Part shown: one piece after another, positions 1-64,000 of the stretch | Position numbering within the stretch: position 1 is the first letter of the stretch | How the letters are laid out: each line of letters opens with the position of its first letter | Source of the DNA: Halarcobacter sp. | GTDB lineage: Bacteria; Campylobacterota; Campylobacteria; Campylobacterales; Arcobacteraceae | DNA length: 64,000 nucleotides | Reading direction: 5' to 3' | NCBI GenBank assembly: GCA_050296315.1 | Contig: JBNKRE010000006.1 | Coordinates: 89,760 to 153,759, forward strand | Program-made: the position numbers and the translations under genes | The notes under the pieces: model-generated | What the model saw: the letters and a program-made list of their open reading frames with translations, nothing else | What the model was told of the DNA's origin: nothing | Database searches by the model: none

Positions 1-440
1 TGTATTCCCCAAAAGGCAATGCAATTTTTAGTATCTAAAACTGCAACTCCCATTTGTGCTTGGTTTATATTTAGCTTTCCATCTTTTGATACTTTTGTAA
101 TATCTAGTGCATCAGTTGGACAAACTGGTACACATGGAATATCTGGACACATATAACAAGGGATATCTCTAGGGATAAAATATGGTGTCCCTAAAGGTTT
201 GTTATCTCCTGGTTTAGCTAAAACTAATGTATCATAAGGGCATGCTTCTACACACATTCCACATTTAATGCAAGTTTTTAAAAAATCCTCTTCCTCTAAA
301 GCTCCGGGTGGTCTTAAAAGAAGTGAAGATGCTGTCATTTCATCAACATATGCACTCCATACAAGTCCACCAAGGGCTGCAAGACCTGTTGCTCTTGCTA
401 TTGTTAAAAAGAATTTTCTTCTATCGTTTATCTCTTGCAT
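1..440 (-). CDS. napG: Ferredoxin-type quinol dehydrogenase subunit NapG (5' part; runs off window start)
   Basis: Not in ORF track. Minus-strand ATG at 440 reads MQEINDRRKFFLTIARATGLAALGGLVWSAYVDE...LRPPGALEEEDFLKTCIKCGMCVEACPYDTL...CYMCPDIPCVPVCPT; Tat-like RR plus multiple Fe-S Cys motifs; directly downstream of napA. Confidence 0.93.
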   Translation of the reverse strand, partial: MQEINDRRKFFLTIARATGLAALGGLVWSAYVDEMTASSLLLRPPGALEEEDFLKTCIKCGMCVEACPYDTLVLAKPGDNKPLGTPYFIPRDIPCYMCPDIPCVPVCPTDALDITKVSKDGKLNINQAQMGVAVLDTKNCIAFWGI

Positions 441-460
441 TTTTTACTCTTTATTTAAAC

Positions 461-3280
461 CTATGCTTTATAAATTTTTACAGCACATTTTTTAAAGTCT
501 GTTTGTTTTGACATAGGACAAGTCGCATCTAAACAAACTTTGTTGATGAAAACACTTTCATCGAACCATGGAACAAATACTAAACCTTTTGATGGTCTAT
601 TTCTTCCTCTAGTTTCAATTCTAGCTTTTACTTTTCCTCTTCTACTCTCTACCCAAGCTAATTCACCCTGTTTTACACCATATTTTTTAGCATCTTCTGG
701 GTGGATATAACATAATGCTTCTGGAACTGCTCTATATAATTCTGGAACTCTCATTGTCATAGTTCCACTATGCCAGTGTTCTAAAACTCTTCCTGTACAC
801 AACCAAACCGGATATTCAGTATCTGGCATTTCTGGTGGATCCATATATGGTCTTGCAAAGATTTTTGCTTTGTTTTTTAATGCTTTTTTAGTTTTATCTT
901 TTACTCCATTTAAGTCACCACTTGGCAATGCTTTTGCTAATGTTCCATAGAAAGCATGAGTATTATTTGTCCCTGCTTCTTTTACAGCTTTAGCTGCATA
1001 TGGGTCATATTTAACATTAAATCTCCATTGAGTTTCTTTACCGTCAACAACAGGCCATTTAAGTCCTCTAACTTTGTGATATACATCAAATGGAGCTAAG
1101 TCATGACCATGCCCTCTTGTAAATGCCGCATACTCTTCAAATAGATATTTTTGGATAAAGAAACCATAACCTTCAAAAACTTTTCCGTCACTTCCAACTA
1201 CATTTCTGCTATCACCCATAGCCTCAGAGTTATCATATCCAGCTTGAATAGGATCTTCAGGGTCAAGTTTATAAGATTTTGCAACATCATTAGCAAAAAG
1301 AATATCAAATAGAGTAGTATCTTCTTTATATCCCATAGCTTTTGCTTTTTCAATTACACTAGGAAGAGCCTCTTTTCTAGGTCCAGATGGAGCATATTCT
1401 CCCCAAACATCTTTTACTGTAAATCTTTTTGATAATTCAACCCATTGCCAAGTATCTGACATAGACTCACCTACAGGTAAAACTTGTTGTCTCCAGTGTT
1501 GAGTTCTTCTTTCTGCATTTCCATAAGCTCCCCATTTTTCATAAATCATCGCTGATGGTAAAATAAGGTCTGAAACTTTTGCTGAAATTCCTGGGTAACC
1601 ATCAGATGTAACAATAAAGTTATCCATTTCACGTGCAGCTTTAATCCAATGTGTAGCACTTGCAGAATCTTGGTAAGGGTTACATACATTTACCCACGCA
1701 AATTTAACAAGTCCATCTTCTATTCCTCTGTGGATTGCCATAATATGTTGTTTACCGACACCATTTAAAGTTCCTTGTGGAACCATCCATTTTTTCTCTG
1801 CAATACTTCTGTGTTTTGGATTTGCTACCATCATATCAGCAGGTAGTCTGTGTGTAAAAGTACCAACTTCTCTTGCAGTACCACATGCACTTGGTTGTCC
1901 TGTTAAAGAAAAGGCACCAGAACCAGGAAGTGCTTGTTTGTTTAATAAAAAGTGAACATTGTATGATAAAGTGTTTACCCATGTTCCTCTTGTATGTTGG
2001 TTCATACCCATTGTCCAGAAAGATACTATTTTTCTTCCTTTTTCAATATATAAAGAAGCTAATGTTTTAAGCTTTTTCTTAAACTCTTCAATATTTTCAT
2101 CAGGATTACCTTTAGAGATTTTAGCAACATAATCAAGAGTATATGGTTCTAAAGATTTTTTATAATCTTCAAATGAAATTTCCCAGTGTTTTAATGTTCC
2201 AGCTGTATGTTTCATTACATCCCCAGCTTTATATCCATAAGGAGCTAATGCAGGAGCTTCATTTTCAGAAACAATAGTTGTCATCTCTTTTGAGATTATC
2301 TCCATCTCTTTATCTGTGTATTTACCAGATTTTAAAGATTTTTCACCATCTCTTCTTAATCCATAACCAATATTAACTGGACCTGCTGCAAATATCATAT
2401 TTTTCTTAACAAAATCCCAATCAATTGCTTCTGGATGATTAAATACTATTTCATGAGCAATATAGTTCCAAATAGCTAAGTCTGTATTTGGAGTAAAAAT
2501 AATCTCAATATCAGCCAAATCAGAAGTTCTATGTCTATATGTAGACATATTGATTACTTTTACTCTATCAGGAGCAGATAGTTTTCTATCAGTTACTCTT
2601 GACCACAAAATAGGGTGCATCTCAGCCATATTTGAACCCCATGTAACAACAGTATCTGTAATCTCAATATCATCATAACACCCACTTGGTTCATCTACAC
2701 CAAATGTTTGATAAAACCCTACAACTGCCGATGCCATACAGTGTCTTGCATTTGGATCAATTGCATTTGATCTAAATCCAGCTTTCATCAATTTTTGTGC
2801 AGCATATCCTTCCATAATAGTATATTGTCCAGAAGCAAAGATACCAACACCTTCAGGTCCACTTGCCTTTAAAGCTTTTTTGATATGAATCTCCATCTCA
2901 TCAAAAGCTCTTTTCCAAGAAACCGGGGCAAATTTTCCATTTTTGTCAAATTCACCTTTTGAATTAACTCTTAATAAAGGTTGTTTCAATCTATCCGCAC
3001 CATACATGATTTTAGCGTTAAAATAACCTTTAATACAGTTAAGTCCTCTATTTACTGGTGCAGCTGGGTCACCTTTTACAGCAACTATTCTTCCATTTTT
3101 AGTTGCTAACATGATACCACAACCTGTACCACAGAACCTACAAGCTGCTTTATCCCATCTCCATCCACTTTCTGCTTGTTCAGCATTTGCTTTTAGCTGT
3201 GCAGGTACACCCATTCCAACTGCTGCTGCTGCACTTGCAGCTGCTGAACTTTTAAGAAAGTCTCTTCTTGAAAGTGACAT
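461..3280 (-). CDS. napA: Periplasmic nitrate reductase catalytic subunit
   Basis: Tat signal [15 protein letters not shown] [4Fe-4S] motif, NARHCMASA Mo-ligand region, [13 protein letters not shown]; 939 aa. Confidence 0.98.
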
Positions 3281-3342
3281 TATTCTCTCCTTTTATAAAT
3301 TTATTTACAATGAAAGTCTAACACTTAAGAGACTATATTTAT

Positions 3343-3356
3343 TTGACTTAGGTCAA
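3343..3356 (-). promoter_or_regulatory. Nss/FNR-type box upstream of napA
   Basis: TTGACTTAGGTCAA; minus-strand extended -10 (TGT)TAGACT at 3315-3320, 22 nt away. Confidence 0.8.
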
Positions 3357-3490
3357 GTTACTATTAATTTATATTTATAAGTTTTATATTAGGTCGAAAT
3401 TATTTAATATAATTAATTATTTAGTTGCTTTTAAATTTAATTTATTTAAGTTAATATATATAAAATTTTTATTTTTAGGAGGATTGGAAG

Positions 3491-5860
3491 ATGTTAAAGA
3501 AACTATCTATAAAGCAAAAACTAGTTTTAATTATGATGATACCGCTAACTGTTGTTATATTTTTATCAGCAAAACTGGCCTATGACTCATATATAAAAAA
3601 TATAAACTTAGATAGGATTCAGAAAATTGTTATTTTATCTACTAAAATAAGTGCCTTAGTTCATGAAACACAAAAAGAAAGAGGTATGACAGCTGGTTTT
3701 CTTGGTAGTAAAGGGGTAAAGTTTTCTGATGCACTTCCAAAACAAAGAGAAAATACAAATCAGAAAAAAGAGGCTTTGTTATCTTTTTTAGAAAGTTTTA
3801 ATATAAAAGATTATGATGAAGAGTTTCAATTAGTAATTAACAATGCCCTAGAGCAGTTAAAAGAAATAAATAGTATCAGAGATAAAGTCTCTTCTCAAAA
3901 CATAGTTACATCTGATGCAATAGCTTATTATACAAAAATGAATGGACTTTTTATAAATGCTATTGGGGCTTCAATACATTTATCTCAAAGTGCAAGTTTA
4001 TCTCAAAAACTTACAGCATATACAAACTTTTTATTATCAAAAGAGAGAGCAGGAATTGAAAGAGCAGTTGGCTCTAATACTTTTGCTAGAGATAATTTTG
4101 CAGAAGGGATGAAGTTAAAGTTTATAGACCTTGTTTCAAAACAAGATGGTTATATTGATTCTTTTATGAAAGTTGCAACACATGAAGCAAAAGTTTTTTT
4201 CAAAGATACCTTAAAGGGTGAAGGAGTTGATGAAGTAAATAGAATGAGAAAACTCCTTTTTACAAAAGATTCTGATTTTGGTATAGACTCAAAATATTGG
4301 TTTGACACAATTACCAAAAAAATCAATTTATTAAAAAAGGTTGAAGATTATTTAGCTGATGAAATATTAAAATCAGCAAATGAAGAACAAAGTAAAACTT
4401 TTATAGAAACGTTGATTTTTGCAATTATGACCACTATAGGTATAGCACTTACTTTAATATTGGCAAGAACAATTGCTTTTACTATCTTAATTGATGTTAA
4501 TGATGTAAAAAAAGGTTTAGATGATTTCTTTGCCTTTATAAATTTTGAAAAAGATGATTTATCATTGATAAATATAGAATCAGAAGATGAATTTGGACAA
4601 ATGTCACGTATAATAAATAAAAATATTGAAAATACAAAGGTAAATATCCAAACAGATAAAGATTTAATCAAAGAAACAATTCAAGTTGCAGATAAGATTA
4701 GTAAAGGACATTTAAGTTCTAGAATACAAAAACATTCAAACAATCCGCAATTGAATGAATTAAAAAATATTATTAATGAGATGTTAAATACTATGCAAGG
4801 GAATATTGAAAGAATAATTGATGTATTAACAGCTTATTCAAAACTAGATTATAGACAAAAAGTTGAGAAAGGAAACCTTGAAGGTACTTTATCAAAACTA
4901 TGTGATGATGTAAATATACTTAGAGATGCTATCACTAAAACTTTAATTAATAACAAAAAAAATGGTATGATTTTAAGTCAAAACTCTCGGACACTTACTA
5001 TGAATTTAAGTGAGTTATCAAATGCTGCAAATACACAAGCAGCTTCATTGGAAGAAACTGCTGCTTCACTTGAAGAGATAACATCAACACTAAAAATAAA
5101 TACTGAATCAACTTCTCAAATGGCAAAATATGGTGAAAGAGTTAAAGATTCTGTAAAAATTGGACATGATTTAGCTAATGAAACAGTAAAATCTATGGAA
5201 GAGATTAATAAACAAACTACAGCAATAACAGAAGCGATCACAGTAATTGACCAAATTGCTTTTCAAACAAATATTTTATCTTTAAATGCTGCTGTTGAAG
5301 CTGCAACTGCTGGTGAAGCAGGAAAAGGTTTTGCAGTTGTTGCACAAGAGGTTAGAAACTTAGCAAGTAGATCAGCCGAAGCTGCAAAAGAGATAAAATC
5401 TATTGTAGAAAATGCTCAATTAAAAACAAATGATGGGAAAATAATAGCATCAAATATGATTAAAGGTTATGATGAATTAAATGACAATATTACTAAAACC
5501 CTTCAATTTATTGATGATGTGGCAAATTCAAGTAGAGAACAAGAAAGAGGTATTCTTCAAATAAATGATGCAGTTAATCAATTAGATGAACTTACTCAAA
5601 GAAATGCTCAAAATACTGTAAATGCTGATGCAATCGCTAAAAAGACAGAGGTTATTTCAAATATTATTGTGGATGATGCAAATTCAAAAGAGTTTGATGG
5701 TAAAGATAGTATTGATATGAGAGATAAAGCAGTTAATGAGAATTTTACAGGAGTAGAAAGAAGAAGTGTGGAAAGAGAGATAAAACAAAATAAAGAAGTG
5801 TATACAAAAGTTAAAAAGACTCCTAAAAAAACTGAAGCAGATGAATGGGATAGTTTTTAA
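3491..5860 (+). CDS. Methyl-accepting chemotaxis protein with NIT (nitrate/nitrite-sensing) domain
   Basis: Two TM segments, periplasmic HETQKERG and KERAGIERA NIT-type motifs, MCP hairpin IAFQTNILSLNAAVEAATAGEAGKGFAVVA, C-terminal EWDSF. Confidence 0.9.
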   Translation: MLKKLSIKQKLVLIMMIPLTVVIFLSAKLAYDSYIKNINLDRIQKIVILSTKISALVHETQKERGMTAGFLGSKGVKFSDALPKQRENTNQKKEALLSFLESFNIKDYDEEFQLVINNALEQLKEINSIRDKVSSQNIVTSDAIAYYTKMNGLFINAIGASIHLSQSASLSQKLTAYTNFLLSKERAGIERAVGSNTFARDNFAEGMKLKFIDLVSKQDGYIDSFMKVATHEAKVFFKDTLKGEGVDEVNRMRKLLFTKDSDFGIDSKYWFDTITKKINLLKKVEDYLADEILKSANEEQSKTFIETLIFAIMTTIGIALTLILARTIAFTILIDVNDVKKGLDDFFAFINFEKDDLSLINIESEDEFGQMSRIINKNIENTKVNIQTDKDLIKETIQVADKISKGHLSSRIQKHSNNPQLNELKNIINEMLNTMQGNIERIIDVLTAYSKLDYRQKVEKGNLEGTLSKLCDDVNILRDAITKTLINNKKNGMILSQNSRTLTMNLSELSNAANTQAASLEETAASLEEITSTLKINTESTSQMAKYGERVKDSVKIGHDLANETVKSMEEINKQTTAITEAITVIDQIAFQTNILSLNAAVEAATAGEAGKGFAVVAQEVRNLASRSAEAAKEIKSIVENAQLKTNDGKIIASNMIKGYDELNDNITKTLQFIDDVANSSREQERGILQINDAVNQLDELTQRNAQNTVNADAIAKKTEVISNIIVDDANSKEFDGKDSIDMRDKAVNENFTGVERRSVEREIKQNKEVYTKVKKTPKKTEADEWDSF

Positions 5861-5870
5861 AAAAGATAAA

Positions 5871-5905
5871 AATATGGTTTAAAATTTAAATTTTTAAACC
5901 ATATT
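5871..5905. terminator. Bidirectional hairpin between convergent MCP and nnrS
   Basis: AATATGGTTTAAAA / TTTTAAACCATATT 14-bp inverted repeat. Confidence 0.6.
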
Positions 5906-7073
5906 AATTTTTTATTCTAAGTAAAGTTCTTGTATATCTAAAACTCCAAATTAAAAATAACACTATCCATAACATTGAACTTAGATGTAAAAATCCCATA
6001 AAAATATTTGAATCACTTAAAAATAAAAAAGAAGCAGTTATTCTAGATATAACAACTATTTGTGTTAATACAAATATAAATATTGTTAGTTTATCAGCTA
6101 CAATTTTTTGTGCAGGTATTGCATGACCCATTACAACTCTACTTCCAAAACCTATTAGTAAAGTTGTTATAAACCCCAAAGCAAAAATATGAAGGGCAAG
6201 TTTTAGAGAATAAAGATTAAAAATAGATTCTATAAATAAAACTATAAAACCAATTTCAAACCATATAAATGATAAGACAAGAATAGATATTATTGCAGGA
6301 GTTTTTTTATAAATATTTAATTTAAAAACAATATATCCAAAAAATATCATTGCAAAAAAAGTAACTATTTTAACTATTTGAAGTTCAAACTCTAAAGATA
6401 AACCTAAAATAAAAAAAATAGTTATAGAGATTTCTCTTATATATCTTGGTTTTTCCCATTGAGCTATTTGCATATATGCACTATAAAATGCAGGAACCAT
6501 TCTTAAAGCTACTAAAAATACTAAGCAGATTAGATAAGCAAAAAATATCAATAAAGATAAATTTGTTTGAAAAATCACTTCTAAAAGTAAAAATATAGCT
6601 CCAAACAAAAACACAAGATTTATAAAGATGCTATCTTTTTTATTTGGAATTTTCCCTTTTTTTATTATTTCATAAAAAGTTTTTACAAAATAAAGCATTG
6701 TAAAAGAGACTATAATTTTTCCTAAAATAGAAAAACCAATTAAAGATAAAATTACTCCAATTTGATAAGTAAACCAAGGGATAAGATAGCTGTTTTTACT
6801 TATAACTTCTGATGCATTGTATTTTGGTATTACAGTTATCAAAAATCCTAAAAAAGCATTTGTTAAAACTGCATAGTTTAAACCAAAACCATGAATCAAA
6901 GAGAATTCTAAAGGTATTTTTCCTAAAAATGAGATAAAAGTTAAAACCATTATTGTAATAGCAAAAAATATCGCACTTGTAAAATAAAGCTGATGGGCTT
7001 GAGAGCTAAATCTATCCCACCATTTTTCTTCAATAGGAACAAAAAAGTTGTTTGGATTTGTAGAGAAATTCAT
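5904..7073 (-). CDS. nnrS: NnrS family membrane protein (NO/nitrosative stress)
   Basis: Polytopic hydrophobic protein; HGFG..Y...LGFLITVIPKY, RMVPAF, LHIFALGF...GSRVVMGH patterns; context. Confidence 0.8.
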   Translation of the reverse strand: MNFSTNPNNFFVPIEEKWWDRFSSQAHQLYFTSAIFFAITIMVLTFISFLGKIPLEFSLIHGFGLNYAVLTNAFLGFLITVIPKYNASEVISKNSYLIPWFTYQIGVILSLIGFSILGKIIVSFTMLYFVKTFYEIIKKGKIPNKKDSIFINLVFLFGAIFLLLEVIFQTNLSLLIFFAYLICLVFLVALRMVPAFYSAYMQIAQWEKPRYIREISITIFFILGLSLEFELQIVKIVTFFAMIFFGYIVFKLNIYKKTPAIISILVLSFIWFEIGFIVLFIESIFNLYSLKLALHIFALGFITTLLIGFGSRVVMGHAIPAQKIVADKLTIFIFVLTQIVVISRITASFLFLSDSNIFMGFLHLSSMLWIVLFLIWSFRYTRTLLRIKN

Positions 7074-7115
7074 AATTTTTCCTTAAATAATATATTAAAA
7101 GCAATATAGCTATTT

Positions 7116-7130
7116 TAATAATCACTATCA
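7116..7130. promoter_or_regulatory. Fur/PerR-like 7-1-7 box in nnrS promoter
   Basis: TAATAAT-C-ACTATCA, 2 mismatches to TGATAATnATTATCA; abuts the Nss box. Confidence 0.4.
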
Positions 7131-7144
7131 TTGATATAAGTCAA
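7131..7144 (-). promoter_or_regulatory. Nss/FNR-type box upstream of nnrS
   Basis: TTGATATAAGTCAA; -10 TATATT at 7103-7108 (minus), 22 nt away. Confidence 0.8.
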
Positions 7145-7158
7145 TAAATTTAAAAATA

Positions 7159-7737
7159 TTAATCCTCTTTGGAGTCTTTTTTTGGATTGAGTATGAATTT
7201 ATTAAATTTTATTCCATCAGGGTAGTGTCTATGTTTTGAAATATTATTTACAACTAAAGCAATTACTAATAATATCACAGCACCAGTAGTGACAGGATAT
7301 AAAACATAGATAAAACCTAAATTATGAATATCATCACTTCCTAAAACTGCTATTAATGCAGTTGCTCCTCCTGGAGGATGTAAGGTTAATGTTAGTTGCA
7401 TTACAAAAATAGAAGTTGCAACTGCAAAAGCAGAACAAAAAAGTAAATTTCCAAAAAAAAGTTTATATGAAACAACACCAATTATAGCAGATAGTATATG
7501 TCCACCAAGAAGATTTCTAGGTTGTGCCAAAGGGGAATGAATAGCTCCATAAACTAAAACAGCACTTGCTCCAAATGAACCTATAACTAATCCTAAGTCT
7601 TCATCTCCTAAAATACCTCTATGAAAAAGTGTTATAAATAATATTCCAAGAAAAGAACCTATCCAAGACCAGATAATATTTGATCTTTCAAGAGGTTCAG
7701 TATTTATTTTTTTAAATTGTTTAAAAAATTTTTTCAT
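7159..7737 (-). CDS. HPP family membrane protein (possible nitrite transporter)
   Basis: SFGASAVL, SPLAQPRNLLGGH and LHPPGGATAL motifs; ATG at 7737 preferred, in-frame TTG at 7758 is an alternative. Confidence 0.9.
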   Translation of the reverse strand: MKKFFKQFKKINTEPLERSNIIWSWIGSFLGILFITLFHRGILGDEDLGLVIGSFGASAVLVYGAIHSPLAQPRNLLGGHILSAIIGVVSYKLFFGNLLFCSAFAVATSIFVMQLTLTLHPPGGATALIAVLGSDDIHNLGFIYVLYPVTTGAVILLVIALVVNNISKHRHYPDGIKFNKFILNPKKDSKED

Positions 7738-7756
7738 ATGCCTCTTTTTTATATTC

Positions 7757-7783
7757 AAAAAAAGCCCTCAAAAAAGAGGGCTT
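7757..7783 (-). terminator. Intrinsic terminator inside the HPP 5' leader
   Basis: Minus strand AAGCCCTC-TTTTTT-GAGGGCTT followed by TTTTT. Confidence 0.7.
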
Positions 7784-7892
7784 AATGATTTAATTTTAAT
7801 TAATTTTTATATTGTTAAATCTAAAAGATCACCATATATTGATTCTACTTTATGTAGTTTTTTTAGTATATATAAAAATAAAAAGAAAAAAT

Positions 7893-7906
7893 TAGACTTA
7901 GGTCAA
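7893..7906 (-). promoter_or_regulatory. Nss/FNR-type box (1 mismatch) upstream of HPP leader
   Basis: TAGACTTAGGTCAA; -10 TATACT at 7865-7870 (minus), 22 nt away. Confidence 0.7.
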
Positions 7907-7927
7907 GAAATAGAGTTTTATAGCTAT

Positions 7928-7941
7928 TTGATTTGAATCAA
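7928..7941 (+). promoter_or_regulatory. Perfect FNR-consensus box upstream of Cys-rich microprotein
   Basis: TTGATTTGAATCAA; TATAAT at 7964-7969, 22 nt away. Confidence 0.85.
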
Positions 7942-7994
7942 TATAAAAGTAGTAATTTTTAAGTATAATCAATTTATAAACTTAGGGGTAGATT

Positions 7995-8183
7995 ATGTTT
8001 TTTAATCTTTTTAAAAAAAAGAAGTATATTAAGATGAAACTTCCAAAATATGTATGTAAACATTGTAAATATACTTGCAAAAATTGTGATATGCTTTTTT
8101 GTTATTCTTGTCATATGAATGAAGCTAACCCTTGTCCTAAATGTGGAAAAAGAAATATTGACTATCAAAAAAATGATTCTTAG
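7995..8183 (+). CDS. 62-aa Cys-rich putative metal-binding microprotein (4 CxxC)
   Basis: CKHC-x3-CKNC-x4-CYSC-x7-CPKC; AGGGG RBS; dedicated promoter. Confidence 0.75.
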   Translation: MFFNLFKKKKYIKMKLPKYVCKHCKYTCKNCDMLFCYSCHMNEANPCPKCGKRNIDYQKNDS

Positions 8184-8881
8184 TAATCAAAATTTCTATA
8201 CTTGATTTTAAAACTATACTTATTGTCAAATTCTCTAAAAAACTCTTTAGTTATAGAATTTTTAGGAATATTTGATAAAGTAGGAACAGAATTTAAACAT
8301 TTTTGAATATAGTAAGTTTTCGTGTATTTATATTTTTGTAAAACTTCTAAAATCTCATTTATATCATTTTTTGAAAAAAGTGAATTATGGTATGTAGTTC
8401 TTACTTCAAAATCCAAATTTGAATCTATTAATAGTTTTAAACTCTCAACAACTTTTTCATACTCTTTGTTTTTTGTAATTTTAAAAAAGTTTGTTTTAGA
8501 GGTTTTAAAATCCAATGCAATAAAATCTAATAAATTGTTTTTTATAAGCTTTTCTAAAACTTGTGGTTTGAGACCATTTGTATCAAGTTTTATTTTAAAA
8601 TCCATTGATTTTATATATTTACAAATATCATATATCTCTTTATTTAAAGTTGGCTCTCCACCTGATAAAACTACACCTTTTAGAAGATTTTCTCTTTGTT
8701 TCAAAAAAGGGATTAGTTGTTCAAAACTATATTTGCCTTTTTTTAAAACAATATCAGGATTATGGCAATAATCACACCTCATATTACAACCGTTAAACCA
8801 GATAATACAAGATGGATATTGCTCAAAATCCAGAAGAGTAAAAGGGGCTAAACTATCAATTATCTTTTTTTTGCTCCACAA
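8180..8881 (-). CDS. nrdG: Anaerobic ribonucleotide reductase activating radical-SAM enzyme
   Basis: GCNMRCDYCHN CxxxCxxC, GVVLSGGEPT, KLDTNG; downstream of nrdD; TTG start uncertain. Confidence 0.92.
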   Translation of the reverse strand: MWSKKKIIDSLAPFTLLDFEQYPSCIIWFNGCNMRCDYCHNPDIVLKKGKYSFEQLIPFLKQRENLLKGVVLSGGEPTLNKEIYDICKYIKSMDFKIKLDTNGLKPQVLEKLIKNNLLDFIALDFKTSKTNFFKITKNKEYEKVVESLKLLIDSNLDFEVRTTYHNSLFSKNDINEILEVLQKYKYTKTYYIQKCLNSVPTLSNIPKNSITKEFFREFDNKYSFKIKYRNFDY

Positions 8882-8996
8882 AATATACCCTTTGTTTATG
8901 TTCAGCTTTTTTTCCTATATTAAAACTCTCAACTGGTCTATGATAACCCATAACTCTAGTATAAACAATACATTTTGTTCTCTTTTTTTCTTCCAT
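8856..8996 (-). CDS. 46-aa stand-alone NrdD C-terminal glycyl-radical domain
   Basis: MEEKKRTKCIVYTRVMGYHRPVESFNIGKKAEHKQRVYF...; RVxGY glycyl-radical motif; own RBS (TAAGGAG, 6 nt before ATG) overlapping the nrdD stop. Confidence 0.88.
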   Translation of the reverse strand: MEEKKRTKCIVYTRVMGYHRPVESFNIGKKAEHKQRVYFVEQKKDN

Positions 8997-9006
8997 CTTA
9001 TTCTCC

Positions 9007-11103
9007 TTAGGCAGATTTTGTATTGTGTTGAATCTCTTCATCACATTTTGGGCAATATTCATGCTCCCCATTTAAATAACCATGAACTGGACAAATTGAA
9101 AATAAAGGTGTCAAAGTTATATATGGTAATTTAAAATTTTCAAGAACTGTTTTTAAAAATAGTTTTGTAGATTCTGTTGAACTTAGTTTTTCACTCATAT
9201 ATAGATGCAGTACCGTTCCACCTGTATATTTAGTTTGTAAAATATCTTGTTTTTGTAAGGCTTCAAATGGATCATCTGTAAAATCAACTGGTAGTTGAGA
9301 AGAGTTTGTATAGTAGATTTCATTATCAAATCCAGCTTGAAGAATATCTGGATATCTTTTTTTATCCTCTTTTGCAAATCTATATGTCGTACCTTCTGCT
9401 GGTGTTGCTTCAAGGTTATACAAATTTCCACTTTTTTCTTGAAAAGATGTGATTTTTTCTCTTATGAAATCTAAAATTTCAGAAGAGAACTCTATGCCAT
9501 AATCACTTGTAATATCTTCTTGGTCATTGGTAAAATTTCTTATCATCTCATTTATACCATTTACACCAATAGTTGAGAAGTGGTTATTAAAACTTTTTAA
9601 ATATCGTTTTGTATATGGATATAAGCCTTGTTCAAATAGTTTGTTTATAATAACTCTTTTTTTCTCCAAGGTATTAAATGAAAGCTCTAAAAGTTTATTT
9701 AATTCATCATATAGTTTTTGTTTATTGTTTTTATATAAGTATCCAAGTCGTGCCATATTTATAGTAACCACTCCAATACTTCCTGTCATCTCAGCACTTC
9801 CAAATAAACCATTTCCTCTTTTTAACAATTCTCTTAAATCTAGTTGTAATCTACAACACATACTTCGTACAGCTCCTGGCTTATATGCATTTGGATTTTC
9901 TACTTTTTCTCCTTGTTCATTTGTCATATATTGACTTCCTACAAAGTTTTGAAAATAGCTTGAACCAATTTTTGCACTATTTTCTAAAAGAATATCTACA
10001 TTTTCTCCATCCCAATCAAAATCTTCAGTTATATTTACTGTGGGAATAGGGAAGGTAAAGGGTTGTCCATTTTTGTCCCCGTGGGTCATAATCTCATAAA
10101 AGGCTTTGTTTATTAGATTCATCTCTTTTTGAAAATGTTTAAAAGTCAATTCAGTTAATTTATTTACCCCTTTGTCTTTTAGTTTTTCTTTTATGTTTTC
10201 ATTCTCTTCAAATTGTTCAAATAGATGTTTATCGTTGTATGTTGGAAACTGCTCTTTTAAATCTGATGGTACATTCCAATCAAGTGTGATATTTGTAAAT
10301 GGACTTTGTCCCCATCTTGATGGAACATTTAGATTATAAATAAAACTAGTAAGTGCTTTTTTAACCTCTTTATATGATAAATCATCCATAAAAACATAAG
10401 GTGCCAAATAGGTATCAAAAGAGCTAAAAGCTTGTGCTCCAGCCCATTCGCTTTGTAAAATACCTAAAAAATTTGCCATTTGACTAAGAGCTTGTCTAAA
10501 ATGTTTTGCAGCTTTGCTTTCTACTCTTCCTCTTACTCCGTTAAACCCTTCATTTAATAATTGTCTTAAACTCCAACCTGCACAATATCCAGTAAGACAA
10601 TCTAAATCATGAATATGGATATCTCCATTTCTATGGGCAACTCCTTCTTTAACATCATAAACTTTATCAAGCCAATAGTTTGCGATAACTTTTCCTGCAA
10701 GATTGTTTACAAGTCCAGAGTTTGAGTAACCAGTGTTTGCATTTGCATTTATTCTCCAGTCATTTTTATTTATATACTCTTCTACACTTTTAGTTGAATC
10801 AACAAAAGTTGTATCTTGGTTGAGTCCTAGTATATGTTCCCTTTGCATCTTATGCAAAAATCTATATGTAATAAATGATTTCATTACACTAAAATATCTA
10901 TACTCAAACAATGATTTTTCAATATAATCTTGAATATCTTCCACATTATGATTTTTATTTTCATGTAAGTTTTGTATTACTGAAACAAAGATTATTTTAT
11001 TGTAAGTAATCTCTACACTTCTAAATGCTTTTTTTATAGCATCCTCTATTTTATAAGCTTTAAATGGTTCTTTTGAACCATCTCTTTTTATTACAAAATC
11101 CAT
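9007..11103 (-). CDS. nrdD: Class III (anaerobic) ribonucleoside-triphosphate reductase, lacking the C-terminal glycyl-radical loop
   Basis: N-terminal ATP cone (VIKRDG), IHIHDLD, GYCAGWS, SMCCRL finger loop, YNLEATPAEG, C-terminal CPVHGY..YCPKC; no RxxGY. Confidence 0.95.
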   Translation of the reverse strand: MDFVIKRDGSKEPFKAYKIEDAIKKAFRSVEITYNKIIFVSVIQNLHENKNHNVEDIQDYIEKSLFEYRYFSVMKSFITYRFLHKMQREHILGLNQDTTFVDSTKSVEEYINKNDWRINANANTGYSNSGLVNNLAGKVIANYWLDKVYDVKEGVAHRNGDIHIHDLDCLTGYCAGWSLRQLLNEGFNGVRGRVESKAAKHFRQALSQMANFLGILQSEWAGAQAFSSFDTYLAPYVFMDDLSYKEVKKALTSFIYNLNVPSRWGQSPFTNITLDWNVPSDLKEQFPTYNDKHLFEQFEENENIKEKLKDKGVNKLTELTFKHFQKEMNLINKAFYEIMTHGDKNGQPFTFPIPTVNITEDFDWDGENVDILLENSAKIGSSYFQNFVGSQYMTNEQGEKVENPNAYKPGAVRSMCCRLQLDLRELLKRGNGLFGSAEMTGSIGVVTINMARLGYLYKNNKQKLYDELNKLLELSFNTLEKKRVIINKLFEQGLYPYTKRYLKSFNNHFSTIGVNGINEMIRNFTNDQEDITSDYGIEFSSEILDFIREKITSFQEKSGNLYNLEATPAEGTTYRFAKEDKKRYPDILQAGFDNEIYYTNSSQLPVDFTDDPFEALQKQDILQTKYTGGTVLHLYMSEKLSSTESTKLFLKTVLENFKLPYITLTPLFSICPVHGYLNGEHEYCPKCDEEIQHNTKSA

Positions 11104-11160
11104 AAATAGAACCTTTTAAATCTGTTTTGACAATTGTATTAAAGATTTTTTTTTAAAGGT

Positions 11161-11174
11161 ATGACTAGGGTCAA
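11161..11174 (-). promoter_or_regulatory. Nss/FNR-type box (1 mismatch) upstream of nrdD
   Basis: ATGACTAGGGTCAA; -10 TACAAT at 11133-11138 (minus), 22 nt away. Confidence 0.75.
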
Positions 11175-11202
11175 AATTGATTGTAAATATAAAAATTTAT
11201 AC

Positions 11203-11216
11203 TTGATGTATGTCAA
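11203..11216 (+). promoter_or_regulatory. Nss/FNR-type box upstream of moaA
   Basis: TTGATGTATGTCAA; TAAAAT at 11239-11244, 22 nt away. Confidence 0.8.
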
Positions 11217-11261
11217 GACAAAAATTTTTAGTTTGTAATAAAATTTCATTAGGAGATTAAG

Positions 11262-12242
11262 ATGTTAATAGATAATTACAATAGAAAAATAGATTATTTA
11301 AGGGTCTCAGTAACTCAAAGATGTAATTTTAGATGTCAATATTGTATGCCAGAAAAACCTTTTGAGTGGATACCAAAAGAGGATTTACTTTCATATGAGC
11401 ACATGTTCAAATTTATAAAAGTAGCTATATCAAATGGAATAAAGAAGATTAGAATCACAGGTGGAGAACCATTAGTCAGAGATGATTTAGATAAATTTAT
11501 ATCTATGATAAATGAATATGACCCAACAATAGATTTAGGTCTTACTACAAATGGATATCTACTAAAAACACAAGCAAAAAAATTAAAAGAAGCAGGCTTA
11601 AAAAGAATCAATATCTCTTTAGATTCTTTAGAAAGAGAAACTTTTTGGTACTTAACCAAAAAAGATGTTTTGTCAAAAGTTTTAGAAGGGATAGATGAAG
11701 CTATAAAGGTGGGTATCAAAGTTAAAATAAATAGCGTAGTTTTAAAAAAGATAAATGAAAATGAGATCTTATCTTTATATGAGTTTGCAAAACAAAGAGA
11801 TATTCAAATTAGATTTATAGAGTATATGGAAAATGAGATGGCTTATAATCAGTTAAAAACTCTAACAAGTCAAGAGATTTTAAATATCATCTCTACAAAA
11901 TATAGTTTTGAAACAGTTCAAAACTGTGTAAATTCTGCTGCAAAACTTTATGAAGATAATCAAGGTTATGTTTTTGGAATAATTGAGCCATATGATGATT
12001 CTTTTTGTTCAACATGTAATAGAATTAGATTATCAGCAGAAGGGGATTTAATTCCATGTTTATATTATGAAGATTCTATTAATATAAAAGAATCAATCTT
12101 AAGTAAAAAAGATTTGGAAAATGTTTTGTATAAAGTAGTTCAAAATAGACCTGAAAAAAACAAATGGACTAAAAACAATCTACAATTAGAATCTTCAAAA
12201 GAAAATATCTCTTCAAGAGCTTTTTATTATACAGGTGGATGA
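11262..12242 (+). CDS. moaA: GTP 3',8-cyclase (molybdenum cofactor biosynthesis)
   Basis: YLRVSVTQRCNFRCQYC, RITGGEP, CSTCNRIRL...PCL, C-terminal GG. Confidence 0.96.
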   Translation: MLIDNYNRKIDYLRVSVTQRCNFRCQYCMPEKPFEWIPKEDLLSYEHMFKFIKVAISNGIKKIRITGGEPLVRDDLDKFISMINEYDPTIDLGLTTNGYLLKTQAKKLKEAGLKRINISLDSLERETFWYLTKKDVLSKVLEGIDEAIKVGIKVKINSVVLKKINENEILSLYEFAKQRDIQIRFIEYMENEMAYNQLKTLTSQEILNIISTKYSFETVQNCVNSAAKLYEDNQGYVFGIIEPYDDSFCSTCNRIRLSAEGDLIPCLYYEDSINIKESILSKKDLENVLYKVVQNRPEKNKWTKNNLQLESSKENISSRAFYYTGG

Positions 12243-12249
12243 TAAGTCA

Positions 12250-12263
12250 TTGACCTGTATCAA
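12250..12263 (+). promoter_or_regulatory. Nss/FNR-type box upstream of hcp
   Basis: TTGACCTGTATCAA; TACCAT at 12286-12291, 22 nt away. Confidence 0.8.
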
Positions 12264-12323
12264 TGTTTCAAGTATTTGATTTTTATACCATTACACCTTA
12301 ATTTTATTTTTAAGGATTTTTAA

Positions 12324-13649
12324 ATGAGTATGTTTTGCTATCAATGTGAAATGAGTACACCAAATGGTTGTGGTTCTACAGGAGCTAGTGTTGGAACTTG
12401 TGGTAAAGATGAAAATCTTGCAAGATTACAAGATACTATGATTTTTGGATTAAAAGGTTTAAGTGCGTATAGAGAACATTTAAATGAGATAAACCCAAGT
12501 GCTACAAAAAATGTAGATGATGTTATGAGTGAAACCTTATATTTCACACTTACAAATGTAAACTTTAATTTTGATGATCATATAAAACAACTTATGAAAG
12601 TTGGAAGTGCAGGTGTTGAGGTGATGGATAAACTTTCAAATGCACATACAGGAAAGTTTGGTATTCCAACACCTGTAAAAGTTAGTCAAAATAAGGTTGA
12701 AGGAAAAGCTATTCTTGTAAGTGGACACAATTTAGAGATGTTAGAAAAACTTTTAATAGCAACAGAAAATAAAGGGATAAATATCTATACTCACTCAGAG
12801 ATGTTACCAGCTCATGGGTATCCAGAATTGAAAAAATATTCTCATTTAAAAGGAAATATTGGAAAAGCATGGTTTGACCAAGCTGAATTGATGAAAAGAT
12901 TTAAAGGTACTTTTGTAGTAAATACAAACTGTATTGTGCCACCAAAGAAAAATGCAACTTATGTTGATAGAGTTTTTACGTATAAGATTGTTGGAATTGA
13001 AGGTGGTACACAAATAGTTGACGATAACTTTGATGAACTAATTGAAAAAACTTTACAATGTGAAGATACAAACTTTGATGATAATCTGTTTTTAACTACA
13101 GGACACCACTATAAAACAATATTAACATTAGCTCCTCAAATTTTAGAAGCAATTAAAGAGGGAAAAATTAGACAGTTTTTTGTAATAGCAGGTTGTGATG
13201 CACCAGGGAAAGCTGGAAACTATTATAGACAGATAGCTGAAAACTTACCAGAAGATTGTGTTATTATCACTTCAAGTTGTGGAAAATTTAGATTCAATGA
13301 TATTGACTTTGGTGAGATTGAAGGAACGGGTATTCCTAGATATTTAGACCTTGGACAATGTAATGATAGTAACGGTGCTGTTGAAATAGCAAAAGCAGTG
13401 AGTGAAGCTTTAAATACACCAATCAACGATTTACCAATATCAATAGTTCTTTCTTGGATGGAACAAAAAGCTGTAATTATCTTATTGGCACTATTTAGTT
13501 TGGGTGTAAAAAATATCTATCTTGGACCTAAGCCACCACAGTTTGTAAATGAAGATATATTTAATTTTTTAGCTCAGAATTTTAATTTACATCTAACAGG
13601 AGATGCTTTAGAGGATTTAAAAAATTTATTACTTCCAAAAGTAGCATAA
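12324..13649 (+). CDS. hcp: Hybrid cluster protein (hydroxylamine/NO reductase), short form
   Basis: MFCYQC, ILVSGHNL, YTHSEMLPAH, NCIVPP, GCD, SCGK, GQCNDS, LSWMEQKA. Confidence 0.95.
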   Translation: MSMFCYQCEMSTPNGCGSTGASVGTCGKDENLARLQDTMIFGLKGLSAYREHLNEINPSATKNVDDVMSETLYFTLTNVNFNFDDHIKQLMKVGSAGVEVMDKLSNAHTGKFGIPTPVKVSQNKVEGKAILVSGHNLEMLEKLLIATENKGINIYTHSEMLPAHGYPELKKYSHLKGNIGKAWFDQAELMKRFKGTFVVNTNCIVPPKKNATYVDRVFTYKIVGIEGGTQIVDDNFDELIEKTLQCEDTNFDDNLFLTTGHHYKTILTLAPQILEAIKEGKIRQFFVIAGCDAPGKAGNYYRQIAENLPEDCVIITSSCGKFRFNDIDFGEIEGTGIPRYLDLGQCNDSNGAVEIAKAVSEALNTPINDLPISIVLSWMEQKAVIILLALFSLGVKNIYLGPKPPQFVNEDIFNFLAQNFNLHLTGDALEDLKNLLLPKVA

Positions 13650-13675
13650 ATAAAAGGGTTGATTCCCTTTTATTT
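13648..13675. terminator. Bidirectional terminator between hcp and cytochrome c
   Basis: AAATAAAAGGG-TTGATT-CCCTTTTATTT. Confidence 0.7.
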
Positions 13676-13957
13676 ACCAATTTTTTGTGCGATTGCTTCA
13701 ATATCAGCATCAGATAAAGCTGCTACTTGACCTTTCATCAAACCTTTCATAACTCCACCATATGAACCATCTTTATAACCTTTCATAGCACTTACAATTT
13801 CAGCTTTAGTCATATCTTTGATGATTTTAGATTTCCCCATCGCTGCTTTTTCACCAGTTGCACCGTGACATGCAACACATCTAGCATACACATCTGCTGA
13901 TGCATTAACTGCCAATAATCCTAATAATATAACTGATGTAGTTAAAATTTTTTTCAT
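13670..13957 (-). CDS. Monoheme cytochrome c (c553-like)
   Basis: Signal peptide ending ASA, CVACH heme motif, distal Met (GVMKGLM). Confidence 0.92.
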   Translation of the reverse strand: MKKILTTSVILLGLLAVNASADVYARCVACHGATGEKAAMGKSKIIKDMTKAEIVSAMKGYKDGSYGGVMKGLMKGQVAALSDADIEAIAQKIGK

Positions 13958-14008
13958 GTTAATCCTTTTTGTTTTTTGAAAGTTTAATTAAAAAATGTTA
14001 TATTGTCT

Positions 14009-14022
14009 TTGATTTAAGTCAA
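14009..14022 (-). promoter_or_regulatory. Nss/FNR-type box upstream of cytochrome c
   Basis: TTGATTTAAGTCAA; -10 TAAACT at 13981-13986 (minus), 22 nt away. Confidence 0.78.
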
Positions 14023-14032
14023 ATTTATTTAA

Positions 14033-14046
14033 TTGATTTAAATCAA
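14033..14046 (+). promoter_or_regulatory. Perfect FNR-consensus box upstream of Crp/Fnr gene (autoregulation)
   Basis: TTGATTTAAATCAA; TATAAT at 14069-14074, 22 nt away. Confidence 0.85.
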
Positions 14047-14109
14047 TTAAATAATGAAGCAATTTGAGTATAATTTTTAAAATAACTTTAAAAGTAAGTA
14101 AAGATAAGT

Positions 14110-14772
14110 ATGAATAATATCAAAGATATAATAAAATCGATACCACTATTTACAGCTTTGCCAGATGATGAAATTGATTTGTTGTCTACAATGTCTCACG
14201 TATCAAAGTACAATGCAAACACAGTACTTTTTTATGAGTCAGAAACAACAGATGAATTACTTTTTTTGGTTGAAGGCTTACTAAAAGTATATAAAATAGA
14301 TAAGTATGATAATGAGATATTTTTATATTATGTCTACCCAAACTCTATGATATCAGAATTATCAAATCTAAATGACAATAAAATCAACTGTTTTTCAAAT
14401 AGTGAGTTTTTAAGAGATAGTGTGATGCTTTGTGTGAATTTTAAAAAATTTAAAGAAGAGTTCTTAAGTCAAAATGATTTGGTACAAAAGTTTATCAATG
14501 AACTTATTTATAAAAATCAACAACTTCAATGTATTGTAAATAGAGAATTGGTTTTTGATGCAACTTCAAAAGTTGCTTTTATGCTTACAAATGATTTGGA
14601 TATGTTTAATCACCTAAAAAGAAATGAAGTATCATTGTTGCTACATATACAGCCAGAAACTTTATCAAGGGTATTAAAAAGATTGGTTAGAAATGGTACA
14701 ATATCGATTGATAAAGGGATTGTATCTATTGAAAATGGTGATGAATTAAAAAGTATCTATTTAGGATTATAA
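14110..14772 (+). CDS. Crp/Fnr family regulator, NssR/DNR-like (no FNR Cys cluster)
   Basis: cNMP-type sensing domain, HTH with ETLSR recognition helix; 220 aa. Confidence 0.92.
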   Translation: MNNIKDIIKSIPLFTALPDDEIDLLSTMSHVSKYNANTVLFYESETTDELLFLVEGLLKVYKIDKYDNEIFLYYVYPNSMISELSNLNDNKINCFSNSEFLRDSVMLCVNFKKFKEEFLSQNDLVQKFINELIYKNQQLQCIVNRELVFDATSKVAFMLTNDLDMFNHLKRNEVSLLLHIQPETLSRVLKRLVRNGTISIDKGIVSIENGDELKSIYLGL

Positions 14773-14773
14773 G

Positions 14774-15763
14774 ATGAAAAAAGAGATTAGTGTTAGTGGG
14801 AAAATAAAGATTTTAGGGGCATTACTAATATCTACAGTATTTTTTGTAATTTGTGTATCTTTATATTTAAATTTAAAAAATTCAAAAGATGCAACTATTA
14901 TAAATATTGCTGGTAAACAAAGGATGCTTACACAAAAAATTACTAAAAATATCTTTTATTTATACCAAACAAAATCAAATAATTTTACACAAATTGATAA
15001 TGCAATAGAAGAGTTTAATTATGGATTAACAACTCTAAAAGATGGAAATGAGTTATTAAATATATCTGCTGCTCCAACAGATATAATAAGTAATCAAATA
15101 TCAAAAGTTATAGTTTTATGGAATACTTTTGAAAAAAATACAAAAGAGTTTAAAGAAGCTATTTTAAAAGATGATATTCAAAAACAAAACTCTATATTAA
15201 AATATATGTATGAAACAAATACTATACTTTTAGAAGAAGTTGATAAAGTTGTAAGTTTATATACAAGATATATTGAAGAAAAAACTGCATTTATAAAAAA
15301 CTTCCAATATACTTCCTTTGCATTAATGTTTATGTTGACAATTTATTCTTTGGTGCAATTAAAACAAATTGAGTCTCATGCAAAAGAGTTTATGTCAAAA
15401 TATAATCAATTAAATTCGGGTGAGATAACTAATTTAGAACCTATACACGTAGAGAGTGAAAAAGAGTTTGTAGAGATGGCAAACAATATGAATAATTTTA
15501 TAAATAAAGTAAATTCTGCTATGAATTATTCAGAATCAGCTCTTGAACAATCAAAATTAGCATCAGAAAAATTGTTAGATTTAACAGATGAGTTTGAAAA
15601 TATTATTGATGAGTTAGGAAATAAATCAGAAATAGTAAAAGAGATAAATAGAAGTGAAGATATCGCTATCGAGTCATCAGAAAATCTACTTAAGACTACT
15701 AAAAAACTAAATGATTTAAAAACACAACTAGATTTACTATTAAAAAACTGTCAAAATAAATAA
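14774..15763 (+). CDS. Membrane protein with NarX/PilJ-type nitrate-sensing domain, no kinase or MCP output domain
   Basis: TM1, P-box-like INIAGKQRMLTQKI, TM2, then about 130 aa helical tail without H-box or MCP hairpin. Confidence 0.8.
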   Translation: MKKEISVSGKIKILGALLISTVFFVICVSLYLNLKNSKDATIINIAGKQRMLTQKITKNIFYLYQTKSNNFTQIDNAIEEFNYGLTTLKDGNELLNISAAPTDIISNQISKVIVLWNTFEKNTKEFKEAILKDDIQKQNSILKYMYETNTILLEEVDKVVSLYTRYIEEKTAFIKNFQYTSFALMFMLTIYSLVQLKQIESHAKEFMSKYNQLNSGEITNLEPIHVESEKEFVEMANNMNNFINKVNSAMNYSESALEQSKLASEKLLDLTDEFENIIDELGNKSEIVKEINRSEDIAIESSENLLKTTKKLNDLKTQLDLLLKNCQNK

Positions 15764-15840
15764 GCCAAGAAGGAAGATAAAAAAAATATTAGTTTAGGAA
15801 TTGTTTTTTAATTATAGGAGGAGAACCTTCTTGGTTATTT
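15752..15840 (-). ncRNA. Candidate Nss-controlled small RNA with anti-Shine-Dalgarno loop
   Basis: Box 15875-15888 plus TAAAAT 15847-15852; CCAAGAAGG/CCTTCTTGG closing stem; loop contains UUCUCCUCCU; boundaries inferred. Confidence 0.35.
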
Positions 15841-15874
15841 GATAAAATTTTAACTGAAATTTTTAGTAAATAGT

Positions 15875-15888
15875 TTGACTAAAATCAA
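15875..15888. promoter_or_regulatory. Nss/FNR-type box in a convergent intergenic region
   Basis: TTGACTAAAATCAA; -10-like hexamers 22 nt away on both sides (TAAAAT minus, TATATT plus). Confidence 0.65.
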
Positions 15889-15914
15889 ATATCTAAACTT
15901 TTTCAAATATTATA

Positions 15915-16928
15915 TTATTTCCATTTAACTTTTTTAAATACTTCTACAGCTTTATGATTATAGTATCCAAGGTATTCCATATTTATTTTATCTTCTTTAA
16001 AATTCCCCCATGATTTTAATAATTCTAAGGGTTCAACTGCTTCATTGATTGGGTATTCATAAGAAGCTTCTGCATAGATTTTCTGAGCTTTAGGACTTAC
16101 CATAAACTCCATGAATTTGATTGCATTTTCTTTATTTTTGCTATATTTTACAACACCCATTCCTGAAATATTTATATGACTACCTCTTTCGTTTTTTCCT
16201 TGGTCAGGAAAAAATATACCAATATCATCAGTAAGTTCAACTTCATGAGGTTTTTTTGAATTTATCAATTTAGCAAGATAATAAGTATTTATAATTGCAA
16301 CATCACCTCTATTATATGATATAGATTTTATTTGGTTAGTATCACCTTCTAATGGGCTTCTAGCTAGGTTTTTTATAATACCTTTTGCCCATTTTGTTGT
16401 CTCTTTTTCACCTTCGTATGCTATAAGTGCTGCTAACAATGACATATTATACATTTCGGTTGATTTTCCTACAACAATCTTTTTTTTCCATTTTGGTGTT
16501 GCTAAATCTTTATATGTTGATAATTGGGATGGAGAAACTTTCTTTTTATTATATGCTATAACTCTAGCTCTTTTCGTAAGAGCATACCAATAACCCTTTT
16601 TTTGTCTTAAATGACTTGGTACAATCTTCTCTAGTTTTTCTGATCTTATTGGTTGTAATAAATCATTATATTGTGCATAAACAAGCCTTCCTGCATCAAC
16701 TGTGATTAATACATCAGCATCTGTATCTTTTCCATCTGATTGAATCTCTGTAAGCACTTCTGATGAGTCCAATTTAGTTACATTTATTTTTATACCAGTT
16801 TCTTTTTCAAACATTTCAAATAATTGTTTATCTGCAAAATAGTATCTGTGAGAATAGACATTTAATACATTTGATGCATTTAATGATGAAAATAATATTA
16901 ATGCACCTATAATTAATTTTAAAATCAT
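15915..16928 (-). CDS. Fe(III) ABC transporter substrate-binding protein (FutA/FbpA-like)
   Basis: Signal peptide, LNVYSHRY, DVLITVDAGRL, WYALTKRARV, INTYY, HINISG; Fur-like box upstream. Confidence 0.88.
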   Translation of the reverse strand: MILKLIIGALILFSSLNASNVLNVYSHRYYFADKQLFEMFEKETGIKINVTKLDSSEVLTEIQSDGKDTDADVLITVDAGRLVYAQYNDLLQPIRSEKLEKIVPSHLRQKKGYWYALTKRARVIAYNKKKVSPSQLSTYKDLATPKWKKKIVVGKSTEMYNMSLLAALIAYEGEKETTKWAKGIIKNLARSPLEGDTNQIKSISYNRGDVAIINTYYLAKLINSKKPHEVELTDDIGIFFPDQGKNERGSHINISGMGVVKYSKNKENAIKFMEFMVSPKAQKIYAEASYEYPINEAVEPLELLKSWGNFKEDKINMEYLGYYNHKAVEVFKKVKWK

Positions 16929-16989
16929 TCTTATCCTTCATAAAAAAATTTTAGAACTATACAAATTTAATCTTAAATAATTATTAAAA

Positions 16990-17004
16990 TGATAATCACT
17001 ATTA
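16990..17004. promoter_or_regulatory. Fur-like box
   Basis: TGATAAT-C-ACTATTA upstream of the Fe-binding protein gene. Confidence 0.6.
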
Positions 17005-17072
17005 AATATCTATTTTACAATTTCATATTATTTAGTAATAAAAGGAACGTAAATTGCATTATATAAAAGAAA

Positions 17073-17087
17073 TGATAACTATTATCG
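17073..17087. promoter_or_regulatory. Fur-like box
   Basis: TGATAAC-T-ATTATCG upstream of exbB. Confidence 0.65.
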
Positions 17088-17178
17088 ATATTAATATTAA
17101 ATTAAGTAAACTTCTTTTAATATTTCAATTAAAATATCATTTTTTAAATTTTGGTGTAAAATTATATAAAGGACAATA

Positions 17179-18069
17179 ATGAAAACCATAGCTGAGAAAA
17201 CTTTAAATGCAGAAAAAATAGATTCTGTAAACAGCAATCCTACTACATCACAAATACTAGCATTAGATTCTAAACCAACAAATACAAATACAGATACAAC
17301 TACTATCGATGGAACAAGTATTAATGCTATGAGCTCTAATACTATAGATACACAGACACCAGCTATAGAATCAGGAAATGTTGATTTATCAAATCCTGAA
17401 GTTTTAGAAATGAATACACTAACAAGCAATATGTTAGAAGCTTCAAAAGAAGTAAATACAATCTTAGATATTGGAGGACCAGTTGTTTGGATTTTAGGAA
17501 TTTTTTCTATTTTTGCTCTTGCAATTGTATTTTTAAAGTTATGGCAATTTGCTACTTTACGTCCAGAAAAAGTTAAAAAAGTTAATAAAAGTTTAGAATT
17601 ATGGAAATCAAAAGATTATGATAGTGCCATAAAACTTTTAAACAAAAAGCATTCAACTGCTGAAATAGTTCATGATGCAATGGATGGTTTAATCAACAAT
17701 ATCAATCCAGATTTACTTCAAAAAAAGTTAGAAAAAAAAGCAAATAAGTTGATAAATCAATTGAATTCATATCTAAGACCTTTAGAGGTAATAGCTAATA
17801 TTAGTCCATTGTTAGGACTGATGGGGACAGTTCTTGGGATGATTTTAGCTTTTAAACAAATGGAGTTAGCAGGTAGTGAAGTAGATCCTTCTGTATTGTC
17901 AGGAGGTATTTGGCAAGCACTTTTAACAACAGCCGTTGGTCTTGCAGTTGCAATTCCAGTCTCAATGGCACATAGTTGGCTAGAAAGAAAAATAGAAAGA
18001 ATCTCTTATACTATAAATGAAGTGGTTTCTGAAGTATTTACATATCAACCAGAACAAAGTACAAAGTAA
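17179..18069 (+). CDS. exbB: MotA/TolQ/ExbB proton channel protein with long polar N-terminal extension
   Basis: GGPVVWIL, SPLLGLMGTVLGMI, GGIWQALLTTAVGL. Confidence 0.9.
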   Translation: MKTIAEKTLNAEKIDSVNSNPTTSQILALDSKPTNTNTDTTTIDGTSINAMSSNTIDTQTPAIESGNVDLSNPEVLEMNTLTSNMLEASKEVNTILDIGGPVVWILGIFSIFALAIVFLKLWQFATLRPEKVKKVNKSLELWKSKDYDSAIKLLNKKHSTAEIVHDAMDGLINNINPDLLQKKLEKKANKLINQLNSYLRPLEVIANISPLLGLMGTVLGMILAFKQMELAGSEVDPSVLSGGIWQALLTTAVGLAVAIPVSMAHSWLERKIERISYTINEVVSEVFTYQPEQSTK

Positions 18070-18083
18070 GGTATTAGTTAAAG

Positions 18084-18491
18084 ATGCTTCTTAATATTTC
18101 AGCAAAAAAAGATTCATCAATTAGTATTACTCCACTAATTGATGTTGTTTTCATTTTACTTTTATTTTTTATGTTATCTTCAACATTTCAAAGACAAAAA
18201 CAAATAGAGATGAAAACTTCTTCTATAAGTTCAGAACTTTCATCAAAACAAGATGATAAATCTCATAAACTTTTATTAGATATTGATGAGATAATTTATA
18301 TTGATGGAATAAAATATCAATTAAATAGTCATGAATTTAATACCAATTTAAACAACTTTGTAAAAAATAATGAGCAAGTAATACTTGCAGCTAATCCAAA
18401 AGTGAAAACTCAAAAGTTTATTGAGCTTCTTGATAGTTTACGAACTAGTGGAGTTATAAAATTAAATATCTCTAAATCGGAATTACCATGA
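18084..18491 (+). CDS. exbD: Biopolymer transport protein ExbD
   Basis: ITPLIDVVFILLLFFML. Confidence 0.92.
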   Translation: MLLNISAKKDSSISITPLIDVVFILLLFFMLSSTFQRQKQIEMKTSSISSELSSKQDDKSHKLLLDIDEIIYIDGIKYQLNSHEFNTNLNNFVKNNEQVILAANPKVKTQKFIELLDSLRTSGVIKLNISKSELP

Positions 18492-18892
18492 AATTAATAA
18501 ATATAAATCAAAATAAAAAAAGTATGAAAAAACTTGATGATAGTATGATTCCTGCTATTAATATAGTTTTTCTACTTTTGATCTTTTTTATGATTGCAGG
18601 GAAAATTGAAAGTAGAAACACACAATTATTAGTTCCAAAATCAACAAGTGATGAAAAGTTTTTAAAACAAGAAATAAATATAAATATTATGCCAAATGGT
18701 GATTACTCTATTAATAATACAAAAGTTGAAGACTCTTTAATGAAGCAGTTTGAAGTATTAGCTTTAAATGAAAATTCTGTTATCACTTGTCATATTCATA
18801 ATGAACTTCCAATATCGAAGTTAGATGAAGTTTTAGAAGCCGTACAAGCTTTTGGTATAAAACAAATAAATATAGCGACACATAGGTATTAA
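18488..18892 (+). CDS. exbD: Biopolymer transport protein ExbD (second copy)
   Basis: IPAINIVFLLLIFFMIAG. Confidence 0.88.
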   Translation: MKLININQNKKSMKKLDDSMIPAINIVFLLLIFFMIAGKIESRNTQLLVPKSTSDEKFLKQEININIMPNGDYSINNTKVEDSLMKQFEVLALNENSVITCHIHNELPISKLDEVLEAVQAFGIKQINIATHRY

Positions 18893-18893
18893 T

Positions 18894-19715
18894 ATGGGAT
18901 TTAAATTATTTGTTAGTATATTTATAGCAATTTTGGTACATGTTTCTTTTGCCTTTGCTTATTTTTATAATGAATCTAAGGATGAGGGTGCAATAGATAA
19001 AGGGAAAGATGGGATTGTAGTTGGTGTAGGAATCACAGGAAGTTTTGCAGATAGTGAAAAAACAGGTGAAAATGAAAATGAAACTAAAGAGAAGAAAAAG
19101 CCTATAGAAAAGTCAAAGCCAGAATTAGAACCAAAGCCAAAGCCAAAACCAAAGCCAGAACCAAAATCTGAGCCAAAACCAAAGCCAGAATCAAAACCAA
19201 AATCTGAGCCGAAACCAAAGTTAGAACCAATAACTAAATCAGAACCAATTGTAGAGCAAGCGTTAACAAAAGACTTTATATCAGAACCAGAATCAAAAGT
19301 AGAATCTACTAAATCTAATTCTGATGTTAATCTATCTGATAAAACACAATTAGCAAGAAGGGCAACGGGAACTGGTGAACAGGTTCAAACTGGTGGCAAT
19401 CCAGCTGCACAGCAAGGATATTTAAGTATTGTAAAAACTAGAATCTCACGTGCTAAAAAATATCCAAGAAGTGCAAGAAAAGAGGGTGTTGTTGGAACTG
19501 CAATAGTTAGATTTGTTATTAAGCTAAATGGAAAAGTAGAAGATATTCAACTAATAAAAAGTTCAGGTGATGAAAGATTAGATGAAGAGGCGATGAAAAT
19601 GTTAAAAAAAGCAAGTCCATTTCCAGCTATTCCAAAAGACGTAAGTCTTGAACCTTTGGATTTAACTTTACCAATTGAGTTTAAATTAAAAACTATTAAA
19701 AATAAATTTTATTAA
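18894..19715 (+). CDS. tonB: Energy transducer TonB
   Basis: N-terminal TM with His, (EP/KP)n linker, YPRSARKEGVVG, SSGDERLDEEA. Confidence 0.92.
   Translation: MGFKLFVSIFIAILVHVSFAFAYFYNESKDEGAIDKGKDGIVVGVGITGSFADSEKTGENENETKEKKKPIEKSKPELEPKPKPKPKPEPKSEPKPKPESKPKSEPKPKLEPITKSEPIVEQALTKDFISEPESKVESTKSNSDVNLSDKTQLARRATGTGEQVQTGGNPAAQQGYLSIVKTRISRAKKYPRSARKEGVVGTAIVRFVIKLNGKVEDIQLIKSSGDERLDEEAMKMLKKASPFPAIPKDVSLEPLDLTLPIEFKLKTIKNKFY
19128..19230 (+). repeat. Imperfect tandem coding repeat (PKPKPEPKSE) in tonB linker
   Basis: Repeated CCAAAG/CCAAAA/CCAGAA hexamers and CCAAAATCTGAGCC units; bounds approximate. Confidence 0.8.
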
Positions 19716-19899
19716 ATAAAAGGAGGTTAAATAAAAGCACACACTAAGGAGAAACTAAATAAAGAGGAAATAAAAATGTTCTCGTTATAACCCTTTATCT
19801 AGTTTCATTGGAAGAAGTTAGTTGCGAGTTAACTTCTCCCATAATTATACATAGAATAGATAAATAAAAAGTAAACTAAATAACAATTATGGAGAAATA

Positions 19900-22230
19900 A
19901 TGACAAATAAAAATATAGAAATAAAGACAACAACTAAAAACCCCCAGCAGATGTCAACATTGGCTTTTGCACTTTGTGCAAGTTTATTGGCAACACAAGT
20001 AAATGCCAAAGAAGAAAAAGCAAAAAGTACAACTTTAGAAAAAGTTAGCGTTGAAGAGTCGGTATCAAGAGAGACAAATCCTTATGCAGTACCAGGGTCA
20101 CCTTATTTAGCAGAGAGATTATCTGATCCAAGAAGAACTAGAAAACTTGCTGAGACACCACAAACTATTACTGTATTAACTGCTGAAGCTATTAAAGAAT
20201 CAGGTAGAACTGATTTAAAAGAGATACTAGATGGGCAACCAGGGATTACTTTAGGTACTGGAGAAAATGGAAATGCTTTTGGTGATAGATATGTTATTCG
20301 TGGTCATGAAGCAAGATCTGATATGTTTGTTGACGGATTAAGAGATCCTGGTATGACTATGAGAGAAAGCTTTGCAGTAGACCAAATTGAAATTAGTAAG
20401 GGACCTAGCTCAAGTTTTGCTGGACGTGGTACAACTGGGGGTGCTGTTAATTCAAGTACAAAAAGAGCTAGTACAGAATCTGATTTTGGAGAAATCACTA
20501 CTGCTATTGGAACAGATAATCATCATAGAATAACATTAGATTATAATAAGGTTATAAATGATGATACTGCAATTAGAGCTAATATTTTACATGCTAAAGA
20601 AGATGTTCCCGATAGAGATCCAGCTGATAGAGAAAGAAAAGGTCTTGCCTTATCTTTAACTCACCAAGCAACTGATAATTTAGAGTTTACTGTAGACTAT
20701 TATCATTTTGAAGGTGATGACAACCCTGATTTAGGTACTTATTTAACAGATTCGGATGGTGATGGATATACAAATAATCCTGCAAAAAATGTGCCTGCAT
20801 ATTTACAGGATGAAGATTTTTTAAGTACACAAGTTGATACTATAACTTTAAGAACAGGATTAGAAATAGATGATAGTTCAAGAATAGTAAACCTTACAAG
20901 ATTTGGTAAGACTGATAATGGATATTTTGTATCAGGTGCAAGAGGTACAACAGGATATGCAACTGAGGCTGATGCACTAGCTGGAACTAATGGCTTTGAT
21001 ACTTTTACAATAAGTAATCATCAAGGGTGGCAAGAGGTTGAATATTTTGCAAATCAACTTAACTATATGAAAGAGTTAGAGATTGCACAGATGAAACATG
21101 AGTTTGTTCTTGGTGCTGAATATCAAAGACAAACAGTTTTAAATGGAGTTTATAGTGCAACTTCAAATGGTGCAACTAATTGTTATGCCTCAGGTAGAGG
21201 AGGTGTAGCTAGTTCATATTGTGGAAGAGATTCAAGTGGAAATATTGTTTCAAACCTAAATAGTTTATTACAAAGAGATATTACAAAAAGTGATTGGGAT
21301 TCAGATTGGAGTTTAAATACTATCTCTTTATATCTAATGGATACTGTTGATTTAACTGATGATTGGACAGCCTTTGGTGGTGTTAGATATGAACATTATG
21401 ATTATAATCTAAAAACTCAAGGTAGATCAGATGCCGAATATGATTATAATAAAGGTGATTGGAATGGACATGTAGGAGTTAGTTATAAGATTAATCCCTC
21501 AGCAAATGTTTATGCAAGTTTTTCTACGGCAACAAACTTAAATGGTGGAGAGTCTGATGTTGGTACTAGTGGTGGATATGGAGGTTATGTTGATACTGGT
21601 GATACAGCTTCAGCTGAGCCAGAGACAACAAATAGTTATGAGCTGGGTACTAAGTGGAGATTCAACAACGATAAACTTCTAGCAACTGCAGCAGTATTTA
21701 GAATAGACAAAACTGATGTTATGGAAACTGTTAGTGGTGGTGATTATAGTGCTACTGGTACAGCTAATACTGGAGGAAATAGAGTTGATGGTATTGAGTT
21801 TGGTTTATCTGGTTATCTTACAGATAAATTAAGTGTTCAAGGTGGTATTACATTTATGAAATCAAAAATAACTAAATCTAGTAATTCAGACAATGTAGGA
21901 AAAAAACTTGCTAACTTTGCAAATAATTCAATAAATGTACAAGCTAGATATCACTTAACTCCAGCATTTACTCTAGGTGGTGCAGTAAATTATGAAAGTA
22001 AAAAATATACAGGACAACCAGATTCTGCAGCTAGTGAAACTATGTATGTTCCAGCTTACACAACTGTAGATGCTTTTGCTACTTATAAAATAAACTCTAA
22101 AGCATCATTAAGATTAAATGTTAATAATCTATTTAATAAAGATTATTATTTAGCAGCATATAGATCGGGTTCATTTACTTATATTGGTGATAAAAGAAAT
22201 GCTCAACTTACATTAAATTATAAGTTTTAA
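19900..22230 (+). CDS. TonB-dependent receptor, Fiu/PiuA-like siderophore receptor
   Basis: Signal peptide, TonB-box-like LEKVSVE, ETPQTITV, IRG, FVDGLRD, C-terminal LNYKF. Confidence 0.9.
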   Translation: MTNKNIEIKTTTKNPQQMSTLAFALCASLLATQVNAKEEKAKSTTLEKVSVEESVSRETNPYAVPGSPYLAERLSDPRRTRKLAETPQTITVLTAEAIKESGRTDLKEILDGQPGITLGTGENGNAFGDRYVIRGHEARSDMFVDGLRDPGMTMRESFAVDQIEISKGPSSSFAGRGTTGGAVNSSTKRASTESDFGEITTAIGTDNHHRITLDYNKVINDDTAIRANILHAKEDVPDRDPADRERKGLALSLTHQATDNLEFTVDYYHFEGDDNPDLGTYLTDSDGDGYTNNPAKNVPAYLQDEDFLSTQVDTITLRTGLEIDDSSRIVNLTRFGKTDNGYFVSGARGTTGYATEADALAGTNGFDTFTISNHQGWQEVEYFANQLNYMKELEIAQMKHEFVLGAEYQRQTVLNGVYSATSNGATNCYASGRGGVASSYCGRDSSGNIVSNLNSLLQRDITKSDWDSDWSLNTISLYLMDTVDLTDDWTAFGGVRYEHYDYNLKTQGRSDAEYDYNKGDWNGHVGVSYKINPSANVYASFSTATNLNGGESDVGTSGGYGGYVDTGDTASAEPETTNSYELGTKWRFNNDKLLATAAVFRIDKTDVMETVSGGDYSATGTANTGGNRVDGIEFGLSGYLTDKLSVQGGITFMKSKITKSSNSDNVGKKLANFANNSINVQARYHLTPAFTLGGAVNYESKKYTGQPDSAASETMYVPAYTTVDAFATYKINSKASLRLNVNNLFNKDYYLAAYRSGSFTYIGDKRNAQLTLNYKF

Positions 22231-22232
22231 TA

Positions 22233-23345
22233 TTGATGGCTAAATATAAAACATTAAACCATATTCCTTTAGAAATATTAAATGCCAGTGATTATGAATC
22301 ACTGGCACCAAGTTTTATTTCAAATGAAAATTTTGGATATATTTCAGGTGGTAGTGGTTTTGATAAAACTTTACATCAAAACCGTATTTCCTTTTCACAA
22401 TACAATATCATACCTAGTGTTTTTAGTGATGTTAGTAATGCTTCAACTAAACTTGAATTACTTGGACAAACTTTAGAACATCCATTTCTTTTAGCACCAT
22501 TAGCATATCAAACCTTGGCACACAAAGATGGTGAAATAGCAACAGCACAAGCTTGTGAAGCTACAGATACTCTTATGGTTGCAAGTACACTTTCTTCATA
22601 TACTATGGAAGATATTTCTAAAAATGCAGGATCTCATACTCATAAATGGTTTCAGTTATATCTACAAGATAATTTCAACGATACTTTAAAATTAATTAGA
22701 AGAGCTGAATATAGTGGATATAAAGCAATAGTTCTAACTGTAGATGCAAGTGTACAATTACCAAGTAGAACAGCTATAAATGCAGGTTTTAAGATGCCAA
22801 ATGATTTATATCCAGCTAATCTTATAGATTTAACTCCTAGTATAACTGAAACGATTGATGAACAAAAAAATGAAGTATTTAGAATTTTTGCCAAAAATGT
22901 TATCAATAAAGAGATTATAAAAAAAATAAAAGAGTTTACAAACTTACCTTTACTAATTAAAGGTGTACTAAATCCTAATGATGCATTAGCTTTAAAAGAG
23001 TTAGGTGTTGAGGGGCTTATAGTTTCAAATCATGGAGGAAGAACTCTTGATGGAGTTCCTGCAAGTTTAACAATGTTAGCTCAAATTCGTCAAGCAGTTG
23101 CAGATGATTTTTGTTTACTTTTTGATAGCGGTATTCGTTCAGGAGATGATGCTTTTAAAGCAATTGCTTTAGGTGCAAATGCAGTCTTAGTAGGGCGTCT
23201 TCAAGTTTATGCACTCTCAGTCGCAGGAGCTTTAGGGGTTGCTCATATGATAAAACTTTTAAGGCAAGAGTTTGAATTAAGTATGGCTTTAACAGGAGCC
23301 AATAGTATTGAAGATATAAAAGAAAGTTTATTACAAAAAGGATAA
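22233..23345 (+). CDS. FMN-dependent alpha-hydroxy acid oxidase/dehydrogenase
   Basis: [43 protein letters not shown]. Confidence 0.93.
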
Positions 23346-23349
23346 AAAT

Positions 23350-24033
23350 ATGTTAATTACTATACCAAATATTTTAAGTGAAGAAGAAGTAAAACAATTT
23401 AGAGAATATTTAGATGAAGCACAATGGGAAGATGGAAGTAACACGGCTGGAAGTATAGCTTTAAATGTAAAAAGAAATCAACAATTAGATGATACAAAAG
23501 AGCCTGCCCTTAGTTTAGGAAGTCACATATTAAAAGTACTTTCTCAAAACCCAACTTTTATATCTGCTGCCCTTCCACATAAAATCTACCCTCCAAAGTT
23601 TAATAAATATGGTGTCAATGAAACCTATGGCGCTCATATTGATGGTTCCTTGATGCAAATACCAGGGACTAGTGAAACTATGAGAACTGACTTATCTGCA
23701 ACTATTTTTTTAGAAGAACCAGAAAATTATGAAGGTGGTGAACTTTCAATAGAAACAAAATATGGTATTCAAACTGTGAAATTAGCTGCTGGTGATATGG
23801 TACTTTATCCTTCAACTAGTTTACATCATGTATCAAAAGTTACAAAAGGAGCTAGAGTAGCTTCATTTTTTTGGATACAAAGTATGGTAAAAGATATAGC
23901 ACAAAGGGAAACATTATTTAACTTAGATCAGTCAGTACAAAAATTAACTTTAGAACTTGGTTCAAGTCATCAAGAAGTAGTAAATCTTAGTGGGATTTAT
24001 CACAATTTGATTCGTCAATGGGCAAATACTTAA
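23350..24033 (+). CDS. piuC: PKHD-type Fe(II)/2-oxoglutarate hydroxylase (PiuC/YbiX)
   Basis: [49 protein letters not shown]. Confidence 0.92.
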
Positions 24034-24124
24034 GTAAAAAATAAGTAAAACTTTTTTAATTTATTAAAATTGAACAATATAGGTTCAGTTTGGAACAATG
24101 AAGTTTTGATACTTTCTGTACATC

Positions 24125-26233
24125 TTATTGGGTGAGTTCTTTTATTGGAAGTCTTATGTTAAACTGGGCACCAAAATATTTTTCTGAATCTATTTCAAAT
24201 TCACTATTTTCTACACTAATCTCACCATTGAAATGTTTTTCAATGATTTGTTCACTCATATAAAGACCAATACCTGTACCTTGACTCTTATGTTTTGTAG
24301 TAAAATATGGTTCAAAAACTTTATCTATAATATTGTCATCAATTCCATTTGCATTGTCTTGAATGGTAACTACAAGATAGTTACCATCATTTTTTATTTT
24401 GATAATTATATATTTGTTTTCTATATCACTTTGCAAAAATGCATCCATACTATTGTTTAAAATATTTAAAAACACCTGTATAAGTTCATTTTTATAACCT
24501 TGTAGTTGGTATTCAGTTCTATTATAGATTTGTATATGAATATCATTTGAATAAAGTTTTAATTTTAAAATATTTAAAGCATCTTGTATTATAGTTTCAA
24601 CTTTAAAGGTTTCAATATCTTCACTATGTTTAAAAAAGTTTCTAAAATCTTCAATTGTTTGAGATAAAAAATTTGATGATTTCAAAATAATTTCTAAAGA
24701 CTCTTCTAAATAATCATCATCTAAACTATTAAACTCTTTTTTTAGTTTTATACCTGTTGATGCAGTAGTAATTGTTGATAATGGTTGTCTCCATTGATGA
24801 GCAATATTTTCTAGCATCTCACCCATTGATGCCATTTTAGCTTGTTGATAAAATAGTTTTTGTTTCTCTTCATAATCTTTTTTTATTTTTAAATCTTCTG
24901 TAACATCTCGAATAATCGAATAAATTAACTTTTTGTCATCAATTTCTACGCAAGAGGAATAAACTTCAACATCTCTTATCTCTCCTGAGGCTAATTTATG
25001 TTTAAAAATAAAGTAGTTTTTGTCTTTATTTAGTATCTGATCAAACACTTCACTTTTACGATACAAATCAATATTTATATCATATGATTTTAGTCTTTTT
25101 ATCTCTTCTTTTGTATATCCGTAAAACTTTAATGCAGCAGTATTCGCATCAATTATCTGTTTTGTTTGAGGATCAACTATTAATTTGATTGCCATAGATT
25201 CTTCAAATAATTGTTCATATCTTTTTTTTGTTATGTTTAATTCTTTTGTTCGTCGTTTTACTTCATTTTCTAATTCTTTAGTATATTTAGATTTATTGAA
25301 AAAATAGTATAAAGCAAAAAGAATAAGCATAAGAAAGGCAATTAATAAGGTAATAATTATAATAAACTGTTCAAAATTTTTTATCTCTTCTAAATAGATG
25401 TTATTATAATCTGAAAAAATACAAATATAAGCCATAGGTTTATTGTTGAAATCATTTAAAGTTAAAGTAGTAGTAAAATATTTATTTTCTACAATATCAA
25501 AGTTTTCTAAGGATATAAAATTTTTTATATCCTTTTGAATAGTTTTCATAATATCTGGTTTAGCATTTATATTTGCTACATAATAATCATCAATAAAAAG
25601 TTTTGAAAAAGGTTTAGTTATTTGATTTTTATATTTTTTATCAACTAATACTACTAAGTTCATTCCCTCTTTTTCCAATTTTTCTGAAATAGAATTAAAT
25701 TTGGTGATAACCTCTATTAATCCTAAAAATTTTTTATCTTCATAAATAGGAACAATACTTTTAAAGGTTAAATCAAATATACCTACACTAATAACTGAGG
25801 TGATTTTTGGAGTTTTTAATAAAGAAGGTAACTCTTTTCTGACATTTAAAAGATAATCATCTTTTTTTGGTGACCAACTTCTATATCGGCTTATACCTTT
25901 TGTATCAATTAGATGTATCCAAACATTTTTAAAATTACTATGTTCTCTAGTTTTTAATGAGATTTTTTGAAGATTTATTTTTTGGTTTTTATCATTCAAC
26001 AAAAATTGTTTGTATGAATCATTTTCAGATAGTGCTATTGCTATATTTAAAGTGGCATATGCTTTATCATCAACAAGTTGTTGTATTAAATTTTTGTAAT
26101 TTTGTGCTATTGTCTGATATTTGTCTTTTTTTAATGTATCAATTTTTATATCTAATAAATACTCTACTGGTAAAAATATAAAGAAAAATAGAATTACAAT
26201 TATAAAATATTTAAAATTATTTTTTATATTCAT
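24125..26233 (-). CDS. Sensor histidine kinase (Cache-like periplasmic domain plus PAS), no adjacent response regulator
   Basis: Two TMs, PAS (IIDANTAALKFYGY), H-box ENIAHQWRQPL, DNANGI, GTGIGLY. Confidence 0.9.
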   Translation of the reverse strand: MNIKNNFKYFIIVILFFFIFLPVEYLLDIKIDTLKKDKYQTIAQNYKNLIQQLVDDKAYATLNIAIALSENDSYKQFLLNDKNQKINLQKISLKTREHSNFKNVWIHLIDTKGISRYRSWSPKKDDYLLNVRKELPSLLKTPKITSVISVGIFDLTFKSIVPIYEDKKFLGLIEVITKFNSISEKLEKEGMNLVVLVDKKYKNQITKPFSKLFIDDYYVANINAKPDIMKTIQKDIKNFISLENFDIVENKYFTTTLTLNDFNNKPMAYICIFSDYNNIYLEEIKNFEQFIIIITLLIAFLMLILFALYYFFNKSKYTKELENEVKRRTKELNITKKRYEQLFEESMAIKLIVDPQTKQIIDANTAALKFYGYTKEEIKRLKSYDINIDLYRKSEVFDQILNKDKNYFIFKHKLASGEIRDVEVYSSCVEIDDKKLIYSIIRDVTEDLKIKKDYEEKQKLFYQQAKMASMGEMLENIAHQWRQPLSTITTASTGIKLKKEFNSLDDDYLEESLEIILKSSNFLSQTIEDFRNFFKHSEDIETFKVETIIQDALNILKLKLYSNDIHIQIYNRTEYQLQGYKNELIQVFLNILNNSMDAFLQSDIENKYIIIKIKNDGNYLVVTIQDNANGIDDNIIDKVFEPYFTTKHKSQGTGIGLYMSEQIIEKHFNGEISVENSEFEIDSEKYFGAQFNIRLPIKELTQ

Positions 26234-26310
26234 AATCTAATTTTATCTAAAAAAGGATTAATCTTAGTATGGAAGTTAGCCTTTTCTAGATAACAGGATT
26301 ATTAATTTTT

Positions 26311-26622
26311 TTATTCAAATAAAATGTATATAATATTATTTTCTACTTTAGTATCAAATGCTTTTGTACAGCCACCATTTTCTTCCAAAGCTTGTCCATT
26401 GTCTAGGTTTAAATCTAGGTTATGTAATGGGCAAGTTATTTTATGTTCATGAACTAAACCTTCACTTAGTTTTCCATTTTTATGAGGACAAGAGTTTTTC
26501 AAAGCAAAGATTGAACCATCTTTTGTTTTAAATATGGCAATTTCAGTTTCATTAACTTCAACTTTTCTAGCTCCCATTGAAGGGATATTTTCAACTTCAG
26601 TTATTTTAATCCAAGTTGCCAT
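26311..26622 (-). CDS. nirD: Nitrite reductase small (Rieske) subunit
   Basis: MATWIKI start at 26622 after GAGGAG RBS; CPHKNG and CPLHN Rieske motifs. Confidence 0.93.
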   Translation of the reverse strand: MATWIKITEVENIPSMGARKVEVNETEIAIFKTKDGSIFALKNSCPHKNGKLSEGLVHEHKITCPLHNLDLNLDNGQALEENGGCTKAFDTKVENNIIYILFE

Positions 26623-26623
26623 T

Positions 26624-29086
26624 TTATTTCTCCTCTTTTGGTTCATAGTTTGGTAAGTTATTTGTATCAATTACAATAGGGTCAAACTCTTTTGCAAATC
26701 CATCTTCAATCGCTTTTGCCCAAGGGTCAACTTGTGCTGATTTTTGAGATTCTTCAAAACGAGCTGCATAAAATACCCTTTTTTCTTTATCTAAGATGAT
26801 GTTTTTAACATACTCTAAACCAACTCTTTCTACCCAGTGAGCAGTTCTTTCTAAGTAGTATGCATCTTCTCTATAAAACTGCATAAAGGCTTTTGTGTAT
26901 TCAATTAACTCTTCGTCAGTTTCTACTTTACAAAGTAAATCTGTTACTCTAACTTTGATACCACCATTTCCTGCAATATGTATCTCCCATCCAGAATCAA
27001 CACCAACTACCCCAAAGTCTTTGATAGTAGCTTCTGCACAGTTTCTAGGACATCCTGAAACAGCCAGCTTATACTTATGTGGTGTCCAACTCCCCCATGT
27101 AAGTTTTTCAAGTTGTACACCCATATTCATTGAATCTTGTGTACCAAACCTACAATAAGTGTTTCCTACACAAGTTTTAACTGTACGTAAACCTTTTGCA
27201 TAAGCTTGTCCAGATACAAAGCCACAATCATTTAAATCTTTCCACATAGGAGCTAATTGCTCTTTTTTTATTCCAAGCATATCTAGTCTTTGCCCACCAG
27301 TAAACTTAACTGTTGGTACATCATATTTAACAGCAATATCAGCTATATCCTTAAGTTCTTGAGGTGAAGTTAATCCTCCCCAGATTCTTGGAACTACAGA
27401 GTATGTACCATCTTTTTGTATGTTGGCAAACATTCTATCATTTACTAAGGCACTTCTTTTATCATTTTTATATTTATCATCGTTGTATTTAACAAGTAGA
27501 TAATAGTTTACTGCTGGTCTACATTTTGCACATCCATCTTGTGTTTTCCAAGATAATTTATTAAATACATCGTAAACAGTTTCAAACTCACCCTCATCAA
27601 TAGCTTTTTTAATCTCTCCATGACCAAGGTCTGTACATCCACAAATACCTTCAGGGGTACTATTATATTCATCTCCTAAAGTGTTTACTAAAATTTGTTC
27701 AACTAAGCCACTACAAGAACCACATGATGCACCTGCTTTTGTACATGATTTTACATCTGAAAGTGATTTTAAATCTTTTTCTTTTATAGCTTTTACAATA
27801 TCACCTTTGCAAACCCCATTACAACCACAAACCTCTTCATCATCACTCATGGCATTTACATCATTCCCACCATGACCACTGTCACCTAATGCTGATTTTC
27901 CAAATAATATTTTTGTTCTTAAATCACTTATATCAGTCTGTTCTTTTAAAAGTTTTAAATACCATGAAGCATCGGCTGTATCTCCATATAAAACTATTCC
28001 TATGATTTTATTATTATAGATTACTAACTTTTTATAGATACCTATTTTTTCATCTAATAAAATCAATTCTTCTGTTGTTTCATCACCTAAATAATCACCT
28101 GCTGAAAATAGGTCAATACCTGAGATTTTAAGTCTAGTTGATAAAGTCGAGCCATTATAACTATCTGTATTTTTATTTGCCAAAACTTTTGATAAAACTT
28201 TTGCTTGTTCATAAAGTGGAGCAACTAAACCATAAGTATTGCCTTTGTGTTCAACACATTCACCAACTGCATATATTGAATCATCAGAAGTTTTTAGAAA
28301 ATCATCAACTAAAATACCTTTTTTACACTCTAAATTAGCCTCTTTTGCTAACGCTGTATTTGGAATAATCCCCGTAGCAAAAACTACGATATTTGATTTT
28401 ACAACTGAACCATCACTAAACTTTACAGTTTCAACTTCACTAGTTCCACCTATAGTTTCAATAGTTGTATTTAGTTTAAACTCTATTCCATATGTTTCAA
28501 GGTTTTTTTGTAAAAGTTTCCCACCTGTAGTATCTAATTGTTGTGAAAGAATTGAACCACTTCTATGAACTAAAATTGTCTTAACCCCATGCATAGCAAT
28601 ACCATATGCTGCTTCAAGACCAAGAAGTCCCCCACCAACTACAACAGCAGTTTTATTTTTATCAATAGTGTCAATAATAGTATCCACATCAGCTTTTGTT
28701 CTAAATGCTATAACATTTCTAAGATCACTTCCAGAAGTTTGTGGAATAAAAGCATTTGAACCAGTAGCTATTAGAAGCTTGTCATAAGATACTACTTTTC
28801 CACTCTGGCTTGTAATAGTTTTTTCATCTTTATTGATAGAGATAACTTTGTCCCCTTTGTATAAAGTGATATTGTTTTGTTCATACCAAGTTTGATGGTT
28901 TATAATAGTATCTTCAAAACTTTTTTCCTTTGAAAGGATATATGAAAGCATGATTCTATTATAGTTTACATGTGGTTCTTCACCAAAAACTGTAATATCA
29001 TACCTTGTATTATCAAGTTCTAATAAGTCTTCAATGAGTCGAAGACCACTCATACCATTTCCAATTACTACTAATTTCTCTTTCAC
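26624..29086 (-). CDS. nirB: NAD(P)H-dependent assimilatory nitrite reductase large subunit
   Basis: VIGNGMSG, VVGGGLLGLEAA, two BFD-like Cys clusters, KTCVGNTYCRFG and SGCPRNCAE siroheme/[4Fe-4S] motifs. Confidence 0.96.
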   Translation of the reverse strand: MKEKLVVIGNGMSGLRLIEDLLELDNTRYDITVFGEEPHVNYNRIMLSYILSKEKSFEDTIINHQTWYEQNNITLYKGDKVISINKDEKTITSQSGKVVSYDKLLIATGSNAFIPQTSGSDLRNVIAFRTKADVDTIIDTIDKNKTAVVVGGGLLGLEAAYGIAMHGVKTILVHRSGSILSQQLDTTGGKLLQKNLETYGIEFKLNTTIETIGGTSEVETVKFSDGSVVKSNIVVFATGIIPNTALAKEANLECKKGILVDDFLKTSDDSIYAVGECVEHKGNTYGLVAPLYEQAKVLSKVLANKNTDSYNGSTLSTRLKISGIDLFSAGDYLGDETTEELILLDEKIGIYKKLVIYNNKIIGIVLYGDTADASWYLKLLKEQTDISDLRTKILFGKSALGDSGHGGNDVNAMSDDEEVCGCNGVCKGDIVKAIKEKDLKSLSDVKSCTKAGASCGSCSGLVEQILVNTLGDEYNSTPEGICGCTDLGHGEIKKAIDEGEFETVYDVFNKLSWKTQDGCAKCRPAVNYYLLVKYNDDKYKNDKRSALVNDRMFANIQKDGTYSVVPRIWGGLTSPQELKDIADIAVKYDVPTVKFTGGQRLDMLGIKKEQLAPMWKDLNDCGFVSGQAYAKGLRTVKTCVGNTYCRFGTQDSMNMGVQLEKLTWGSWTPHKYKLAVSGCPRNCAEATIKDFGVVGVDSGWEIHIAGNGGIKVRVTDLLCKVETDEELIEYTKAFMQFYREDAYYLERTAHWVERVGLEYVKNIILDKEKRVFYAARFEESQKSAQVDPWAKAIEDGFAKEFDPIVIDTNNLPNYEPKEEK

Positions 29087-29150
29087 AATTTTTCCTTTTC
29101 TTTCTATTTTGTAATTATTCCATAGTTTTCAAATTAAATACCCAGCAAAA

Positions 29151-29167
29151 TGTATATTTAATAAACA
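29151..29167. promoter_or_regulatory. 17-bp operator-like motif upstream of nirB
   Basis: TGTATATTTAATAAACA; near-identical copies at 31916 and 44843. Confidence 0.65.
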
Positions 29168-29175
29168 TATAAAAC

Positions 29176-30903
29176 TTAGTCTAACATTAAAATTAATATT
29201 ATCGATAATTCAATCAATGTTAATGTTTGCCAAAAGACTAATGGATTTCTTTTCATTAGTGGGGGTCGATTTCTTTTTAGAAAGTCTTCATTTGGATTGA
29301 ATAAGTCATATATAAATTCGGAGAGTTCACCATATCTGTTTATTGGGTCAATCTCTAAAGCTTTTTTCAAAGCTTCATCAACCCAAAGTGGAACTAAAGA
29401 ATCATCTTTATCAAAATAAAGTGGATTGTATTTTAGTTTTTTCATATCAGATTTAGTACTACATCTAGCAATTTTAGTATCGTATGGAAATTTTCCAGAT
29501 ATCATCTGATATGTTATAACTGCAAGTGAAAATATATCTGAACGGTTTGAGCCTCTATCTCCCCAAAAATATTCTGGAGCAGAATATAAAGCTGTACCTT
29601 GAAGCTCTTCTTGAACTAGATGAGTATTTATATCTTGAATCCCTTCCACTTTTGAAGAACCAAAATCTATTATTTTTATAGAGTCTGTTTCATCTATTAG
29701 AATATTTTGAGGACGGAGGTCTTGATGAATCATTTCTAATCTATGAAAAGTATATAGACCCTTTGCAATTTGTTCTACTATATCTCTTACTTTTTGTAGT
29801 TTTGGCTTTGGATTATCAACTATCCATTGGCTTAAGGTTTGACCTTTTATATATTCTGTTACATTATATAAGTAGTTTTGTCTTCTATTTTGGTGGTAAG
29901 ATTTTACTACATAGGCATTATTGATTTTTTTTGCAATCCAATCTTCAAGCATAAATCTTTCTAAATATGCTTTATCATCTTTTAATTCTGTTGAAGGAAT
30001 TTTTATAATAACTTCTTTTTGAGTTTCATCATCAATGGCTAAATAAACATGGCTTCTAGGACTTGAACTGATATTTCTAATTATTGTATATTCATCAAAT
30101 TTTTCTCTAGCTTCTAATATAGGGGGAAGAGGTTTTAATTCAAGCTGTGAGTTTATATCTTTGATCTCTTTATTTGGAAGATTTATTACTTTTATGATTT
30201 GGATAGTTAAGTTGTCTTTACTTCCATTTTCTATAGATTTTTCAACTATATCTTTACATAAACCATCATAATCATCTTTATAACTATCAAGTAGTTTTAT
30301 AATCTCTTCTAAATTTATATGTTCATAAACACCATCTGTTGCTAAGACAAAAATATCCTCTTTTTCTAAATCAGTACAATCATAATCTACACTTAAAATT
30401 GAGTCTAGACCCATTGCCCGACTTAGATAATTTTCCTCTTTTGATATATATAATCTGTGGTCAGATGTTAGTTGTTGTATATTATTATCTCTTATTTTAT
30501 AAACTCTACTATCCCCTATATGAAATATATGTGCCTTAGTTGATTTGAGTATTATTGAACTAAATGTACAAACATACCCTTTATCTTTATTGTATCTATG
30601 AATAGATTGTTTTGTTTGAGAATATAACCAAGAGTTGGTAGCAGTTAAAACTCTATGGGCTGATTTTTTAACTGACCAAGTCTGAGAGGTACAATAGTAA
30701 TCTTCTATGAAAGAATTTATGGAAATTTTGCTGGCAATATCACTTACATCACTACTACTTATACCATCAGCAAGAGCAACAGCAATACCTTTATACTTTA
30801 ATAAATAATCGTTTGGTGTACTAATGGCATGGAAGTCTTGATTTACTTCTTTGACACCTTTTGATGAATATTGTCCTGAAATAATTTGTAATTGATTTTT
30901 CAT
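29176..30903 (-). CDS. Bifunctional PP2C phosphatase / Ser-Thr protein kinase with C-terminal TM
   Basis: LADG, HIGDSRVY, ATDG, KDN (PP2C); IIK, HQDLRPQN, IIDFG, YSAPE (kinase). Confidence 0.92.
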   Translation of the reverse strand: MKNQLQIISGQYSSKGVKEVNQDFHAISTPNDYLLKYKGIAVALADGISSSDVSDIASKISINSFIEDYYCTSQTWSVKKSAHRVLTATNSWLYSQTKQSIHRYNKDKGYVCTFSSIILKSTKAHIFHIGDSRVYKIRDNNIQQLTSDHRLYISKEENYLSRAMGLDSILSVDYDCTDLEKEDIFVLATDGVYEHINLEEIIKLLDSYKDDYDGLCKDIVEKSIENGSKDNLTIQIIKVINLPNKEIKDINSQLELKPLPPILEAREKFDEYTIIRNISSSPRSHVYLAIDDETQKEVIIKIPSTELKDDKAYLERFMLEDWIAKKINNAYVVKSYHQNRRQNYLYNVTEYIKGQTLSQWIVDNPKPKLQKVRDIVEQIAKGLYTFHRLEMIHQDLRPQNILIDETDSIKIIDFGSSKVEGIQDINTHLVQEELQGTALYSAPEYFWGDRGSNRSDIFSLAVITYQMISGKFPYDTKIARCSTKSDMKKLKYNPLYFDKDDSLVPLWVDEALKKALEIDPINRYGELSEFIYDLFNPNEDFLKRNRPPLMKRNPLVFWQTLTLIELSIILILMLD

Positions 30904-30958
30904 ACTATCGACCTTAATGAAAACAAAAGTTTAAATATTTGTCTTCATTAAAATAGAT

Positions 30959-30988
30959 AAAACTTATAGGCCTTAGCCTATAAGTTTT
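30959..30988 (-). terminator. Hairpin after FNT gene
   Basis: AAAACTTATAGG / CCTATAAGTTTT 12-bp inverted repeat overlapping the stop. Confidence 0.6.
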
Positions 30989-31829
30989 ATGCAGCTCTCT
31001 TTGAGCTTGAGTTTGAAATTGATAAATCTCTTTTTGCACCAGTTTTAACATGTGTTGCATAGATCATAAGACCAACAAATAGTAATCCTCCAACCATATT
31101 TCCAAGAGCTACAGGAAGCTCATTCCATAATAAGTAATCAGAAATTGTAAAGTTACCACCCATGATTAATGAAAAAGGGAATAAAAACATATTTACAATT
31201 GAGTGCTCAAATCCCATAAAGAAGAAAAGCATAATTGGCATCCACATTGCAAGCCATTTACCAGAAACTGATGTTGAAATCATTGCTCCAACAACACCCA
31301 TAGAAACCATCCAGTTACATAACATACCTCTAATAAATACAGTAATCCAACCATCTAATCCATATGCAGAGTAGCCAAGTGTTCTAGCTTCACCAATTTT
31401 TGCAACTTTAGCTGCAATTGCTCCACCATCAGTGTTAAATCCATAAGTAAAAATGAAAGCCATCATTGCAGCAACAGTAAAAGCACCAGCAAAATTACCT
31501 AATGCAACTAATCCCCAGTTTCTAAGAATTTGTCCAATTGTAACACCTGGTCTTTTATCAATCCAAGCTAATGGAACCAATGTAAATACACCAGTTAAAA
31601 GGTCAAATTTCATTAAATACAACATAATAAATCCAACAGGGAATAAACAAGCTCCTAAAATAGGAGAACCCGATTTCATTGCAACTGTTATTGCAAAAAC
31701 AGCAGCTAAAGCTAAAATTGCTCCTGCCATATACGCTCTAATTAACGTGTCCCTTGTAGACATAAAAACTTTTTGTTCACCAGCATCAACCATTTTGGTT
31801 GCAAACTCAGATGGTTCTATGTAAGCCAT
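30987..31829 (-). CDS. nirC: Formate/nitrite transporter (NirC-like)
   Basis: FPVGF, DLLTG, GNFAG, GMLCNWMV, GFEHSIVNM, GNMVGG. Confidence 0.85.
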   Translation of the reverse strand: MAYIEPSEFATKMVDAGEQKVFMSTRDTLIRAYMAGAILALAAVFAITVAMKSGSPILGACLFPVGFIMLYLMKFDLLTGVFTLVPLAWIDKRPGVTIGQILRNWGLVALGNFAGAFTVAAMMAFIFTYGFNTDGGAIAAKVAKIGEARTLGYSAYGLDGWITVFIRGMLCNWMVSMGVVGAMISTSVSGKWLAMWMPIMLFFFMGFEHSIVNMFLFPFSLIMGGNFTISDYLLWNELPVALGNMVGGLLFVGLMIYATHVKTGAKRDLSISNSSSKRAA

Positions 31830-31915
31830 AAATGCTCCTTTTTCTTTTTTAATTTTGATATGTTGAAATTAAACAAATAAAAGTGAGGAAAAAAATAGGA
31901 TAAATAAAGTATGAG

Positions 31916-31932
31916 TGTATATAAAATAAACA
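31916..31932. promoter_or_regulatory. 17-bp operator-like motif between FNT and histidine kinase genes
   Basis: TGTATATAAAATAAACA, identical to 44843-44859. Confidence 0.6.
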
Positions 31933-31933
31933 A

Positions 31934-33532
31934 GTGAAGAAAATTTTTGAAAATTTATTGTTTTATAATAAAAAAAACAAAGGAAATAGTATTAAAAAGT
32001 ATATAACTTTTATTTTTTTATTCTTTTTATTATCTTTATTTGTAATTATTGGTTTTACAGTTAGAGAGTCCTATAAAGTGCAAGAGAAGTTATTAGAAGA
32101 TAGTTTAGAAAAAAAAGCTCTTGCTATATTTAATCTTATAGTTGATATGAGACATTGGAATGCACAATTTGATGGGGTATATGTAAAAACAGAAGAGCTA
32201 AAACCTAATCCCTATTTAAACCCAGGATTTATAAAATCTGAAAATAAAGATACCTTAGTATGGATAAATCCTGCATTTATGACAAGACAAATTTCAAATA
32301 TTGCAAATCAAAGGGATGGGTTTAGACTAAAAATCACAAGTAATAAACTGATAAATAAAAACAATGCTCCAGATGCGTATGAAAAAAAGATACTTGACTA
32401 TTTTGATGAAAACCCTGAAGTTCCATATTATTGGAAAATAGAAGATAATACTTTTAAATTTATGGGTGCACTTAAAACAGAGCAAGATTGTTTGAAGTGT
32501 CATGCAAAACAAGGTTACCATGTAGGGGATGTTAGAGGTGGTATTAGTGTATTCTTTGATGCAAAACAAGAATATACACAACTAGAAGAGATAAATAAAG
32601 ATAAAACCCAAACAATAATCTATCTAATAATTGCAGCAATTGGAACACTTATAACTTTTGTAATCTATCAAAGTATAAAAATAAGAGATGAAAAAAAGAT
32701 TTCTTTATTAAATAGAAGTTTAGAGAAAAAAATAGATGAATTAGATGAGTTCAATAAAACCCTACACAACAAAGTAAACATAGAGGTTAAAAAACAAAGG
32801 GAAAAAGAAAACTTACTTATCCAACAATCAAAACTTGCAGCTCTTGGAGAGATGATTGGAAATATTGCCCATCAATGGAGACAACCAATTAGTGCAGTTA
32901 GTGCAATAATGATGAATATAAAATGGACAGCAATTTCACAAGGTGTAGACAAAAATTTTTTAGATGAGAGAATGAAAGAAGCAAATGAACAACTTAAATA
33001 TATGTCTCAAACCATAGATGATTTTAGAAGTTTTTTTAAACCAGATAAAGAGAAGGAGTATTTTAATCTAAAAATAAAAGCAAAAAATGCATATAAAATT
33101 GTAAAAGATACATTACAAAACAATAATATAAACCTTCAAATAATTTGTAAAAAAGATGATATTACGGCATATGGTTATCCTAATGAATTCTCTCAAGTTA
33201 TATTAAATCTAATCTCAAATGCAAAAGATGTATTAATTGATAGGCAGATAAAACAGCCCAAAATTGTAATAGATATATATGAAGAGGAAAATAAACTTTT
33301 TTGTGCAGTAAAGGATAATGCTGGGGGAATAGAAAAAAAATATATAGATAGAATATTTGAACCATATTTTACGACAAAAGAGACAGAGGGTACAGGAATA
33401 GGGCTTTATATTTCAAAAGAGATTATAGAAAAACATATGTCGGGTTCTTTAATAGTTAAAAATAGTAATGAGGGAGCAGTATTTATAATAAATCTTCCTA
33501 AAATTGAGGTAAAAGATGATGAAAGAGCTTGA
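31934..33532 (+). CDS. Sensor histidine kinase with periplasmic c-type heme (DUF3365-like) domain
   Basis: WINPAFMTRQIS, TSNKLINKNNAPDAYE, CLKCH, GDVRGGISV; H-box GNIAHQWRQP; GTG start uncertain. Confidence 0.88.
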   Translation: MKKIFENLLFYNKKNKGNSIKKYITFIFLFFLLSLFVIIGFTVRESYKVQEKLLEDSLEKKALAIFNLIVDMRHWNAQFDGVYVKTEELKPNPYLNPGFIKSENKDTLVWINPAFMTRQISNIANQRDGFRLKITSNKLINKNNAPDAYEKKILDYFDENPEVPYYWKIEDNTFKFMGALKTEQDCLKCHAKQGYHVGDVRGGISVFFDAKQEYTQLEEINKDKTQTIIYLIIAAIGTLITFVIYQSIKIRDEKKISLLNRSLEKKIDELDEFNKTLHNKVNIEVKKQREKENLLIQQSKLAALGEMIGNIAHQWRQPISAVSAIMMNIKWTAISQGVDKNFLDERMKEANEQLKYMSQTIDDFRSFFKPDKEKEYFNLKIKAKNAYKIVKDTLQNNNINLQIICKKDDITAYGYPNEFSQVILNLISNAKDVLIDRQIKQPKIVIDIYEEENKLFCAVKDNAGGIEKKYIDRIFEPYFTTKETEGTGIGLYISKEIIEKHMSGSLIVKNSNEGAVFIINLPKIEVKDDERA

Positions 33533-34199
33533 AAGACTAAAAAATAAAACTATTTTATTAGTAGAAGATGAAGATATCATAAGAGATAATATCAGCTCAA
33601 TGTTAAAATTCTTTTTCAAAGAGGTTTACACAGCAGTTGATGGATATGATGGTTTAGATATGTATGAAAAACATCTACCAGATATTGTAATGACAGATTT
33701 AAAAATGCCAAATATGAATGGTTTCGAACTTTTACAAGAGTTAAAAAACAGAGCCTGTAGTGCTTACACAATAATAGTATCAGCTCATACAGATACGCAG
33801 TTTTTAATAAATGCAATCCACAATGGTGTAGATAGATACATAATAAAACCAGTAACAGAAGAGGAACTTTTTGAAGGCTTTAAAGCATATTTTGAAAAGA
33901 TAGATAAAATCTTACCACAAATTGTTGAGGTAACAAATGAGGTAAAAATAGATTTTGATAATAATCTTATCATTAACAAAGAGGAAAAATTTCACACAAA
34001 TAAAAAAGAAACACTTCTTTTAAAACTTCTATGCTCAGATATAAATAAAACTTTTTCTTATGAAGAGATAGAGCTACAAGTTTGGGGAAGTGAATCTATG
34101 AGTTTATCTGCTATAAGAAGTGTTGTAAGGGATTTACGAAAGAAGATTGGTAGTGAGTTTGTAGTTAATGTTTCTGGGATGGGGTATAGGCTAAAATAA
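33516..34199 (+). CDS. OmpR-family response regulator
   Basis: LLVEDE, TDLKMP, KP; winged-helix C-terminus (RDLRKKI, GMGYRL). Confidence 0.92.
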   Translation: MMKELERLKNKTILLVEDEDIIRDNISSMLKFFFKEVYTAVDGYDGLDMYEKHLPDIVMTDLKMPNMNGFELLQELKNRACSAYTIIVSAHTDTQFLINAIHNGVDRYIIKPVTEEELFEGFKAYFEKIDKILPQIVEVTNEVKIDFDNNLIINKEEKFHTNKKETLLLKLLCSDINKTFSYEEIELQVWGSESMSLSAIRSVVRDLRKKIGSEFVVNVSGMGYRLK

Positions 34200-34207
34200 T
34201 TTTTTGA

Positions 34208-34233
34208 AATTCCTATGTTTTAATATAGGAATT
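34208..34233 (+). terminator. Hairpin after response regulator
   Basis: AATTCCTAT / ATAGGAATT. Confidence 0.5.
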
Positions 34234-34513
34234 CATAAAGAAGATAATTCTTAGATTTTGAGACTGATCAGAATTTTGTGCTAGTACCCGATAGTTATTA
34301 AAATTATATCACCGTGTAGCTTTTGCTACTTATATAGAGAAAACTCCAGAACCTACAGGTTGTTGAACTTATGTTTTTATAGCTCATTTTTGTGTCCTAT
34401 AAAGTGTTGACATTCCACATATCCAACATTAATTATTGTTAAGTCATTTTTTCTTTGTTGACATGAGTAATCACTAAAACTTCTTACATTTCTAACATCT
34501 AATATATTTTTTG

Positions 34514-34534
34514 AAAAAGGAGTATCTCCTTTTT
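34514..34534. terminator. Terminator-like hairpin upstream of hsdM
   Basis: AAAAAGGAG-TAT-CTCCTTTTT. Confidence 0.5.
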
Positions 34535-34714
34535 AAATTTGATAAAAAGAATAGTTACTATTACTTTATTTAAAATTAAACATAAATGCTTTAGTCTTTT
34601 ATGTATCTTGTATTAAATTAATAATAAATTTAATAGAAGATACAAGAAATAATCATTATAAAACTTATAATAAAGTATAATTCATGACTTACTTGATAGA
34701 TATATAGGAAATTA

Positions 34715-37264
34715 ATGAAACGTAAACTTACCCTTTCTTGGCTTGAAACTTTTTTGATGGATGCTTGTGATATTCTTAGAGGAAATATGGATGCATCAGA
34801 GTTCAAAGAATATATTTTTGGAATGCTTTTTTTAAAAAGATTAAATGATAAATTTGAAAACGATAAAATAAAAAAAGAGTTTGAACTTAGAAAGAAATAC
34901 ACAGATGAAGCTAAGATAAAAAAAGCTCTTGAGAAAAGAAGTTCTTATCAGTACTATGTACCAGAGTCTGCTTTATGGAAGCATATCAAAAAAGATAAAG
35001 ATGGCAATACTATAAATGATGGTATCTTACATGTTAAACATGATGTTGGGAACAGACTAAACAAAGCCCTCTCAGAACTAGAAGATGAAAACCCAGACAA
35101 ATTGAGTGGTGTACTTACAAACATAAACTTCAACAGAACCATAGGAAAAAGTAAAAATGCACTCAATGATGAAAAACTTATTGAGTTCATAAAACACTTC
35201 AACTCTGTAGAACTTATAGATGATAATTTTGAGTTTCCTGATATCCTTGGGACTGCTTATGAATATCTTATAAAATATTTTGCAGATAGTGCAGGGAAAA
35301 AAGGTGGAGAGTTTTATACACCAAATGAGGTGGTAAAACTTTTAGTGACTATCCTCGAGCCATCGGAGACTACAACTATTTATGATCCTACTTGTGGATC
35401 AGGTGGTATGCTTATAGAGGCTAAAAACTATGTTCAAGCTAGATATGGAAGTAGTGACAAGCTTAGTTTTTATGGGCAAGAGCTAAGTGGTACTACATGG
35501 TCACTTTGTAAGATGAATATGCTTTTTCATGATATCTTCGATGCAAATATTTATCAAGGTGATACTCTTACAGAACCACAGCATATAGAAAAAGGGGAGC
35601 TTCAACGCTTCGATATGGTTATGGCAAATCCACCGTTTTCAGCTAACTATTCAGATATTAAAAGCTTTAAAGATAGATTTCACTACTGGATGCCAAAGAA
35701 GAAAAAAGCTGATTTTATGTTTGTGCAACACATGGTAAGTGTACTAAAAGATGATGGGCGTATGGGTGTAGTGATGCCCCACGGGATATTATTTCGTGGG
35801 TCTGAAGAAAAAAGTATGAGAGAGTGGCTAGTGAATAGAGGCTATCTTGAGACTGTGATAGGACTTCCATCTGGACTTTTTTATGGTACTGGTATCCCTG
35901 CATCTCTTCTTATCATAAATAAAAAGGGTGCTTCAAAAAGAGATAAAGTACAGTTTATAAATGCAGATAGAGAGTACAAAGAGGGTAAAAACCAAAATAA
36001 ACTTAGACCTGAGGATATAGCAAAGATAAGTTATGTATATAAAGAAAAACTAGAACTTAAAGGATACGCCACTTCAATACATAAAGATAAACTAGAAGAG
36101 TACAACTTTAACATAAGAAGATATGTGGACAACTCACCACCTCCAACACCCCATGATGTACATGCTCACCTTTATGGTGGAGTACCAGTTGAGGAAGTAG
36201 AGTCTTTTAAAAACTACTGGGTAAATTATCCTACCCTAAAAGATGAGCTATTTGAAAGCTTAAAAGATGGATATATGAGTTTTAGACTATCATCAAAAGA
36301 TGAGATAAAAGAGCTTTTAAATTCACATAAAGATATAAAATCAAAGCAAATAGAGTATATAGATGCTATTACAAAATGGTGGAGTGTAAACTTACCAAAG
36401 CTTGAAGAACTACCAAGTAAAAAGAATGTATTTGCCCTATATCGTGACTTTTCAGAGTCTATCGCTAACGATTTTTCAGCTTTAGGAATACTAGATATCC
36501 ATAAAAGTCGTGGTGCCTTTGCAAGCTACTGGAATAAGCTTGAAGTAGATTTAAAATCTGTAAGTGCAAGTGGCTGGAACAGTGAGTTAATACCAGATGA
36601 TGAAATACTAGCCTCACAGTTCCCTGAAGTACTACAAGAGCTAAACCATAACCAATCAAGGGTAAATGAGCTAGAAAACCTTTTTAAAGAGGTAAATGAA
36701 GTAGAAGAAGATGAGTATAATGAAGAGGACTATGAAGTCTTTCCTAAAGCTATACTAAAAGAGTATAGAGATACTCTAAAGTCTGTAAATAGTGATATAA
36801 AAACTCTAAAAAAAGATATAAAAGCTCTAGAAGTGAGGATAAAAGCAAATGACCAAACAAAAGAGCTAAAAGAACAAAAGCTTCAAAAAGAGGAAAAACT
36901 AGCCCAAGCAGAGTCTCAAAAAACCACTATAGATACAAAGCTAGAAAATCATAAAGCCCTAGAAGATGAGCTAAAATCTTGCAAAGCCACCATAAAAGAG
37001 ATAAAAGATAAAAAAGAGATTTTAGTAGAAGAATCAAAAGGTAAAATCTCTACAGAGGAAGCAAAAGAGCTTATACTAAAAAGATGGAATGACACCCTTT
37101 ACTCTACAGTGATGGAGTATGTAAGTAGATATGAAAGGGAGCTGATAGTAAAACTTGAAGAGCTTTTTGTAAAGTATGAGCATACTTTAGTATCTATACT
37201 TGATAGTAGAAATAAAGCACAAGATGAATTGGATAGTTTTTTAGTGGAATTAGGTTATGAGTAA
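34715..37264 (+). CDS. hsdM: Type I R-M methyltransferase subunit (m6A), long form
   Basis: [22 protein letters not shown] (motif I), NPPF (motif IV), PHGILFRG. Confidence 0.96.
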
Positions 37265-38516
37265 TAATTGGCAAACTAGAGCAATTTTTGAGTTTGCAGA
37301 TGTAATATCAGGGGGAACACCATCTACAACAGTTAAAAATTATTGGGATGGAGATATAGTCTGGGTAACACCTGCTGATTTAAGTAAAATAGATAAAGCT
37401 TTTTTATATACAAGCAATAAAAAAATTACAAAAGATGGATTATTAAACTCTTCTGCAAATATAATTCCTAAAAATAGTATTGTTATGTCATCCAGAGCAC
37501 CTATTGGCTATTTTGCAGTTTCACAAGTTGATTTTTCTACAAATCAAGGCTGTAAAAGTATTTATTTGAAAAAAGGACATTCATCTTTATTTCATTATTA
37601 TAATTTTAAATTCAATGTTAATAAATTTAAAAGTAAAGGAGAAGGGACAACATTTGCTGAAATCTCTAAAAAAGAGATTGAAAAATTAGAATTTTCTTTT
37701 CCTCAATTGTTAGAACAAAAAAAAATAGCAAAAATACTTTCCACTTGTGATAGTGTGATAGAAAAAACAAAAGAAGCTATAAAAAAATACCAAGCTATAA
37801 AAGCTGGGATGACGGATGACCTTTTTACCAGAGGAATAGACCCAGTGAGTAAAAAACTTCGTCCGAGCTATAAAGATGCCCCAGAGCTTTATAAAAAAAG
37901 TGAATTAGGGATGATTCCTAAAGATTGGGATGTGGATTGTTTAGATAATATTACTATAAAAATAGGAGATGGAATTCACACTACTCCAAAATATACAGAA
38001 GGAACAGAATACTTTTTTATAAATGGTAATAATTTGAAAAATGGAAAGATTATTTTCTCAAAATCAACTAACAATGTTAGTCAAGATGAATATAAAAGGT
38101 TTTATAAAGACTTATCTTTGAATACTATTTTATATTCAATTAATGGTACTATTGGAAATATTGCATTTTATAATGGCGAGTTTGTGATACTAGGAAAAAG
38201 TACAGCATATATAAGCTTTAAAAATTTGGATTTAATGAATTATATTTATTATTTAATACAAACTCATTATATTAATAAATTCTATTCATTAGAATTAACA
38301 GGTTCAACAATCAAAAATCTATCTTTAGCAGTAATAAGAAAAACACCAATTATATTACCCAAAAAAGAGGAATATATAGAAATAACAAATAAATTAAATA
38401 CAATATACAAAAAAATCCAAACAGAACAAAACACCCTAAAAAAATATGAGCAGATAAAAAAAGGTCTGATGGATGACCTACTTACAGGTAAAAAAGAGGT
38501 AAAAGTAAAGGAGTAA
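37257..38516 (+). CDS. hsdS: Type I R-M specificity subunit
   Basis: Two TRDs separated by EQKKIAKIL...[10 protein letters not shown]; C-terminal [11 protein letters not shown]. Confidence 0.95.
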
Positions 38517-38520
38517 AGCT

Positions 38521-41500
38521 ATGGCAGAGTATTTAAATGTAGAGAAGCCTTTTTTAGATAGATTAGAGCAGATTGGTTGGAGTGTGATAAACCATGGAGC
38601 AAGTGGTATTCCAAGTGACCCAGCTATCTCAAAACGCTCTAACTTTAAAGAGGTGACTCTAAAACAAAACTTTATGGATGCCATATATCATATAAACCAA
38701 GTAGATGGAAAGTCTTGGCTTACTCCTAAACAACTTGAACATATCTACGATGAGCTTATCTCAGTAGAGCGTTCAAACCAAGCACTACTTGAAGCAAACA
38801 AAGAAATTTTTGAAAGACTTATAGGAGCTATAAAAACCACAGTAGATAAAAATAAACTCACAGGTGAAGATGAGCCTACTGTAAAGCTTATAGATTTTGA
38901 AGAGTTTTCAAACAATGACTTCACAGCCATAAATCAGTTTCGTGTAGATACTCCCCATGGAGCAAGGAAATCTATCATTCCAGATATTGTACTTTTTGTA
39001 AATGGTTTGCCTTTTTGTGTGATAGAGTGTAAAGATGTAGATGTTAGTGACCCACTCTCAGAGGGTATAAATCAAATACAAAGATATGCAAATACTAGAG
39101 AAGATGACTTTGGTATAAAAGAGGGTGAAGAGAGACTATTTTACTACAATCTTTTTAGTATAGCAACCCATGGACAAGAGGCTAGGTTTGGTACTATTAC
39201 TGGAGATTTTGAGTACTACTTAAACTGGAAAGATATCTTTCCTCTTATCTATAAAACCTTTGATATTACAAACTATAGTGATGAAGAGAGAAAAAGATAT
39301 AGTATCAATGATTTACATGTAAATGAACCAAAAGTAAGACAAGAGGTGACTATACATGGAATGTTAAATCATGAGATACTTATAGATGTACTAAAACACT
39401 TCACACTATTTAAAACTTTTGACAATGGTGGTACGGCAAAGATAGTTTGTAGGTATCAGCAGTATAGAGCAGTAGGCAAGATAATAGAGCGTATAAGAAA
39501 CGGTGAAGATAGCAAAACAAAAAGTGGAGTAGTATGGCACACTCAAGGGAGTGGTAAGTCGCTTACTATGATATTTTTTGTAAGAAAACTAAGAAGCCAA
39601 AAAGATTTAAAAGATTATAAAGTTATCATAAGTGTAGATAGGACAGATTTAGAAGACCAGCTTAGTGATGATGCAAAGCTTACAGGTGAGTTTAAAGAGA
39701 AAAATGTAGTAAATAGTAGAAAAGAGCTTTATACTAAGCTAGACAATGACTCGTCTGATTTAAATATGGTGATGATTCACAAGTTTGTACAAGAGGAGCT
39801 AAAGCACTCAAAAACTTTGATGAAACTCTATGAAGAAAAAGGGGAAGTACCTGAGTTTAAAAAGTTTGAGAAAGTAAACGATTCTGATAGGATAGTGATA
39901 CTTATAGATGAAGCCCACAGAACTCAAGGTGGAGAGATGGGTGATAATATGTTTAGTGCTTTTCCTCAAGCTTCAAGAATAGCTTTTACAGGTACACCAC
40001 TTCTTACAAAAAGACACAAGCAAAAGACCCATGAGAGATTTGGGGATAATAAAGAGTTTATTGATACTTATAAGATAAAAGAGGCAGTAAGAGATAGAGC
40101 AACGCTTGATATAATCTATCAAGGGAAAACAAGCGATGATAATATCAAATCAAAAGAGGCTTTTGACAGGGAGTTTGAAGATGTATTTAAACAAAGATCA
40201 AAAGATGAAAAAGAGGAGATAAAAAAACGCTACGGTACTATGATAGCTTATCTTGAAAATATGGATAGGCTTAGAAAGATTGCTCGTGATATGGCAAACC
40301 ACTACATAGATGAGATACTACCAAATGGATATAAAGCTATGGTAGTAGCTAGCTCTATTGTAGCAGCTGCTAGATATGAGTATTTACTTTTAGAAGCTAT
40401 AAAAGAAAGACTTGAACTAGAAAAAAGTAAAGATGAAAAAGATGAAGAACTTATAAAACAAATAGAGTTTCTAGATGCTTGTACAGTTGTAACAAAACAA
40501 GATAATAACGAAGAGGGCTATATAAGTGTAGCTAGAACAAAAGCCAAAGATAAAAAAGCTGTGGATAACTTTAAAAAAGATTTTGACTATGCTAAGCCTG
40601 AGACAGGCGTAGCATTTTTATGTGTATGTGATAGACTTCTTACAGGATTTGATGCGCCTATTGCACAAGTGATGTATCTAGATAAAAATATAAGAGAACA
40701 TGACTTGCTTCAAGCAATAGCTAGGGTAAACAGAACAAAAGGTATAAAAGAGCACGGTATCTTGGTGGATTATTTTGGAGTATCAAATAATCTAAAAGAG
40801 GCTTTAAATATATGGGGTGCAGAGGATGAAGATGATATCAAAGAGTTGCTTGAATACTTTAAAGATATAAATAAAGAGATACCAGTACTACAAGCAAGAT
40901 ATAACAGACTTCTTCAACTTTTTGAAGACAAAGGGATAAAAGAGTTTAAAAATTTTGTGGAGCAAAATATTGAAGATAAAGATAAAGAGTTTAAGGTAGC
41001 TGAATCGTGTATCGAATTGGCACAAAGTGTGCCTTTTAGAGCTGAATTTGATACATATTTAAAAGCATTTTTTGATTCACTTGATTTACTTTTTAACTCA
41101 GATGTAGCAAAAGAGTATTATATACCTGCAAAAAGATTTGGCTATCTTTTAATGAGAATAAGAAACAGATACAAAGATCAAACTATGGATTTAAAGTGGG
41201 CTAAAGCAAAGGTGAGAAAACTTATAGATAAATACCTAGAGAGTTTGGGTATAGATAGTAAAGTAGCTCCTATTAGCTTGCTTAGTGATGAGTTTTTAGG
41301 TGAGAGTAAAAAGCATAGTCATACTCCAAAAGCTCAAGCCTCAGAGATGGAACACGCTATTAGAAGACATATAAAAGTAAATATGGAAAAAGACCCAGGA
41401 TTATATAAAAGATTTTTAAATAGGATGGAAGATATCCTAAAAAGATATAAAGAGAACTGGGAAACTATAATCTCAGAATTTATAAAACTAAGAGATGATT

Positions 41501-41850
41501 TATCAAAAGGTAGAGAAAATGAAAATGAAGAGAAAGGATTAGATACACAAGAGTTGCCATTTTTTGATTTGATAATAGATGAGATTTACCAAGATAAAAG
41601 TATAGATGAAGATGAAAAAGAAGCAGTGAAGTCTTTAACTATTGAGATAGTAGAACTTTTACAAGATGCTATAAATAAACCAAACTTTTGGAAAGAGAAA
41701 GAATCTCAAAGAAAAGAGCTTCAAGGTAAGCTAGACGATATACTTTTATTTACAGAGATAGAAGCAATAAGTGATAAATATGAAAAACTTAGCGTGGAGA
41801 TTATGGCACTTGCAAAGATAAGACATCAAGAACTTACAGGTGAGATATGA
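38521..41850 (+). CDS. hsdR: Type I R-M restriction subunit
   Basis: PDIVLFVNGLPFCVIECK nuclease, HTQGSGKS Walker A, DEAHR, FTGTP, LLTGFDAP, QAIARVNR. Confidence 0.96.
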   Translation: MAEYLNVEKPFLDRLEQIGWSVINHGASGIPSDPAISKRSNFKEVTLKQNFMDAIYHINQVDGKSWLTPKQLEHIYDELISVERSNQALLEANKEIFERLIGAIKTTVDKNKLTGEDEPTVKLIDFEEFSNNDFTAINQFRVDTPHGARKSIIPDIVLFVNGLPFCVIECKDVDVSDPLSEGINQIQRYANTREDDFGIKEGEERLFYYNLFSIATHGQEARFGTITGDFEYYLNWKDIFPLIYKTFDITNYSDEERKRYSINDLHVNEPKVRQEVTIHGMLNHEILIDVLKHFTLFKTFDNGGTAKIVCRYQQYRAVGKIIERIRNGEDSKTKSGVVWHTQGSGKSLTMIFFVRKLRSQKDLKDYKVIISVDRTDLEDQLSDDAKLTGEFKEKNVVNSRKELYTKLDNDSSDLNMVMIHKFVQEELKHSKTLMKLYEEKGEVPEFKKFEKVNDSDRIVILIDEAHRTQGGEMGDNMFSAFPQASRIAFTGTPLLTKRHKQKTHERFGDNKEFIDTYKIKEAVRDRATLDIIYQGKTSDDNIKSKEAFDREFEDVFKQRSKDEKEEIKKRYGTMIAYLENMDRLRKIARDMANHYIDEILPNGYKAMVVASSIVAAARYEYLLLEAIKERLELEKSKDEKDEELIKQIEFLDACTVVTKQDNNEEGYISVARTKAKDKKAVDNFKKDFDYAKPETGVAFLCVCDRLLTGFDAPIAQVMYLDKNIREHDLLQAIARVNRTKGIKEHGILVDYFGVSNNLKEALNIWGAEDEDDIKELLEYFKDINKEIPVLQARYNRLLQLFEDKGIKEFKNFVEQNIEDKDKEFKVAESCIELAQSVPFRAEFDTYLKAFFDSLDLLFNSDVAKEYYIPAKRFGYLLMRIRNRYKDQTMDLKWAKAKVRKLIDKYLESLGIDSKVAPISLLSDEFLGESKKHSHTPKAQASEMEHAIRRHIKVNMEKDPGLYKRFLNRMEDILKRYKENWETIISEFIKLRDDLSKGRENENEEKGLDTQELPFFDLIIDEIYQDKSIDEDEKEAVKSLTIEIVELLQDAINKPNFWKEKESQRKELQGKLDDILLFTEIEAISDKYEKLSVEIMALAKIRHQELTGEI

Positions 41851-42527
41851 GAATACATAACTTAGATATTGATATAAAAAGAAGTAGTAGAAAAACTGTT
41901 AGTATTTTTATAGAACGAGATGGTAGTGTATCTGCTCGTATACCAAAAGATTTAAATGATGAACAACTAAGTGAAGTGATAAAAGCAAAAGAGTATCAGA
42001 TACATAAAAATCTAGCCCAATGGAAACAGCTTAATGAGACTAAAATAGAGCGTGAATATGTAAATGGGCAATCTTTTTTATATCTAGGAAGAAACTATCG
42101 TTTAAAACTTGAGAATGAAAACTATAAGGGTATAAAACTAAAAAATGGATACTTTTTACTCTCAAAAGATAATAAACAAAAAGCAAAAGAGTATTTTATA
42201 GAGTTTTACAAAGCAAAACTACAAGAAAAAATCTTACCCTTAGTAGAACAGTATAAAAATCAACTAGGTGTAAAACCAAATGATATAAAAGTGATGGAGC
42301 TTCAACATCGTTGGGCATCATGTAGTGAAAAAGGAAATCTAAATTTTCACTGGAAGTGTGCTATGGCTCCAATAGATACTTTAAAATATATAGTAATCCA
42401 TGAACTTGTACATTTAATCCATCCAAATCATACTACAGCTTTTTGGAATGATGTGGATAAATTGGTACCTGATTATGAAAGACAGGTTAAGTGGCTTGAA
42501 CTTAATGGTGCAGGGATGGATTTATAA
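41847..42527 (+). CDS. YgjP/DUF45-like (M48/SprT-type) zinc metallohydrolase
   Basis: RWASCS, LNFHW, YIVIHELVHLIHPNHTTAFW; overlaps hsdR stop (ATGA). Confidence 0.88.
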   Translation: MRIHNLDIDIKRSSRKTVSIFIERDGSVSARIPKDLNDEQLSEVIKAKEYQIHKNLAQWKQLNETKIEREYVNGQSFLYLGRNYRLKLENENYKGIKLKNGYFLLSKDNKQKAKEYFIEFYKAKLQEKILPLVEQYKNQLGVKPNDIKVMELQHRWASCSEKGNLNFHWKCAMAPIDTLKYIVIHELVHLIHPNHTTAFWNDVDKLVPDYERQVKWLELNGAGMDL

Positions 42528-42735
42528 ATTTATTAAAAAATAAGACTTAATGGCAACTTTTAAATAACTTTTTCCACAACCTCTTATATTTGGAACACAA
42601 AATACTAAAATAAGTTTTGGGTGTTCCACAAAGTGTTCAAAAAATAAAAACTACAAAGCTCCACAAACTTTAAGGGATTATGGAATAAATAATAAGTTTA
42701 AAGCTTCAACCAATCCTCCTTATTTCTAACACTGC

Positions 42736-44724
42736 CTAGATTTTATATACTCTAACAGCACTATGATTATAATCTGGTTCAAAAGATTCTGGATCTAATA
42801 AATCATTTGTTAGATAATTTATATCCCTATTACTAACAGGGACAAAAATAGTATTTTCTTTTATATCTGGTGTGATGAGTGCTTTTGAAAAAATCTCTCC
42901 TCTTATTGATGAGATTTTTATTTCATCCCCATCTAAGATACCAAGTTCTAAAGCATTTACTGGATTTATCTCACAAAAGTTTAACTCTTTGTATTTTAGT
43001 AAAGTTTTTGGAAGATTTGTTTTTGTTCCTGTGTGCCATTGGTCTCTTGTTCGTCCTGTTAATAGGATAAATGGATACTCTTTTGAGGTTTTTTCACTTA
43101 AGTTTTTATTTTCTACAAAAAATAAATTTGCTTTTTTGTTTTCTGTTAGGAATTCACCCTTTTCGTAGATATCTTCACCCCAAATATATGGGTTTTCTTT
43201 TATTTGTTCATATGAGGTTTTATGTATATCCATATGATTATTTAGTTTTGTCATTTGTTGAAACTCTTCAAAAATTTGTTTAGGGTTTTCATAATTGAAG
43301 GCAAATTTATAACCTAACTCTTGGGCTAATAATTGGAAAATCTCCCAATCTGCTTTACAATCTATTGATGTTCTTGTTAGTTTCTCTTGTTTTGTAATTG
43401 TTCTATCAAGGTTTGTTTGAGTTCCCTCTTTTTCTCCCCAAGGAGCAGCTGGTAGTCTTATATGTGCAAATGGTGCTGTTTCTGAGTTTTCGTAGGCATT
43501 TATCTCAACTACCATTGGTATTTTTTTAAGAAGTTCTTCTGTTTTATTTCTATTTGGAAGATGATAAACTGGGTCTGTATGACATATTATAAGAACATCA
43601 AGGTTAGCTTCTAACATTTGTGTTGCTGTAAGTCCTGGTTTATTATCTATTTTATTTGTATTCCAAAATTTTGAAACCTTTTCAATCGATTTTTTATCAA
43701 AACCTAGATGCACTGCCAGCATTGTTGAAAGTCCACCAACCTCTCTTCCTCCCATTGCATTTGGTTGTCCTGTTAGGGAAAATGGTCCATTTCCTCTTTT
43801 AAAGATTTTCCCTGTTAGAAGGTGTATATTTATTAGTGATAAGTTTTTATCAACTCCTTGAACCGATTGGTTTAATCCCATAGTCCAAGCTGTTATAATA
43901 TTTGGTGAGTTTTTAAATAGTTGCCAAAACTCTTCAAACTGTTCTTTTGAAAAACCTGTTCTTTTTAACATTTTAGTTACAGGTACTCTTTTTAATTTAT
44001 TTTTCAACAATTCAAAGTTATTTACATGGTTTTGTACAAAATCATGGTTTACTAAATCCTCATCTATAATTCTTTTTGCTAAAAGATTAAAAAAGTCTAT
44101 ATCTGCTCCTGGTTTTATAGGAAGATGCAAATCAGCCGCTTTTGCAGTATCTGTAAATCTTGGATCAATTACTACTATTTTCAAACCATTTTTTTTTGCT
44201 CTTTTTATTTTATTGTGAAATACAACATGTGCTTCTGCTGTATTTGCCCCAACTAATATAAGTAAATCAGAGTGATTAATATCATCCATTCTTACAGGTA
44301 CATAATCCGCTCCAAAAGCTTTTTTATGAGCCACAACTGCACTTGACATACACGTTCTACTATTTGTATCTACATTATTAGTTCCTAAAAAACCTTTCCC
44401 AAGTTTATTAGCAATATAATAATCTTCTGTTAATAATTGTCCTGATAGATAAAATCCAATTTTATCACTTGGGGTCTGTTTTAATCTATTTGCAATAGTT
44501 TCTATAGCTTTTTGCCAATCAGTTATTTTATATTCATTATTTATATTATTTCTAATATGTGGTCGTAGAAGTCTAGATGGAGTTTGAATACTTATTAGTT
44601 CAGAAACCCCTTTTGAACAAACCTTACCTTCATTTATAGGATAAGCAACATCACCAAGAAGTTTTTCCTTATCAAACTCTAAACCACATCCGACACCACA
44701 GTATCCACAAACAGACTTTATCAT
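42736..44724 (-). CDS. nasA: Assimilatory nitrate reductase catalytic subunit
   Basis: CGYCGVGC, CSKG, DTNSRTCMSSA, GQPNAMGGREVG, TGRTRDQWHTGT; no Tat signal. Confidence 0.92.
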   Translation of the reverse strand: MIKSVCGYCGVGCGLEFDKEKLLGDVAYPINEGKVCSKGVSELISIQTPSRLLRPHIRNNINNEYKITDWQKAIETIANRLKQTPSDKIGFYLSGQLLTEDYYIANKLGKGFLGTNNVDTNSRTCMSSAVVAHKKAFGADYVPVRMDDINHSDLLILVGANTAEAHVVFHNKIKRAKKNGLKIVVIDPRFTDTAKAADLHLPIKPGADIDFFNLLAKRIIDEDLVNHDFVQNHVNNFELLKNKLKRVPVTKMLKRTGFSKEQFEEFWQLFKNSPNIITAWTMGLNQSVQGVDKNLSLINIHLLTGKIFKRGNGPFSLTGQPNAMGGREVGGLSTMLAVHLGFDKKSIEKVSKFWNTNKIDNKPGLTATQMLEANLDVLIICHTDPVYHLPNRNKTEELLKKIPMVVEINAYENSETAPFAHIRLPAAPWGEKEGTQTNLDRTITKQEKLTRTSIDCKADWEIFQLLAQELGYKFAFNYENPKQIFEEFQQMTKLNNHMDIHKTSYEQIKENPYIWGEDIYEKGEFLTENKKANLFFVENKNLSEKTSKEYPFILLTGRTRDQWHTGTKTNLPKTLLKYKELNFCEINPVNALELGILDGDEIKISSIRGEIFSKALITPDIKENTIFVPVSNRDINYLTNDLLDPESFEPDYNHSAVRVYKI

Positions 44725-44842
44725 CTATTAATCCTTACTTTTTCCCACTTTTTTTATTTACAATTATAAAGTTTGGAATTATATCATTTATATTTTATAT
44801 ACTGTATTATAGAATATAATTTATGTAAAATTAAGATTATAA

Positions 44843-44859
44843 TGTATATAAAATAAACA
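44843..44859. promoter_or_regulatory. 17-bp operator centred between divergent nasA and nrtA promoters
   Basis: TGTATATAAAATAAACA; TATAAT (minus, 44806-44811) and TACAAT (plus, 44891-44896) each 31 nt away. Confidence 0.72.
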
Positions 44860-44938
44860 ATAAGTTGAATAATTTATATTTTTTTCATGTTACAATGCTA
44901 ATATCAACAAAACTTAAAGGTGAAATTAAGGAGAATAA

Positions 44939-46321
44939 ATGTTAAAACAGGTTTTAAAAATTGGTTTAGGTGTATCAGTTGTAGCTTCTACATTATTAGC
45001 AGCTCCAGAAAAAACGAAATTAAAAATAGGTTTCATTGCATTAACAGACTGTGCCCCATTGGTTATTGCAAAAGAGAAAGGTTTTTTTAAAGCTGAAGGT
45101 TTAGATGTTCATGTTGCAAAAGAGGGTGGTGGTTGGCCAGGGATTCAACAAAAAGTTATTTCTGGTGAATATGATTTCTCTCATGCTCTTGCAGGTATGC
45201 CAATTGCAGCAACTTTAGGGATAAATGGTGATGCACATTTACAAGCACTTTTATCATTAGATTTTAATGGTAATGCTATCACTTATGGTAATTATATTAT
45301 AGGTGAAATGGAAAAATATGGATTAGATAAAACAAAAAGACCTGTTAGTGCAGATAGTTTAAAAAAATATATAGATGCAAAACATAAAGCAGAAGGAAAC
45401 AATTATCAACCTCTTAATTTTGGTATGGTTCACCCCGTTTCAACTCACAACTATGAGTTAAGATATTGGATGGCAGGTTCTGGTATTCAACCAGATGAGG
45501 ATACGACTATCAAACCTTTCCCTCCACCAACAATGCCACAAAACTTAATTGCTGGAAATATTGAAGGTTACTGTGTTGGTGAACCTTGGAATTCAAGAAT
45601 TGTACTTAAAGGTGCTGGAAGTGCCCTTGTAACAAATTATGATATTTGGAATAACAATCCTGAAAAAGTTTTACAAGCAAGAGCAGATTTTGTAAAAAAA
45701 TATCCTGAAACAACAAAAGCTGTTATGAGAGCAGTTATAAAAGCTCAAATGTGGTTAGATGAATCTTGGGAAAATAGAGAAGAAGCAATTAAATACTTAG
45801 CAAAAAGAAATTATGTAAACGCTCCTGTAAATGTTTTAAGAAAATCTATGTCGGGAACTTTCCTTTATAATAAAGGTGTAGATTCTGAAAATCCTATGTT
45901 TAATGTGTTCGCAAACTATTATGCTTCGTATCCATTTTATTCTCATGGTATGTGGTTTATAACTCAAATGTATAGATGGGGACAATTGACACAACCAGTT
46001 GATATGAAAGCAACTATTGAAAAAGTTTATAGACCTGATTTATTTAGTGAAGTTGCAAAAGAGGTTGGATATGAACTTCCACCAAGTGCTTGGAAAATTG
46101 ATGGTATAGATAAATACAATAAATTTATTGATGGAAAAGTATGGGATCCAAACAAAGCAGTTGAGTATATCTATGATACATTTAATGTTACACACCCCGT
46201 AGTAAAAAAAGAGGATTTATCAAAAGTAAACACTTGGAAAGTTGAAACAAAACAACCTTCTTATGTATGTCCATATGGACCAGCAGGTTGTGCAGACGAA
46301 AAGTTTGTAACAAAAAAATAA
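44939..46321 (+). CDS. nrtA: Nitrate ABC transporter substrate-binding protein (NrtA/CmpA family)
   Basis: [43 protein letters not shown]. Confidence 0.93.
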
Positions 46322-46342
46322 AAAGATAAAAGCCTAAGGGCT

Positions 46343-46422
46343 TTGTCTTTTAATATGCTTAGTTTGAAGTTTTATCTTCTTTCTTCTTTGTGTATCTATC
46401 AACTAAGCATATTAAAGGACAA
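46343..46422 (+). other. Long intergenic stem-loop (22-bp stem, 36-nt pyrimidine-rich loop)
   Basis: TTGTCTTTTAATATGCTTAGTT / AACTAAGCATATTAAAGGACAA (one G-U). Confidence 0.75.
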
Positions 46423-46448
46423 GTCTTAATTAGTAAAAAAGGAAAGTA

Positions 46449-47258
46449 ATGAATAAAGAAACATTAAAGAAAATAGTTTTGCCTTTTATCGTATTAGCTA
46501 TTTTGATTCAAGTTTGGTCAACTATTGCCTTATATATTCCAGGTTTTCCAACACCTGCTGATACTTATGTGCATGCTTTTGGCGGTATTACAAGTGATGG
46601 AGATGAATTGACAGGTGTCTTAAGTGACCCATTTTATGTAGAGAATCAAGATGATAAAGGTCTTTTTTGGCAATTGTTAGAATCTTTAAAAAGAGTTTTT
46701 GCAGGATTTATATTAGCAGCAATTGTAGGTATCCCTTTAGGTTTAGCAATAGGTATGAGTAAATCAATTCAATATGCTTTTGATCCATTTATACAAATTT
46801 TTAAACCAGTGTCTCCACTAGCTTGGTTACCACTTTTACTTTTTGCTTTTAAAGATATTGATAATACTGCAATGTCAACAATCTTTGTAACGTCAATCTG
46901 GCCTATTATTATTAATACATCATTAGGTGTTAAAAATGTAAGTGAAGATTATATGAATGTTGCAAAGGTATTACGATTTACGCCAATAGAAAAAATAACA
47001 AAAATTATTTTGCCTGTAGCAGTTCCTTATATATTTACTGGGATGAGATTATCTTTAGGAATAGCTTGGCTTGTGATTGTAGCAGCTGAGATGCTTACAG
47101 GAGGTATTGGTATTGGATTTTGGATTTGGGATGAGTATAACAATCTTGCTTACCATAACATTATTATCGGTATTATTATTGTTGGTGTGGTTGGATTTAT
47201 CCTTGATATCTTAATGGGTAAATTAGCAGATTTCTTTGATTATAGAAAAAAAATGTAA
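46449..47258 (+). CDS. nrtB: Nitrate ABC transporter permease
   Basis: SLKRVFAGF, PVSPLAWLP, GMRLSLGIAWLVIVAAEM. Confidence 0.94.
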   Translation: MNKETLKKIVLPFIVLAILIQVWSTIALYIPGFPTPADTYVHAFGGITSDGDELTGVLSDPFYVENQDDKGLFWQLLESLKRVFAGFILAAIVGIPLGLAIGMSKSIQYAFDPFIQIFKPVSPLAWLPLLLFAFKDIDNTAMSTIFVTSIWPIIINTSLGVKNVSEDYMNVAKVLRFTPIEKITKIILPVAVPYIFTGMRLSLGIAWLVIVAAEMLTGGIGIGFWIWDEYNNLAYHNIIIGIIIVGVVGFILDILMGKLADFFDYRKKM

Positions 47259-47268
47259 AGGCTGAAAT

Positions 47269-48069
47269 ATGAGCACAAATGAAAAATTTTTACAATTAGA
47301 AAATATAGATAAAACTTTTCCTCTTCCAGGTGGAAAAGTGTATAAAGCTGTTGTTGATGTAAATATTGATATTAAAAAAAATGAAATAATTTCTATTATT
47401 GGACATAGTGGATGTGGTAAAAGTACTTTACTAAATATGATAGCAGGACTTGATGAACAGACAGAGGGAAATATAATATTGAAGAATAAAGAGATTACAG
47501 GCCCAGGTCCCGAACGTGCAGTAGTATTTCAAAACCATTCGCTACTTCCTTGGTTAACTGTATATCAAAATATTGAGATGGCTGTGAAAAAAGTGATGCC
47601 TCAACTTTCTAGAACTGAATTGAAAGAAAGAGTTGAGTATTTTGTTTCAATGGTAAATTTAGATCATGCAAAAGAAAAATATCCTGGAGAGATTTCAGGT
47701 GGTATGAAACAAAGAGTTGGTATTGCAAGAGCATTATCAATAAAACCAGATGTTCTACTTATGGATGAACCTTTTGGTGCACTTGATTCTTTAACAAGAG
47801 CAAATCTTCAAGAGCACCTTATGAGAATACAACAAAGCGTAGAAAATACAGTTATTGTAATCACTCATGATGTAGATGAAGCAGTACTGTTAAGTGATAG
47901 AGTTATTATGATGACAAATGGTCCAGAAGCCACTATTGGAGAGATTTTAGAGGTAAATTTAGAAAGACCAAGAGATAGAGTAGCCTTACAAACAGACAAA
48001 GAGTATATTAGATGTAGAGAAGCTATATTAGACTTTTTATATAAAAAGTTTGCAAAAGATGATGAGTGA
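47269..48069 (+). CDS. nrtD: Nitrate ABC transporter ATP-binding protein
   Basis: GHSGCGKST, ISGGMKQR, LLMDEPFGALD, ITHD. Confidence 0.92.
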   Translation: MSTNEKFLQLENIDKTFPLPGGKVYKAVVDVNIDIKKNEIISIIGHSGCGKSTLLNMIAGLDEQTEGNIILKNKEITGPGPERAVVFQNHSLLPWLTVYQNIEMAVKKVMPQLSRTELKERVEYFVSMVNLDHAKEKYPGEISGGMKQRVGIARALSIKPDVLLMDEPFGALDSLTRANLQEHLMRIQQSVENTVIVITHDVDEAVLLSDRVIMMTNGPEATIGEILEVNLERPRDRVALQTDKEYIRCREAILDFLYKKFAKDDE

Positions 48070-48167
48070 AAATCATGAAATATTTTATAAAATTGAACTT
48101 ATATTTTTAAAAGATATTTATTGAAATTTTAAGAGTTTGAAGAAAAAAAGTTATGATAGTAGTTTTG

Positions 48168-48201
48168 GATGAATATATTATTTTAAAATAATATATTCAT
48201 C
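48168..48201. repeat. Perfect 34-bp palindrome across the lipoprotein stop codon
   Basis: GATGAATATATTATTTTAAAATAATATATTCATC equals its own reverse complement. Confidence 0.9.
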
Positions 48202-49152
48202 ATCATAATAGATTGTATCTCCAAGAGCAATTACTTTTTGTTCATTGTCAAAATCAAAATCATAGATTGTATCTTTTGAAAAGTCTTCAGGGATATTGAT
48301 TAGATAACCTTGCGATTCTAAAGCATATAATGAAGTACCATATGCAAGAGAATAGATTTTTGCATATTTATATTTTTTCTTAGCTAATTCGTTTAACGCA
48401 ATATCTAATTTCATAATTTGACCATCAATAGTAGCTATATAGATTGTAGCATCATGTACAATAATATCTCTTAGATCATAATCTTTGATATGTAAAGAAT
48501 TATTTCCTACAGAGATTATTTTGTTTGGTGTTGCAGCTATCAATGTATCATTTACAACATCCAAGAAAATGATATTGTTAAATTGTCCATCTGCATCAAC
48601 TACTATATTTTTTATAACTTTGTTATTACCTTGAGATACAATGACAATTTTCCCATCCAAAGTAGGGAATAGAATCAAGTTACTCATAAAATATGGATTA
48701 GCAATTCTTGTATCATTTACAAATGAGTGAGCAAAATATTCTCTTAGTAAAATTTTTTTTGTATCAGTATTTAATAATTGTATTGAGTTATCTGAAAACA
48801 AAAGTGCTAATAGATTTTTTTGTAAGGTAGCTGCTACTACAACCCCACCAACTTCATATGTTTGATTTTCAATCATTACTTTATCTTTATAGTTAGAAGT
48901 GATCACTTTATCATCACTAATATTTAAAAAGTTGTACCCTTCTTTTATTTTAAACTTTGATACACCCCTTTTTGTGATGATTTCACCACTATCTAGTGTT
49001 GCACCATCTTTATTCATAGAGATAATATCACCATTTAATGATGCAGTTGTATTATTATAATCCCCTACAGTGTTCTCTGGTTCATAAAACTCTTTTCCAG
49101 AACATCCTGCAAAAATAAATATAGTTAAAATTAATGTTAATAAATATCTCAT
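48178..49152 (-). CDS. Lipoprotein, beta-rich (possible beta-propeller)
   Basis: Lipobox FAGC (Cys17); repeated xxxT(L/I)DGxIxxx blade-like motifs. Confidence 0.8.
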   Translation of the reverse strand: MRYLLTLILTIFIFAGCSGKEFYEPENTVGDYNNTTASLNGDIISMNKDGATLDSGEIITKRGVSKFKIKEGYNFLNISDDKVITSNYKDKVMIENQTYEVGGVVVAATLQKNLLALLFSDNSIQLLNTDTKKILLREYFAHSFVNDTRIANPYFMSNLILFPTLDGKIVIVSQGNNKVIKNIVVDADGQFNNIIFLDVVNDTLIAATPNKIISVGNNSLHIKDYDLRDIIVHDATIYIATIDGQIMKLDIALNELAKKKYKYAKIYSLAYGTSLYALESQGYLINIPEDFSKDTIYDFDFDNEQKVIALGDTIYYDDEYIILK

Positions 49153-49164
49153 ATAAAATCCTTA

Positions 49165-49734
49165 CTATTTTGTAACTAAATAGTGTTTTAGTATATTTGC
49201 TAAATTACTTACTTGCGAGTTTTCAGGGATTAGTTTTAAAGCAACTTTAGCATCTTCATATTTCCCTTGTTTTGTTAAAAGAAGTGCTTTATTAAATATT
49301 GCAAACTCTTTTAATAAAAAATCATTTTGCATAGACAAAGAGTTTAGCTTTGCAATATTATTATTATCTAATGCTTTTTCATATTCTGATATTTCTTTTA
49401 AATATTTTACTTGAATATTATAATCTTTATCTTCCATAAATTTAGCAACTTGAAATAGTTGTTCATTTTTTTCTTTTAGGGTGTTTAAAGCATTAGTATC
49501 TTTAGGATTTTCTAAAACTTTTGAAAAAGCAATGTTAGCATCAAGTTTATTACTTGATTGGATATATTTAGTAACATATAATCCAATTATAACACCAAGA
49601 GCAATTATAATTGCTAAAACAATAATCATTTTATTTTTTTTATAAAATCTTTCTACTTTTACAAAACTTTCTAAAAACTTTTCTTCACTACTTATTTCAC
49701 CTTTAACATAATCAACATTATCTTTAAGACTCAT
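49165..49734 (-). CDS. Single-TM TPR-like protein, YfgM-like
   Basis: Acidic N-terminus, one TM, helical repeats ending KALLLTKQGKYEDAKVAL. Confidence 0.7.
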   Translation of the reverse strand: MSLKDNVDYVKGEISSEEKFLESFVKVERFYKKNKMIIVLAIIIALGVIIGLYVTKYIQSSNKLDANIAFSKVLENPKDTNALNTLKEKNEQLFQVAKFMEDKDYNIQVKYLKEISEYEKALDNNNIAKLNSLSMQNDFLLKEFAIFNKALLLTKQGKYEDAKVALKLIPENSQVSNLANILKHYLVTK

Positions 49735-49846
49735 ACAAAACCTTCTTTAAAAATTAGGCTTAAATGATACAAAAAAAATGATAAAATCTTACTTTTATAT
49801 AAAATTTTATATAATACCACCTCTTATAATATAAGAAAGGTAGATA

Positions 49847-51151
49847 ATGAATAAATTTTTATTGATAACGTCATTAGTTCTATTTTTATCTCAATCACTT
49901 ACTGCAAATGAGAGTGTAAATGAGACTGAAAAAGATAAAAACTTGAGTAGATTTGAGTCTTTGTCAAAACTAACACAAGTTATTGGAACTGTTGAAAAAT
50001 ATTATGTTGATGATATAGAACTAGAACAAATAGTAGAAAAAGCTCTAAAAGGTTTAATGCAAGAACTTGATGCACATTCATCATATCTTGATAAAAAATC
50101 AACAAAAGAGATGAGTATTCAAACGCAAGGTGAGTTTGGAGGTTTAGGTATAACTGTTGGTATGAGAGATGGAGCTATTAGTGTTATTTCTCCAATTGAT
50201 GATACTCCTGCGTATAAAGCAGGGATGAAAGCAGGTGATATAATTTTAAAGATTGATGATGCATCGACGTTGAATATGACTCTTGACGAAGCTGTATCTT
50301 TAATGAGAGGGAAACCTAAAACACCAATTGAACTTACAGTTGTAAGAAAAGGTGAAAATAAACCTCTTAAAATTGATATTGTCAGAGATATTATAAAAAT
50401 ACAATCAGTTTTTGCTAAAACTATTGAAAAAGAAGATTTACTATATTTAAGAGTTTCTAGTTTTGATAGAAAAGTAACAAGAGATTTGCGAAAAGCTATA
50501 AAAGATAATCCAAAAGTAAAAGGGATAATTTTAGATTTAAGGAATAATCCTGGGGGATTATTAACCCAAGCAATTGGTGCTGTTGATTTATTTGTTGATA
50601 GTGGAGTAATAGTATCTCAAAAAGGTAGAGAAGCTACTGATGAGGAAAAATTTAGTGCAAAACCTTCAAATACAGTTACTAAAGTGCCTTTAGTAGTATT
50701 AGTAAATAGTGGTTCTGCATCTGCTTCTGAGATTGTAAGTGGTGCTTTGCAAGATCATAAAAGAGCAGTAATTGTTGGTGAAAAGACATTTGGAAAAGGT
50801 TCTGTTCAAGCGGTATTACCGATTACGCAAGATAGAAGCGAAAATATAAAATTAACAATTGCAAAATATTATTTACCAAGTGGTAGAACTATTCAAGCAA
50901 AAGGAATTACACCTGATGTATTTGCCTATCCAGGTGAGAGTGTAACAGCTGACGATAATGATTTCAAAATTAAAGAAGCAGATTTAAAGAAACATTTAGA
51001 AGTTGAACTTGAAAAAGATAATGGTGTAAAAAATAAAAAAATTGAAGTAAAAGATAATAAAATTATTTTGCAAGAGGATGTAGCAAAAGATAATCAGTTA
51101 TCTATTGCAATAGGTATTTTAAAATCATTAATAATCATTAATAAAAATTAG
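49847..51151 (+). CDS. ctpA: Carboxy-terminal processing protease (S41) with PDZ domain
   Basis: LDAHSSY, GEFGGLG, ILDLRNNPGGLL, SASASEIVSG, KTFGKGSVQ. Confidence 0.95.
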   Translation: MNKFLLITSLVLFLSQSLTANESVNETEKDKNLSRFESLSKLTQVIGTVEKYYVDDIELEQIVEKALKGLMQELDAHSSYLDKKSTKEMSIQTQGEFGGLGITVGMRDGAISVISPIDDTPAYKAGMKAGDIILKIDDASTLNMTLDEAVSLMRGKPKTPIELTVVRKGENKPLKIDIVRDIIKIQSVFAKTIEKEDLLYLRVSSFDRKVTRDLRKAIKDNPKVKGIILDLRNNPGGLLTQAIGAVDLFVDSGVIVSQKGREATDEEKFSAKPSNTVTKVPLVVLVNSGSASASEIVSGALQDHKRAVIVGEKTFGKGSVQAVLPITQDRSENIKLTIAKYYLPSGRTIQAKGITPDVFAYPGESVTADDNDFKIKEADLKKHLEVELEKDNGVKNKKIEVKDNKIILQEDVAKDNQLSIAIGILKSLIIINKN

Positions 51152-51159
51152 GAGATTAG

Positions 51160-52113
51160 ATGAAAATAAGTGATATTGTAGCACTTGGTCTTTGGCCAGA
51201 GTCAAAGAAAACTACAACACAAAAAGGTATATCAGAGCTTGAAGATCTAGGATATAACTTATTTTATATTGGAAAAAATGCAGATCTTTATACATGTCCA
51301 GGGGATGAAGCAAAAGTTTTATTAGTTAGAAGTGATAGATGTTCTGTATTTGATATTCCTTTAAATCTTGAAATTGAAGGCAAAGGTGTTTCTCAAACAG
51401 CTATTTCAAATAATGGTGCTAAATTTGCAAAAGAAGCAGGTATTAGAACAGCAATTTTAGATGAGAGTATTAACCCATCTTTAAATGTTGCTCCAAGATG
51501 TCAGTTTATGGAGTTATGTAAACCTCTTGAAGCTGAGATTGATGGTGATATTGTACAATTTGAGTTTATTTTTAGAAACTATTTAACTGGTTCTCTTTAT
51601 GATGCTTGTCAAAATGGAAAAGATCCTTATGGCTTAGAATTAACTAGTGATTTACCACAATGGCATAAATTTGAAACACCTATTTTTACACCAACAACAA
51701 AAGGGATTAAAGATGAGCCTTTAAATTCTCAAATTGTTAGAGAAAAATTCCCTGAGATTATCTCTAGTATGGAAAAAATATTTAAAGATTTTACAAAGTT
51801 TGCAGAAGATAATGGGATCATTATTGTTGATACAAAATTTGAAATTTTTATTAATTCAAAAGGTGAATGGGTTTTAGGTGATGAAGTTTTAACTCCTGAA
51901 AGTTCAAGATTTATTTCAAAAGAGGATTTTAATGCAGGTAATTATATCTCTATGGATAAACAAATTTTAAGAGACTTTGGAAAAGAACAAAACTGGAAAG
52001 AGCAAGCAAAAAGTTTAAAACCAGGGGAAAAATTGGAAGTAAATGTTCCTCAAGAAATAAAAGATAAAATTTTAAATGGGTATACAACGATACTTGAAAG
52101 GTTAAGCAAATAA
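51160..52113 (+). CDS. purC: SAICAR synthetase, long (Ade1-like) form
   Basis: SDRCSVFD, RNYLTGS, PIFTPTTK, DTKFE, DEVLTPESSRF, DKQILRD. Confidence 0.92.
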   Translation: MKISDIVALGLWPESKKTTTQKGISELEDLGYNLFYIGKNADLYTCPGDEAKVLLVRSDRCSVFDIPLNLEIEGKGVSQTAISNNGAKFAKEAGIRTAILDESINPSLNVAPRCQFMELCKPLEAEIDGDIVQFEFIFRNYLTGSLYDACQNGKDPYGLELTSDLPQWHKFETPIFTPTTKGIKDEPLNSQIVREKFPEIISSMEKIFKDFTKFAEDNGIIIVDTKFEIFINSKGEWVLGDEVLTPESSRFISKEDFNAGNYISMDKQILRDFGKEQNWKEQAKSLKPGEKLEVNVPQEIKDKILNGYTTILERLSK

Positions 52114-52171
52114 GCTTAACCGCTAAGCTAGTTTTAGATATAATCGCAAAAAAATTAATTGAAGGTAATAA

Positions 52172-52417
52172 ATGAAAGCAATTGTAAATGTAGCATTAAA
52201 ACAAGGTGTATTAGATGATCAAGGTAAAGCAACGCACCACGCTTTAGATACATTGGGTTTTAAAAATATCATAAAAGATGTAAGAATTGGTAAACAAATT
52301 ATTTTGGAACTAAATGCAGTAAATGAAGAAGAGGCAAAAGCTGAAGTTACTAAAATGTGTGAAAAACTTCTTGCTAATACAGTAATTGAAGATTACAATA
52401 TTGAAATTATAGGTTAG
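52172..52417 (+). CDS. purS: FGAM synthase subunit PurS
   Basis: LKQGVLDDQGKA, VRIGK, LLANTVIEDY. Confidence 0.95.
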   Translation: MKAIVNVALKQGVLDDQGKATHHALDTLGFKNIIKDVRIGKQIILELNAVNEEEAKAEVTKMCEKLLANTVIEDYNIEIIG

Positions 52418-52421
52418 TAAT

Positions 52422-53093
52422 ATGAATGTAGCTGTATTACAATTTCCTGGAACAAATTGTGAATATGATACTAAGTATGCTTTTGAGATGCTTGGCTGTG
52501 ATGTTACAATTGTTTGGCATAAAGATACGAAACTTCCAGAAAATATTGATTTATTAGTTATCCCTGGTGGATTTTCGTATGGAGACTATTTAAGAAGTGG
52601 AGCAATTGCAAGATTTGCGAATATTATGAACTCTGTTCAAGCGTATGCTGCAAATGGTGGAAAAGTTTTAGGTATTTGTAATGGTTTTCAAATTTTACTT
52701 GAAGCTGGGCTTTTACCTGGTGCTATGAAAAGAAATGATTCTTTACATTTTATTTCAAAATTTAACCATCTAAAAGTGGTAAATAACGATAATATCTTTT
52801 TATCAAAACTTAAAAAAGATGATGTTGTAAATATCCCTGTTGCGCACCATGATGGAAACTATTATATTGATGAAGCAGGATTAAAAGAACTTGAACAAAA
52901 TGGTCAAATATTATTAAAATATTGTGATGAAGCAGGTAAAACAATTAATCTAAATGGTTCAGTTTCAAATATTGCAGGAATTTGCAATAAAGAGAAAAAT
53001 GTATTTGGACTTATGCCTCATCCAGAACGAGCAATGGAAGAAGTTCTAGGTTGTTCAGATGGAATGGCTATGTTAAAAGGGTTCTTAAAATAG
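52422..53093 (+). CDS. purQ: FGAM synthase glutaminase subunit PurQ
   Basis: FPGTNC, GGFSYGDYLR, GICNGFQIL, MPHPER. Confidence 0.97.
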   Translation: MNVAVLQFPGTNCEYDTKYAFEMLGCDVTIVWHKDTKLPENIDLLVIPGGFSYGDYLRSGAIARFANIMNSVQAYAANGGKVLGICNGFQILLEAGLLPGAMKRNDSLHFISKFNHLKVVNNDNIFLSKLKKDDVVNIPVAHHDGNYYIDEAGLKELEQNGQILLKYCDEAGKTINLNGSVSNIAGICNKEKNVFGLMPHPERAMEEVLGCSDGMAMLKGFLK

Positions 53094-54253
53094 TGAAAAA
53101 ACTATTATTACTATTTTGTATTTTATTAAACATTTTATTTGCTAATAATGATTTTATTAGTGATGAGAGTTCAGTATTTGATCAAAATAGTAATAGTAAT
53201 GGACAGGTTATAGAATCTCAAGATTATGCAGACTCAAAAAACCTTTATCTATCTTATATAAATTATCCCAAAAATGTATACAAAAATCAAAGATATGAAA
53301 TAAAAGTAAAAGCTTTAATAACTAGAGATAATTTCACTAAAATAGTTGCTACTTTTGTAAATAGTTTAAATATAGAGCCTTTAAATCCTGAGCAAGAATG
53401 GTTAGCTATAGAGAATCAAAATAATAGTTTTGAAAATACATTTTATTTTAAATCTTATGACAAAAATTTTAGATTACCAGATATTATGGTTAGTTTGTAC
53501 AATAATGAACAATTAGTTGAACAAAGAGTATTACCTTCACCCGAAATTACCTTTTTAGATATTGCAAAAGGGGATAAGAAATTTTCAAATATTATTGCTA
53601 GTAAATTAACAATAATTGATTCAAAAAGTAAACAATATACAAATAAAGAAGCTTTAACTGTTATAGATATTCAAGGATTAAATTCAAACTTGGAAGACTT
53701 TAAAATTGCAGGTTTTAAAGAACAAGGAATTACTTTAATAGAAGATGAATATCCAAAACAACATATGATATATTATGTTGTGATTCCAATTCATACAAAA
53801 TCGATAGTTTTCAACTATTTTAATACTTTGACAAATAGATTAGAAAAAGTTACACTTAATATAAAATTTGATGAAGAGTTAGTAAGTACACAAACAGATT
53901 TAAACCCTAATAATTCAAATTTTGAGTTTTATAAAAAAATCATTGTGGCTATTATTGCTTTAGTTTTTTTGATTCTTTTTATTTGGAAAAGAAATTATAT
54001 ATATATTATATTGTTTTTAATCTCTTTGATCTTTTTTATAATTTTTATGATGCCAAATAAAACTATAGGCTTAAAGCCAAATAGTGTAATCTATATTTTA
54101 CCTACAAAAAATTCTACAATATTTCAAAAAACAACAGAAGCTATAAATGTAGAAGATATGAAAAGAAAAAATGGCTTTGTAAAAGTTATGTTTAGAAGTG
54201 GTGAAAACAAATATATAGGATGGGTAAAAGAGCAAGATGTTAGCAAGAATTAG
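53093..54253 (+). CDS. Exported protein with C-terminal TM and SH3-like tail (hypothetical)
   Basis: GTG start at 53093 gives signal peptide MKKLLLLFCILLNILFA; TM near C-terminus; ends YIGWVKE. Confidence 0.8.
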   Translation: MKKLLLLFCILLNILFANNDFISDESSVFDQNSNSNGQVIESQDYADSKNLYLSYINYPKNVYKNQRYEIKVKALITRDNFTKIVATFVNSLNIEPLNPEQEWLAIENQNNSFENTFYFKSYDKNFRLPDIMVSLYNNEQLVEQRVLPSPEITFLDIAKGDKKFSNIIASKLTIIDSKSKQYTNKEALTVIDIQGLNSNLEDFKIAGFKEQGITLIEDEYPKQHMIYYVVIPIHTKSIVFNYFNTLTNRLEKVTLNIKFDEELVSTQTDLNPNNSNFEFYKKIIVAIIALVFLILFIWKRNYIYIILFLISLIFFIIFMMPNKTIGLKPNSVIYILPTKNSTIFQKTTEAINVEDMKRKNGFVKVMFRSGENKYIGWVKEQDVSKN

Positions 54254-54920
54254 AGGTTTTATTGTATTAATACAATTTTCTATTACAGTTGGAATTGTAA
54301 TTGTATTTATGTATGCTTTTAGAAATCATACTCATAAAGTAATCAAAACTTGGATGAAAATACAAATGTATCTTTTAGGTATAAAACTAGAAGAACATGG
54401 AAAACTAGATCCTTCATGCGATATGGTTGTTTTAAATCATCAAAGTATATTAGATATTATAGTAATGGAATATATTCATCCTAGAGATTTGGCTTGGATT
54501 GCAAAAAAAGAGATTACAAATTTAATCTTTTTTGGTCATATTATTAAAGCTCCAAGAATGATATCTGTTGATAGAGAAGATAAAGCTGGAATTATATCTT
54601 TATTGAAAGAGTGTAAAGATAGACTTTCAAAAGGTAGACCAATAGCCTTATTCCCTGAAGGAACTAGAAGTAGTGGTAAAAAAATGTTACCATTCAAACC
54701 AGGTGCTAAAATGATTGCAAATAAATTTAATCTAAAAATCCAGCCAGCAATTATATTAAACACAAGACATATACTAGATTCAAAAAGTTTAAAACAAACA
54801 CCTGGTATTGTAAAAGTAATCTATCTAGAACCTGTACAAGCTGATAAAAAAACAGATTGGTTTGAAAAGCTTGAAGAGGATATGAATAGAGTATTTGAAG
54901 AAGAGATAGAAAAACTATGA
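54237..54920 (+). CDS. plsC: 1-acyl-sn-glycerol-3-phosphate acyltransferase
   Basis: NHQSILD, AKKE, FPEGTRS, PFKPGA. Confidence 0.94.
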   Translation: MLARIRGFIVLIQFSITVGIVIVFMYAFRNHTHKVIKTWMKIQMYLLGIKLEEHGKLDPSCDMVVLNHQSILDIIVMEYIHPRDLAWIAKKEITNLIFFGHIIKAPRMISVDREDKAGIISLLKECKDRLSKGRPIALFPEGTRSSGKKMLPFKPGAKMIANKFNLKIQPAIILNTRHILDSKSLKQTPGIVKVIYLEPVQADKKTDWFEKLEEDMNRVFEEEIEKL

Positions 54921-55303
54921 CATTATCTTGGCAAACTCTATTAGCTGTAGGACTTGGAGGCTTTTTAGGTGCAATTGCCAGAGCATATACTGTACATATT
55001 GTAAATAGACTTTATCCATATGAATTCCCTGTGGGGATACTTTTAGTAAATGTTATAGGTAGTTTTATTATAGGTGTGATGTTTGCTATTTTTTTACATT
55101 ATAATTTACCTGATAATCTTAAATCATTTATAACTACTGGCTTTTTAGGAGCTTTAACTACATATTCAACTTTTGCCATTGAGAGTTTCTTTTTACTTCA
55201 AACTTCAATTGTATTGGGATTGACAAATATGGCATTAAATCTATTCGGTACCATTTTAGCCGCTGCTAGTGGTTATAAACTTATACACTTTTTTATAAAA
55301 TAG
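54917..55303 (+). CDS. crcB: Fluoride efflux channel
   Basis: GGFLGAIAR, PVGILLVNVIGSF, TGFLGALTTYSTF. Confidence 0.95.
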   Translation: MTLSWQTLLAVGLGGFLGAIARAYTVHIVNRLYPYEFPVGILLVNVIGSFIIGVMFAIFLHYNLPDNLKSFITTGFLGALTTYSTFAIESFFLLQTSIVLGLTNMALNLFGTILAAASGYKLIHFFIK

Positions 55304-55397
55304 CCTAATTATAGATTTGGCAAATTAAAATCAAGAAATTTTATTTAAGCTTCAAAAAGATATAATAATTCCTAAAATTCAAGAATAAGGATTTCAT

Positions 55398-55628
55398 ATG
55401 AGTATGCCTGGTGGTATGGAATGGGTATTAATAGCTTTGGTTGTATTATTGCTTTTTGGTGGGAAGAAAATTCCAGAGTTAGCAAAAGGTTTAGGTAGTG
55501 GTATCAAAAACTTCAAAAAAGCTGTAAAAGATGATGAAGAAGAAGTGGCTTCAACTGATAAAAATGAAGAGATAGAAAAAAAAGCTGAAACAAAAACAGA
55601 AGAAAAAAACGAAAATAAGACTGTATAG
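55398..55628 (+). CDS. tatA: Twin-arginine translocase subunit TatA
   Basis: [25 protein letters not shown]. Confidence 0.95.
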
Positions 55629-55639
55629 GGATTTATATA

Positions 55640-57229
55640 TTGCAGAAACAAGTAAAAGATTTTATTGAAAAAGTTCTACAGACACAAATAGTTTTAGAAA
55701 AACCCAAAGATATTGCACTTGGGCATTTTGCAACGCCAGTTGCATTCTCTTTAGCAAAGGAGTTAAGAAAATCTCCTATGGTAATTGCAGAAGAGTTAGT
55801 ATCTAAATTTGAAGATTGTGAAATGTTTGAGAAAGTTGAAGCTATAAAGGGTTTTATAAACTTTAAGCTTTCAAAAACTTATTTACAAAACTTATCAAAA
55901 GAAGCATTAAATGCAAATGATAGTTTTGCAAAAAGCGATGAGAAAAAAGAGAAAATTCTCTTAGAATATGTAAGTGCAAATCCAACTGGACCTTTACATA
56001 TTGGACATGCAAGAGGTGCAATCTTAGGAGATACCCTTGCTAGAGTTGGACGACATATTGGTTATGATATTACAACAGAATATTATGTAAATGATGCTGG
56101 TGCACAGATGGATATGTTAGGTTTATCGGTATCATTAGCTGGAAGAGATTTTATACTAAAAGAGGATGTAGAATATCCTGAAAAATATTATAGAGGTGAA
56201 TATCTAGTTGATATAGCACAAAAAATCTATGATACTCATGGAGCAGAAATATTCCATGATGAATCAAGATTTAGAGAGATGGCTGATTTTGCAAAAGAGA
56301 TAGTTATGAAGATTATCATAGCTGACTTAAAAGATTTAGGTATAGAGTTTGATAACTTTATTTCAGAAGCTTCTTTATATGATGCGTGGCTTGAAACAAA
56401 AGCTTTATTACTAGAAAATGGTTCTTTATATACAAAAGAGGATAAACTTTTTTTAAAATCAACACTACATGGGGATGACTCAGATAGAGTAGTTGTTCGA
56501 GAAAATGGAATTCCAACATATCTAGCTGGAGATATCATCTATCATAAAAATAAATTTGACAGAGGTTATGATCATTATATAAATATTTGGGGAGCTGATC
56601 ACCATGGATATATAAAAAGAGTACATGCTGCAATAGAATTTTTAGGTAATAGTTCTGATAAATTGGAAGTTTTATTATCTCAAATGGTTCAATTACTAAA
56701 AGGTGGTGAACCTTATAAAATGAGTAAAAGAGCAGGTAATGTAATCCTAATGTCAGATGTGGTTGAAGAGATTGGACCTGATGCTTTAAGATTTGTGTTT
56801 TTAACTAAAAAAAGTGATACTCACTTGGAGTTTGATATTGATAAATTAAAAAATCAAGATAGCTCAAATCCAATATTTTATATAAATTACGCATATGCAA
56901 GAATAAATCAAGTATTTAAAAAAGCTGAAAAATCTTTTGCTGATGTGATAGATATATCATATGAAAAGTTAAATGACGATGCTTTAAATTTAGTATATGA
57001 ATCTTTATTATTACCATCAATATTAGATGAAGCATTTCTAAAAAGAGATATGCAAAAAATAACAGATTATTTATACTTTTTAGCATCTTCAATTCATAAG
57101 TTTTATAATGAATATAAAATTGTTGGTTCAGATCAAGAATTAGAGTATTTAAAGGTTTTAAGTTTAAGTGCATTAAGTATCAAAGTAGGATTAAACTTAT
57201 TAGGAATAAAGGTAAAGGAGTCTATGTAA
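55640..57229 (+). CDS. argS: Arginine--tRNA ligase
   Basis: EYVSANPTGPLHIGH, GADHHGY, KMSKRAG, YINYAYAR. Confidence 0.98.
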   Translation: MQKQVKDFIEKVLQTQIVLEKPKDIALGHFATPVAFSLAKELRKSPMVIAEELVSKFEDCEMFEKVEAIKGFINFKLSKTYLQNLSKEALNANDSFAKSDEKKEKILLEYVSANPTGPLHIGHARGAILGDTLARVGRHIGYDITTEYYVNDAGAQMDMLGLSVSLAGRDFILKEDVEYPEKYYRGEYLVDIAQKIYDTHGAEIFHDESRFREMADFAKEIVMKIIIADLKDLGIEFDNFISEASLYDAWLETKALLLENGSLYTKEDKLFLKSTLHGDDSDRVVVRENGIPTYLAGDIIYHKNKFDRGYDHYINIWGADHHGYIKRVHAAIEFLGNSSDKLEVLLSQMVQLLKGGEPYKMSKRAGNVILMSDVVEEIGPDALRFVFLTKKSDTHLEFDIDKLKNQDSSNPIFYINYAYARINQVFKKAEKSFADVIDISYEKLNDDALNLVYESLLLPSILDEAFLKRDMQKITDYLYFLASSIHKFYNEYKIVGSDQELEYLKVLSLSALSIKVGLNLLGIKVKESM

Positions 57230-57363
57230 TGAAGTGGTTTATAATTATTTTTGTAATCGTTATAGGTATTGCAATATCAACTGGATATATGGGTGGAGCA
57301 AAAGATGCAGCTAGTAATTATAATAAACTTTTAACAGGGAAACCAGCTTCTGGAGAGAAGTAG
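57229..57363 (+). CDS. 44-aa single-TM microprotein (not in ORF track)
   Basis: MKWFIIIFVIVIGIAISTGYMGGAKDAASNYNKLLTGKPASGEK; AAGGAG 8 nt upstream; TAATG overlap with argS. Confidence 0.7.
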   Translation: MKWFIIIFVIVIGIAISTGYMGGAKDAASNYNKLLTGKPASGEK

Positions 57364-57388
57364 TAAAAAGTAGTATTACTTTTTACTA
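57361..57388. terminator. Bidirectional hairpin between microprotein and rsfS
   Basis: TAGTAAAAAGTA-GTAT-TACTTTTTACTA. Confidence 0.65.
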
Positions 57389-57699
57389 TCTAACTCACTT
57401 AAGAACTCTTCAATAGTGTATTTTTCTCTATATTTTTCACTCATTAAGTGAATGAAAATATCACCTAAATCTATAATAGTCCAATTATCATCTTCATCAA
57501 CTCTTAAAAACTCTTCACCAAGTGGTTTTAATGCAGTTTTTAAGTGATTTAAAAGAGAAAAACCATGTTTAGAGTTAAGTGTAGTTGCTATAACTACATA
57601 ATCAACAATATATTCTTTTGAAGTTAAATCAATAACCTCAATATTTTCCGCTTTTTTCTCATCTAAGATTGATACAATTTTTTCTAATCTTTTATCCAA
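57376..57699 (-). CDS. rsfS: Ribosome silencing factor
   Basis: LDEKKAENIEVIDL, DYVVIAT, WTIIDLGDIFIHLM, YTIEEF. Confidence 0.93.
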   Translation of the reverse strand: MDKRLEKIVSILDEKKAENIEVIDLTSKEYIVDYVVIATTLNSKHGFSLLNHLKTALKPLGEEFLRVDEDDNWTIIDLGDIFIHLMSEKYREKYTIEEFLSELDSKK

Positions 57700-58243
57700 T
57701 TTTTCCTCTACCTTCCCAAATTTTTTTTATATCTTTTCTAATTTTTTTTGGTATGAATTTTAAGTTAAAAGTATTTCTAAGTTGCGTTGAACTTATTTTT
57801 ATATCGACTTTTAATCTTTTTATACCATCAGTTTCATGTTTATAACCATCCCTTGAAACAACAACAAGCTCAACTAAACTTTTAATCTTTTCATGTTCAT
57901 TCCAAAGATCAAAATTTTTGTAATTATCAGCACCTATAACCAAATACAACTTAGTAGGTTTATATTTTTTAATTATATATTCGATTGTTTCAATAGAATA
58001 TACAGGTCTTTCCTGTTTTATTTCATATTTAGAAACTTTTATCAAACTTTGATTTTTAAAAAGTTTTTTTAAAAGTTTAAATCTAGTTTTTGCATCTAGA
58101 AAAGACTTAACCTTTAAAGGGTTTAAATATGCAGGCACAACAATCAACAAATCCACATCAAGTTTTTTGAGTATTTTTTTTGCAATTGTTTGGTGACCTA
58201 TATGGGGTGGGTCAAAACTACCCCCAAAAATAGCAATTTGCAC
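57692..58243 (-). CDS. nadD: Nicotinate-nucleotide adenylyltransferase
   Basis: IFGGSFDPPHIGH, NPLK, VIGADN, ISSTQLR. Confidence 0.95.
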   Translation of the reverse strand: MQIAIFGGSFDPPHIGHQTIAKKILKKLDVDLLIVVPAYLNPLKVKSFLDAKTRFKLLKKLFKNQSLIKVSKYEIKQERPVYSIETIEYIIKKYKPTKLYLVIGADNYKNFDLWNEHEKIKSLVELVVVSRDGYKHETDGIKRLKVDIKISSTQLRNTFNLKFIPKKIRKDIKKIWEGRGKIG

Positions 58244-58334
58244 CTATTAATTTCCTTTAAAGATATGATTAACTTATATTATAGCAATTTTTGGATAAAA
58301 TATCCCCCAAATTATTATATACAAAAGGGTAAAA

Positions 58335-59333
58335 ATGGCTGTTAAAGTTGCAATTAATGGGTTTGGACGAATAGGTAGATGTGTTGCAAGAATAATTGAA
58401 CAAAGAGAAGATATTGAGTTAGTAGCGATAAACGATACGGCAAGCCCAGAAATGTTGGAATATATTACAAAATATGATACAGTACATGGAACATTTGATG
58501 GGGATGTAAAAGTAGAAAATGGTTTTTTAAAAATGGGAAAAATTAATGCAAAACTATATTCTACAAGAGATGCAGGTGAGTTAACTTTTACTAAAGAGTA
58601 CGGAGCAGAGGTTATTTTAGAGTGTACAGGAGCTTATTTAACACAAGAAAAATGTCAAATTCATATTGATAATGGTGCAAAAAAAGTTGTTATGTCTGCA
58701 CCAGCAAAAGATGATACACCAACTTTTGTAATGGGAGTAAATGAAAAAGATTATGCAGGACAAGCAATTATATCAAATGCTTCTTGTACTACAAACTGCT
58801 TAGGTCCAGTTGCAAAGATAATTGATGATGCTTTTGGGATTCAAAAAGGTCTTATGACTACAATTCACTCATATACAAATGACCAAAATATTTTAGATGT
58901 AAAACATAATAAAGACAAAAGAAGAGCAAGAGCAGGGGCACAAAATATGATCCCTACAACAACAGGAGCTGCAAAGGCTATGAGATTGATCATGCCTCAA
59001 CTTGATGGAAAATTACATGGGCAAAGTGTAAGAGTTCCAACTCCAAATGTTTCTATGGTCGATGTAAACTTTGTAGTTAATGGTAAAACCTCAAAAGAGG
59101 AAGTTAATGCTTTATTTGAAGCAAAAGCGAAAGAATTAGCAGGAATAGTAGCTGTTGATAATGATATGATGGTATCATCTGATTTAATAGGAAATACAAA
59201 CTCAACGATTATTGCAAGTGATTTAACACAAGTAATTGGTGAAGATATGATAAAAGTAATGACATGGTATGACAACGAATGGGGATACTCTTCAAGACTT
59301 GTTGATATGGCAGTTTATGTGTCGAATAAATAA
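58335..59333 (+). CDS. gap: Type I glyceraldehyde-3-phosphate dehydrogenase
   Basis: INGFGRIGR, SNASCTTNCL, WYDNEWGY. Confidence 0.98.
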   Translation: MAVKVAINGFGRIGRCVARIIEQREDIELVAINDTASPEMLEYITKYDTVHGTFDGDVKVENGFLKMGKINAKLYSTRDAGELTFTKEYGAEVILECTGAYLTQEKCQIHIDNGAKKVVMSAPAKDDTPTFVMGVNEKDYAGQAIISNASCTTNCLGPVAKIIDDAFGIQKGLMTTIHSYTNDQNILDVKHNKDKRRARAGAQNMIPTTTGAAKAMRLIMPQLDGKLHGQSVRVPTPNVSMVDVNFVVNGKTSKEEVNALFEAKAKELAGIVAVDNDMMVSSDLIGNTNSTIIASDLTQVIGEDMIKVMTWYDNEWGYSSRLVDMAVYVSNK

Positions 59334-59346
59334 GGATTGATAGCTT

Positions 59347-60543
59347 ATGAGATTACAAGAGATAAAAAATATTGATATAGATGGAAAAAAAGTATTTATA
59401 AGATGTGACTTTAATGTTCCTATGGATGAATATAATAATATAAGTGATGATAGAAGAATCAGAAGTGCTTTAAATACTATAAGATATTGTATTGATAGAG
59501 ATTGTTCTATTATTTTAGCTTCACACTTTGGTAGACCAACTGAAGCTGCTGAGGAAAAATATTCTTTAAAACCAATTGCTAAAAGATTACATACTCTTTT
59601 AAAACAAGAGATTAAAATGGCTAAAAATGTTGTTCAAGATGACACTTTAGAATTAGCAAAGAATCTACAGCCAGGTGAAATTTTACTTTTAGAGAACCTA
59701 AGATATAACGTTGGTGAAACTAAAAATGATGAAGAGTTTGCTAAAAAACTTGCATCAATGGCTGAGATATATGTAAATGACGCTTTTGGAGTATCTCATA
59801 GAGCTCATGCCTCAGTTGAAGCTATTACAAAATATTTTGATATAAATCATAAAGCAGCAGGTTTTTTACTTGCAAAAGAGATTAAGTTTTTTCATCATAT
59901 AGTAGAATCTCCAAAAAGACCTTTTGTATCAATTGTTGGGGGATCAAAAGTATCAGGAAAACTTGAAGTTTTACATAATCTAATAACAAAAGTAGATAAA
60001 ATCTTAATTGGTGGAGGGATGGCATTTACATTCTTAAAAGCTTTAGGATTAGAGGTTGGAAAATCTTTGGTTGAAGATGATTTAATTCCAGAAGCAATTA
60101 AGATTATGGATGAAGCTAAACAATTAGGTGTAAAACTTTATCTTCCTGTAGATGTGGTTGCAGCTGAAGCTTTTGATGCAGAAGCAATAGCAAAACTTGT
60201 AACCGTTCAAGAGATTCCAAAAAACTGGATGGGACTGGATATAGGACCTGCAACTGCACAAATGTTTAGATTAGCACTTTCAGATGCAAATACTATTTTA
60301 TGGAATGGCCCAATGGGTGTTTATGAAATGGAAAAATTTGCAAAAGGTAGTACAAGAATAGCTAATACAGTTGCCCAATCTTTCGCAACAACAGTTGTTG
60401 GTGGTGGAGATACGGCTGATTTAGTTAGAGTAACTGGTGATGAAGATGATATGACATTTATCTCTACTGGTGGAGGAGCTTCATTAGAATTAATAGAGGG
60501 TAAAATACTACCAGGTGTAAAAGCACTAGTTATTGAGGAGTAA
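59347..60543 (+). CDS. pgk: Phosphoglycerate kinase
   Basis: [45 protein letters not shown]. Confidence 0.98.
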
Positions 60544-60545
60544 AA

Positions 60546-62224
<1,679 letters not shown>

Positions 62225-62297
62225 TTTATAAAATAGGAGATTTTGATTTAAAATTTGGTGAAATTTTAAATTAAGATTTTATAAGTATAGGAAAAAA

Positions 62298-63506
62298 ATG
62301 AGTTTAAATTTTAAAGAATTAGCAAATAAATATGGTACACCACTTTATGTATATGATTTTAATCATATTACAAATCAATACAACGAATTAAAAACAGCTT
62401 TTAGAGCTAGAAAATCTTTAGTGGCTTATGCTGTAAAAGCAAATTCTAATTTAAGTGTTATTAAACATCTAGCTAATCTTGGAGCAGGTGCTGATTGTGT
62501 ATCTATTGGTGAAGTTAAAAGAGCTATTAAAGTAGGAATAGCTCCTTATAAGATTATCTTTTCTGGTGTTGGAAAAATTGATGAAGAGATTAGAACAGCT
62601 TTAGAGTTGGATATTTTGATGATAAATGTAGAATCTGATGCTGAGTTACAAAGAGTTGAGTTAATTGCACGTGAGTTGGGTAAAACTGCTAGAATTTCTA
62701 TCAGAGTTAATCCAAATATTGATCCTCAAACTCATCCTTATATCTCAACTGGTTTACATGAAAATAAATTTGGAGTGGATATTGATACAGCAAAAAGGAT
62801 GTATATTCAGTGTAAAAACTCTGAGCATCTAGATCCTGTTGGTATTCATTGTCATATTGGTTCTCAACTTACTCAATTAGATCCAATCAAAGAATCAGTT
62901 AAAATAGTTGCAGATTTAGTAAGAAATCTAAAAGCTATTAATATAGAGCTTTCTTTTATGGATATTGGTGGTGGATTAGGTATTGTATATGATGATGAAA
63001 AACTTATTGATACAAATGAGTATGCTCAATCAGTTTTAGAGTGTATGTTTGGTCTTGATATTACAATTGTTTGCGAACCAGGAAGATTTTTAGTTGGAAA
63101 TTGTGGTACTTTTTTGACTAAAGTATTATATGAAAAAATAAATGGTGAAAAAAGATTTGTGATAGTTGATGGGGCAATGAACGATTTGATTAGACCAAGT
63201 TTGTATAATGCTTATCATAAAATAGAAGTTTTAAATGATAATAAAGAGTTTAGCTCTTGCAATCTTGTTGGTCCAGTTTGTGAAAGTGGAGATTTCTTTG
63301 GTAAAAATATAGAGCTTCCTAAAACACAACACAATGATTTAGTTGCAATATATTCAGCTGGAGCTTATTGTTTTACAATGGCTAGTAACTATAATACTAG
63401 AGGAAAAGTAGCAGAAGTTGCAATTGAAGATGGTCAAGATAGACTTATTAGAAAAAGAGAAGTTTTTGAAGATATAATTGCATTAGAAGAGGAGTTTATA
63501 AAATAG
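62298..63506 (+). CDS. lysA: Diaminopimelate decarboxylase
   Basis: YAVKANSN, HCHIGSQ, DIGGG, EPGRF, GPVCESGD, GAYCFTMASNYN. Confidence 0.97.
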   Translation: MSLNFKELANKYGTPLYVYDFNHITNQYNELKTAFRARKSLVAYAVKANSNLSVIKHLANLGAGADCVSIGEVKRAIKVGIAPYKIIFSGVGKIDEEIRTALELDILMINVESDAELQRVELIARELGKTARISIRVNPNIDPQTHPYISTGLHENKFGVDIDTAKRMYIQCKNSEHLDPVGIHCHIGSQLTQLDPIKESVKIVADLVRNLKAINIELSFMDIGGGLGIVYDDEKLIDTNEYAQSVLECMFGLDITIVCEPGRFLVGNCGTFLTKVLYEKINGEKRFVIVDGAMNDLIRPSLYNAYHKIEVLNDNKEFSSCNLVGPVCESGDFFGKNIELPKTQHNDLVAIYSAGAYCFTMASNYNTRGKVAEVAIEDGQDRLIRKREVFEDIIALEEEFIK

Positions 63507-63509
63507 TCT

Positions 63510-64000
63510 ATGAAAAAGGCTTTTTTTATAGATGTACAAGGTACATTGATAGATGATATTGAAAAGCTACCAATAAAAGGTGCTTGTGAATTTATAGATT
63601 ATTTAAATGATAATGATATTCCATATGTTGTCATAACAAATAATACTAAACATGATAGTGAACTATTTTTAAAAGATTTAAGAACTAAAGGGCTTAATAT
63701 AAAAAATTATATTGATCCTTTTTATATCTTAAAAGATATTTTAAAAGTGAAAAAAATTGCAGCGTTCGGGCAAGAATCATTTTTGGAATTGATAGAAAAT
63801 ATGGGATATAAAATAGATTTTGAAGAAGCAGAAGCTTTAGTTGTATCAGTGAAAAAAGAGTATACAAATGAAGATTATGCAAATATGATTGAAGTTGCTT
63901 TAAAATGTAACACATTAATTGGTATGCATAATACATCAACATATAATAAAGATGGGAAAAGATATCCTGGTGTTGGTGCAATTATGAATATGGTAAAATA
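63510..64000 (+). CDS. HAD-IIA family hydrolase (NagD-like), partial
   Basis: Not in ORF track; MKKAFFIDVQGTLID motif I, ITNNT motif II; runs off window end. Confidence 0.85.
   Translation, partial: MKKAFFIDVQGTLIDDIEKLPIKGACEFIDYLNDNDIPYVVITNNTKHDSELFLKDLRTKGLNIKNYIDPFYILKDILKVKKIAAFGQESFLELIENMGYKIDFEEAEALVVSVKKEYTNEDYANMIEVALKCNTLIGMHNTSTYNKDGKRYPGVGAIMNMVK

Follow-up and report, generated by a model that had tools for sequence, protein, structure and literature searches.

An orphan Crp/Fnr-type box lies between two convergent genes of Halarcobacter sp., and its in silico fit to the regulon profile supports it as a well-formed promoter of the local nitrate/NO regulon that has no gene to serve. 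On the minus strand it would face back into a hairpin, and the RNA predicted from it is probably a new sRNA activated by an FNR-family regulator, with FnrS, RepG and CJnc190 as analogues. A plausible but far from assured reading is that a working class-II Nss-type promoter fires the minus strand at about position 15840 and that the resulting sRNA represses ccoN. Below, the sequence anatomy, regulon fit, conservation and complementarity of the locus are described directly, and the transcript, its ends, its dependence on the regulator and its target are predicted from them.

An orphan regulon box with a predicted minus-strand promoter behind a regulator-sensor operon

In the window (the whole 64,000-nucleotide stretch of DNA analysed, to which all positions refer), a Crp/Fnr-family regulator gene (14110-14772, plus strand; Pfam cNMP_binding and HTH_Crp_2) forms an operon (14110..15763) with a PilJ/NarX-like sensor gene (14774-15763, plus strand; Pfam PilJ). 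The regulator carries the E--SR motif (ETLSR) and no FNR-type Cys cluster. Since its NCBIfam matches are only sub-threshold (CRP/FtrB), "Nss" is used here as a name by analogy, and respiratory regulation in the Arcobacter family is itself known only via analogy with Wolinella Nss and Campylobacter NssR (PMC6682613, PMC8139620). The regulator-sensor pair is kept in 14 of the 14 relatives examined, and the sensor is found in 142 of 184 family genomes. Boxes of the regulon precede napA, nnrS, hcp, moaA, a cytochrome c gene, nrfH and the regulator gene itself, the operon having its own box at 14033. Converging on the operon is a solute-binding protein gene (15915..16928, minus strand; Pfam SBP_bac_8/6/1), upstream of which we observed Fur-like boxes at 16989-17005 and 17070-17093.

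The orphan box TTGACTAAAATCAA (15875-15888; TTGATTTTAGTCAA on the minus strand) is a perfect TTGAY-N4-RTCAA. The first-pass annotation had placed it between two gene 3' ends, and it does lie between the sensor stop codon TAA (15761-15763, plus strand) and the stop codon of the solute-binding protein gene (15915-15917, minus strand), with no gene downstream of it on either strand. The window contains 12 copies of TTGA-N6-TCAA where 3.96 would be expected, a count reached by none of 100 shuffles. Across the 3.9-Mb genome we found 55 TTGAY-N4-RTCAA boxes, the orphan box being the sole one in a convergent intergenic region.

The minus-strand hexamer TAAAAT (15852->15847), also pointed out in the first reading, is located exactly 22 nt from the box; the spacer (15853..15874) has the same length as at the 12 gene-proximal regulon promoters, and overall only small refinements of coordinates were needed. 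The bases after the hexamer (TTTATC) are similar to those at other regulon promoters (TAAACTttca, TAAAATttca). From this -10 the predicted start falls at about 15840, with the box centred at -41.5. Genome-wide, TAnnnT at 22 nt was seen at 2 of 72 strand-sites of boxes inside genes (about 3%), and the orphan box has such a hexamer on both strands. With a PWM built from the 12 gene-proximal regulon promoters, the orphan minus-strand promoter scored 20.9, which is inside the leave-one-out range of true sites and makes it the genome's second-best non-training site; the plus strand scored -2.9.

The predicted RNA forms a hairpin with a large loop

The predicted RNA of about 88 nt would run on the minus strand from 15840 to about 15753, ending in the U tract 15763-15753, and reads AAAUAACCAAGAAGG-UUCUCCUCCUAUAAUU...-CCUUCUUGGCUUAUUUAUUUU. 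Its 5' end and 5' stem arm (AAAUAA-CCAAGAAGG, 15826..15840) are unchanged in G017, the genome of the nearest species, in which the 3' stem arm CCUUCUUGG (15765..15773) is also invariant. Between the arms, the loop contains the seed UUCUCCUCCUAUAAUU (15810..15825), whose core CUCCUCCU is the reverse complement of 15816-15823. The U-rich tail UUAUUUAUUUU (15753..15763), read directly from the sequence, overlaps the stop and last codons of the sensor gene. All sequence features first described for an RNA from about 15840 are present, among them the closing stem, the loop with its seed and the U-rich tail. The closing stem does have 9 perfect pairs (15834-15826 with 15773-15765, 5 of them G-C) around a loop of 52 nt; counting the A/U flanks, it extends to 15 pairs and has a single bulged C, the first-pass annotation having given 14 bp with a bulge.

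The minus-strand fold reached an MFE of -18.4 kcal/mol (z = -3.26; 0 of 200 shuffles equally good), and the plus-strand fold was less distinctive (z = -1.7). Folding from the predicted start gave a single long-loop hairpin of -14.2 kcal/mol. The seed is in the loop in the MFE and centroid structures alike, with an opening energy of 0.1 kcal/mol.

The stem and U-rich tail give the predicted RNA a terminator-like end, and since the plus strand has a mirror-image tail, UUAUUUGAUAAAAUUUU, after the stem, the hairpin element is bidirectional. Despite U-rich tails on both strands, its loop of 52 nt and a core that reaches just -7.5 kcal/mol make it a weak, non-canonical terminator; a consensus terminator scan did not call the stem-loop and called only a small inner plus-strand hairpin. 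The stem-loop is the only plausible terminator for both flanking genes and would be conserved for that anyway, no other hairpin having been found from the stop of the solute-binding protein gene to the stem. A read-through transcript of that gene would have the same hairpin as its 3' UTR, and the predicted RNA lies opposite the end of the regulator-sensor operon, antisense to its 3' UTR.

Searching both strands of 15000-16700 against Rfam 15 gave no family at E<=1 and no match to the FnrS covariance model; only three chance-level matches to eukaryotic miRNA/snoRNA models (E 1.7-6.4) were returned. Without Rfam homology to described families, the predicted RNA is to be seen as an analogue and not as a member of any of them. 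Coding potential was rejected on both strands, because the predicted RNA has no ATG and no ORF of more than 5 codons, and because the plus strand offers after AGGAGGAG only TTG-GTT-ATT-TGA (3 codons). A repeat or MITE was also discarded: there is no second genome copy, and a 501-bp query matched elsewhere over only 25 nt, in the coding part of the solute-binding protein.

The loop seed is complementary to the ccoN ribosome-binding site

The first-pass annotation had proposed a generic anti-SD seed, which our analysis narrows to a single candidate, namely the ccoN (cbb3 oxidase) ribosome-binding site. The loop sequence UCUCCUCCUA(U) complements this site at -17.7 kcal/mol (-19.0 in G017) through 10 Watson-Crick pairs and one G.U, and opening the site in the ccoN mRNA costs 2.8 kcal/mol. 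The validated CJnc190:ptmG pair is predicted at a comparable -16.9 kcal/mol (PMC8687705). The complementarity extends over 10-11 bp in the present genome (G000), in G017 and in the metagenome strain X2, and the ccoN leader 5'-(G)UAGGAGGAGA-3' is nearly invariant across 24 genomes. If it pairs in this way, the loop could prevent the cbb3 oxidase from being translated.

With the seed alone, ccoN ranked second among about 3600 start regions, a rank that depends mainly on one 8-11-mer, ccoN having been picked after the fact. With whole loops it ranked fourth in G000 and third in G017, but whole-loop duplexfold energies against the same start regions were distributed as those of shuffled loops, so that they have no genome-wide discriminating power and only the seed-level result counts. 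The other top seed matches, all predicted, were an ABC ATPase (C2:317826), the cytochrome b subunit of the hydrogenase (C8:69336) and, with a bipartite match of 9+10 bp, an aldehyde dehydrogenase (C9:87953).

Independent support comes from a hairpin between nrfA and nrfI, downstream of the Nss-driven nrfHA operon, that shares with the orphan loop the 12-mer UUCUCCUCCUAU. In seven species, the loops of this hairpin placed the native ccoN leader at ranks 1, 1, 1, 2, 4, 7 and 5 of about 3600; they are of at least four sequence types and pair with ccoN in differing registers. The nrf hairpin is on contig C23, which shares 97% identity with G018 and is possibly foreign to this genome. G017 has no nrfA, which leaves the predicted orphan RNA as the one seed carrier found in that species. 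The nrf hairpin had no Rfam match. For tracing seed carriers in genomes without nrf, the 9-mer CTCCTCCTA proved too unspecific (8-55 matches per genome), and at other sites the 12-mer TTCTCCTCCTAT was mostly in GGEEF-domain coding sequence.

The promoter-hairpin unit is conserved in two lineages

Box, stem and seed, which the first-pass annotation had singled out for a check in relatives, are all kept in G017 and X2 (the seed with its core CUCCUCCU), together with the 22-nt spacing and the -10 class; this lineage (lineage A) comprises genomes only 90-97% identical. Compared with G017, there are no changes in the 19 positions of the box and its flanks (4-5 flanking bases being identical) nor in the 21 positions of the start region and stem arm (15826-15846). 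The spacer has 7 substitutions in 22 positions (32%) and no indel, indels being present elsewhere in the gap, and the -10 changes from TAAAAT to TAGAAT, still TAnnnT. X2 differs by 2 changes only across the 151-nt gap. One substitution common to G017 and X2, A>G at 15814, converts the G.U with ccoN into G-C and betters the pairing. A DNA search of 40 relatives found no homologue of the predicted RNA besides these two.

A second lineage of the same genus (lineage B; G009, G018 and G013) has a box followed at 22 nt by TATAAT, then an A-rich start and a hairpin with a U tract, and in all three species this unit faces backwards behind the orthologous regulator-sensor operon; the unit is known from these two lineages only. 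Its downstream neighbour is the solute-binding protein gene in lineage A and napA in lineage B. Within lineage B, the stem, -10, box and spacing are fixed, and the spacers vary in sequence but never in length. The hairpins have clean U tracts and loops of 20-22 nt, the lineage-A loop being expanded by 30 nt. These loops are hypervariable and do not contain the seed, with ccoN at ranks 41, 374 and 205. The proposed anti-SD seed is thus present in G000, G017 and X2 and absent from lineage B, which indicates that the conserved feature is the promoter-terminator unit and not the anti-SD motif. In four other genomes the boxes behind the sensor gene face forward, and 0 of 4 have a reverse -10. Rfam gave no match for the lineage-B locus. 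Among RNA data, sequences of the window matched no run, and no RNA-seq of G017 was found; the lineage-B locus matched oligo-dT runs and metatranscriptome contigs that did not resolve the region, one of them a strandless contig of 329 nt reaching from the sensor gene to beyond the hairpin, and coverage of the nrf hairpin was nil.

Discussion

In the model that we propose, polymerase coming from the orphan promoter would enter the bidirectional terminator common to both convergent genes, and an RNA of about 88 nt would be released, consisting of a 5' AAAUAA, the 9-bp stem, the 52-nt A/U-rich loop and the U tract. It would be made once the regulon is on, presumably with nitrate, nitrite or NO under low oxygen. 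The enlarged lineage-A loop would expose UUCUCCUCCUAUAAUU to the ribosome-binding site of ccoN, which encodes the cbb3 catalytic subunit, and possibly to a small number of other sites with very strong Shine-Dalgarno sequences. Pairing at ccoN would block initiation of translation, so that oxygen respiration would go down as nitrate/nitrite respiration and NO defence go up. A wider version, which we regard as rather doubtful, is a genus-wide post-transcriptional respiratory switch in which loops of Nss-regulon transcripts, usually that of the nrfA-nrfI hairpin, would be antisense to the ccoN leader; turning on nitrate/nitrite respiration would then directly stop cbb3 oxidase translation. In the nrf-less lineage, the terminator hairpin of the regulator operon would have become a stand-alone sRNA, a conversion needing both a promoter directed backwards into the terminator and insertion of the seed in the loop.

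The RNA might instead be made and act only in cis, as a perfect antisense RNA to the 3' UTR of the Crp/Fnr-sensor mRNA, its terminator hairpin included, with an incidental ccoN match; loop-loop kissing would lead to a duplex that is cut (e.g. by RNase III) or stabilised, providing feedback on the operon. We consider this unlikely, even though the unit keeps its position behind the same operon in both lineages despite their different downstream neighbours, and the fixed stem, -10, box and spacing around a freely varying lineage-B loop are expected for a cis-antisense RNA, whose loop may vary because complementarity is automatic. The own box of the operon would also make it positively autoregulated, so that a brake would be useful, and GadY/gadX and the 3'-overlapping type I antitoxin RNAs are precedents. 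A purely cis role leaves unaccounted for, however, the 30-nt loop expansion in lineage A and the presence of the same 12-mer in the nrfA-nrfI hairpin, and gives no reason why the loop substitution in G017 and X2 improves pairing with ccoN. Nor do we think it probable, though we give this slightly more weight, that there is no functional sRNA at all, the stem-loop being a bidirectional terminator or 3' UTR structure and the box a rearrangement relic or decoy site. Gene order past the sensor is highly rearranged in the genus and boxes there often serve the next gene; the stem is the sole hairpin able to end both flanking transcripts; and since the genome is AT-rich, TAnnnT hexamers are not rare. 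Yet a relic should decay, whereas here the box has no mismatch and the distance of 22 nt is held despite the substitutions in the spacer. The reverse geometry is kept with a perfect TATAAT in the three species of lineage B, while TAnnnT at this distance is found at few non-promoter boxes and at none of the four reverse sides behind sensors. A relic of a gene start was rejected, as the order box, -10, SD is absent on both strands.

Two readings give the plus strand the leading role. The first-pass annotation had noted TATATT (15911-15916) at the same spacing of 22 nt, and the palindromic box could work in either direction, giving a start at about 15923 and an RNA antisense to the solute-binding protein gene. 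The hexamer is indeed there, but as a promoter it is hardly credible, given that its PWM score is -2.9 where the minus strand reaches 20.9, that G017 has lost TATATT through a 6-nt deletion and retains the box, and that lineage B has no plus-strand -10 at its first box (TTTTAA, TTTAAA, GTTTCA). It is also very improbable that the 3' UTR of the sensor operon acts as a sponge by showing AAUUAUAGGAGGAGAA, a near-copy of the ccoN leader, as a decoy for the nrfA-nrfI hairpin RNA or for ribosomes. The plus-strand loop does share 15 of 16 positions with the leader AAUUA(G)UAGGAGGAGA, and over 12 nt it complements the nrf hairpin loop of C23 perfectly. Against this, the motif is kept in G017 although nrfA is absent there, C23 may be foreign here, and the box, -10 and spacing are left unaccounted for.

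If the minus-strand sRNA that we favour is real, it would be the first Crp/Fnr-family-dependent sRNA in Campylobacterota and would connect the sensing of nitrate/NO with the regulation of the high-affinity cbb3 oxidase. It would also represent the birth of an sRNA through exaptation of a terminator, showing how a terminator hairpin and a reverse-facing activator-dependent promoter may turn into an sRNA gene. In the literature, we found no regulatory RNAs described for the Arcobacter family.

FnrS is the FNR-activated sRNA of E. coli and Salmonella (Durand & Storz 2010, reviewed in PMC8139620). As predicted here, its promoter is directly targeted by an FNR-family activator, and the proposed repression, via pairing at ribosome-binding sites, of functions dispensable in anaerobic or nitrate respiration is another likeness. 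Sequence and structure homology is nevertheless absent, the regulator here has no Fe-S Cys cluster, and the candidate RNA is built on a shared terminator hairpin, antisense to its regulator's own operon. Campylobacterota are not known to have Hfq. Within this phylum, RepG of H. pylori and CJnc190 of C. jejuni are C/U-rich-loop sRNAs (PMC8687705, PMC8295292), and like them the predicted RNA would be a short hairpin using an unpaired C/U-rich loop against a G-rich leader or ribosome-binding site to repress translation. It is not homologous to either, its target ccoN is predicted only, and its 52-nt loop is far larger. Its promoter is predicted to be part of a defined Crp/Fnr regulon; for the CJnc180/190 promoters, the transcriptional regulators were still unknown (PMC8687705).

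A likeness to RoxS/RsaE would lie in the induction via an NO/redox-responsive regulator. RoxS/RsaE use C-rich seeds pairing with Shine-Dalgarno sites. These NO-induced sRNAs of Bacillus and Staphylococcus target mRNAs of respiration and central metabolism (PMC8139620); they differ in having a two-component regulator, another phylum, multiple C-rich motifs and no antisense relation to the regulator operon. Like GadY/gadX and further 3'-overlapping cis-antisense RNAs, and like NarS among the sRNAs derived from 3' UTRs, our candidate would be encoded at the 3' end of a regulator or regulon mRNA, or opposite it, and would share the terminator of that mRNA. NarS is released from the narK 3' UTR (PMC8139620), and the hairpin described here could likewise come from the 3' UTR of the solute-binding protein mRNA. 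What would set this locus apart from GadY and NarS is a dedicated activator-dependent promoter, predicted just past the terminator and firing back into it.

A gene-less box with the promoter profile of the local regulon

The window spans C6:89760-153759 in an Arcobacter-family assembly (3.9 Mb, 28% G+C), and the orphan promoter site lies in a 151-nt gap between two convergent genes. A Crp/Fnr-family regulator gene (14110-14772, plus strand) is followed 1 nt later by a PilJ/NarX-like sensor gene (14774-15763, plus strand), while a periplasmic solute-binding-protein gene (15915-16928) lies on the minus strand. The regulator carries the recognition motif E--SR (ETLSR) and its sequence lacks an FNR-type cysteine cluster, so that "Nss", modelled on the regulators of Wolinella and Campylobacter (PMC6682613, PMC8139620), is a name by analogy only.

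As the first-pass annotation had described, the box TTGACTAAAATCAA (15875-15888) faces, across a 22-nt spacer (15874-15853), a minus-strand -10 TAAAAT (15852-15847) with a predicted start at about 15840. TTGA-N6-TCAA is 3-fold enriched in the window (12 observed vs 3.96 expected), and TTGAY-N4-RTCAA gives 55 boxes genome-wide, 19 of them in the non-coding 10% of the genome. TAnnnT at exactly 22 nt and aimed at a gene was found for 12 boxes in intergenic DNA, one of them classed as genic by the ORF caller, the identified genes being napA, nnrS, moaA, hcp, a cytochrome c gene, the regulator gene itself, nrfH and a microprotein gene; within genes, only 2 of 72 box strand-sites have it. The 15875 box is the sole one of the 55 in a convergent gap. 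With a position weight matrix trained on the 12 gene-proximal promoters, its minus strand scored 20.9, second-best among non-training sites in the genome, the leave-one-out scores of true sites ranging from -4 to 37 (median about 23). Judged from these patterns, the box is part of a real regulon and its minus strand matches the regulon profile.

The predicted RNA and its conservation

The minus-strand RNA is predicted to read AAAUAA-CCAAGAAGG, a 52-nt loop starting with UUCUCCUCCUAUAAUU, then CCUUCUUGG-CUUAUUUAUUUU. Its fold has z = -3.26 against shuffles, the plus-strand fold being less distinctive. Since a hairpin core of only -7.5 kcal/mol with a 52-nt loop makes a poor canonical terminator, the 3' end is uncertain, and transcription may run on beyond the hairpin, antisense to the sensor gene. 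The solute-binding-protein mRNA must likewise end at this hairpin. Fur-box-like sequences AATGATAATCACTATTA (16989-17005) and AATGATAACTATTATCGATATT (17070-17093) in the divergent promoter region between that gene and exbB suggest iron control of this transcript; when iron is limiting, the seed could then also arrive within a 3' UTR.

The nearest species (G017) has an identical arrangement, with 90% identity over 501 bp. There, the box and flanks (0/19), the start region with the 5' arm (0/21) and the 3' arm are unchanged, and the -10 becomes TAGAAT, retaining TAnnnT; the spacer has 7 substitutions in 22 nt and no indel, and the loop 4 substitutions and 2 indels. In a metagenome strain (X2, 97% identity), the gap carries just two differences, 15814 A>G and a poly-A run shortened by one A. 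Such a pattern, drawn from very close genomes, is the footprint expected of a spacing-constrained minus-strand promoter. The plus-strand TATATT (15911-15916), which the first-pass annotation offered as an alternative, stands at the same 22-nt distance from the box, but that reading scores -2.9 and the hexamer is lost in G017 through a 6-nt deletion. The X2 solute-binding-protein gene carries a compensated frameshift at window positions 16002-16005 (1-nt deletion and 1-nt insertion, 3 nt apart).

A reverse-facing unit in a second lineage

The regulator-sensor operon is kept in 14 of 14 relatives examined and the sensor in 142 of 184 family genomes, with lineage-dependent gene content downstream. 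In three species of a second lineage (G009, G018 and G013; loci L053, L051 and L050), the 0-100 nt past the sensor stop contain a hairpin (AAACCGATAT, 20-22-nt loop, ATATCGGTTT) and, about 87-91 nt past the stop, a box TTGACTTA(A/G)GTCAA with a minus-strand TATAAT exactly 22 nt away; 89 nt past this box lies a second one, which serves napA. The predicted product has an A-rich 5' end, a hairpin and a clean U tract. Across these species the stem, the -10 and the box are identical and the spacers differ in sequence at constant length, while the loop is nearly free to vary, being hypervariable also in a metatranscriptome strain. Four other genomes served as a control: in G020, G177, G175 and G093, boxes behind the sensor come with a -10 pointing forward to the following gene, and a reverse -10 was absent in all four.

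From -10 to stem base both lineages are alike (TAWAAT-TTWAT..AAATAA(A)CC), a hint of common descent. Because the second lineage is not sister to the window's on the sensor tree, the unit would either be ancestral, with loss in between, or have arisen twice. Its variable loops suggest that the ancestral role was cis-antisense, or merely that of a promoter-terminator module, in which case the trans seed would be a lineage-specific addition. The conservation check proposed earlier holds for box, spacing, stem and seed in G017, but not for the loops of the second lineage, which lack the seed.

The seed and ccoN

The seed CUCCUCCU is essentially unpaired in the loop (opening cost 0.1 kcal/mol). AGGAGGAG is rare in the genome and is the Shine-Dalgarno (SD) site of a single called gene, most likely ccoN, where it lies 4 nt upstream of the ATG in a leader of about 30 nt, AAAAAA(U)UUAGUAGGAGGAGAUUGAUG, that hardly varies among 24 genomes of the genus. 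The predicted duplex has 10 Watson-Crick pairs and one G.U (-17.7 kcal/mol), the 15814 change in G017 and X2 converting G.U to G-C (-19.0 kcal/mol); the mRNA site takes 2.8 kcal/mol to open. The duplex energy is in the range predicted for the experimentally validated pair CJnc190:ptmG (-16.9 kcal/mol; PMC8687705). Among about 3600 start regions, ccoN ranks second for the seed and fourth (G017: third) for the whole loop, although it was chosen after the fact and the gene with the longest SD would come out ahead with any anti-SD 8-mer. Whole-loop energies against all start regions genome-wide are no better than those of shuffled loops.

The ccoN leader (C6:199430-199475, outside the window; loci L080-L089 and L111-L124) has a conserved direct repeat, GTGAC-N6-7-GTGAC, ahead of it, possibly the site of a regulator. 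A second convergent-gap hairpin (AAAAAAGAGTT...AACTCTTTTTT; C14:14930-15010) has CUCCUCCU in its loop and is followed by another terminator-like hairpin. Separately, a non-coding element of about 100 nt (TATTTATTCTTAAGTCCTTTATTGTCTAAAAAAA...TATACTCCTCCTTAGTATATACAGTTGACATGCGTGCGAAC) occurs in two copies (C14:6100-6260 and C20:11970-12130).

An independent hairpin between nrfA and nrfI

The 12-mer UUCUCCUCCUAU has one other non-coding site in the assembly, a hairpin loop between nrfA and nrfI (ccsBA-like) on contig C23 (6770-6845; locus L092, about 1640-1715), downstream of the Nss-box promoter in front of nrfH. This hairpin follows a first G+C-rich terminator, has an A/U-rich stem (AATAAATAACACCTA/TAGGTGTTATTTATT) and gave no Rfam match. 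With counterparts at L093 (G018), L094 (G013), L095 (G009), L096 (G005), L097 (G015) and L102 (G010), it is conserved genus-wide, the stems covarying and the C/U-rich loops differing between species. Among the roughly 3600 start regions, the native ccoN leader ranked 1 for the nrf loops of G000 (the window's genome), G018 and G013, 2 for G009, 4 for G005, 5 for G010, 7 for G015, and 35 and 37 for G024 and G004; ccoN was not enriched for those of G001, G006 and G022. The pairings reach well past the SD core in different registers: the G009 loop UCCUCCUACUAA pairs with UUAGUAGGAGGA, the G018-type loop forms about 16 pairs into the start codon, and the G010-type pairing also spans AUGCAAA.

The hairpin is a candidate 3'-UTR or intergenic sRNA that would link the synthesis of cbb3 oxidase to nitrite respiration. 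From these matches, it seems likely that Nss-regulon hairpins and ccoN stand in a real RNA-RNA relation; recurring in several species and registers, the matches also make an accidental window seed less likely. As G017 has no nrfA, the orphan RNA is the only seed carrier found there. C23 (nrfHA-nrfI, 11.4 kb) matches G018 at 97% DNA identity, whereas the sensor proteins are only 62% identical in otherwise distant genomes, so it may be horizontally acquired or an assembly contaminant. Among contigs C31-C221, many of those under 2 kb have 35-49% G+C (genome, 28%); the assembly is probably not free of foreign or horizontally acquired DNA.

Weighing the readings

We consider it probable that a box-dependent minus-strand RNA exists. 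That functional RNA is absent here is unlikely. A purely cis-antisense role, to which the variable second-lineage loops would point, is quite unlikely. The full chain, in which an Nss-dependent sRNA uses its loop to target ccoN or other strong RBS sites, is put forward tentatively. The Nss-driven sRNA with an anti-SD seed remains the best available interpretation, now with ccoN as a specific target hypothesis: the minus-strand promoter at the 15875 box would give an Nss-dependent sRNA, whose loop would mask the ccoN RBS. The orphan RNA is not homologous to any described family; in function, as a predicted activator-dependent, RBS-masking small RNA, it would be comparable to FnrS, RoxS, RepG and CJnc190.

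Follow-up and report, generated by a model that had tools for sequence, protein, structure and literature searches.

A Repeated Element in a Nitrate-Assimilation Cluster

A 17-bp sequence, TGTAT-N7-AAACA, recurs before the nitrate-assimilation genes of Halarcobacter sp., and it raises the question of whether these genes have an operator of their own or share one with a wider nitrogen regulon, and which protein binds it. The window analysed here (a 64,000-nucleotide stretch of contig JBNKRE010000006.1) contains exactly three matches, all on the forward strand and all intergenic, in the promoter regions of nirBD, of the FNT channel and histidine kinase/response regulator genes, and of nasA and nrtA (Table 1). 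A position-weight-matrix scan of the window returned no further operator above 9 bits. Chance resemblance among AT-rich intergenic DNA might be suspected as the origin of the 17-mers, since the genome is only 28% GC and shuffles of the window, with an expectation of 0.54 matches, reach three in 2 of 100 cases. However, counted over both strands, the whole 3.91-Mb genome has just 22 matches, three of which fall within the nitrate cluster of 15.7 kb; the site is kept across three families at fixed distances, −10 boxes peak sharply at a set spacing from it (see next section), and its target genes are functionally coherent. The chance reading, whose probability we put at virtually nil, is refuted, and the motif is real and repeated, as the initial annotation had claimed.

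Table 1. Operator copies, predicted promoter elements and associated genes in the window
Feature	Position	Strand	Remarks
nirD (26311–26670) and nirB (26624–29086), NAD(P)H nitrite reductase	26311–29086	−	Pfam
Extended −10 of nirBD, TGgAATAAT	29114–29122	−	Predicted; 31 nt from operator
Operator copy 1, TGTATATTTAATAAACA	29151–29167		Front of nirBD; 16.9 bits; centre 73 nt from nirB GTG
PP2C phosphatase/Ser-Thr kinase fusion (29176–30903) and FNT nitrite/formate channel (30987–31829)	29176–31829	−	Pfam
Operator copy 2, TGTATATAAAATAAACA	31916–31932		Front of sensor kinase/response regulator operon; 13.6 bits
−10 of kinase/regulator operon, perfect TATAAT	31964–31969	+	Predicted; exactly 31 nt from operator copy 2
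Tll0287-like sensor histidine kinase and OmpR-type response regulator (33516–34199)	31991–34199	+	Pfam, start-codon analysis
nasA, assimilatory nitrate reductase	42736–44724	−	Pfam
−10 of nasA, TATAAT	44806–44811	−	Predicted; 31 nt from operator
Second conserved module of nasA-type promoters, AATCTTAATTTTACATAAA	44820–44838	−	Between operator and −10, ∼−40 to −22
Operator copy 3, TGTATATAAAATAAACA	44843–44859		Common to divergent nasA and nrtABC promoters; 20.4 bits; centre 88 nt from nrtA ATG and 127 nt from nasA ATG
Extended −10 of nrtABC, TGtTACAAT	44888–44896	+	Predicted; 31 nt from operator
nrtA (44939–46321), nrtB (46449–47258) and nrtC/D (47269–48069), nitrate ABC transporter	44939–48069	+	Pfam

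The consensus TGTAT-N7-AAACA denotes a genuine conserved operator; judged from related sequences, however, it is only a local, half-degenerate sample of a symmetric dyad, TGTATA-N5-TATACA. The full element is a 17–19-bp palindrome, (T)TGTATA-N5-TATACA(A), with the informative core TGnnTA-N5-TAnnCA, although the weight matrix was derived from pattern-selected sites, so that its fixed positions are partly circular. Among Arcobacteraceae, Sulfurimonas and Sulfurovum, the palindrome is kept 5′ of nasA, nrtA, nirB, nirA and genes for nitrate porters: of 61 related loci, drawn from three families, most have the dyad before nasA, and the dyad of operator copy 3 is kept in ∼50 related loci. The dyad lies 72–79 nt from the start codon of nasA, nirA, nirB (73–76 nt among orthologous nirB promoters) and the MFS nitrate porter, and ∼88 nt from that of nrtA.

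Promoter Architecture

The dyad stands at a fixed distance from the promoter. A TATAAT-like −10 box (a hexamer matching TATAAT at five or more of six positions, with the distance counted from the 17-mer) occurs 31–32 nt away in 94 of 118 orthologous promoters, whereas −10 hexamers at other offsets form a flat background. In this genome at least 17 promoters show this phasing, and the 31-nt spacing claimed earlier for nasA, nrtA and nirB is confirmed on the sequence. The −10 boxes are of the sigma-70 type, often extended by TGn, in promoters without a recognisable −35 box. This spacing would place the dyad centre at ∼−52, a position that suggests an activator site and hence activation as the direction of regulation. 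Not every site fits an activator model, since no −10 box lies 31–32 nt from the strong sites before a luciferase-like gene, DctP, urtA and amine dehydrogenases.

The copy at 31916 had been described as an exception that did not fit the spacing and abutted the kinase start, and neither description holds. A perfect TATAAT lies at the expected spacing on the kinase side; the FNT side, where the divergent start codon is 95 nt from the operator, has no −10 box at 31 nt. Start-codon analysis places the kinase start at a non-canonical ATT (31991) preceded by the Shine-Dalgarno sequence AAAGGA (31979–31984), and the apparent overlap arose from reading the earliest GTG in the frame as the start codon. 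This copy is kept in three related loci, with a spacing to the −10 box of 31 nt in L001 and L045 and of 21 nt in L014. The nasA promoter carries a second conserved module, of which it holds the only exact intergenic copy in this genome. The module is kept in nasA, nirA, Fer4/DmsC-like and ‘unk196’ promoters of relatives, and its presence is uncorrelated with that of the local kinase.

The Regulon across the Genome

Genome-wide, 16 of 17 hits of at least 15 bits fall in intergenic sequence, which makes up 12.8% of the genome (p = 8e-14), an enrichment somewhat inflated by the higher AT content of intergenic relative to coding DNA. The same site in the same phasing precedes two amtB genes, glnK, glnA, a nifA-like gene (13 kb from nifH) and a regulator operon, as well as genes for amino-acid uptake and two chemoreceptor-like genes. 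The copies before ureAB, urtA and genes of amine catabolism are weaker or depart from this phasing, and further targets include two amine dehydrogenases, amino-acid and other substrate-binding proteins, and NAD-GDH. Since amtB, glnA and the nifA-like gene are preceded by the same phased site, the dyad is very probably a global nitrogen operator of Arcobacter-like bacteria. The scan of glnA, amtB and urease promoters that the initial annotation had proposed is thus positive; it counts against an operator specific to nitrate assimilation, the regulon extending to ammonium, urea, glutamine-synthetase and nifA-like genes, and favours the global nitrogen regulator among the two binders offered. Our literature search found no publication on this operator/regulator system.

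A Candidate Binding Protein

Sequence and gene context point, with somewhat better than even confidence, to a 252-aa NtrC/Fis-type protein encoded beside amtB-glnK as the likeliest operator-binding protein. The protein lacks a receiver domain, its AAA+ core is shortened and missing the GAFTGA loop, and its helix-turn-helix is of the Fis type. Its domain remnants align to NtrC1, with Pfam scores of the helix-turn-helix and AAA+ parts at or below curated cut-offs, and its AlphaFold model (pLDDT 85) best matches NtrX, PspF, NtrC1 and VpsR. The gene forms an operon with a membrane protein gene, divergent from amtB-glnK-amtB, and has two operators upstream; three open frames of the genome match the Fis-type helix-turn-helix, and only this one adjoins nitrogen genes. 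The recognition helix, NRxTLRKK, is invariant, which matches the invariant operator core.

The association extends to relatives. In 29 of 30 Arcobacteraceae loci, and likewise in Sulfurovum-type loci, the gene is syntenic with amtB/PII and has operators upstream; in Sulfurimonas the regulator gene is not beside nitrogen genes and no operator precedes it. The gene is present in single copy in all 30 genomes with a nas operator, and in one operator-bearing genome (G009) the only copy is riddled with stop codons. In a class sample of 151 genomes the protein occurs in 34, and the strict 19-mer is found in 20 of these 34 against 13 of the 117 without the protein (p = 4e-8, a statistic that ignores phylogeny). 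Protein and 19-mer both mark free-living lineages.

Other protein families must be weighed as well. Binding of a nitrate-specific operator by the local OmpR-type response regulator would fit the position of regulator and kinase inside the cluster, the site before their operon, and the recurrence of the pair beside nasA or FNT in L001, L014 and L045. We nonetheless consider it very improbable: amtB, glnA, ureAB and nifA-like genes are preceded by the same site, the partner kinase has close orthologues in only eight of the 30 operator-bearing genomes (plus three at 40% identity), and the site is a palindrome, whereas OmpR/PhoB-type proteins usually bind direct repeats. The Tll0287-like kinase and the OmpR-type regulator belong to the regulon rather than governing it, although the initial annotation had offered the local response regulator as binder. 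A GntR regulator was also considered as the operator-binding protein and was not supported. A global nitrogen operator bound by a different regulator, LysR-type or of another family, with the NtrC remnant a mere co-regulated neighbour of amtB, is fairly unlikely. The dyad contains T-N11-A, which a LysR-type protein could bind with the adjacent nasA-promoter module as its activation site, the module lying over the −35 region in the manner of LysR recognition and activation sites; the remnant is also unlinked to nitrogen genes in Sulfurimonas. Against this, no conserved gene for a LysR-type or other DNA-binding protein lies within 6 kb of the nas clusters, the second module is absent from most regulon promoters, and the remnant is the only tested candidate found in every operator-bearing genome, has its own operators in several families and carries a DNA-binding domain of a type whose known sites share the 17-bp geometry.

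Whichever protein binds, the site and its regulator could serve chiefly to repress transcription when nitrogen is in excess. Some sites lie close to starts (32 nt from the start codon of a Peripla_BP_2 gene, 24 nt upstream of the 252-aa-type regulator gene in Sulfurovum-type loci), and at several strong sites a −10 box is absent from the usual spacing. We regard this as distinctly unlikely, since a site near −52 with rigid phasing and no −35 box is an activator signature, a repressor does not need such phasing, and RNA polymerase is not occluded from −52.

With activation by the 252-aa protein as the preferred reading, a dimeric regulator on the dyad would activate transcription when fixed nitrogen is scarce. 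One dyad, being equidistant from two divergent −10 boxes, would switch on both nasA and nrtABC. In the window the regulator would also drive nirBD and the kinase/regulator operon, and this operon would in turn provide a second tier of control, probably specific to nitrate/nitrite. The nitrogen signal may reach the 252-aa protein via PII/GlnK, nucleotide or 2-oxoglutarate binding, or the co-transcribed membrane protein.

Comparison with Known Nitrogen Regulators

NtrC (NRI) of Proteobacteria likewise recognises a 17-bp dyad, TGCACC-N5-GGTGCA, whose TG-N13-CA geometry we take to be the same as that of the present operator, and its regulon is of the same kind, comprising glnA, amtB-glnK, nas and ure as well as a cascade that leads to nifA. 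In the candidate an NtrC-like Walker A motif survives, as do the PPLR-R-ED segment and the Fis-type helix-turn-helix, but the protein lacks a receiver domain and an NtrB partner, and its AAA+ core is ∼50 residues shorter and without GAFTGA. The promoters differ too: NtrC acts on sigma-54 promoters from enhancers at −100 or further, whereas a single, AT-rich dyad at ∼−52 here precedes sigma-70-type promoters with a −10 box at a fixed distance. Atypical enhancer-binding proteins without GAFTGA work with housekeeping polymerase (10.1101/2023.06.06.543975; PMC6158489). Like the candidate, Rhodobacter capsulatus NtrC, Caulobacter NtrC, NtrX, VpsR, TyrR, PhhR and HupR lack this sigma-54 contact loop, and they serve sigma-70 promoters; NtrX and VpsR rank among the structures that best match the candidate's model, and the alphaproteobacterial NtrCs also control nitrogen assimilation. 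All of them, however, have retained both an N-terminal receiver or sensory domain and an AAA+ domain of full size, whereas the candidate, which comes from a different phylum, has neither and is about half their length.

Two further systems resemble the present one in promoter organisation. The cyanobacterial NtcA (CRP family, GTA-N8-TAC) is a global nitrogen activator of nir-nrt-nar genes at sigma-70 promoters without a −35 box. Compared by site geometry, its dyad is 16 bp (GT-N10-AC) and centred at −41.5, whereas that described here is GT-N11-AC with its centre at ∼−52. TnrA of Bacillus also activates from about −50. A MerR-family regulator of the TnrA/GlnR type would fit the 17-bp length, the outer TG...CA and the regulon content (nas, nirB, amtB-glnK, ure, glnA), but it is scarcely likely at all as the binder here: the inner bases differ (T5 A6 and T12 A13 here, A5 and T13 there), and the four MerR-family genes of the genome comprise one HspR equivalog and three below every NCBIfam cut-off. 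The TnrA model itself reaches 26 bits, where its cut-off is 140. The operator therefore resembles, as the initial annotation had remarked, but is not the GlnR/TnrA box, TGTNAN7TNACA (PMC4335299). Despite the different inner bases and a protein family without a TnrA/GlnR member in this genome, the Bacillus system, with its 17-bp palindrome, overlapping regulon and activation from just upstream of −35, is the closest analogy in promoter mechanism.

Operator sequence and conservation

The 64-kb window contains exactly three matches to TGTAT-N7-AAACA, the pattern that the initial annotation took for a nitrate-assimilation operator. They stand at the positions originally reported (29151, 31916 and 44843, copies 1–3; all on the plus strand, shuffle expectation 0.54), and each reads TGTAT...AAACA. 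The entire genome (3.91 Mb, 221 contigs, 28% GC), in which the window spans positions 89760–153759 of contig C6, contains just 22 matches on both strands. Using NasA as the query, we collected related loci, 61 in all, from Arcobacteraceae, Sulfurimonas and Sulfurovum, the nearest of which belongs to an Arcobacter sp. MAG (NasA identity 95%). Nearly all of these loci carry a symmetric dyad 5′ of nasA, either TTGTATA-N5-TATACAA or variants such as TTGATTA-N5-TAATCAA. The nasA site of the closest relative is a perfect palindrome, TGTATATTTTATATACA, from which the window copy differs by one base. A symmetrised matrix built from 85 orthologous sites has the informative core TGnnTA-N5-TAnnCA, with T at position 5 (0.97), A at position 6 (0.94), and T and A at positions 12 and 13. 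The AAACA arm of the original motif is a tolerated variant of ATACA.

The distance between the dyad and the gene is also conserved. A relaxed scan (TTGnnTA-N5-TAnnCAA, at most one mismatch) placed the dyad 72–79 nt from the starts of nasA, nirA, nirB, an MFS nitrate/nitrite porter, and two other gene families, and ∼88 nt from the nrtA start codon. The window distances fit this pattern: 73 nt for nirB, 88 nt for nrtA, and 127 nt for nasA, the last value being the same in the closest relative.

Features of the window and operator-associated genes elsewhere in the genome. Positions without a contig name refer to the window; downstream genes of operators were named from Pfam, and distances run from dyad centre to start codon.
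Feature	Position	Strand	Operator
nirD and nirB	26311–29086	-	followed by copy 1
PP2C/Ser-Thr-kinase fusion and FNT channel	29176–31829	-	followed by copy 2
Tll0287-like histidine kinase and OmpR-type response regulator	to 34199	+	
Type I restriction-modification island	34715–42527		
nasA	42736–44724	-	followed by copy 3
nrtABC	44939–48069	+	
Two amtB genes either side of a PII gene			76 and 77 nt
glnA			76 nt
ureAB			71 nt
Urea-type binding protein			99 nt
nifA-like gene (GAF/sigma-54/HTH)	C2:284389–285936		C2:284306, 72 nt; TATAAT at 32 nt
nifH, 13 kb from the nifA-like gene	C2:270797–271648		
NAD-glutamate dehydrogenase			target
Two quinohemoprotein amine dehydrogenases			targets
Ureidoglycolate lyase and TRAP transporter			targets
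Amino-acid and other substrate-binding proteins			targets
GntR/FCD regulator	C2:304850–305524		two operators upstream
Two large CheW-domain chemoreceptor-like proteins, one with a dCache domain	C10:61909–64476; C11:97605–100274		high-scoring, canonical phasing
287-aa membrane protein	C1:194499–195362 (L065:3188–4051)		
252-aa candidate regulator	C1:195389–196147		two operators upstream

Two further features of the gene layout are worth recording. The slot between the response regulator and nasA (34199–42755) is variable: in the window it holds a type I restriction-modification system (hsdM, hsdS, hsdR, and a YgjP-like peptidase), and homology with the closest relative (locus L001) ends at 34198 and returns at 42755, with ∼1.9 kb of unrelated DNA in the L001 slot. 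The PP2C phosphatase/Ser-Thr kinase fusion gene (29176–30903) is present at 31 of the 61 nasA loci and is the most widely conserved regulatory gene adjoining nitrate/nitrite transporter genes in these families. Its transporter partner is the FNT channel in the window and an MFS porter elsewhere, and this placement suggests post-translational control of transport. An Rfam scan of window positions 24–50 kb matched no family.

Promoter architecture

The dyad is rigidly phased with the promoter. For nasA, nrtA and nirB, the initial annotation gave the distance to the −10 box as 31 nt, which is right to the base; the single dyad between nasA and nrtA stands at this distance from both of the divergent −10 boxes that flank it. 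After orienting 118 orthologous promoters towards their genes, we found a TATAAT-like hexamer (at least five of six positions) 31 or 32 nt past the 17-mer in 94; every other offset holds 0–10 hexamers. The same phasing recurs in at least 17 promoters of the Halarcobacter genome, and no −35 consensus was seen in the interval between dyad and −10 box. Placing the −10 box at −12 to −7 puts the dyad centre at about −52. Judged from sequence, this rigid phasing directly 5′ of a missing −35 box has the appearance of an activator site.

A second conserved module, AATCTTAAnTTTACATTAA (44820–44838, minus strand), occupies the space separating operator and −10 box. It is found in nasA, nirA, Fer4/DmsC-like, and ‘unk196’ promoters across three families, and not in amtB, glnA, nrtA, or MFS promoters; its only exact intergenic copy in the Halarcobacter genome is at the nasA promoter. 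This module may be a nitrate/nitrite-specific control element. We rejected this second module of nasA promoters (CTTAAnTTTACAT) as a site of the local OmpR-type regulator, since the presence of the module is uncorrelated with that of the kinase.

Copy 2 (31916) had been described as an exception to the 31-nt spacing that abuts the kinase start, and neither description holds. A perfect TATAAT (31964–31969) lies exactly 31 nt from the operator on the kinase side, a layout shared with two related loci (L001 and L045). At a third, L014, operator and −10 box of the kinase operon are 21 nt apart, closer by exactly one turn of the helix, and the dyad is centred near −42. The apparent abutment reflects a GTG that begins the open frame merely for want of an intervening stop. 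In-frame stops lie seven (L014) and one (L045) codons upstream of a conserved AT(T/C/A) AAA AA(G/A) sequence, which follows a Shine-Dalgarno AAAGGA, and no ATG, GTG, or TTG precedes the conserved transmembrane segment (window 31934–31993; L001, L014, and L045). Because of these upstream stops, the Shine-Dalgarno, and the lack of a canonical start codon, the Tll0287-like kinase gene seems to begin with a non-canonical isoleucine codon (ATT at 31991 in the window, ATC in L001, ATA in L014, and ATT in L045). On the opposite side of copy 2, the FNT/PP2C-kinase operon lacks a −10 box at the canonical 31 nt. A GTGAGGAAAAAAA box (31883–31895) lies between the FNT start and the operator, is kept in L001, L014, and L045, and is a possible promoter or regulator site of this operon.

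A probable global nitrogen regulon

Scanning the genome with the matrix returned 58 matches of at least 11 bits. At 15 bits or more, 16 of the 17 matches are intergenic, compared with 12.8% of the genome by the same rule (p = 8 × 10−14). The initial annotation reasoned that sites at glnA, amtB, and urease promoters would imply a global nitrogen regulator; sites are found at both amtB genes, glnA, and ureAB. It had left a choice between the local response regulator and a global nitrogen regulator as the protein acting on a nitrate-assimilation operator. The global reading is the favoured one; the restriction to nitrate falls on regulon content, and the local regulator on regulon content and the distribution of its partner kinase. 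The dyad is very probably a global nitrogen operator. The kinase/regulator operon is itself a member of this nitrogen regulon, which makes a two-tier circuit plausible; a general nitrogen signal would act first and the local sensor second. The operator at the nifA-like gene looks like the first step of a cascade that would connect the global regulator with nitrogen fixation, and the operators at the CheW-domain genes hint at nitrogen-regulated chemotaxis.

The candidate regulator

What binds the dyad? The 6 kb on either side of the nas clusters contain no conserved DNA-binding gene. The local OmpR-type regulator is encoded beside the nas genes in the window, and its operon carries an operator; elsewhere the kinase/regulator pair adjoins nas genes only in L001, L014, and L045, and close orthologues of the kinase occur in 8 of 30 operator-bearing genomes. 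This distribution of the partner kinase, together with regulon content, led us to reject it as the binder. OmpR/PhoB-type operators are usually direct repeats with ∼11-bp periodicity, whereas the dyad is an inverted repeat. The GntR/FCD regulator, preceded by two operators, was considered as a master regulator and rejected: just 2 of 26 operator-bearing genomes encode it, so it is a regulon member. TnrA/GlnR was rejected because the sites do not match its box and no TnrA or GlnR was found among the three MerR-family frames scanned, of four in the genome. One of the three is an HspR equivalog (117 bits, with a cut-off of 105), and the others fall under every family cut-off; the TnrA model reaches 26 bits (cut-off 140). 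Antitermination of the NasR/NasT type would involve an ANTAR-domain protein and a leader hairpin ahead of the nas genes; an ANTAR search of the genome gave no match, and control genomes were equally silent.

A different candidate emerges from the Fis-type helix-turn-helix (HTH) proteins. The genome has three such matches: the nifA-like gene, a frame encoding a 252-aa protein, and a weak match at C6:17654 that is under the family cut-off. The 252-aa protein scores 23.4 bits for HTH_8 in the genome search (cut-off 22) and 20.4 bits in hmmscan, and Fis chains align to its C-terminus (residues 183–245). The remainder resembles a truncated NtrC. It aligns with NtrC1 in two pieces, residues 2–45 (Walker A region) and 100–143 (PPLRER region), with ∼54 residues between them where NtrC1 has ∼108. 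The protein starts straight in the Walker A region, its residue 2 corresponding to NtrC1 residue 16, and neither Pfam, NCBIfam, nor the structure model reveals a receiver domain. PF00158 matches at profile positions 4–47 of 168 only (20.1 bits, cut-off 20.2), and GAFTGA is absent from all 20 aligned orthologues. The AlphaFold model of a 98%-identical orthologue (pLDDT 84.8) has a compact AAA+ fold plus HTH, and its best PDB matches are NtrX, PspF, NtrC1, ZraR, and VpsR. The LGxNRxTLRKK stretch, which includes the recognition helix, is invariant among orthologues. Half-site variants (TGTATA, TGATTA, and TGTTTA) show no informative correlation with this helix, because positions 3–4 vary even inside single sites and the helix does not vary.

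Gene context and distribution link this protein to the dyad. Its gene follows that of a 287-aa membrane protein and is divergent from amtB-glnK-amtB; this arrangement, operators included, recurs in 29 of 30 Arcobacteraceae loci and also in Sulfurovum-type loci, where a dyad lies directly 5′ of the orthologue. In Sulfurimonas, the gene lies away from nitrogen genes and has no operator. All 30 genomes with a nas operator encode exactly one copy. In an even sample of the class, the protein occurs in 34 of 151 genomes and not in the two largest families. The strict 19-mer, too stringent as a per-genome marker (the Halarcobacter genome has three matches), served for a presence/absence contrast only: of the 34 protein-bearing genomes 20 contain it, against 13 of the 117 that lack the protein (p = 4 × 10−8 by a test that ignores phylogeny). 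Three genomes from other families have the 19-mer immediately 5′ of the orthologous gene. On this evidence, all of it associative, we moderately favour the 252-aa protein as the binder of the dyad.

Two genomes carry interrupted orthologues. The sole copy in a Sulfurovaceae genome (G009, C4:312619–313338, locus L144) contains seven stop codons, with dyads still nearby, and an Aliarcobacter copy (G029, C2:43820–44572, locus L116) contains a single in-frame TGA. The 287-aa membrane protein has no Pfam or NCBIfam match. In most Arcobacteraceae loci its gene precedes that of the NtrC remnant and is co-transcribed with it, and the membrane protein is a possible signalling partner.

These observations point to a global nitrogen operator that probably acts with a strongly reduced NtrC-type activator. 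More broadly, and as an evenly balanced proposition, free-living Campylobacterota (Arcobacteraceae, Sulfurimonadaceae, Sulfurovaceae, and relatives) may place their entire nitrogen regulon under one minimal NtrC descendant of ∼250 aa, a phosphorylation-independent sensor that would bind sigma-70 promoters at −52 as one dimer. Under its control would come the assimilation of nitrate and nitrite, the uptake of ammonium, glutamine synthetase, urease, and the nifA cascade. In this descendant the receiver domain and the GAFTGA loop would have disappeared along with half of the AAA+ core, and nitrogen would be sensed perhaps via PII, a nucleotide or 2-oxoglutarate, or the co-transcribed membrane partner. 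A full-text literature search found no description of a Campylobacterota nitrogen regulator or operator. Arcobacter-, Sulfurimonas-, and Sulfurovum-type Campylobacterota are dominant in habitats such as sulfidic waters, vents, and sediments, and link nitrogen turnover there to the oxidation of sulfur. The analysis yields a precise cis-element, a regulon of ∼20 promoters in the Halarcobacter genome that includes the nifA-like gene, and a single candidate regulator, which brings the question of control within reach of direct experiment. Should the 252-aa protein prove to be the regulator, no smaller NtrC derivative would be known, and it would illustrate how an enhancer-binding protein can be pared down to a classical sigma-70 activator.

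Comparison with known nitrogen regulators

NtrC carries an N-terminal receiver phosphorylated by NtrB and a full AAA+ sigma-54 interaction domain with a GAFTGA loop, and acts from distant enhancers on sigma-54 promoters (GG-N10-GC). The 252-aa protein keeps the C-terminal Fis-type HTH and lacks both the receiver and a full AAA+ domain, and its putative targets have a TATAAT-like −10 box 31–32 nt from a single dyad. The predicted cascade from operator to nifA-like gene parallels that of Klebsiella, in which NtrC acts on nifLA.

In its mode of operation, the dyad resembles the sites of TnrA in Bacillus and NtcA in cyanobacteria, where promoters for nitrogen assimilation lack a −35 box and one dimer binds directly 5′ of its usual place. 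The site of NtcA, a CRP-family protein, is GTA-N8-TAC (16 bp) centred at −41.5; the dyad is GT-N11-AC (17 bp) centred at about −52. The TnrA/GlnR box of Firmicutes, bound by MerR-type proteins, is an inverted repeat of 17 bp whose consensus, TGTNA-N7-TNACA (PMC4335299), has A5 and T13. Like that box, the dyad precedes nitrogen-assimilation genes (nas, amtB-glnK, glnA, and ure). It differs at the inner bases (T5, A6, T12, and A13 in the 85-site matrix), which, with no TnrA or GlnR among the MerR-family frames scanned, bears out the earlier remark that it resembles the GlnR/TnrA box without matching it.

Atypical enhancer-binding proteins that lack GAFTGA and work with sigma-70 include NtrC of R. 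capsulatus and Caulobacter, NtrX, VpsR, and TyrR (10.1101/2023.06.06.543975; PMC6158489). By descent, the 252-aa candidate probably belongs with these proteins. Its modelled fold is that of an enhancer-binding protein without GAFTGA, and the predicted promoter type is consistent with theirs. To our knowledge, all known atypical sigma-70-dependent enhancer-binding proteins have a regulatory N-terminal domain; the 252-aa protein is further reduced, lacking both this domain and half of the ATPase core.
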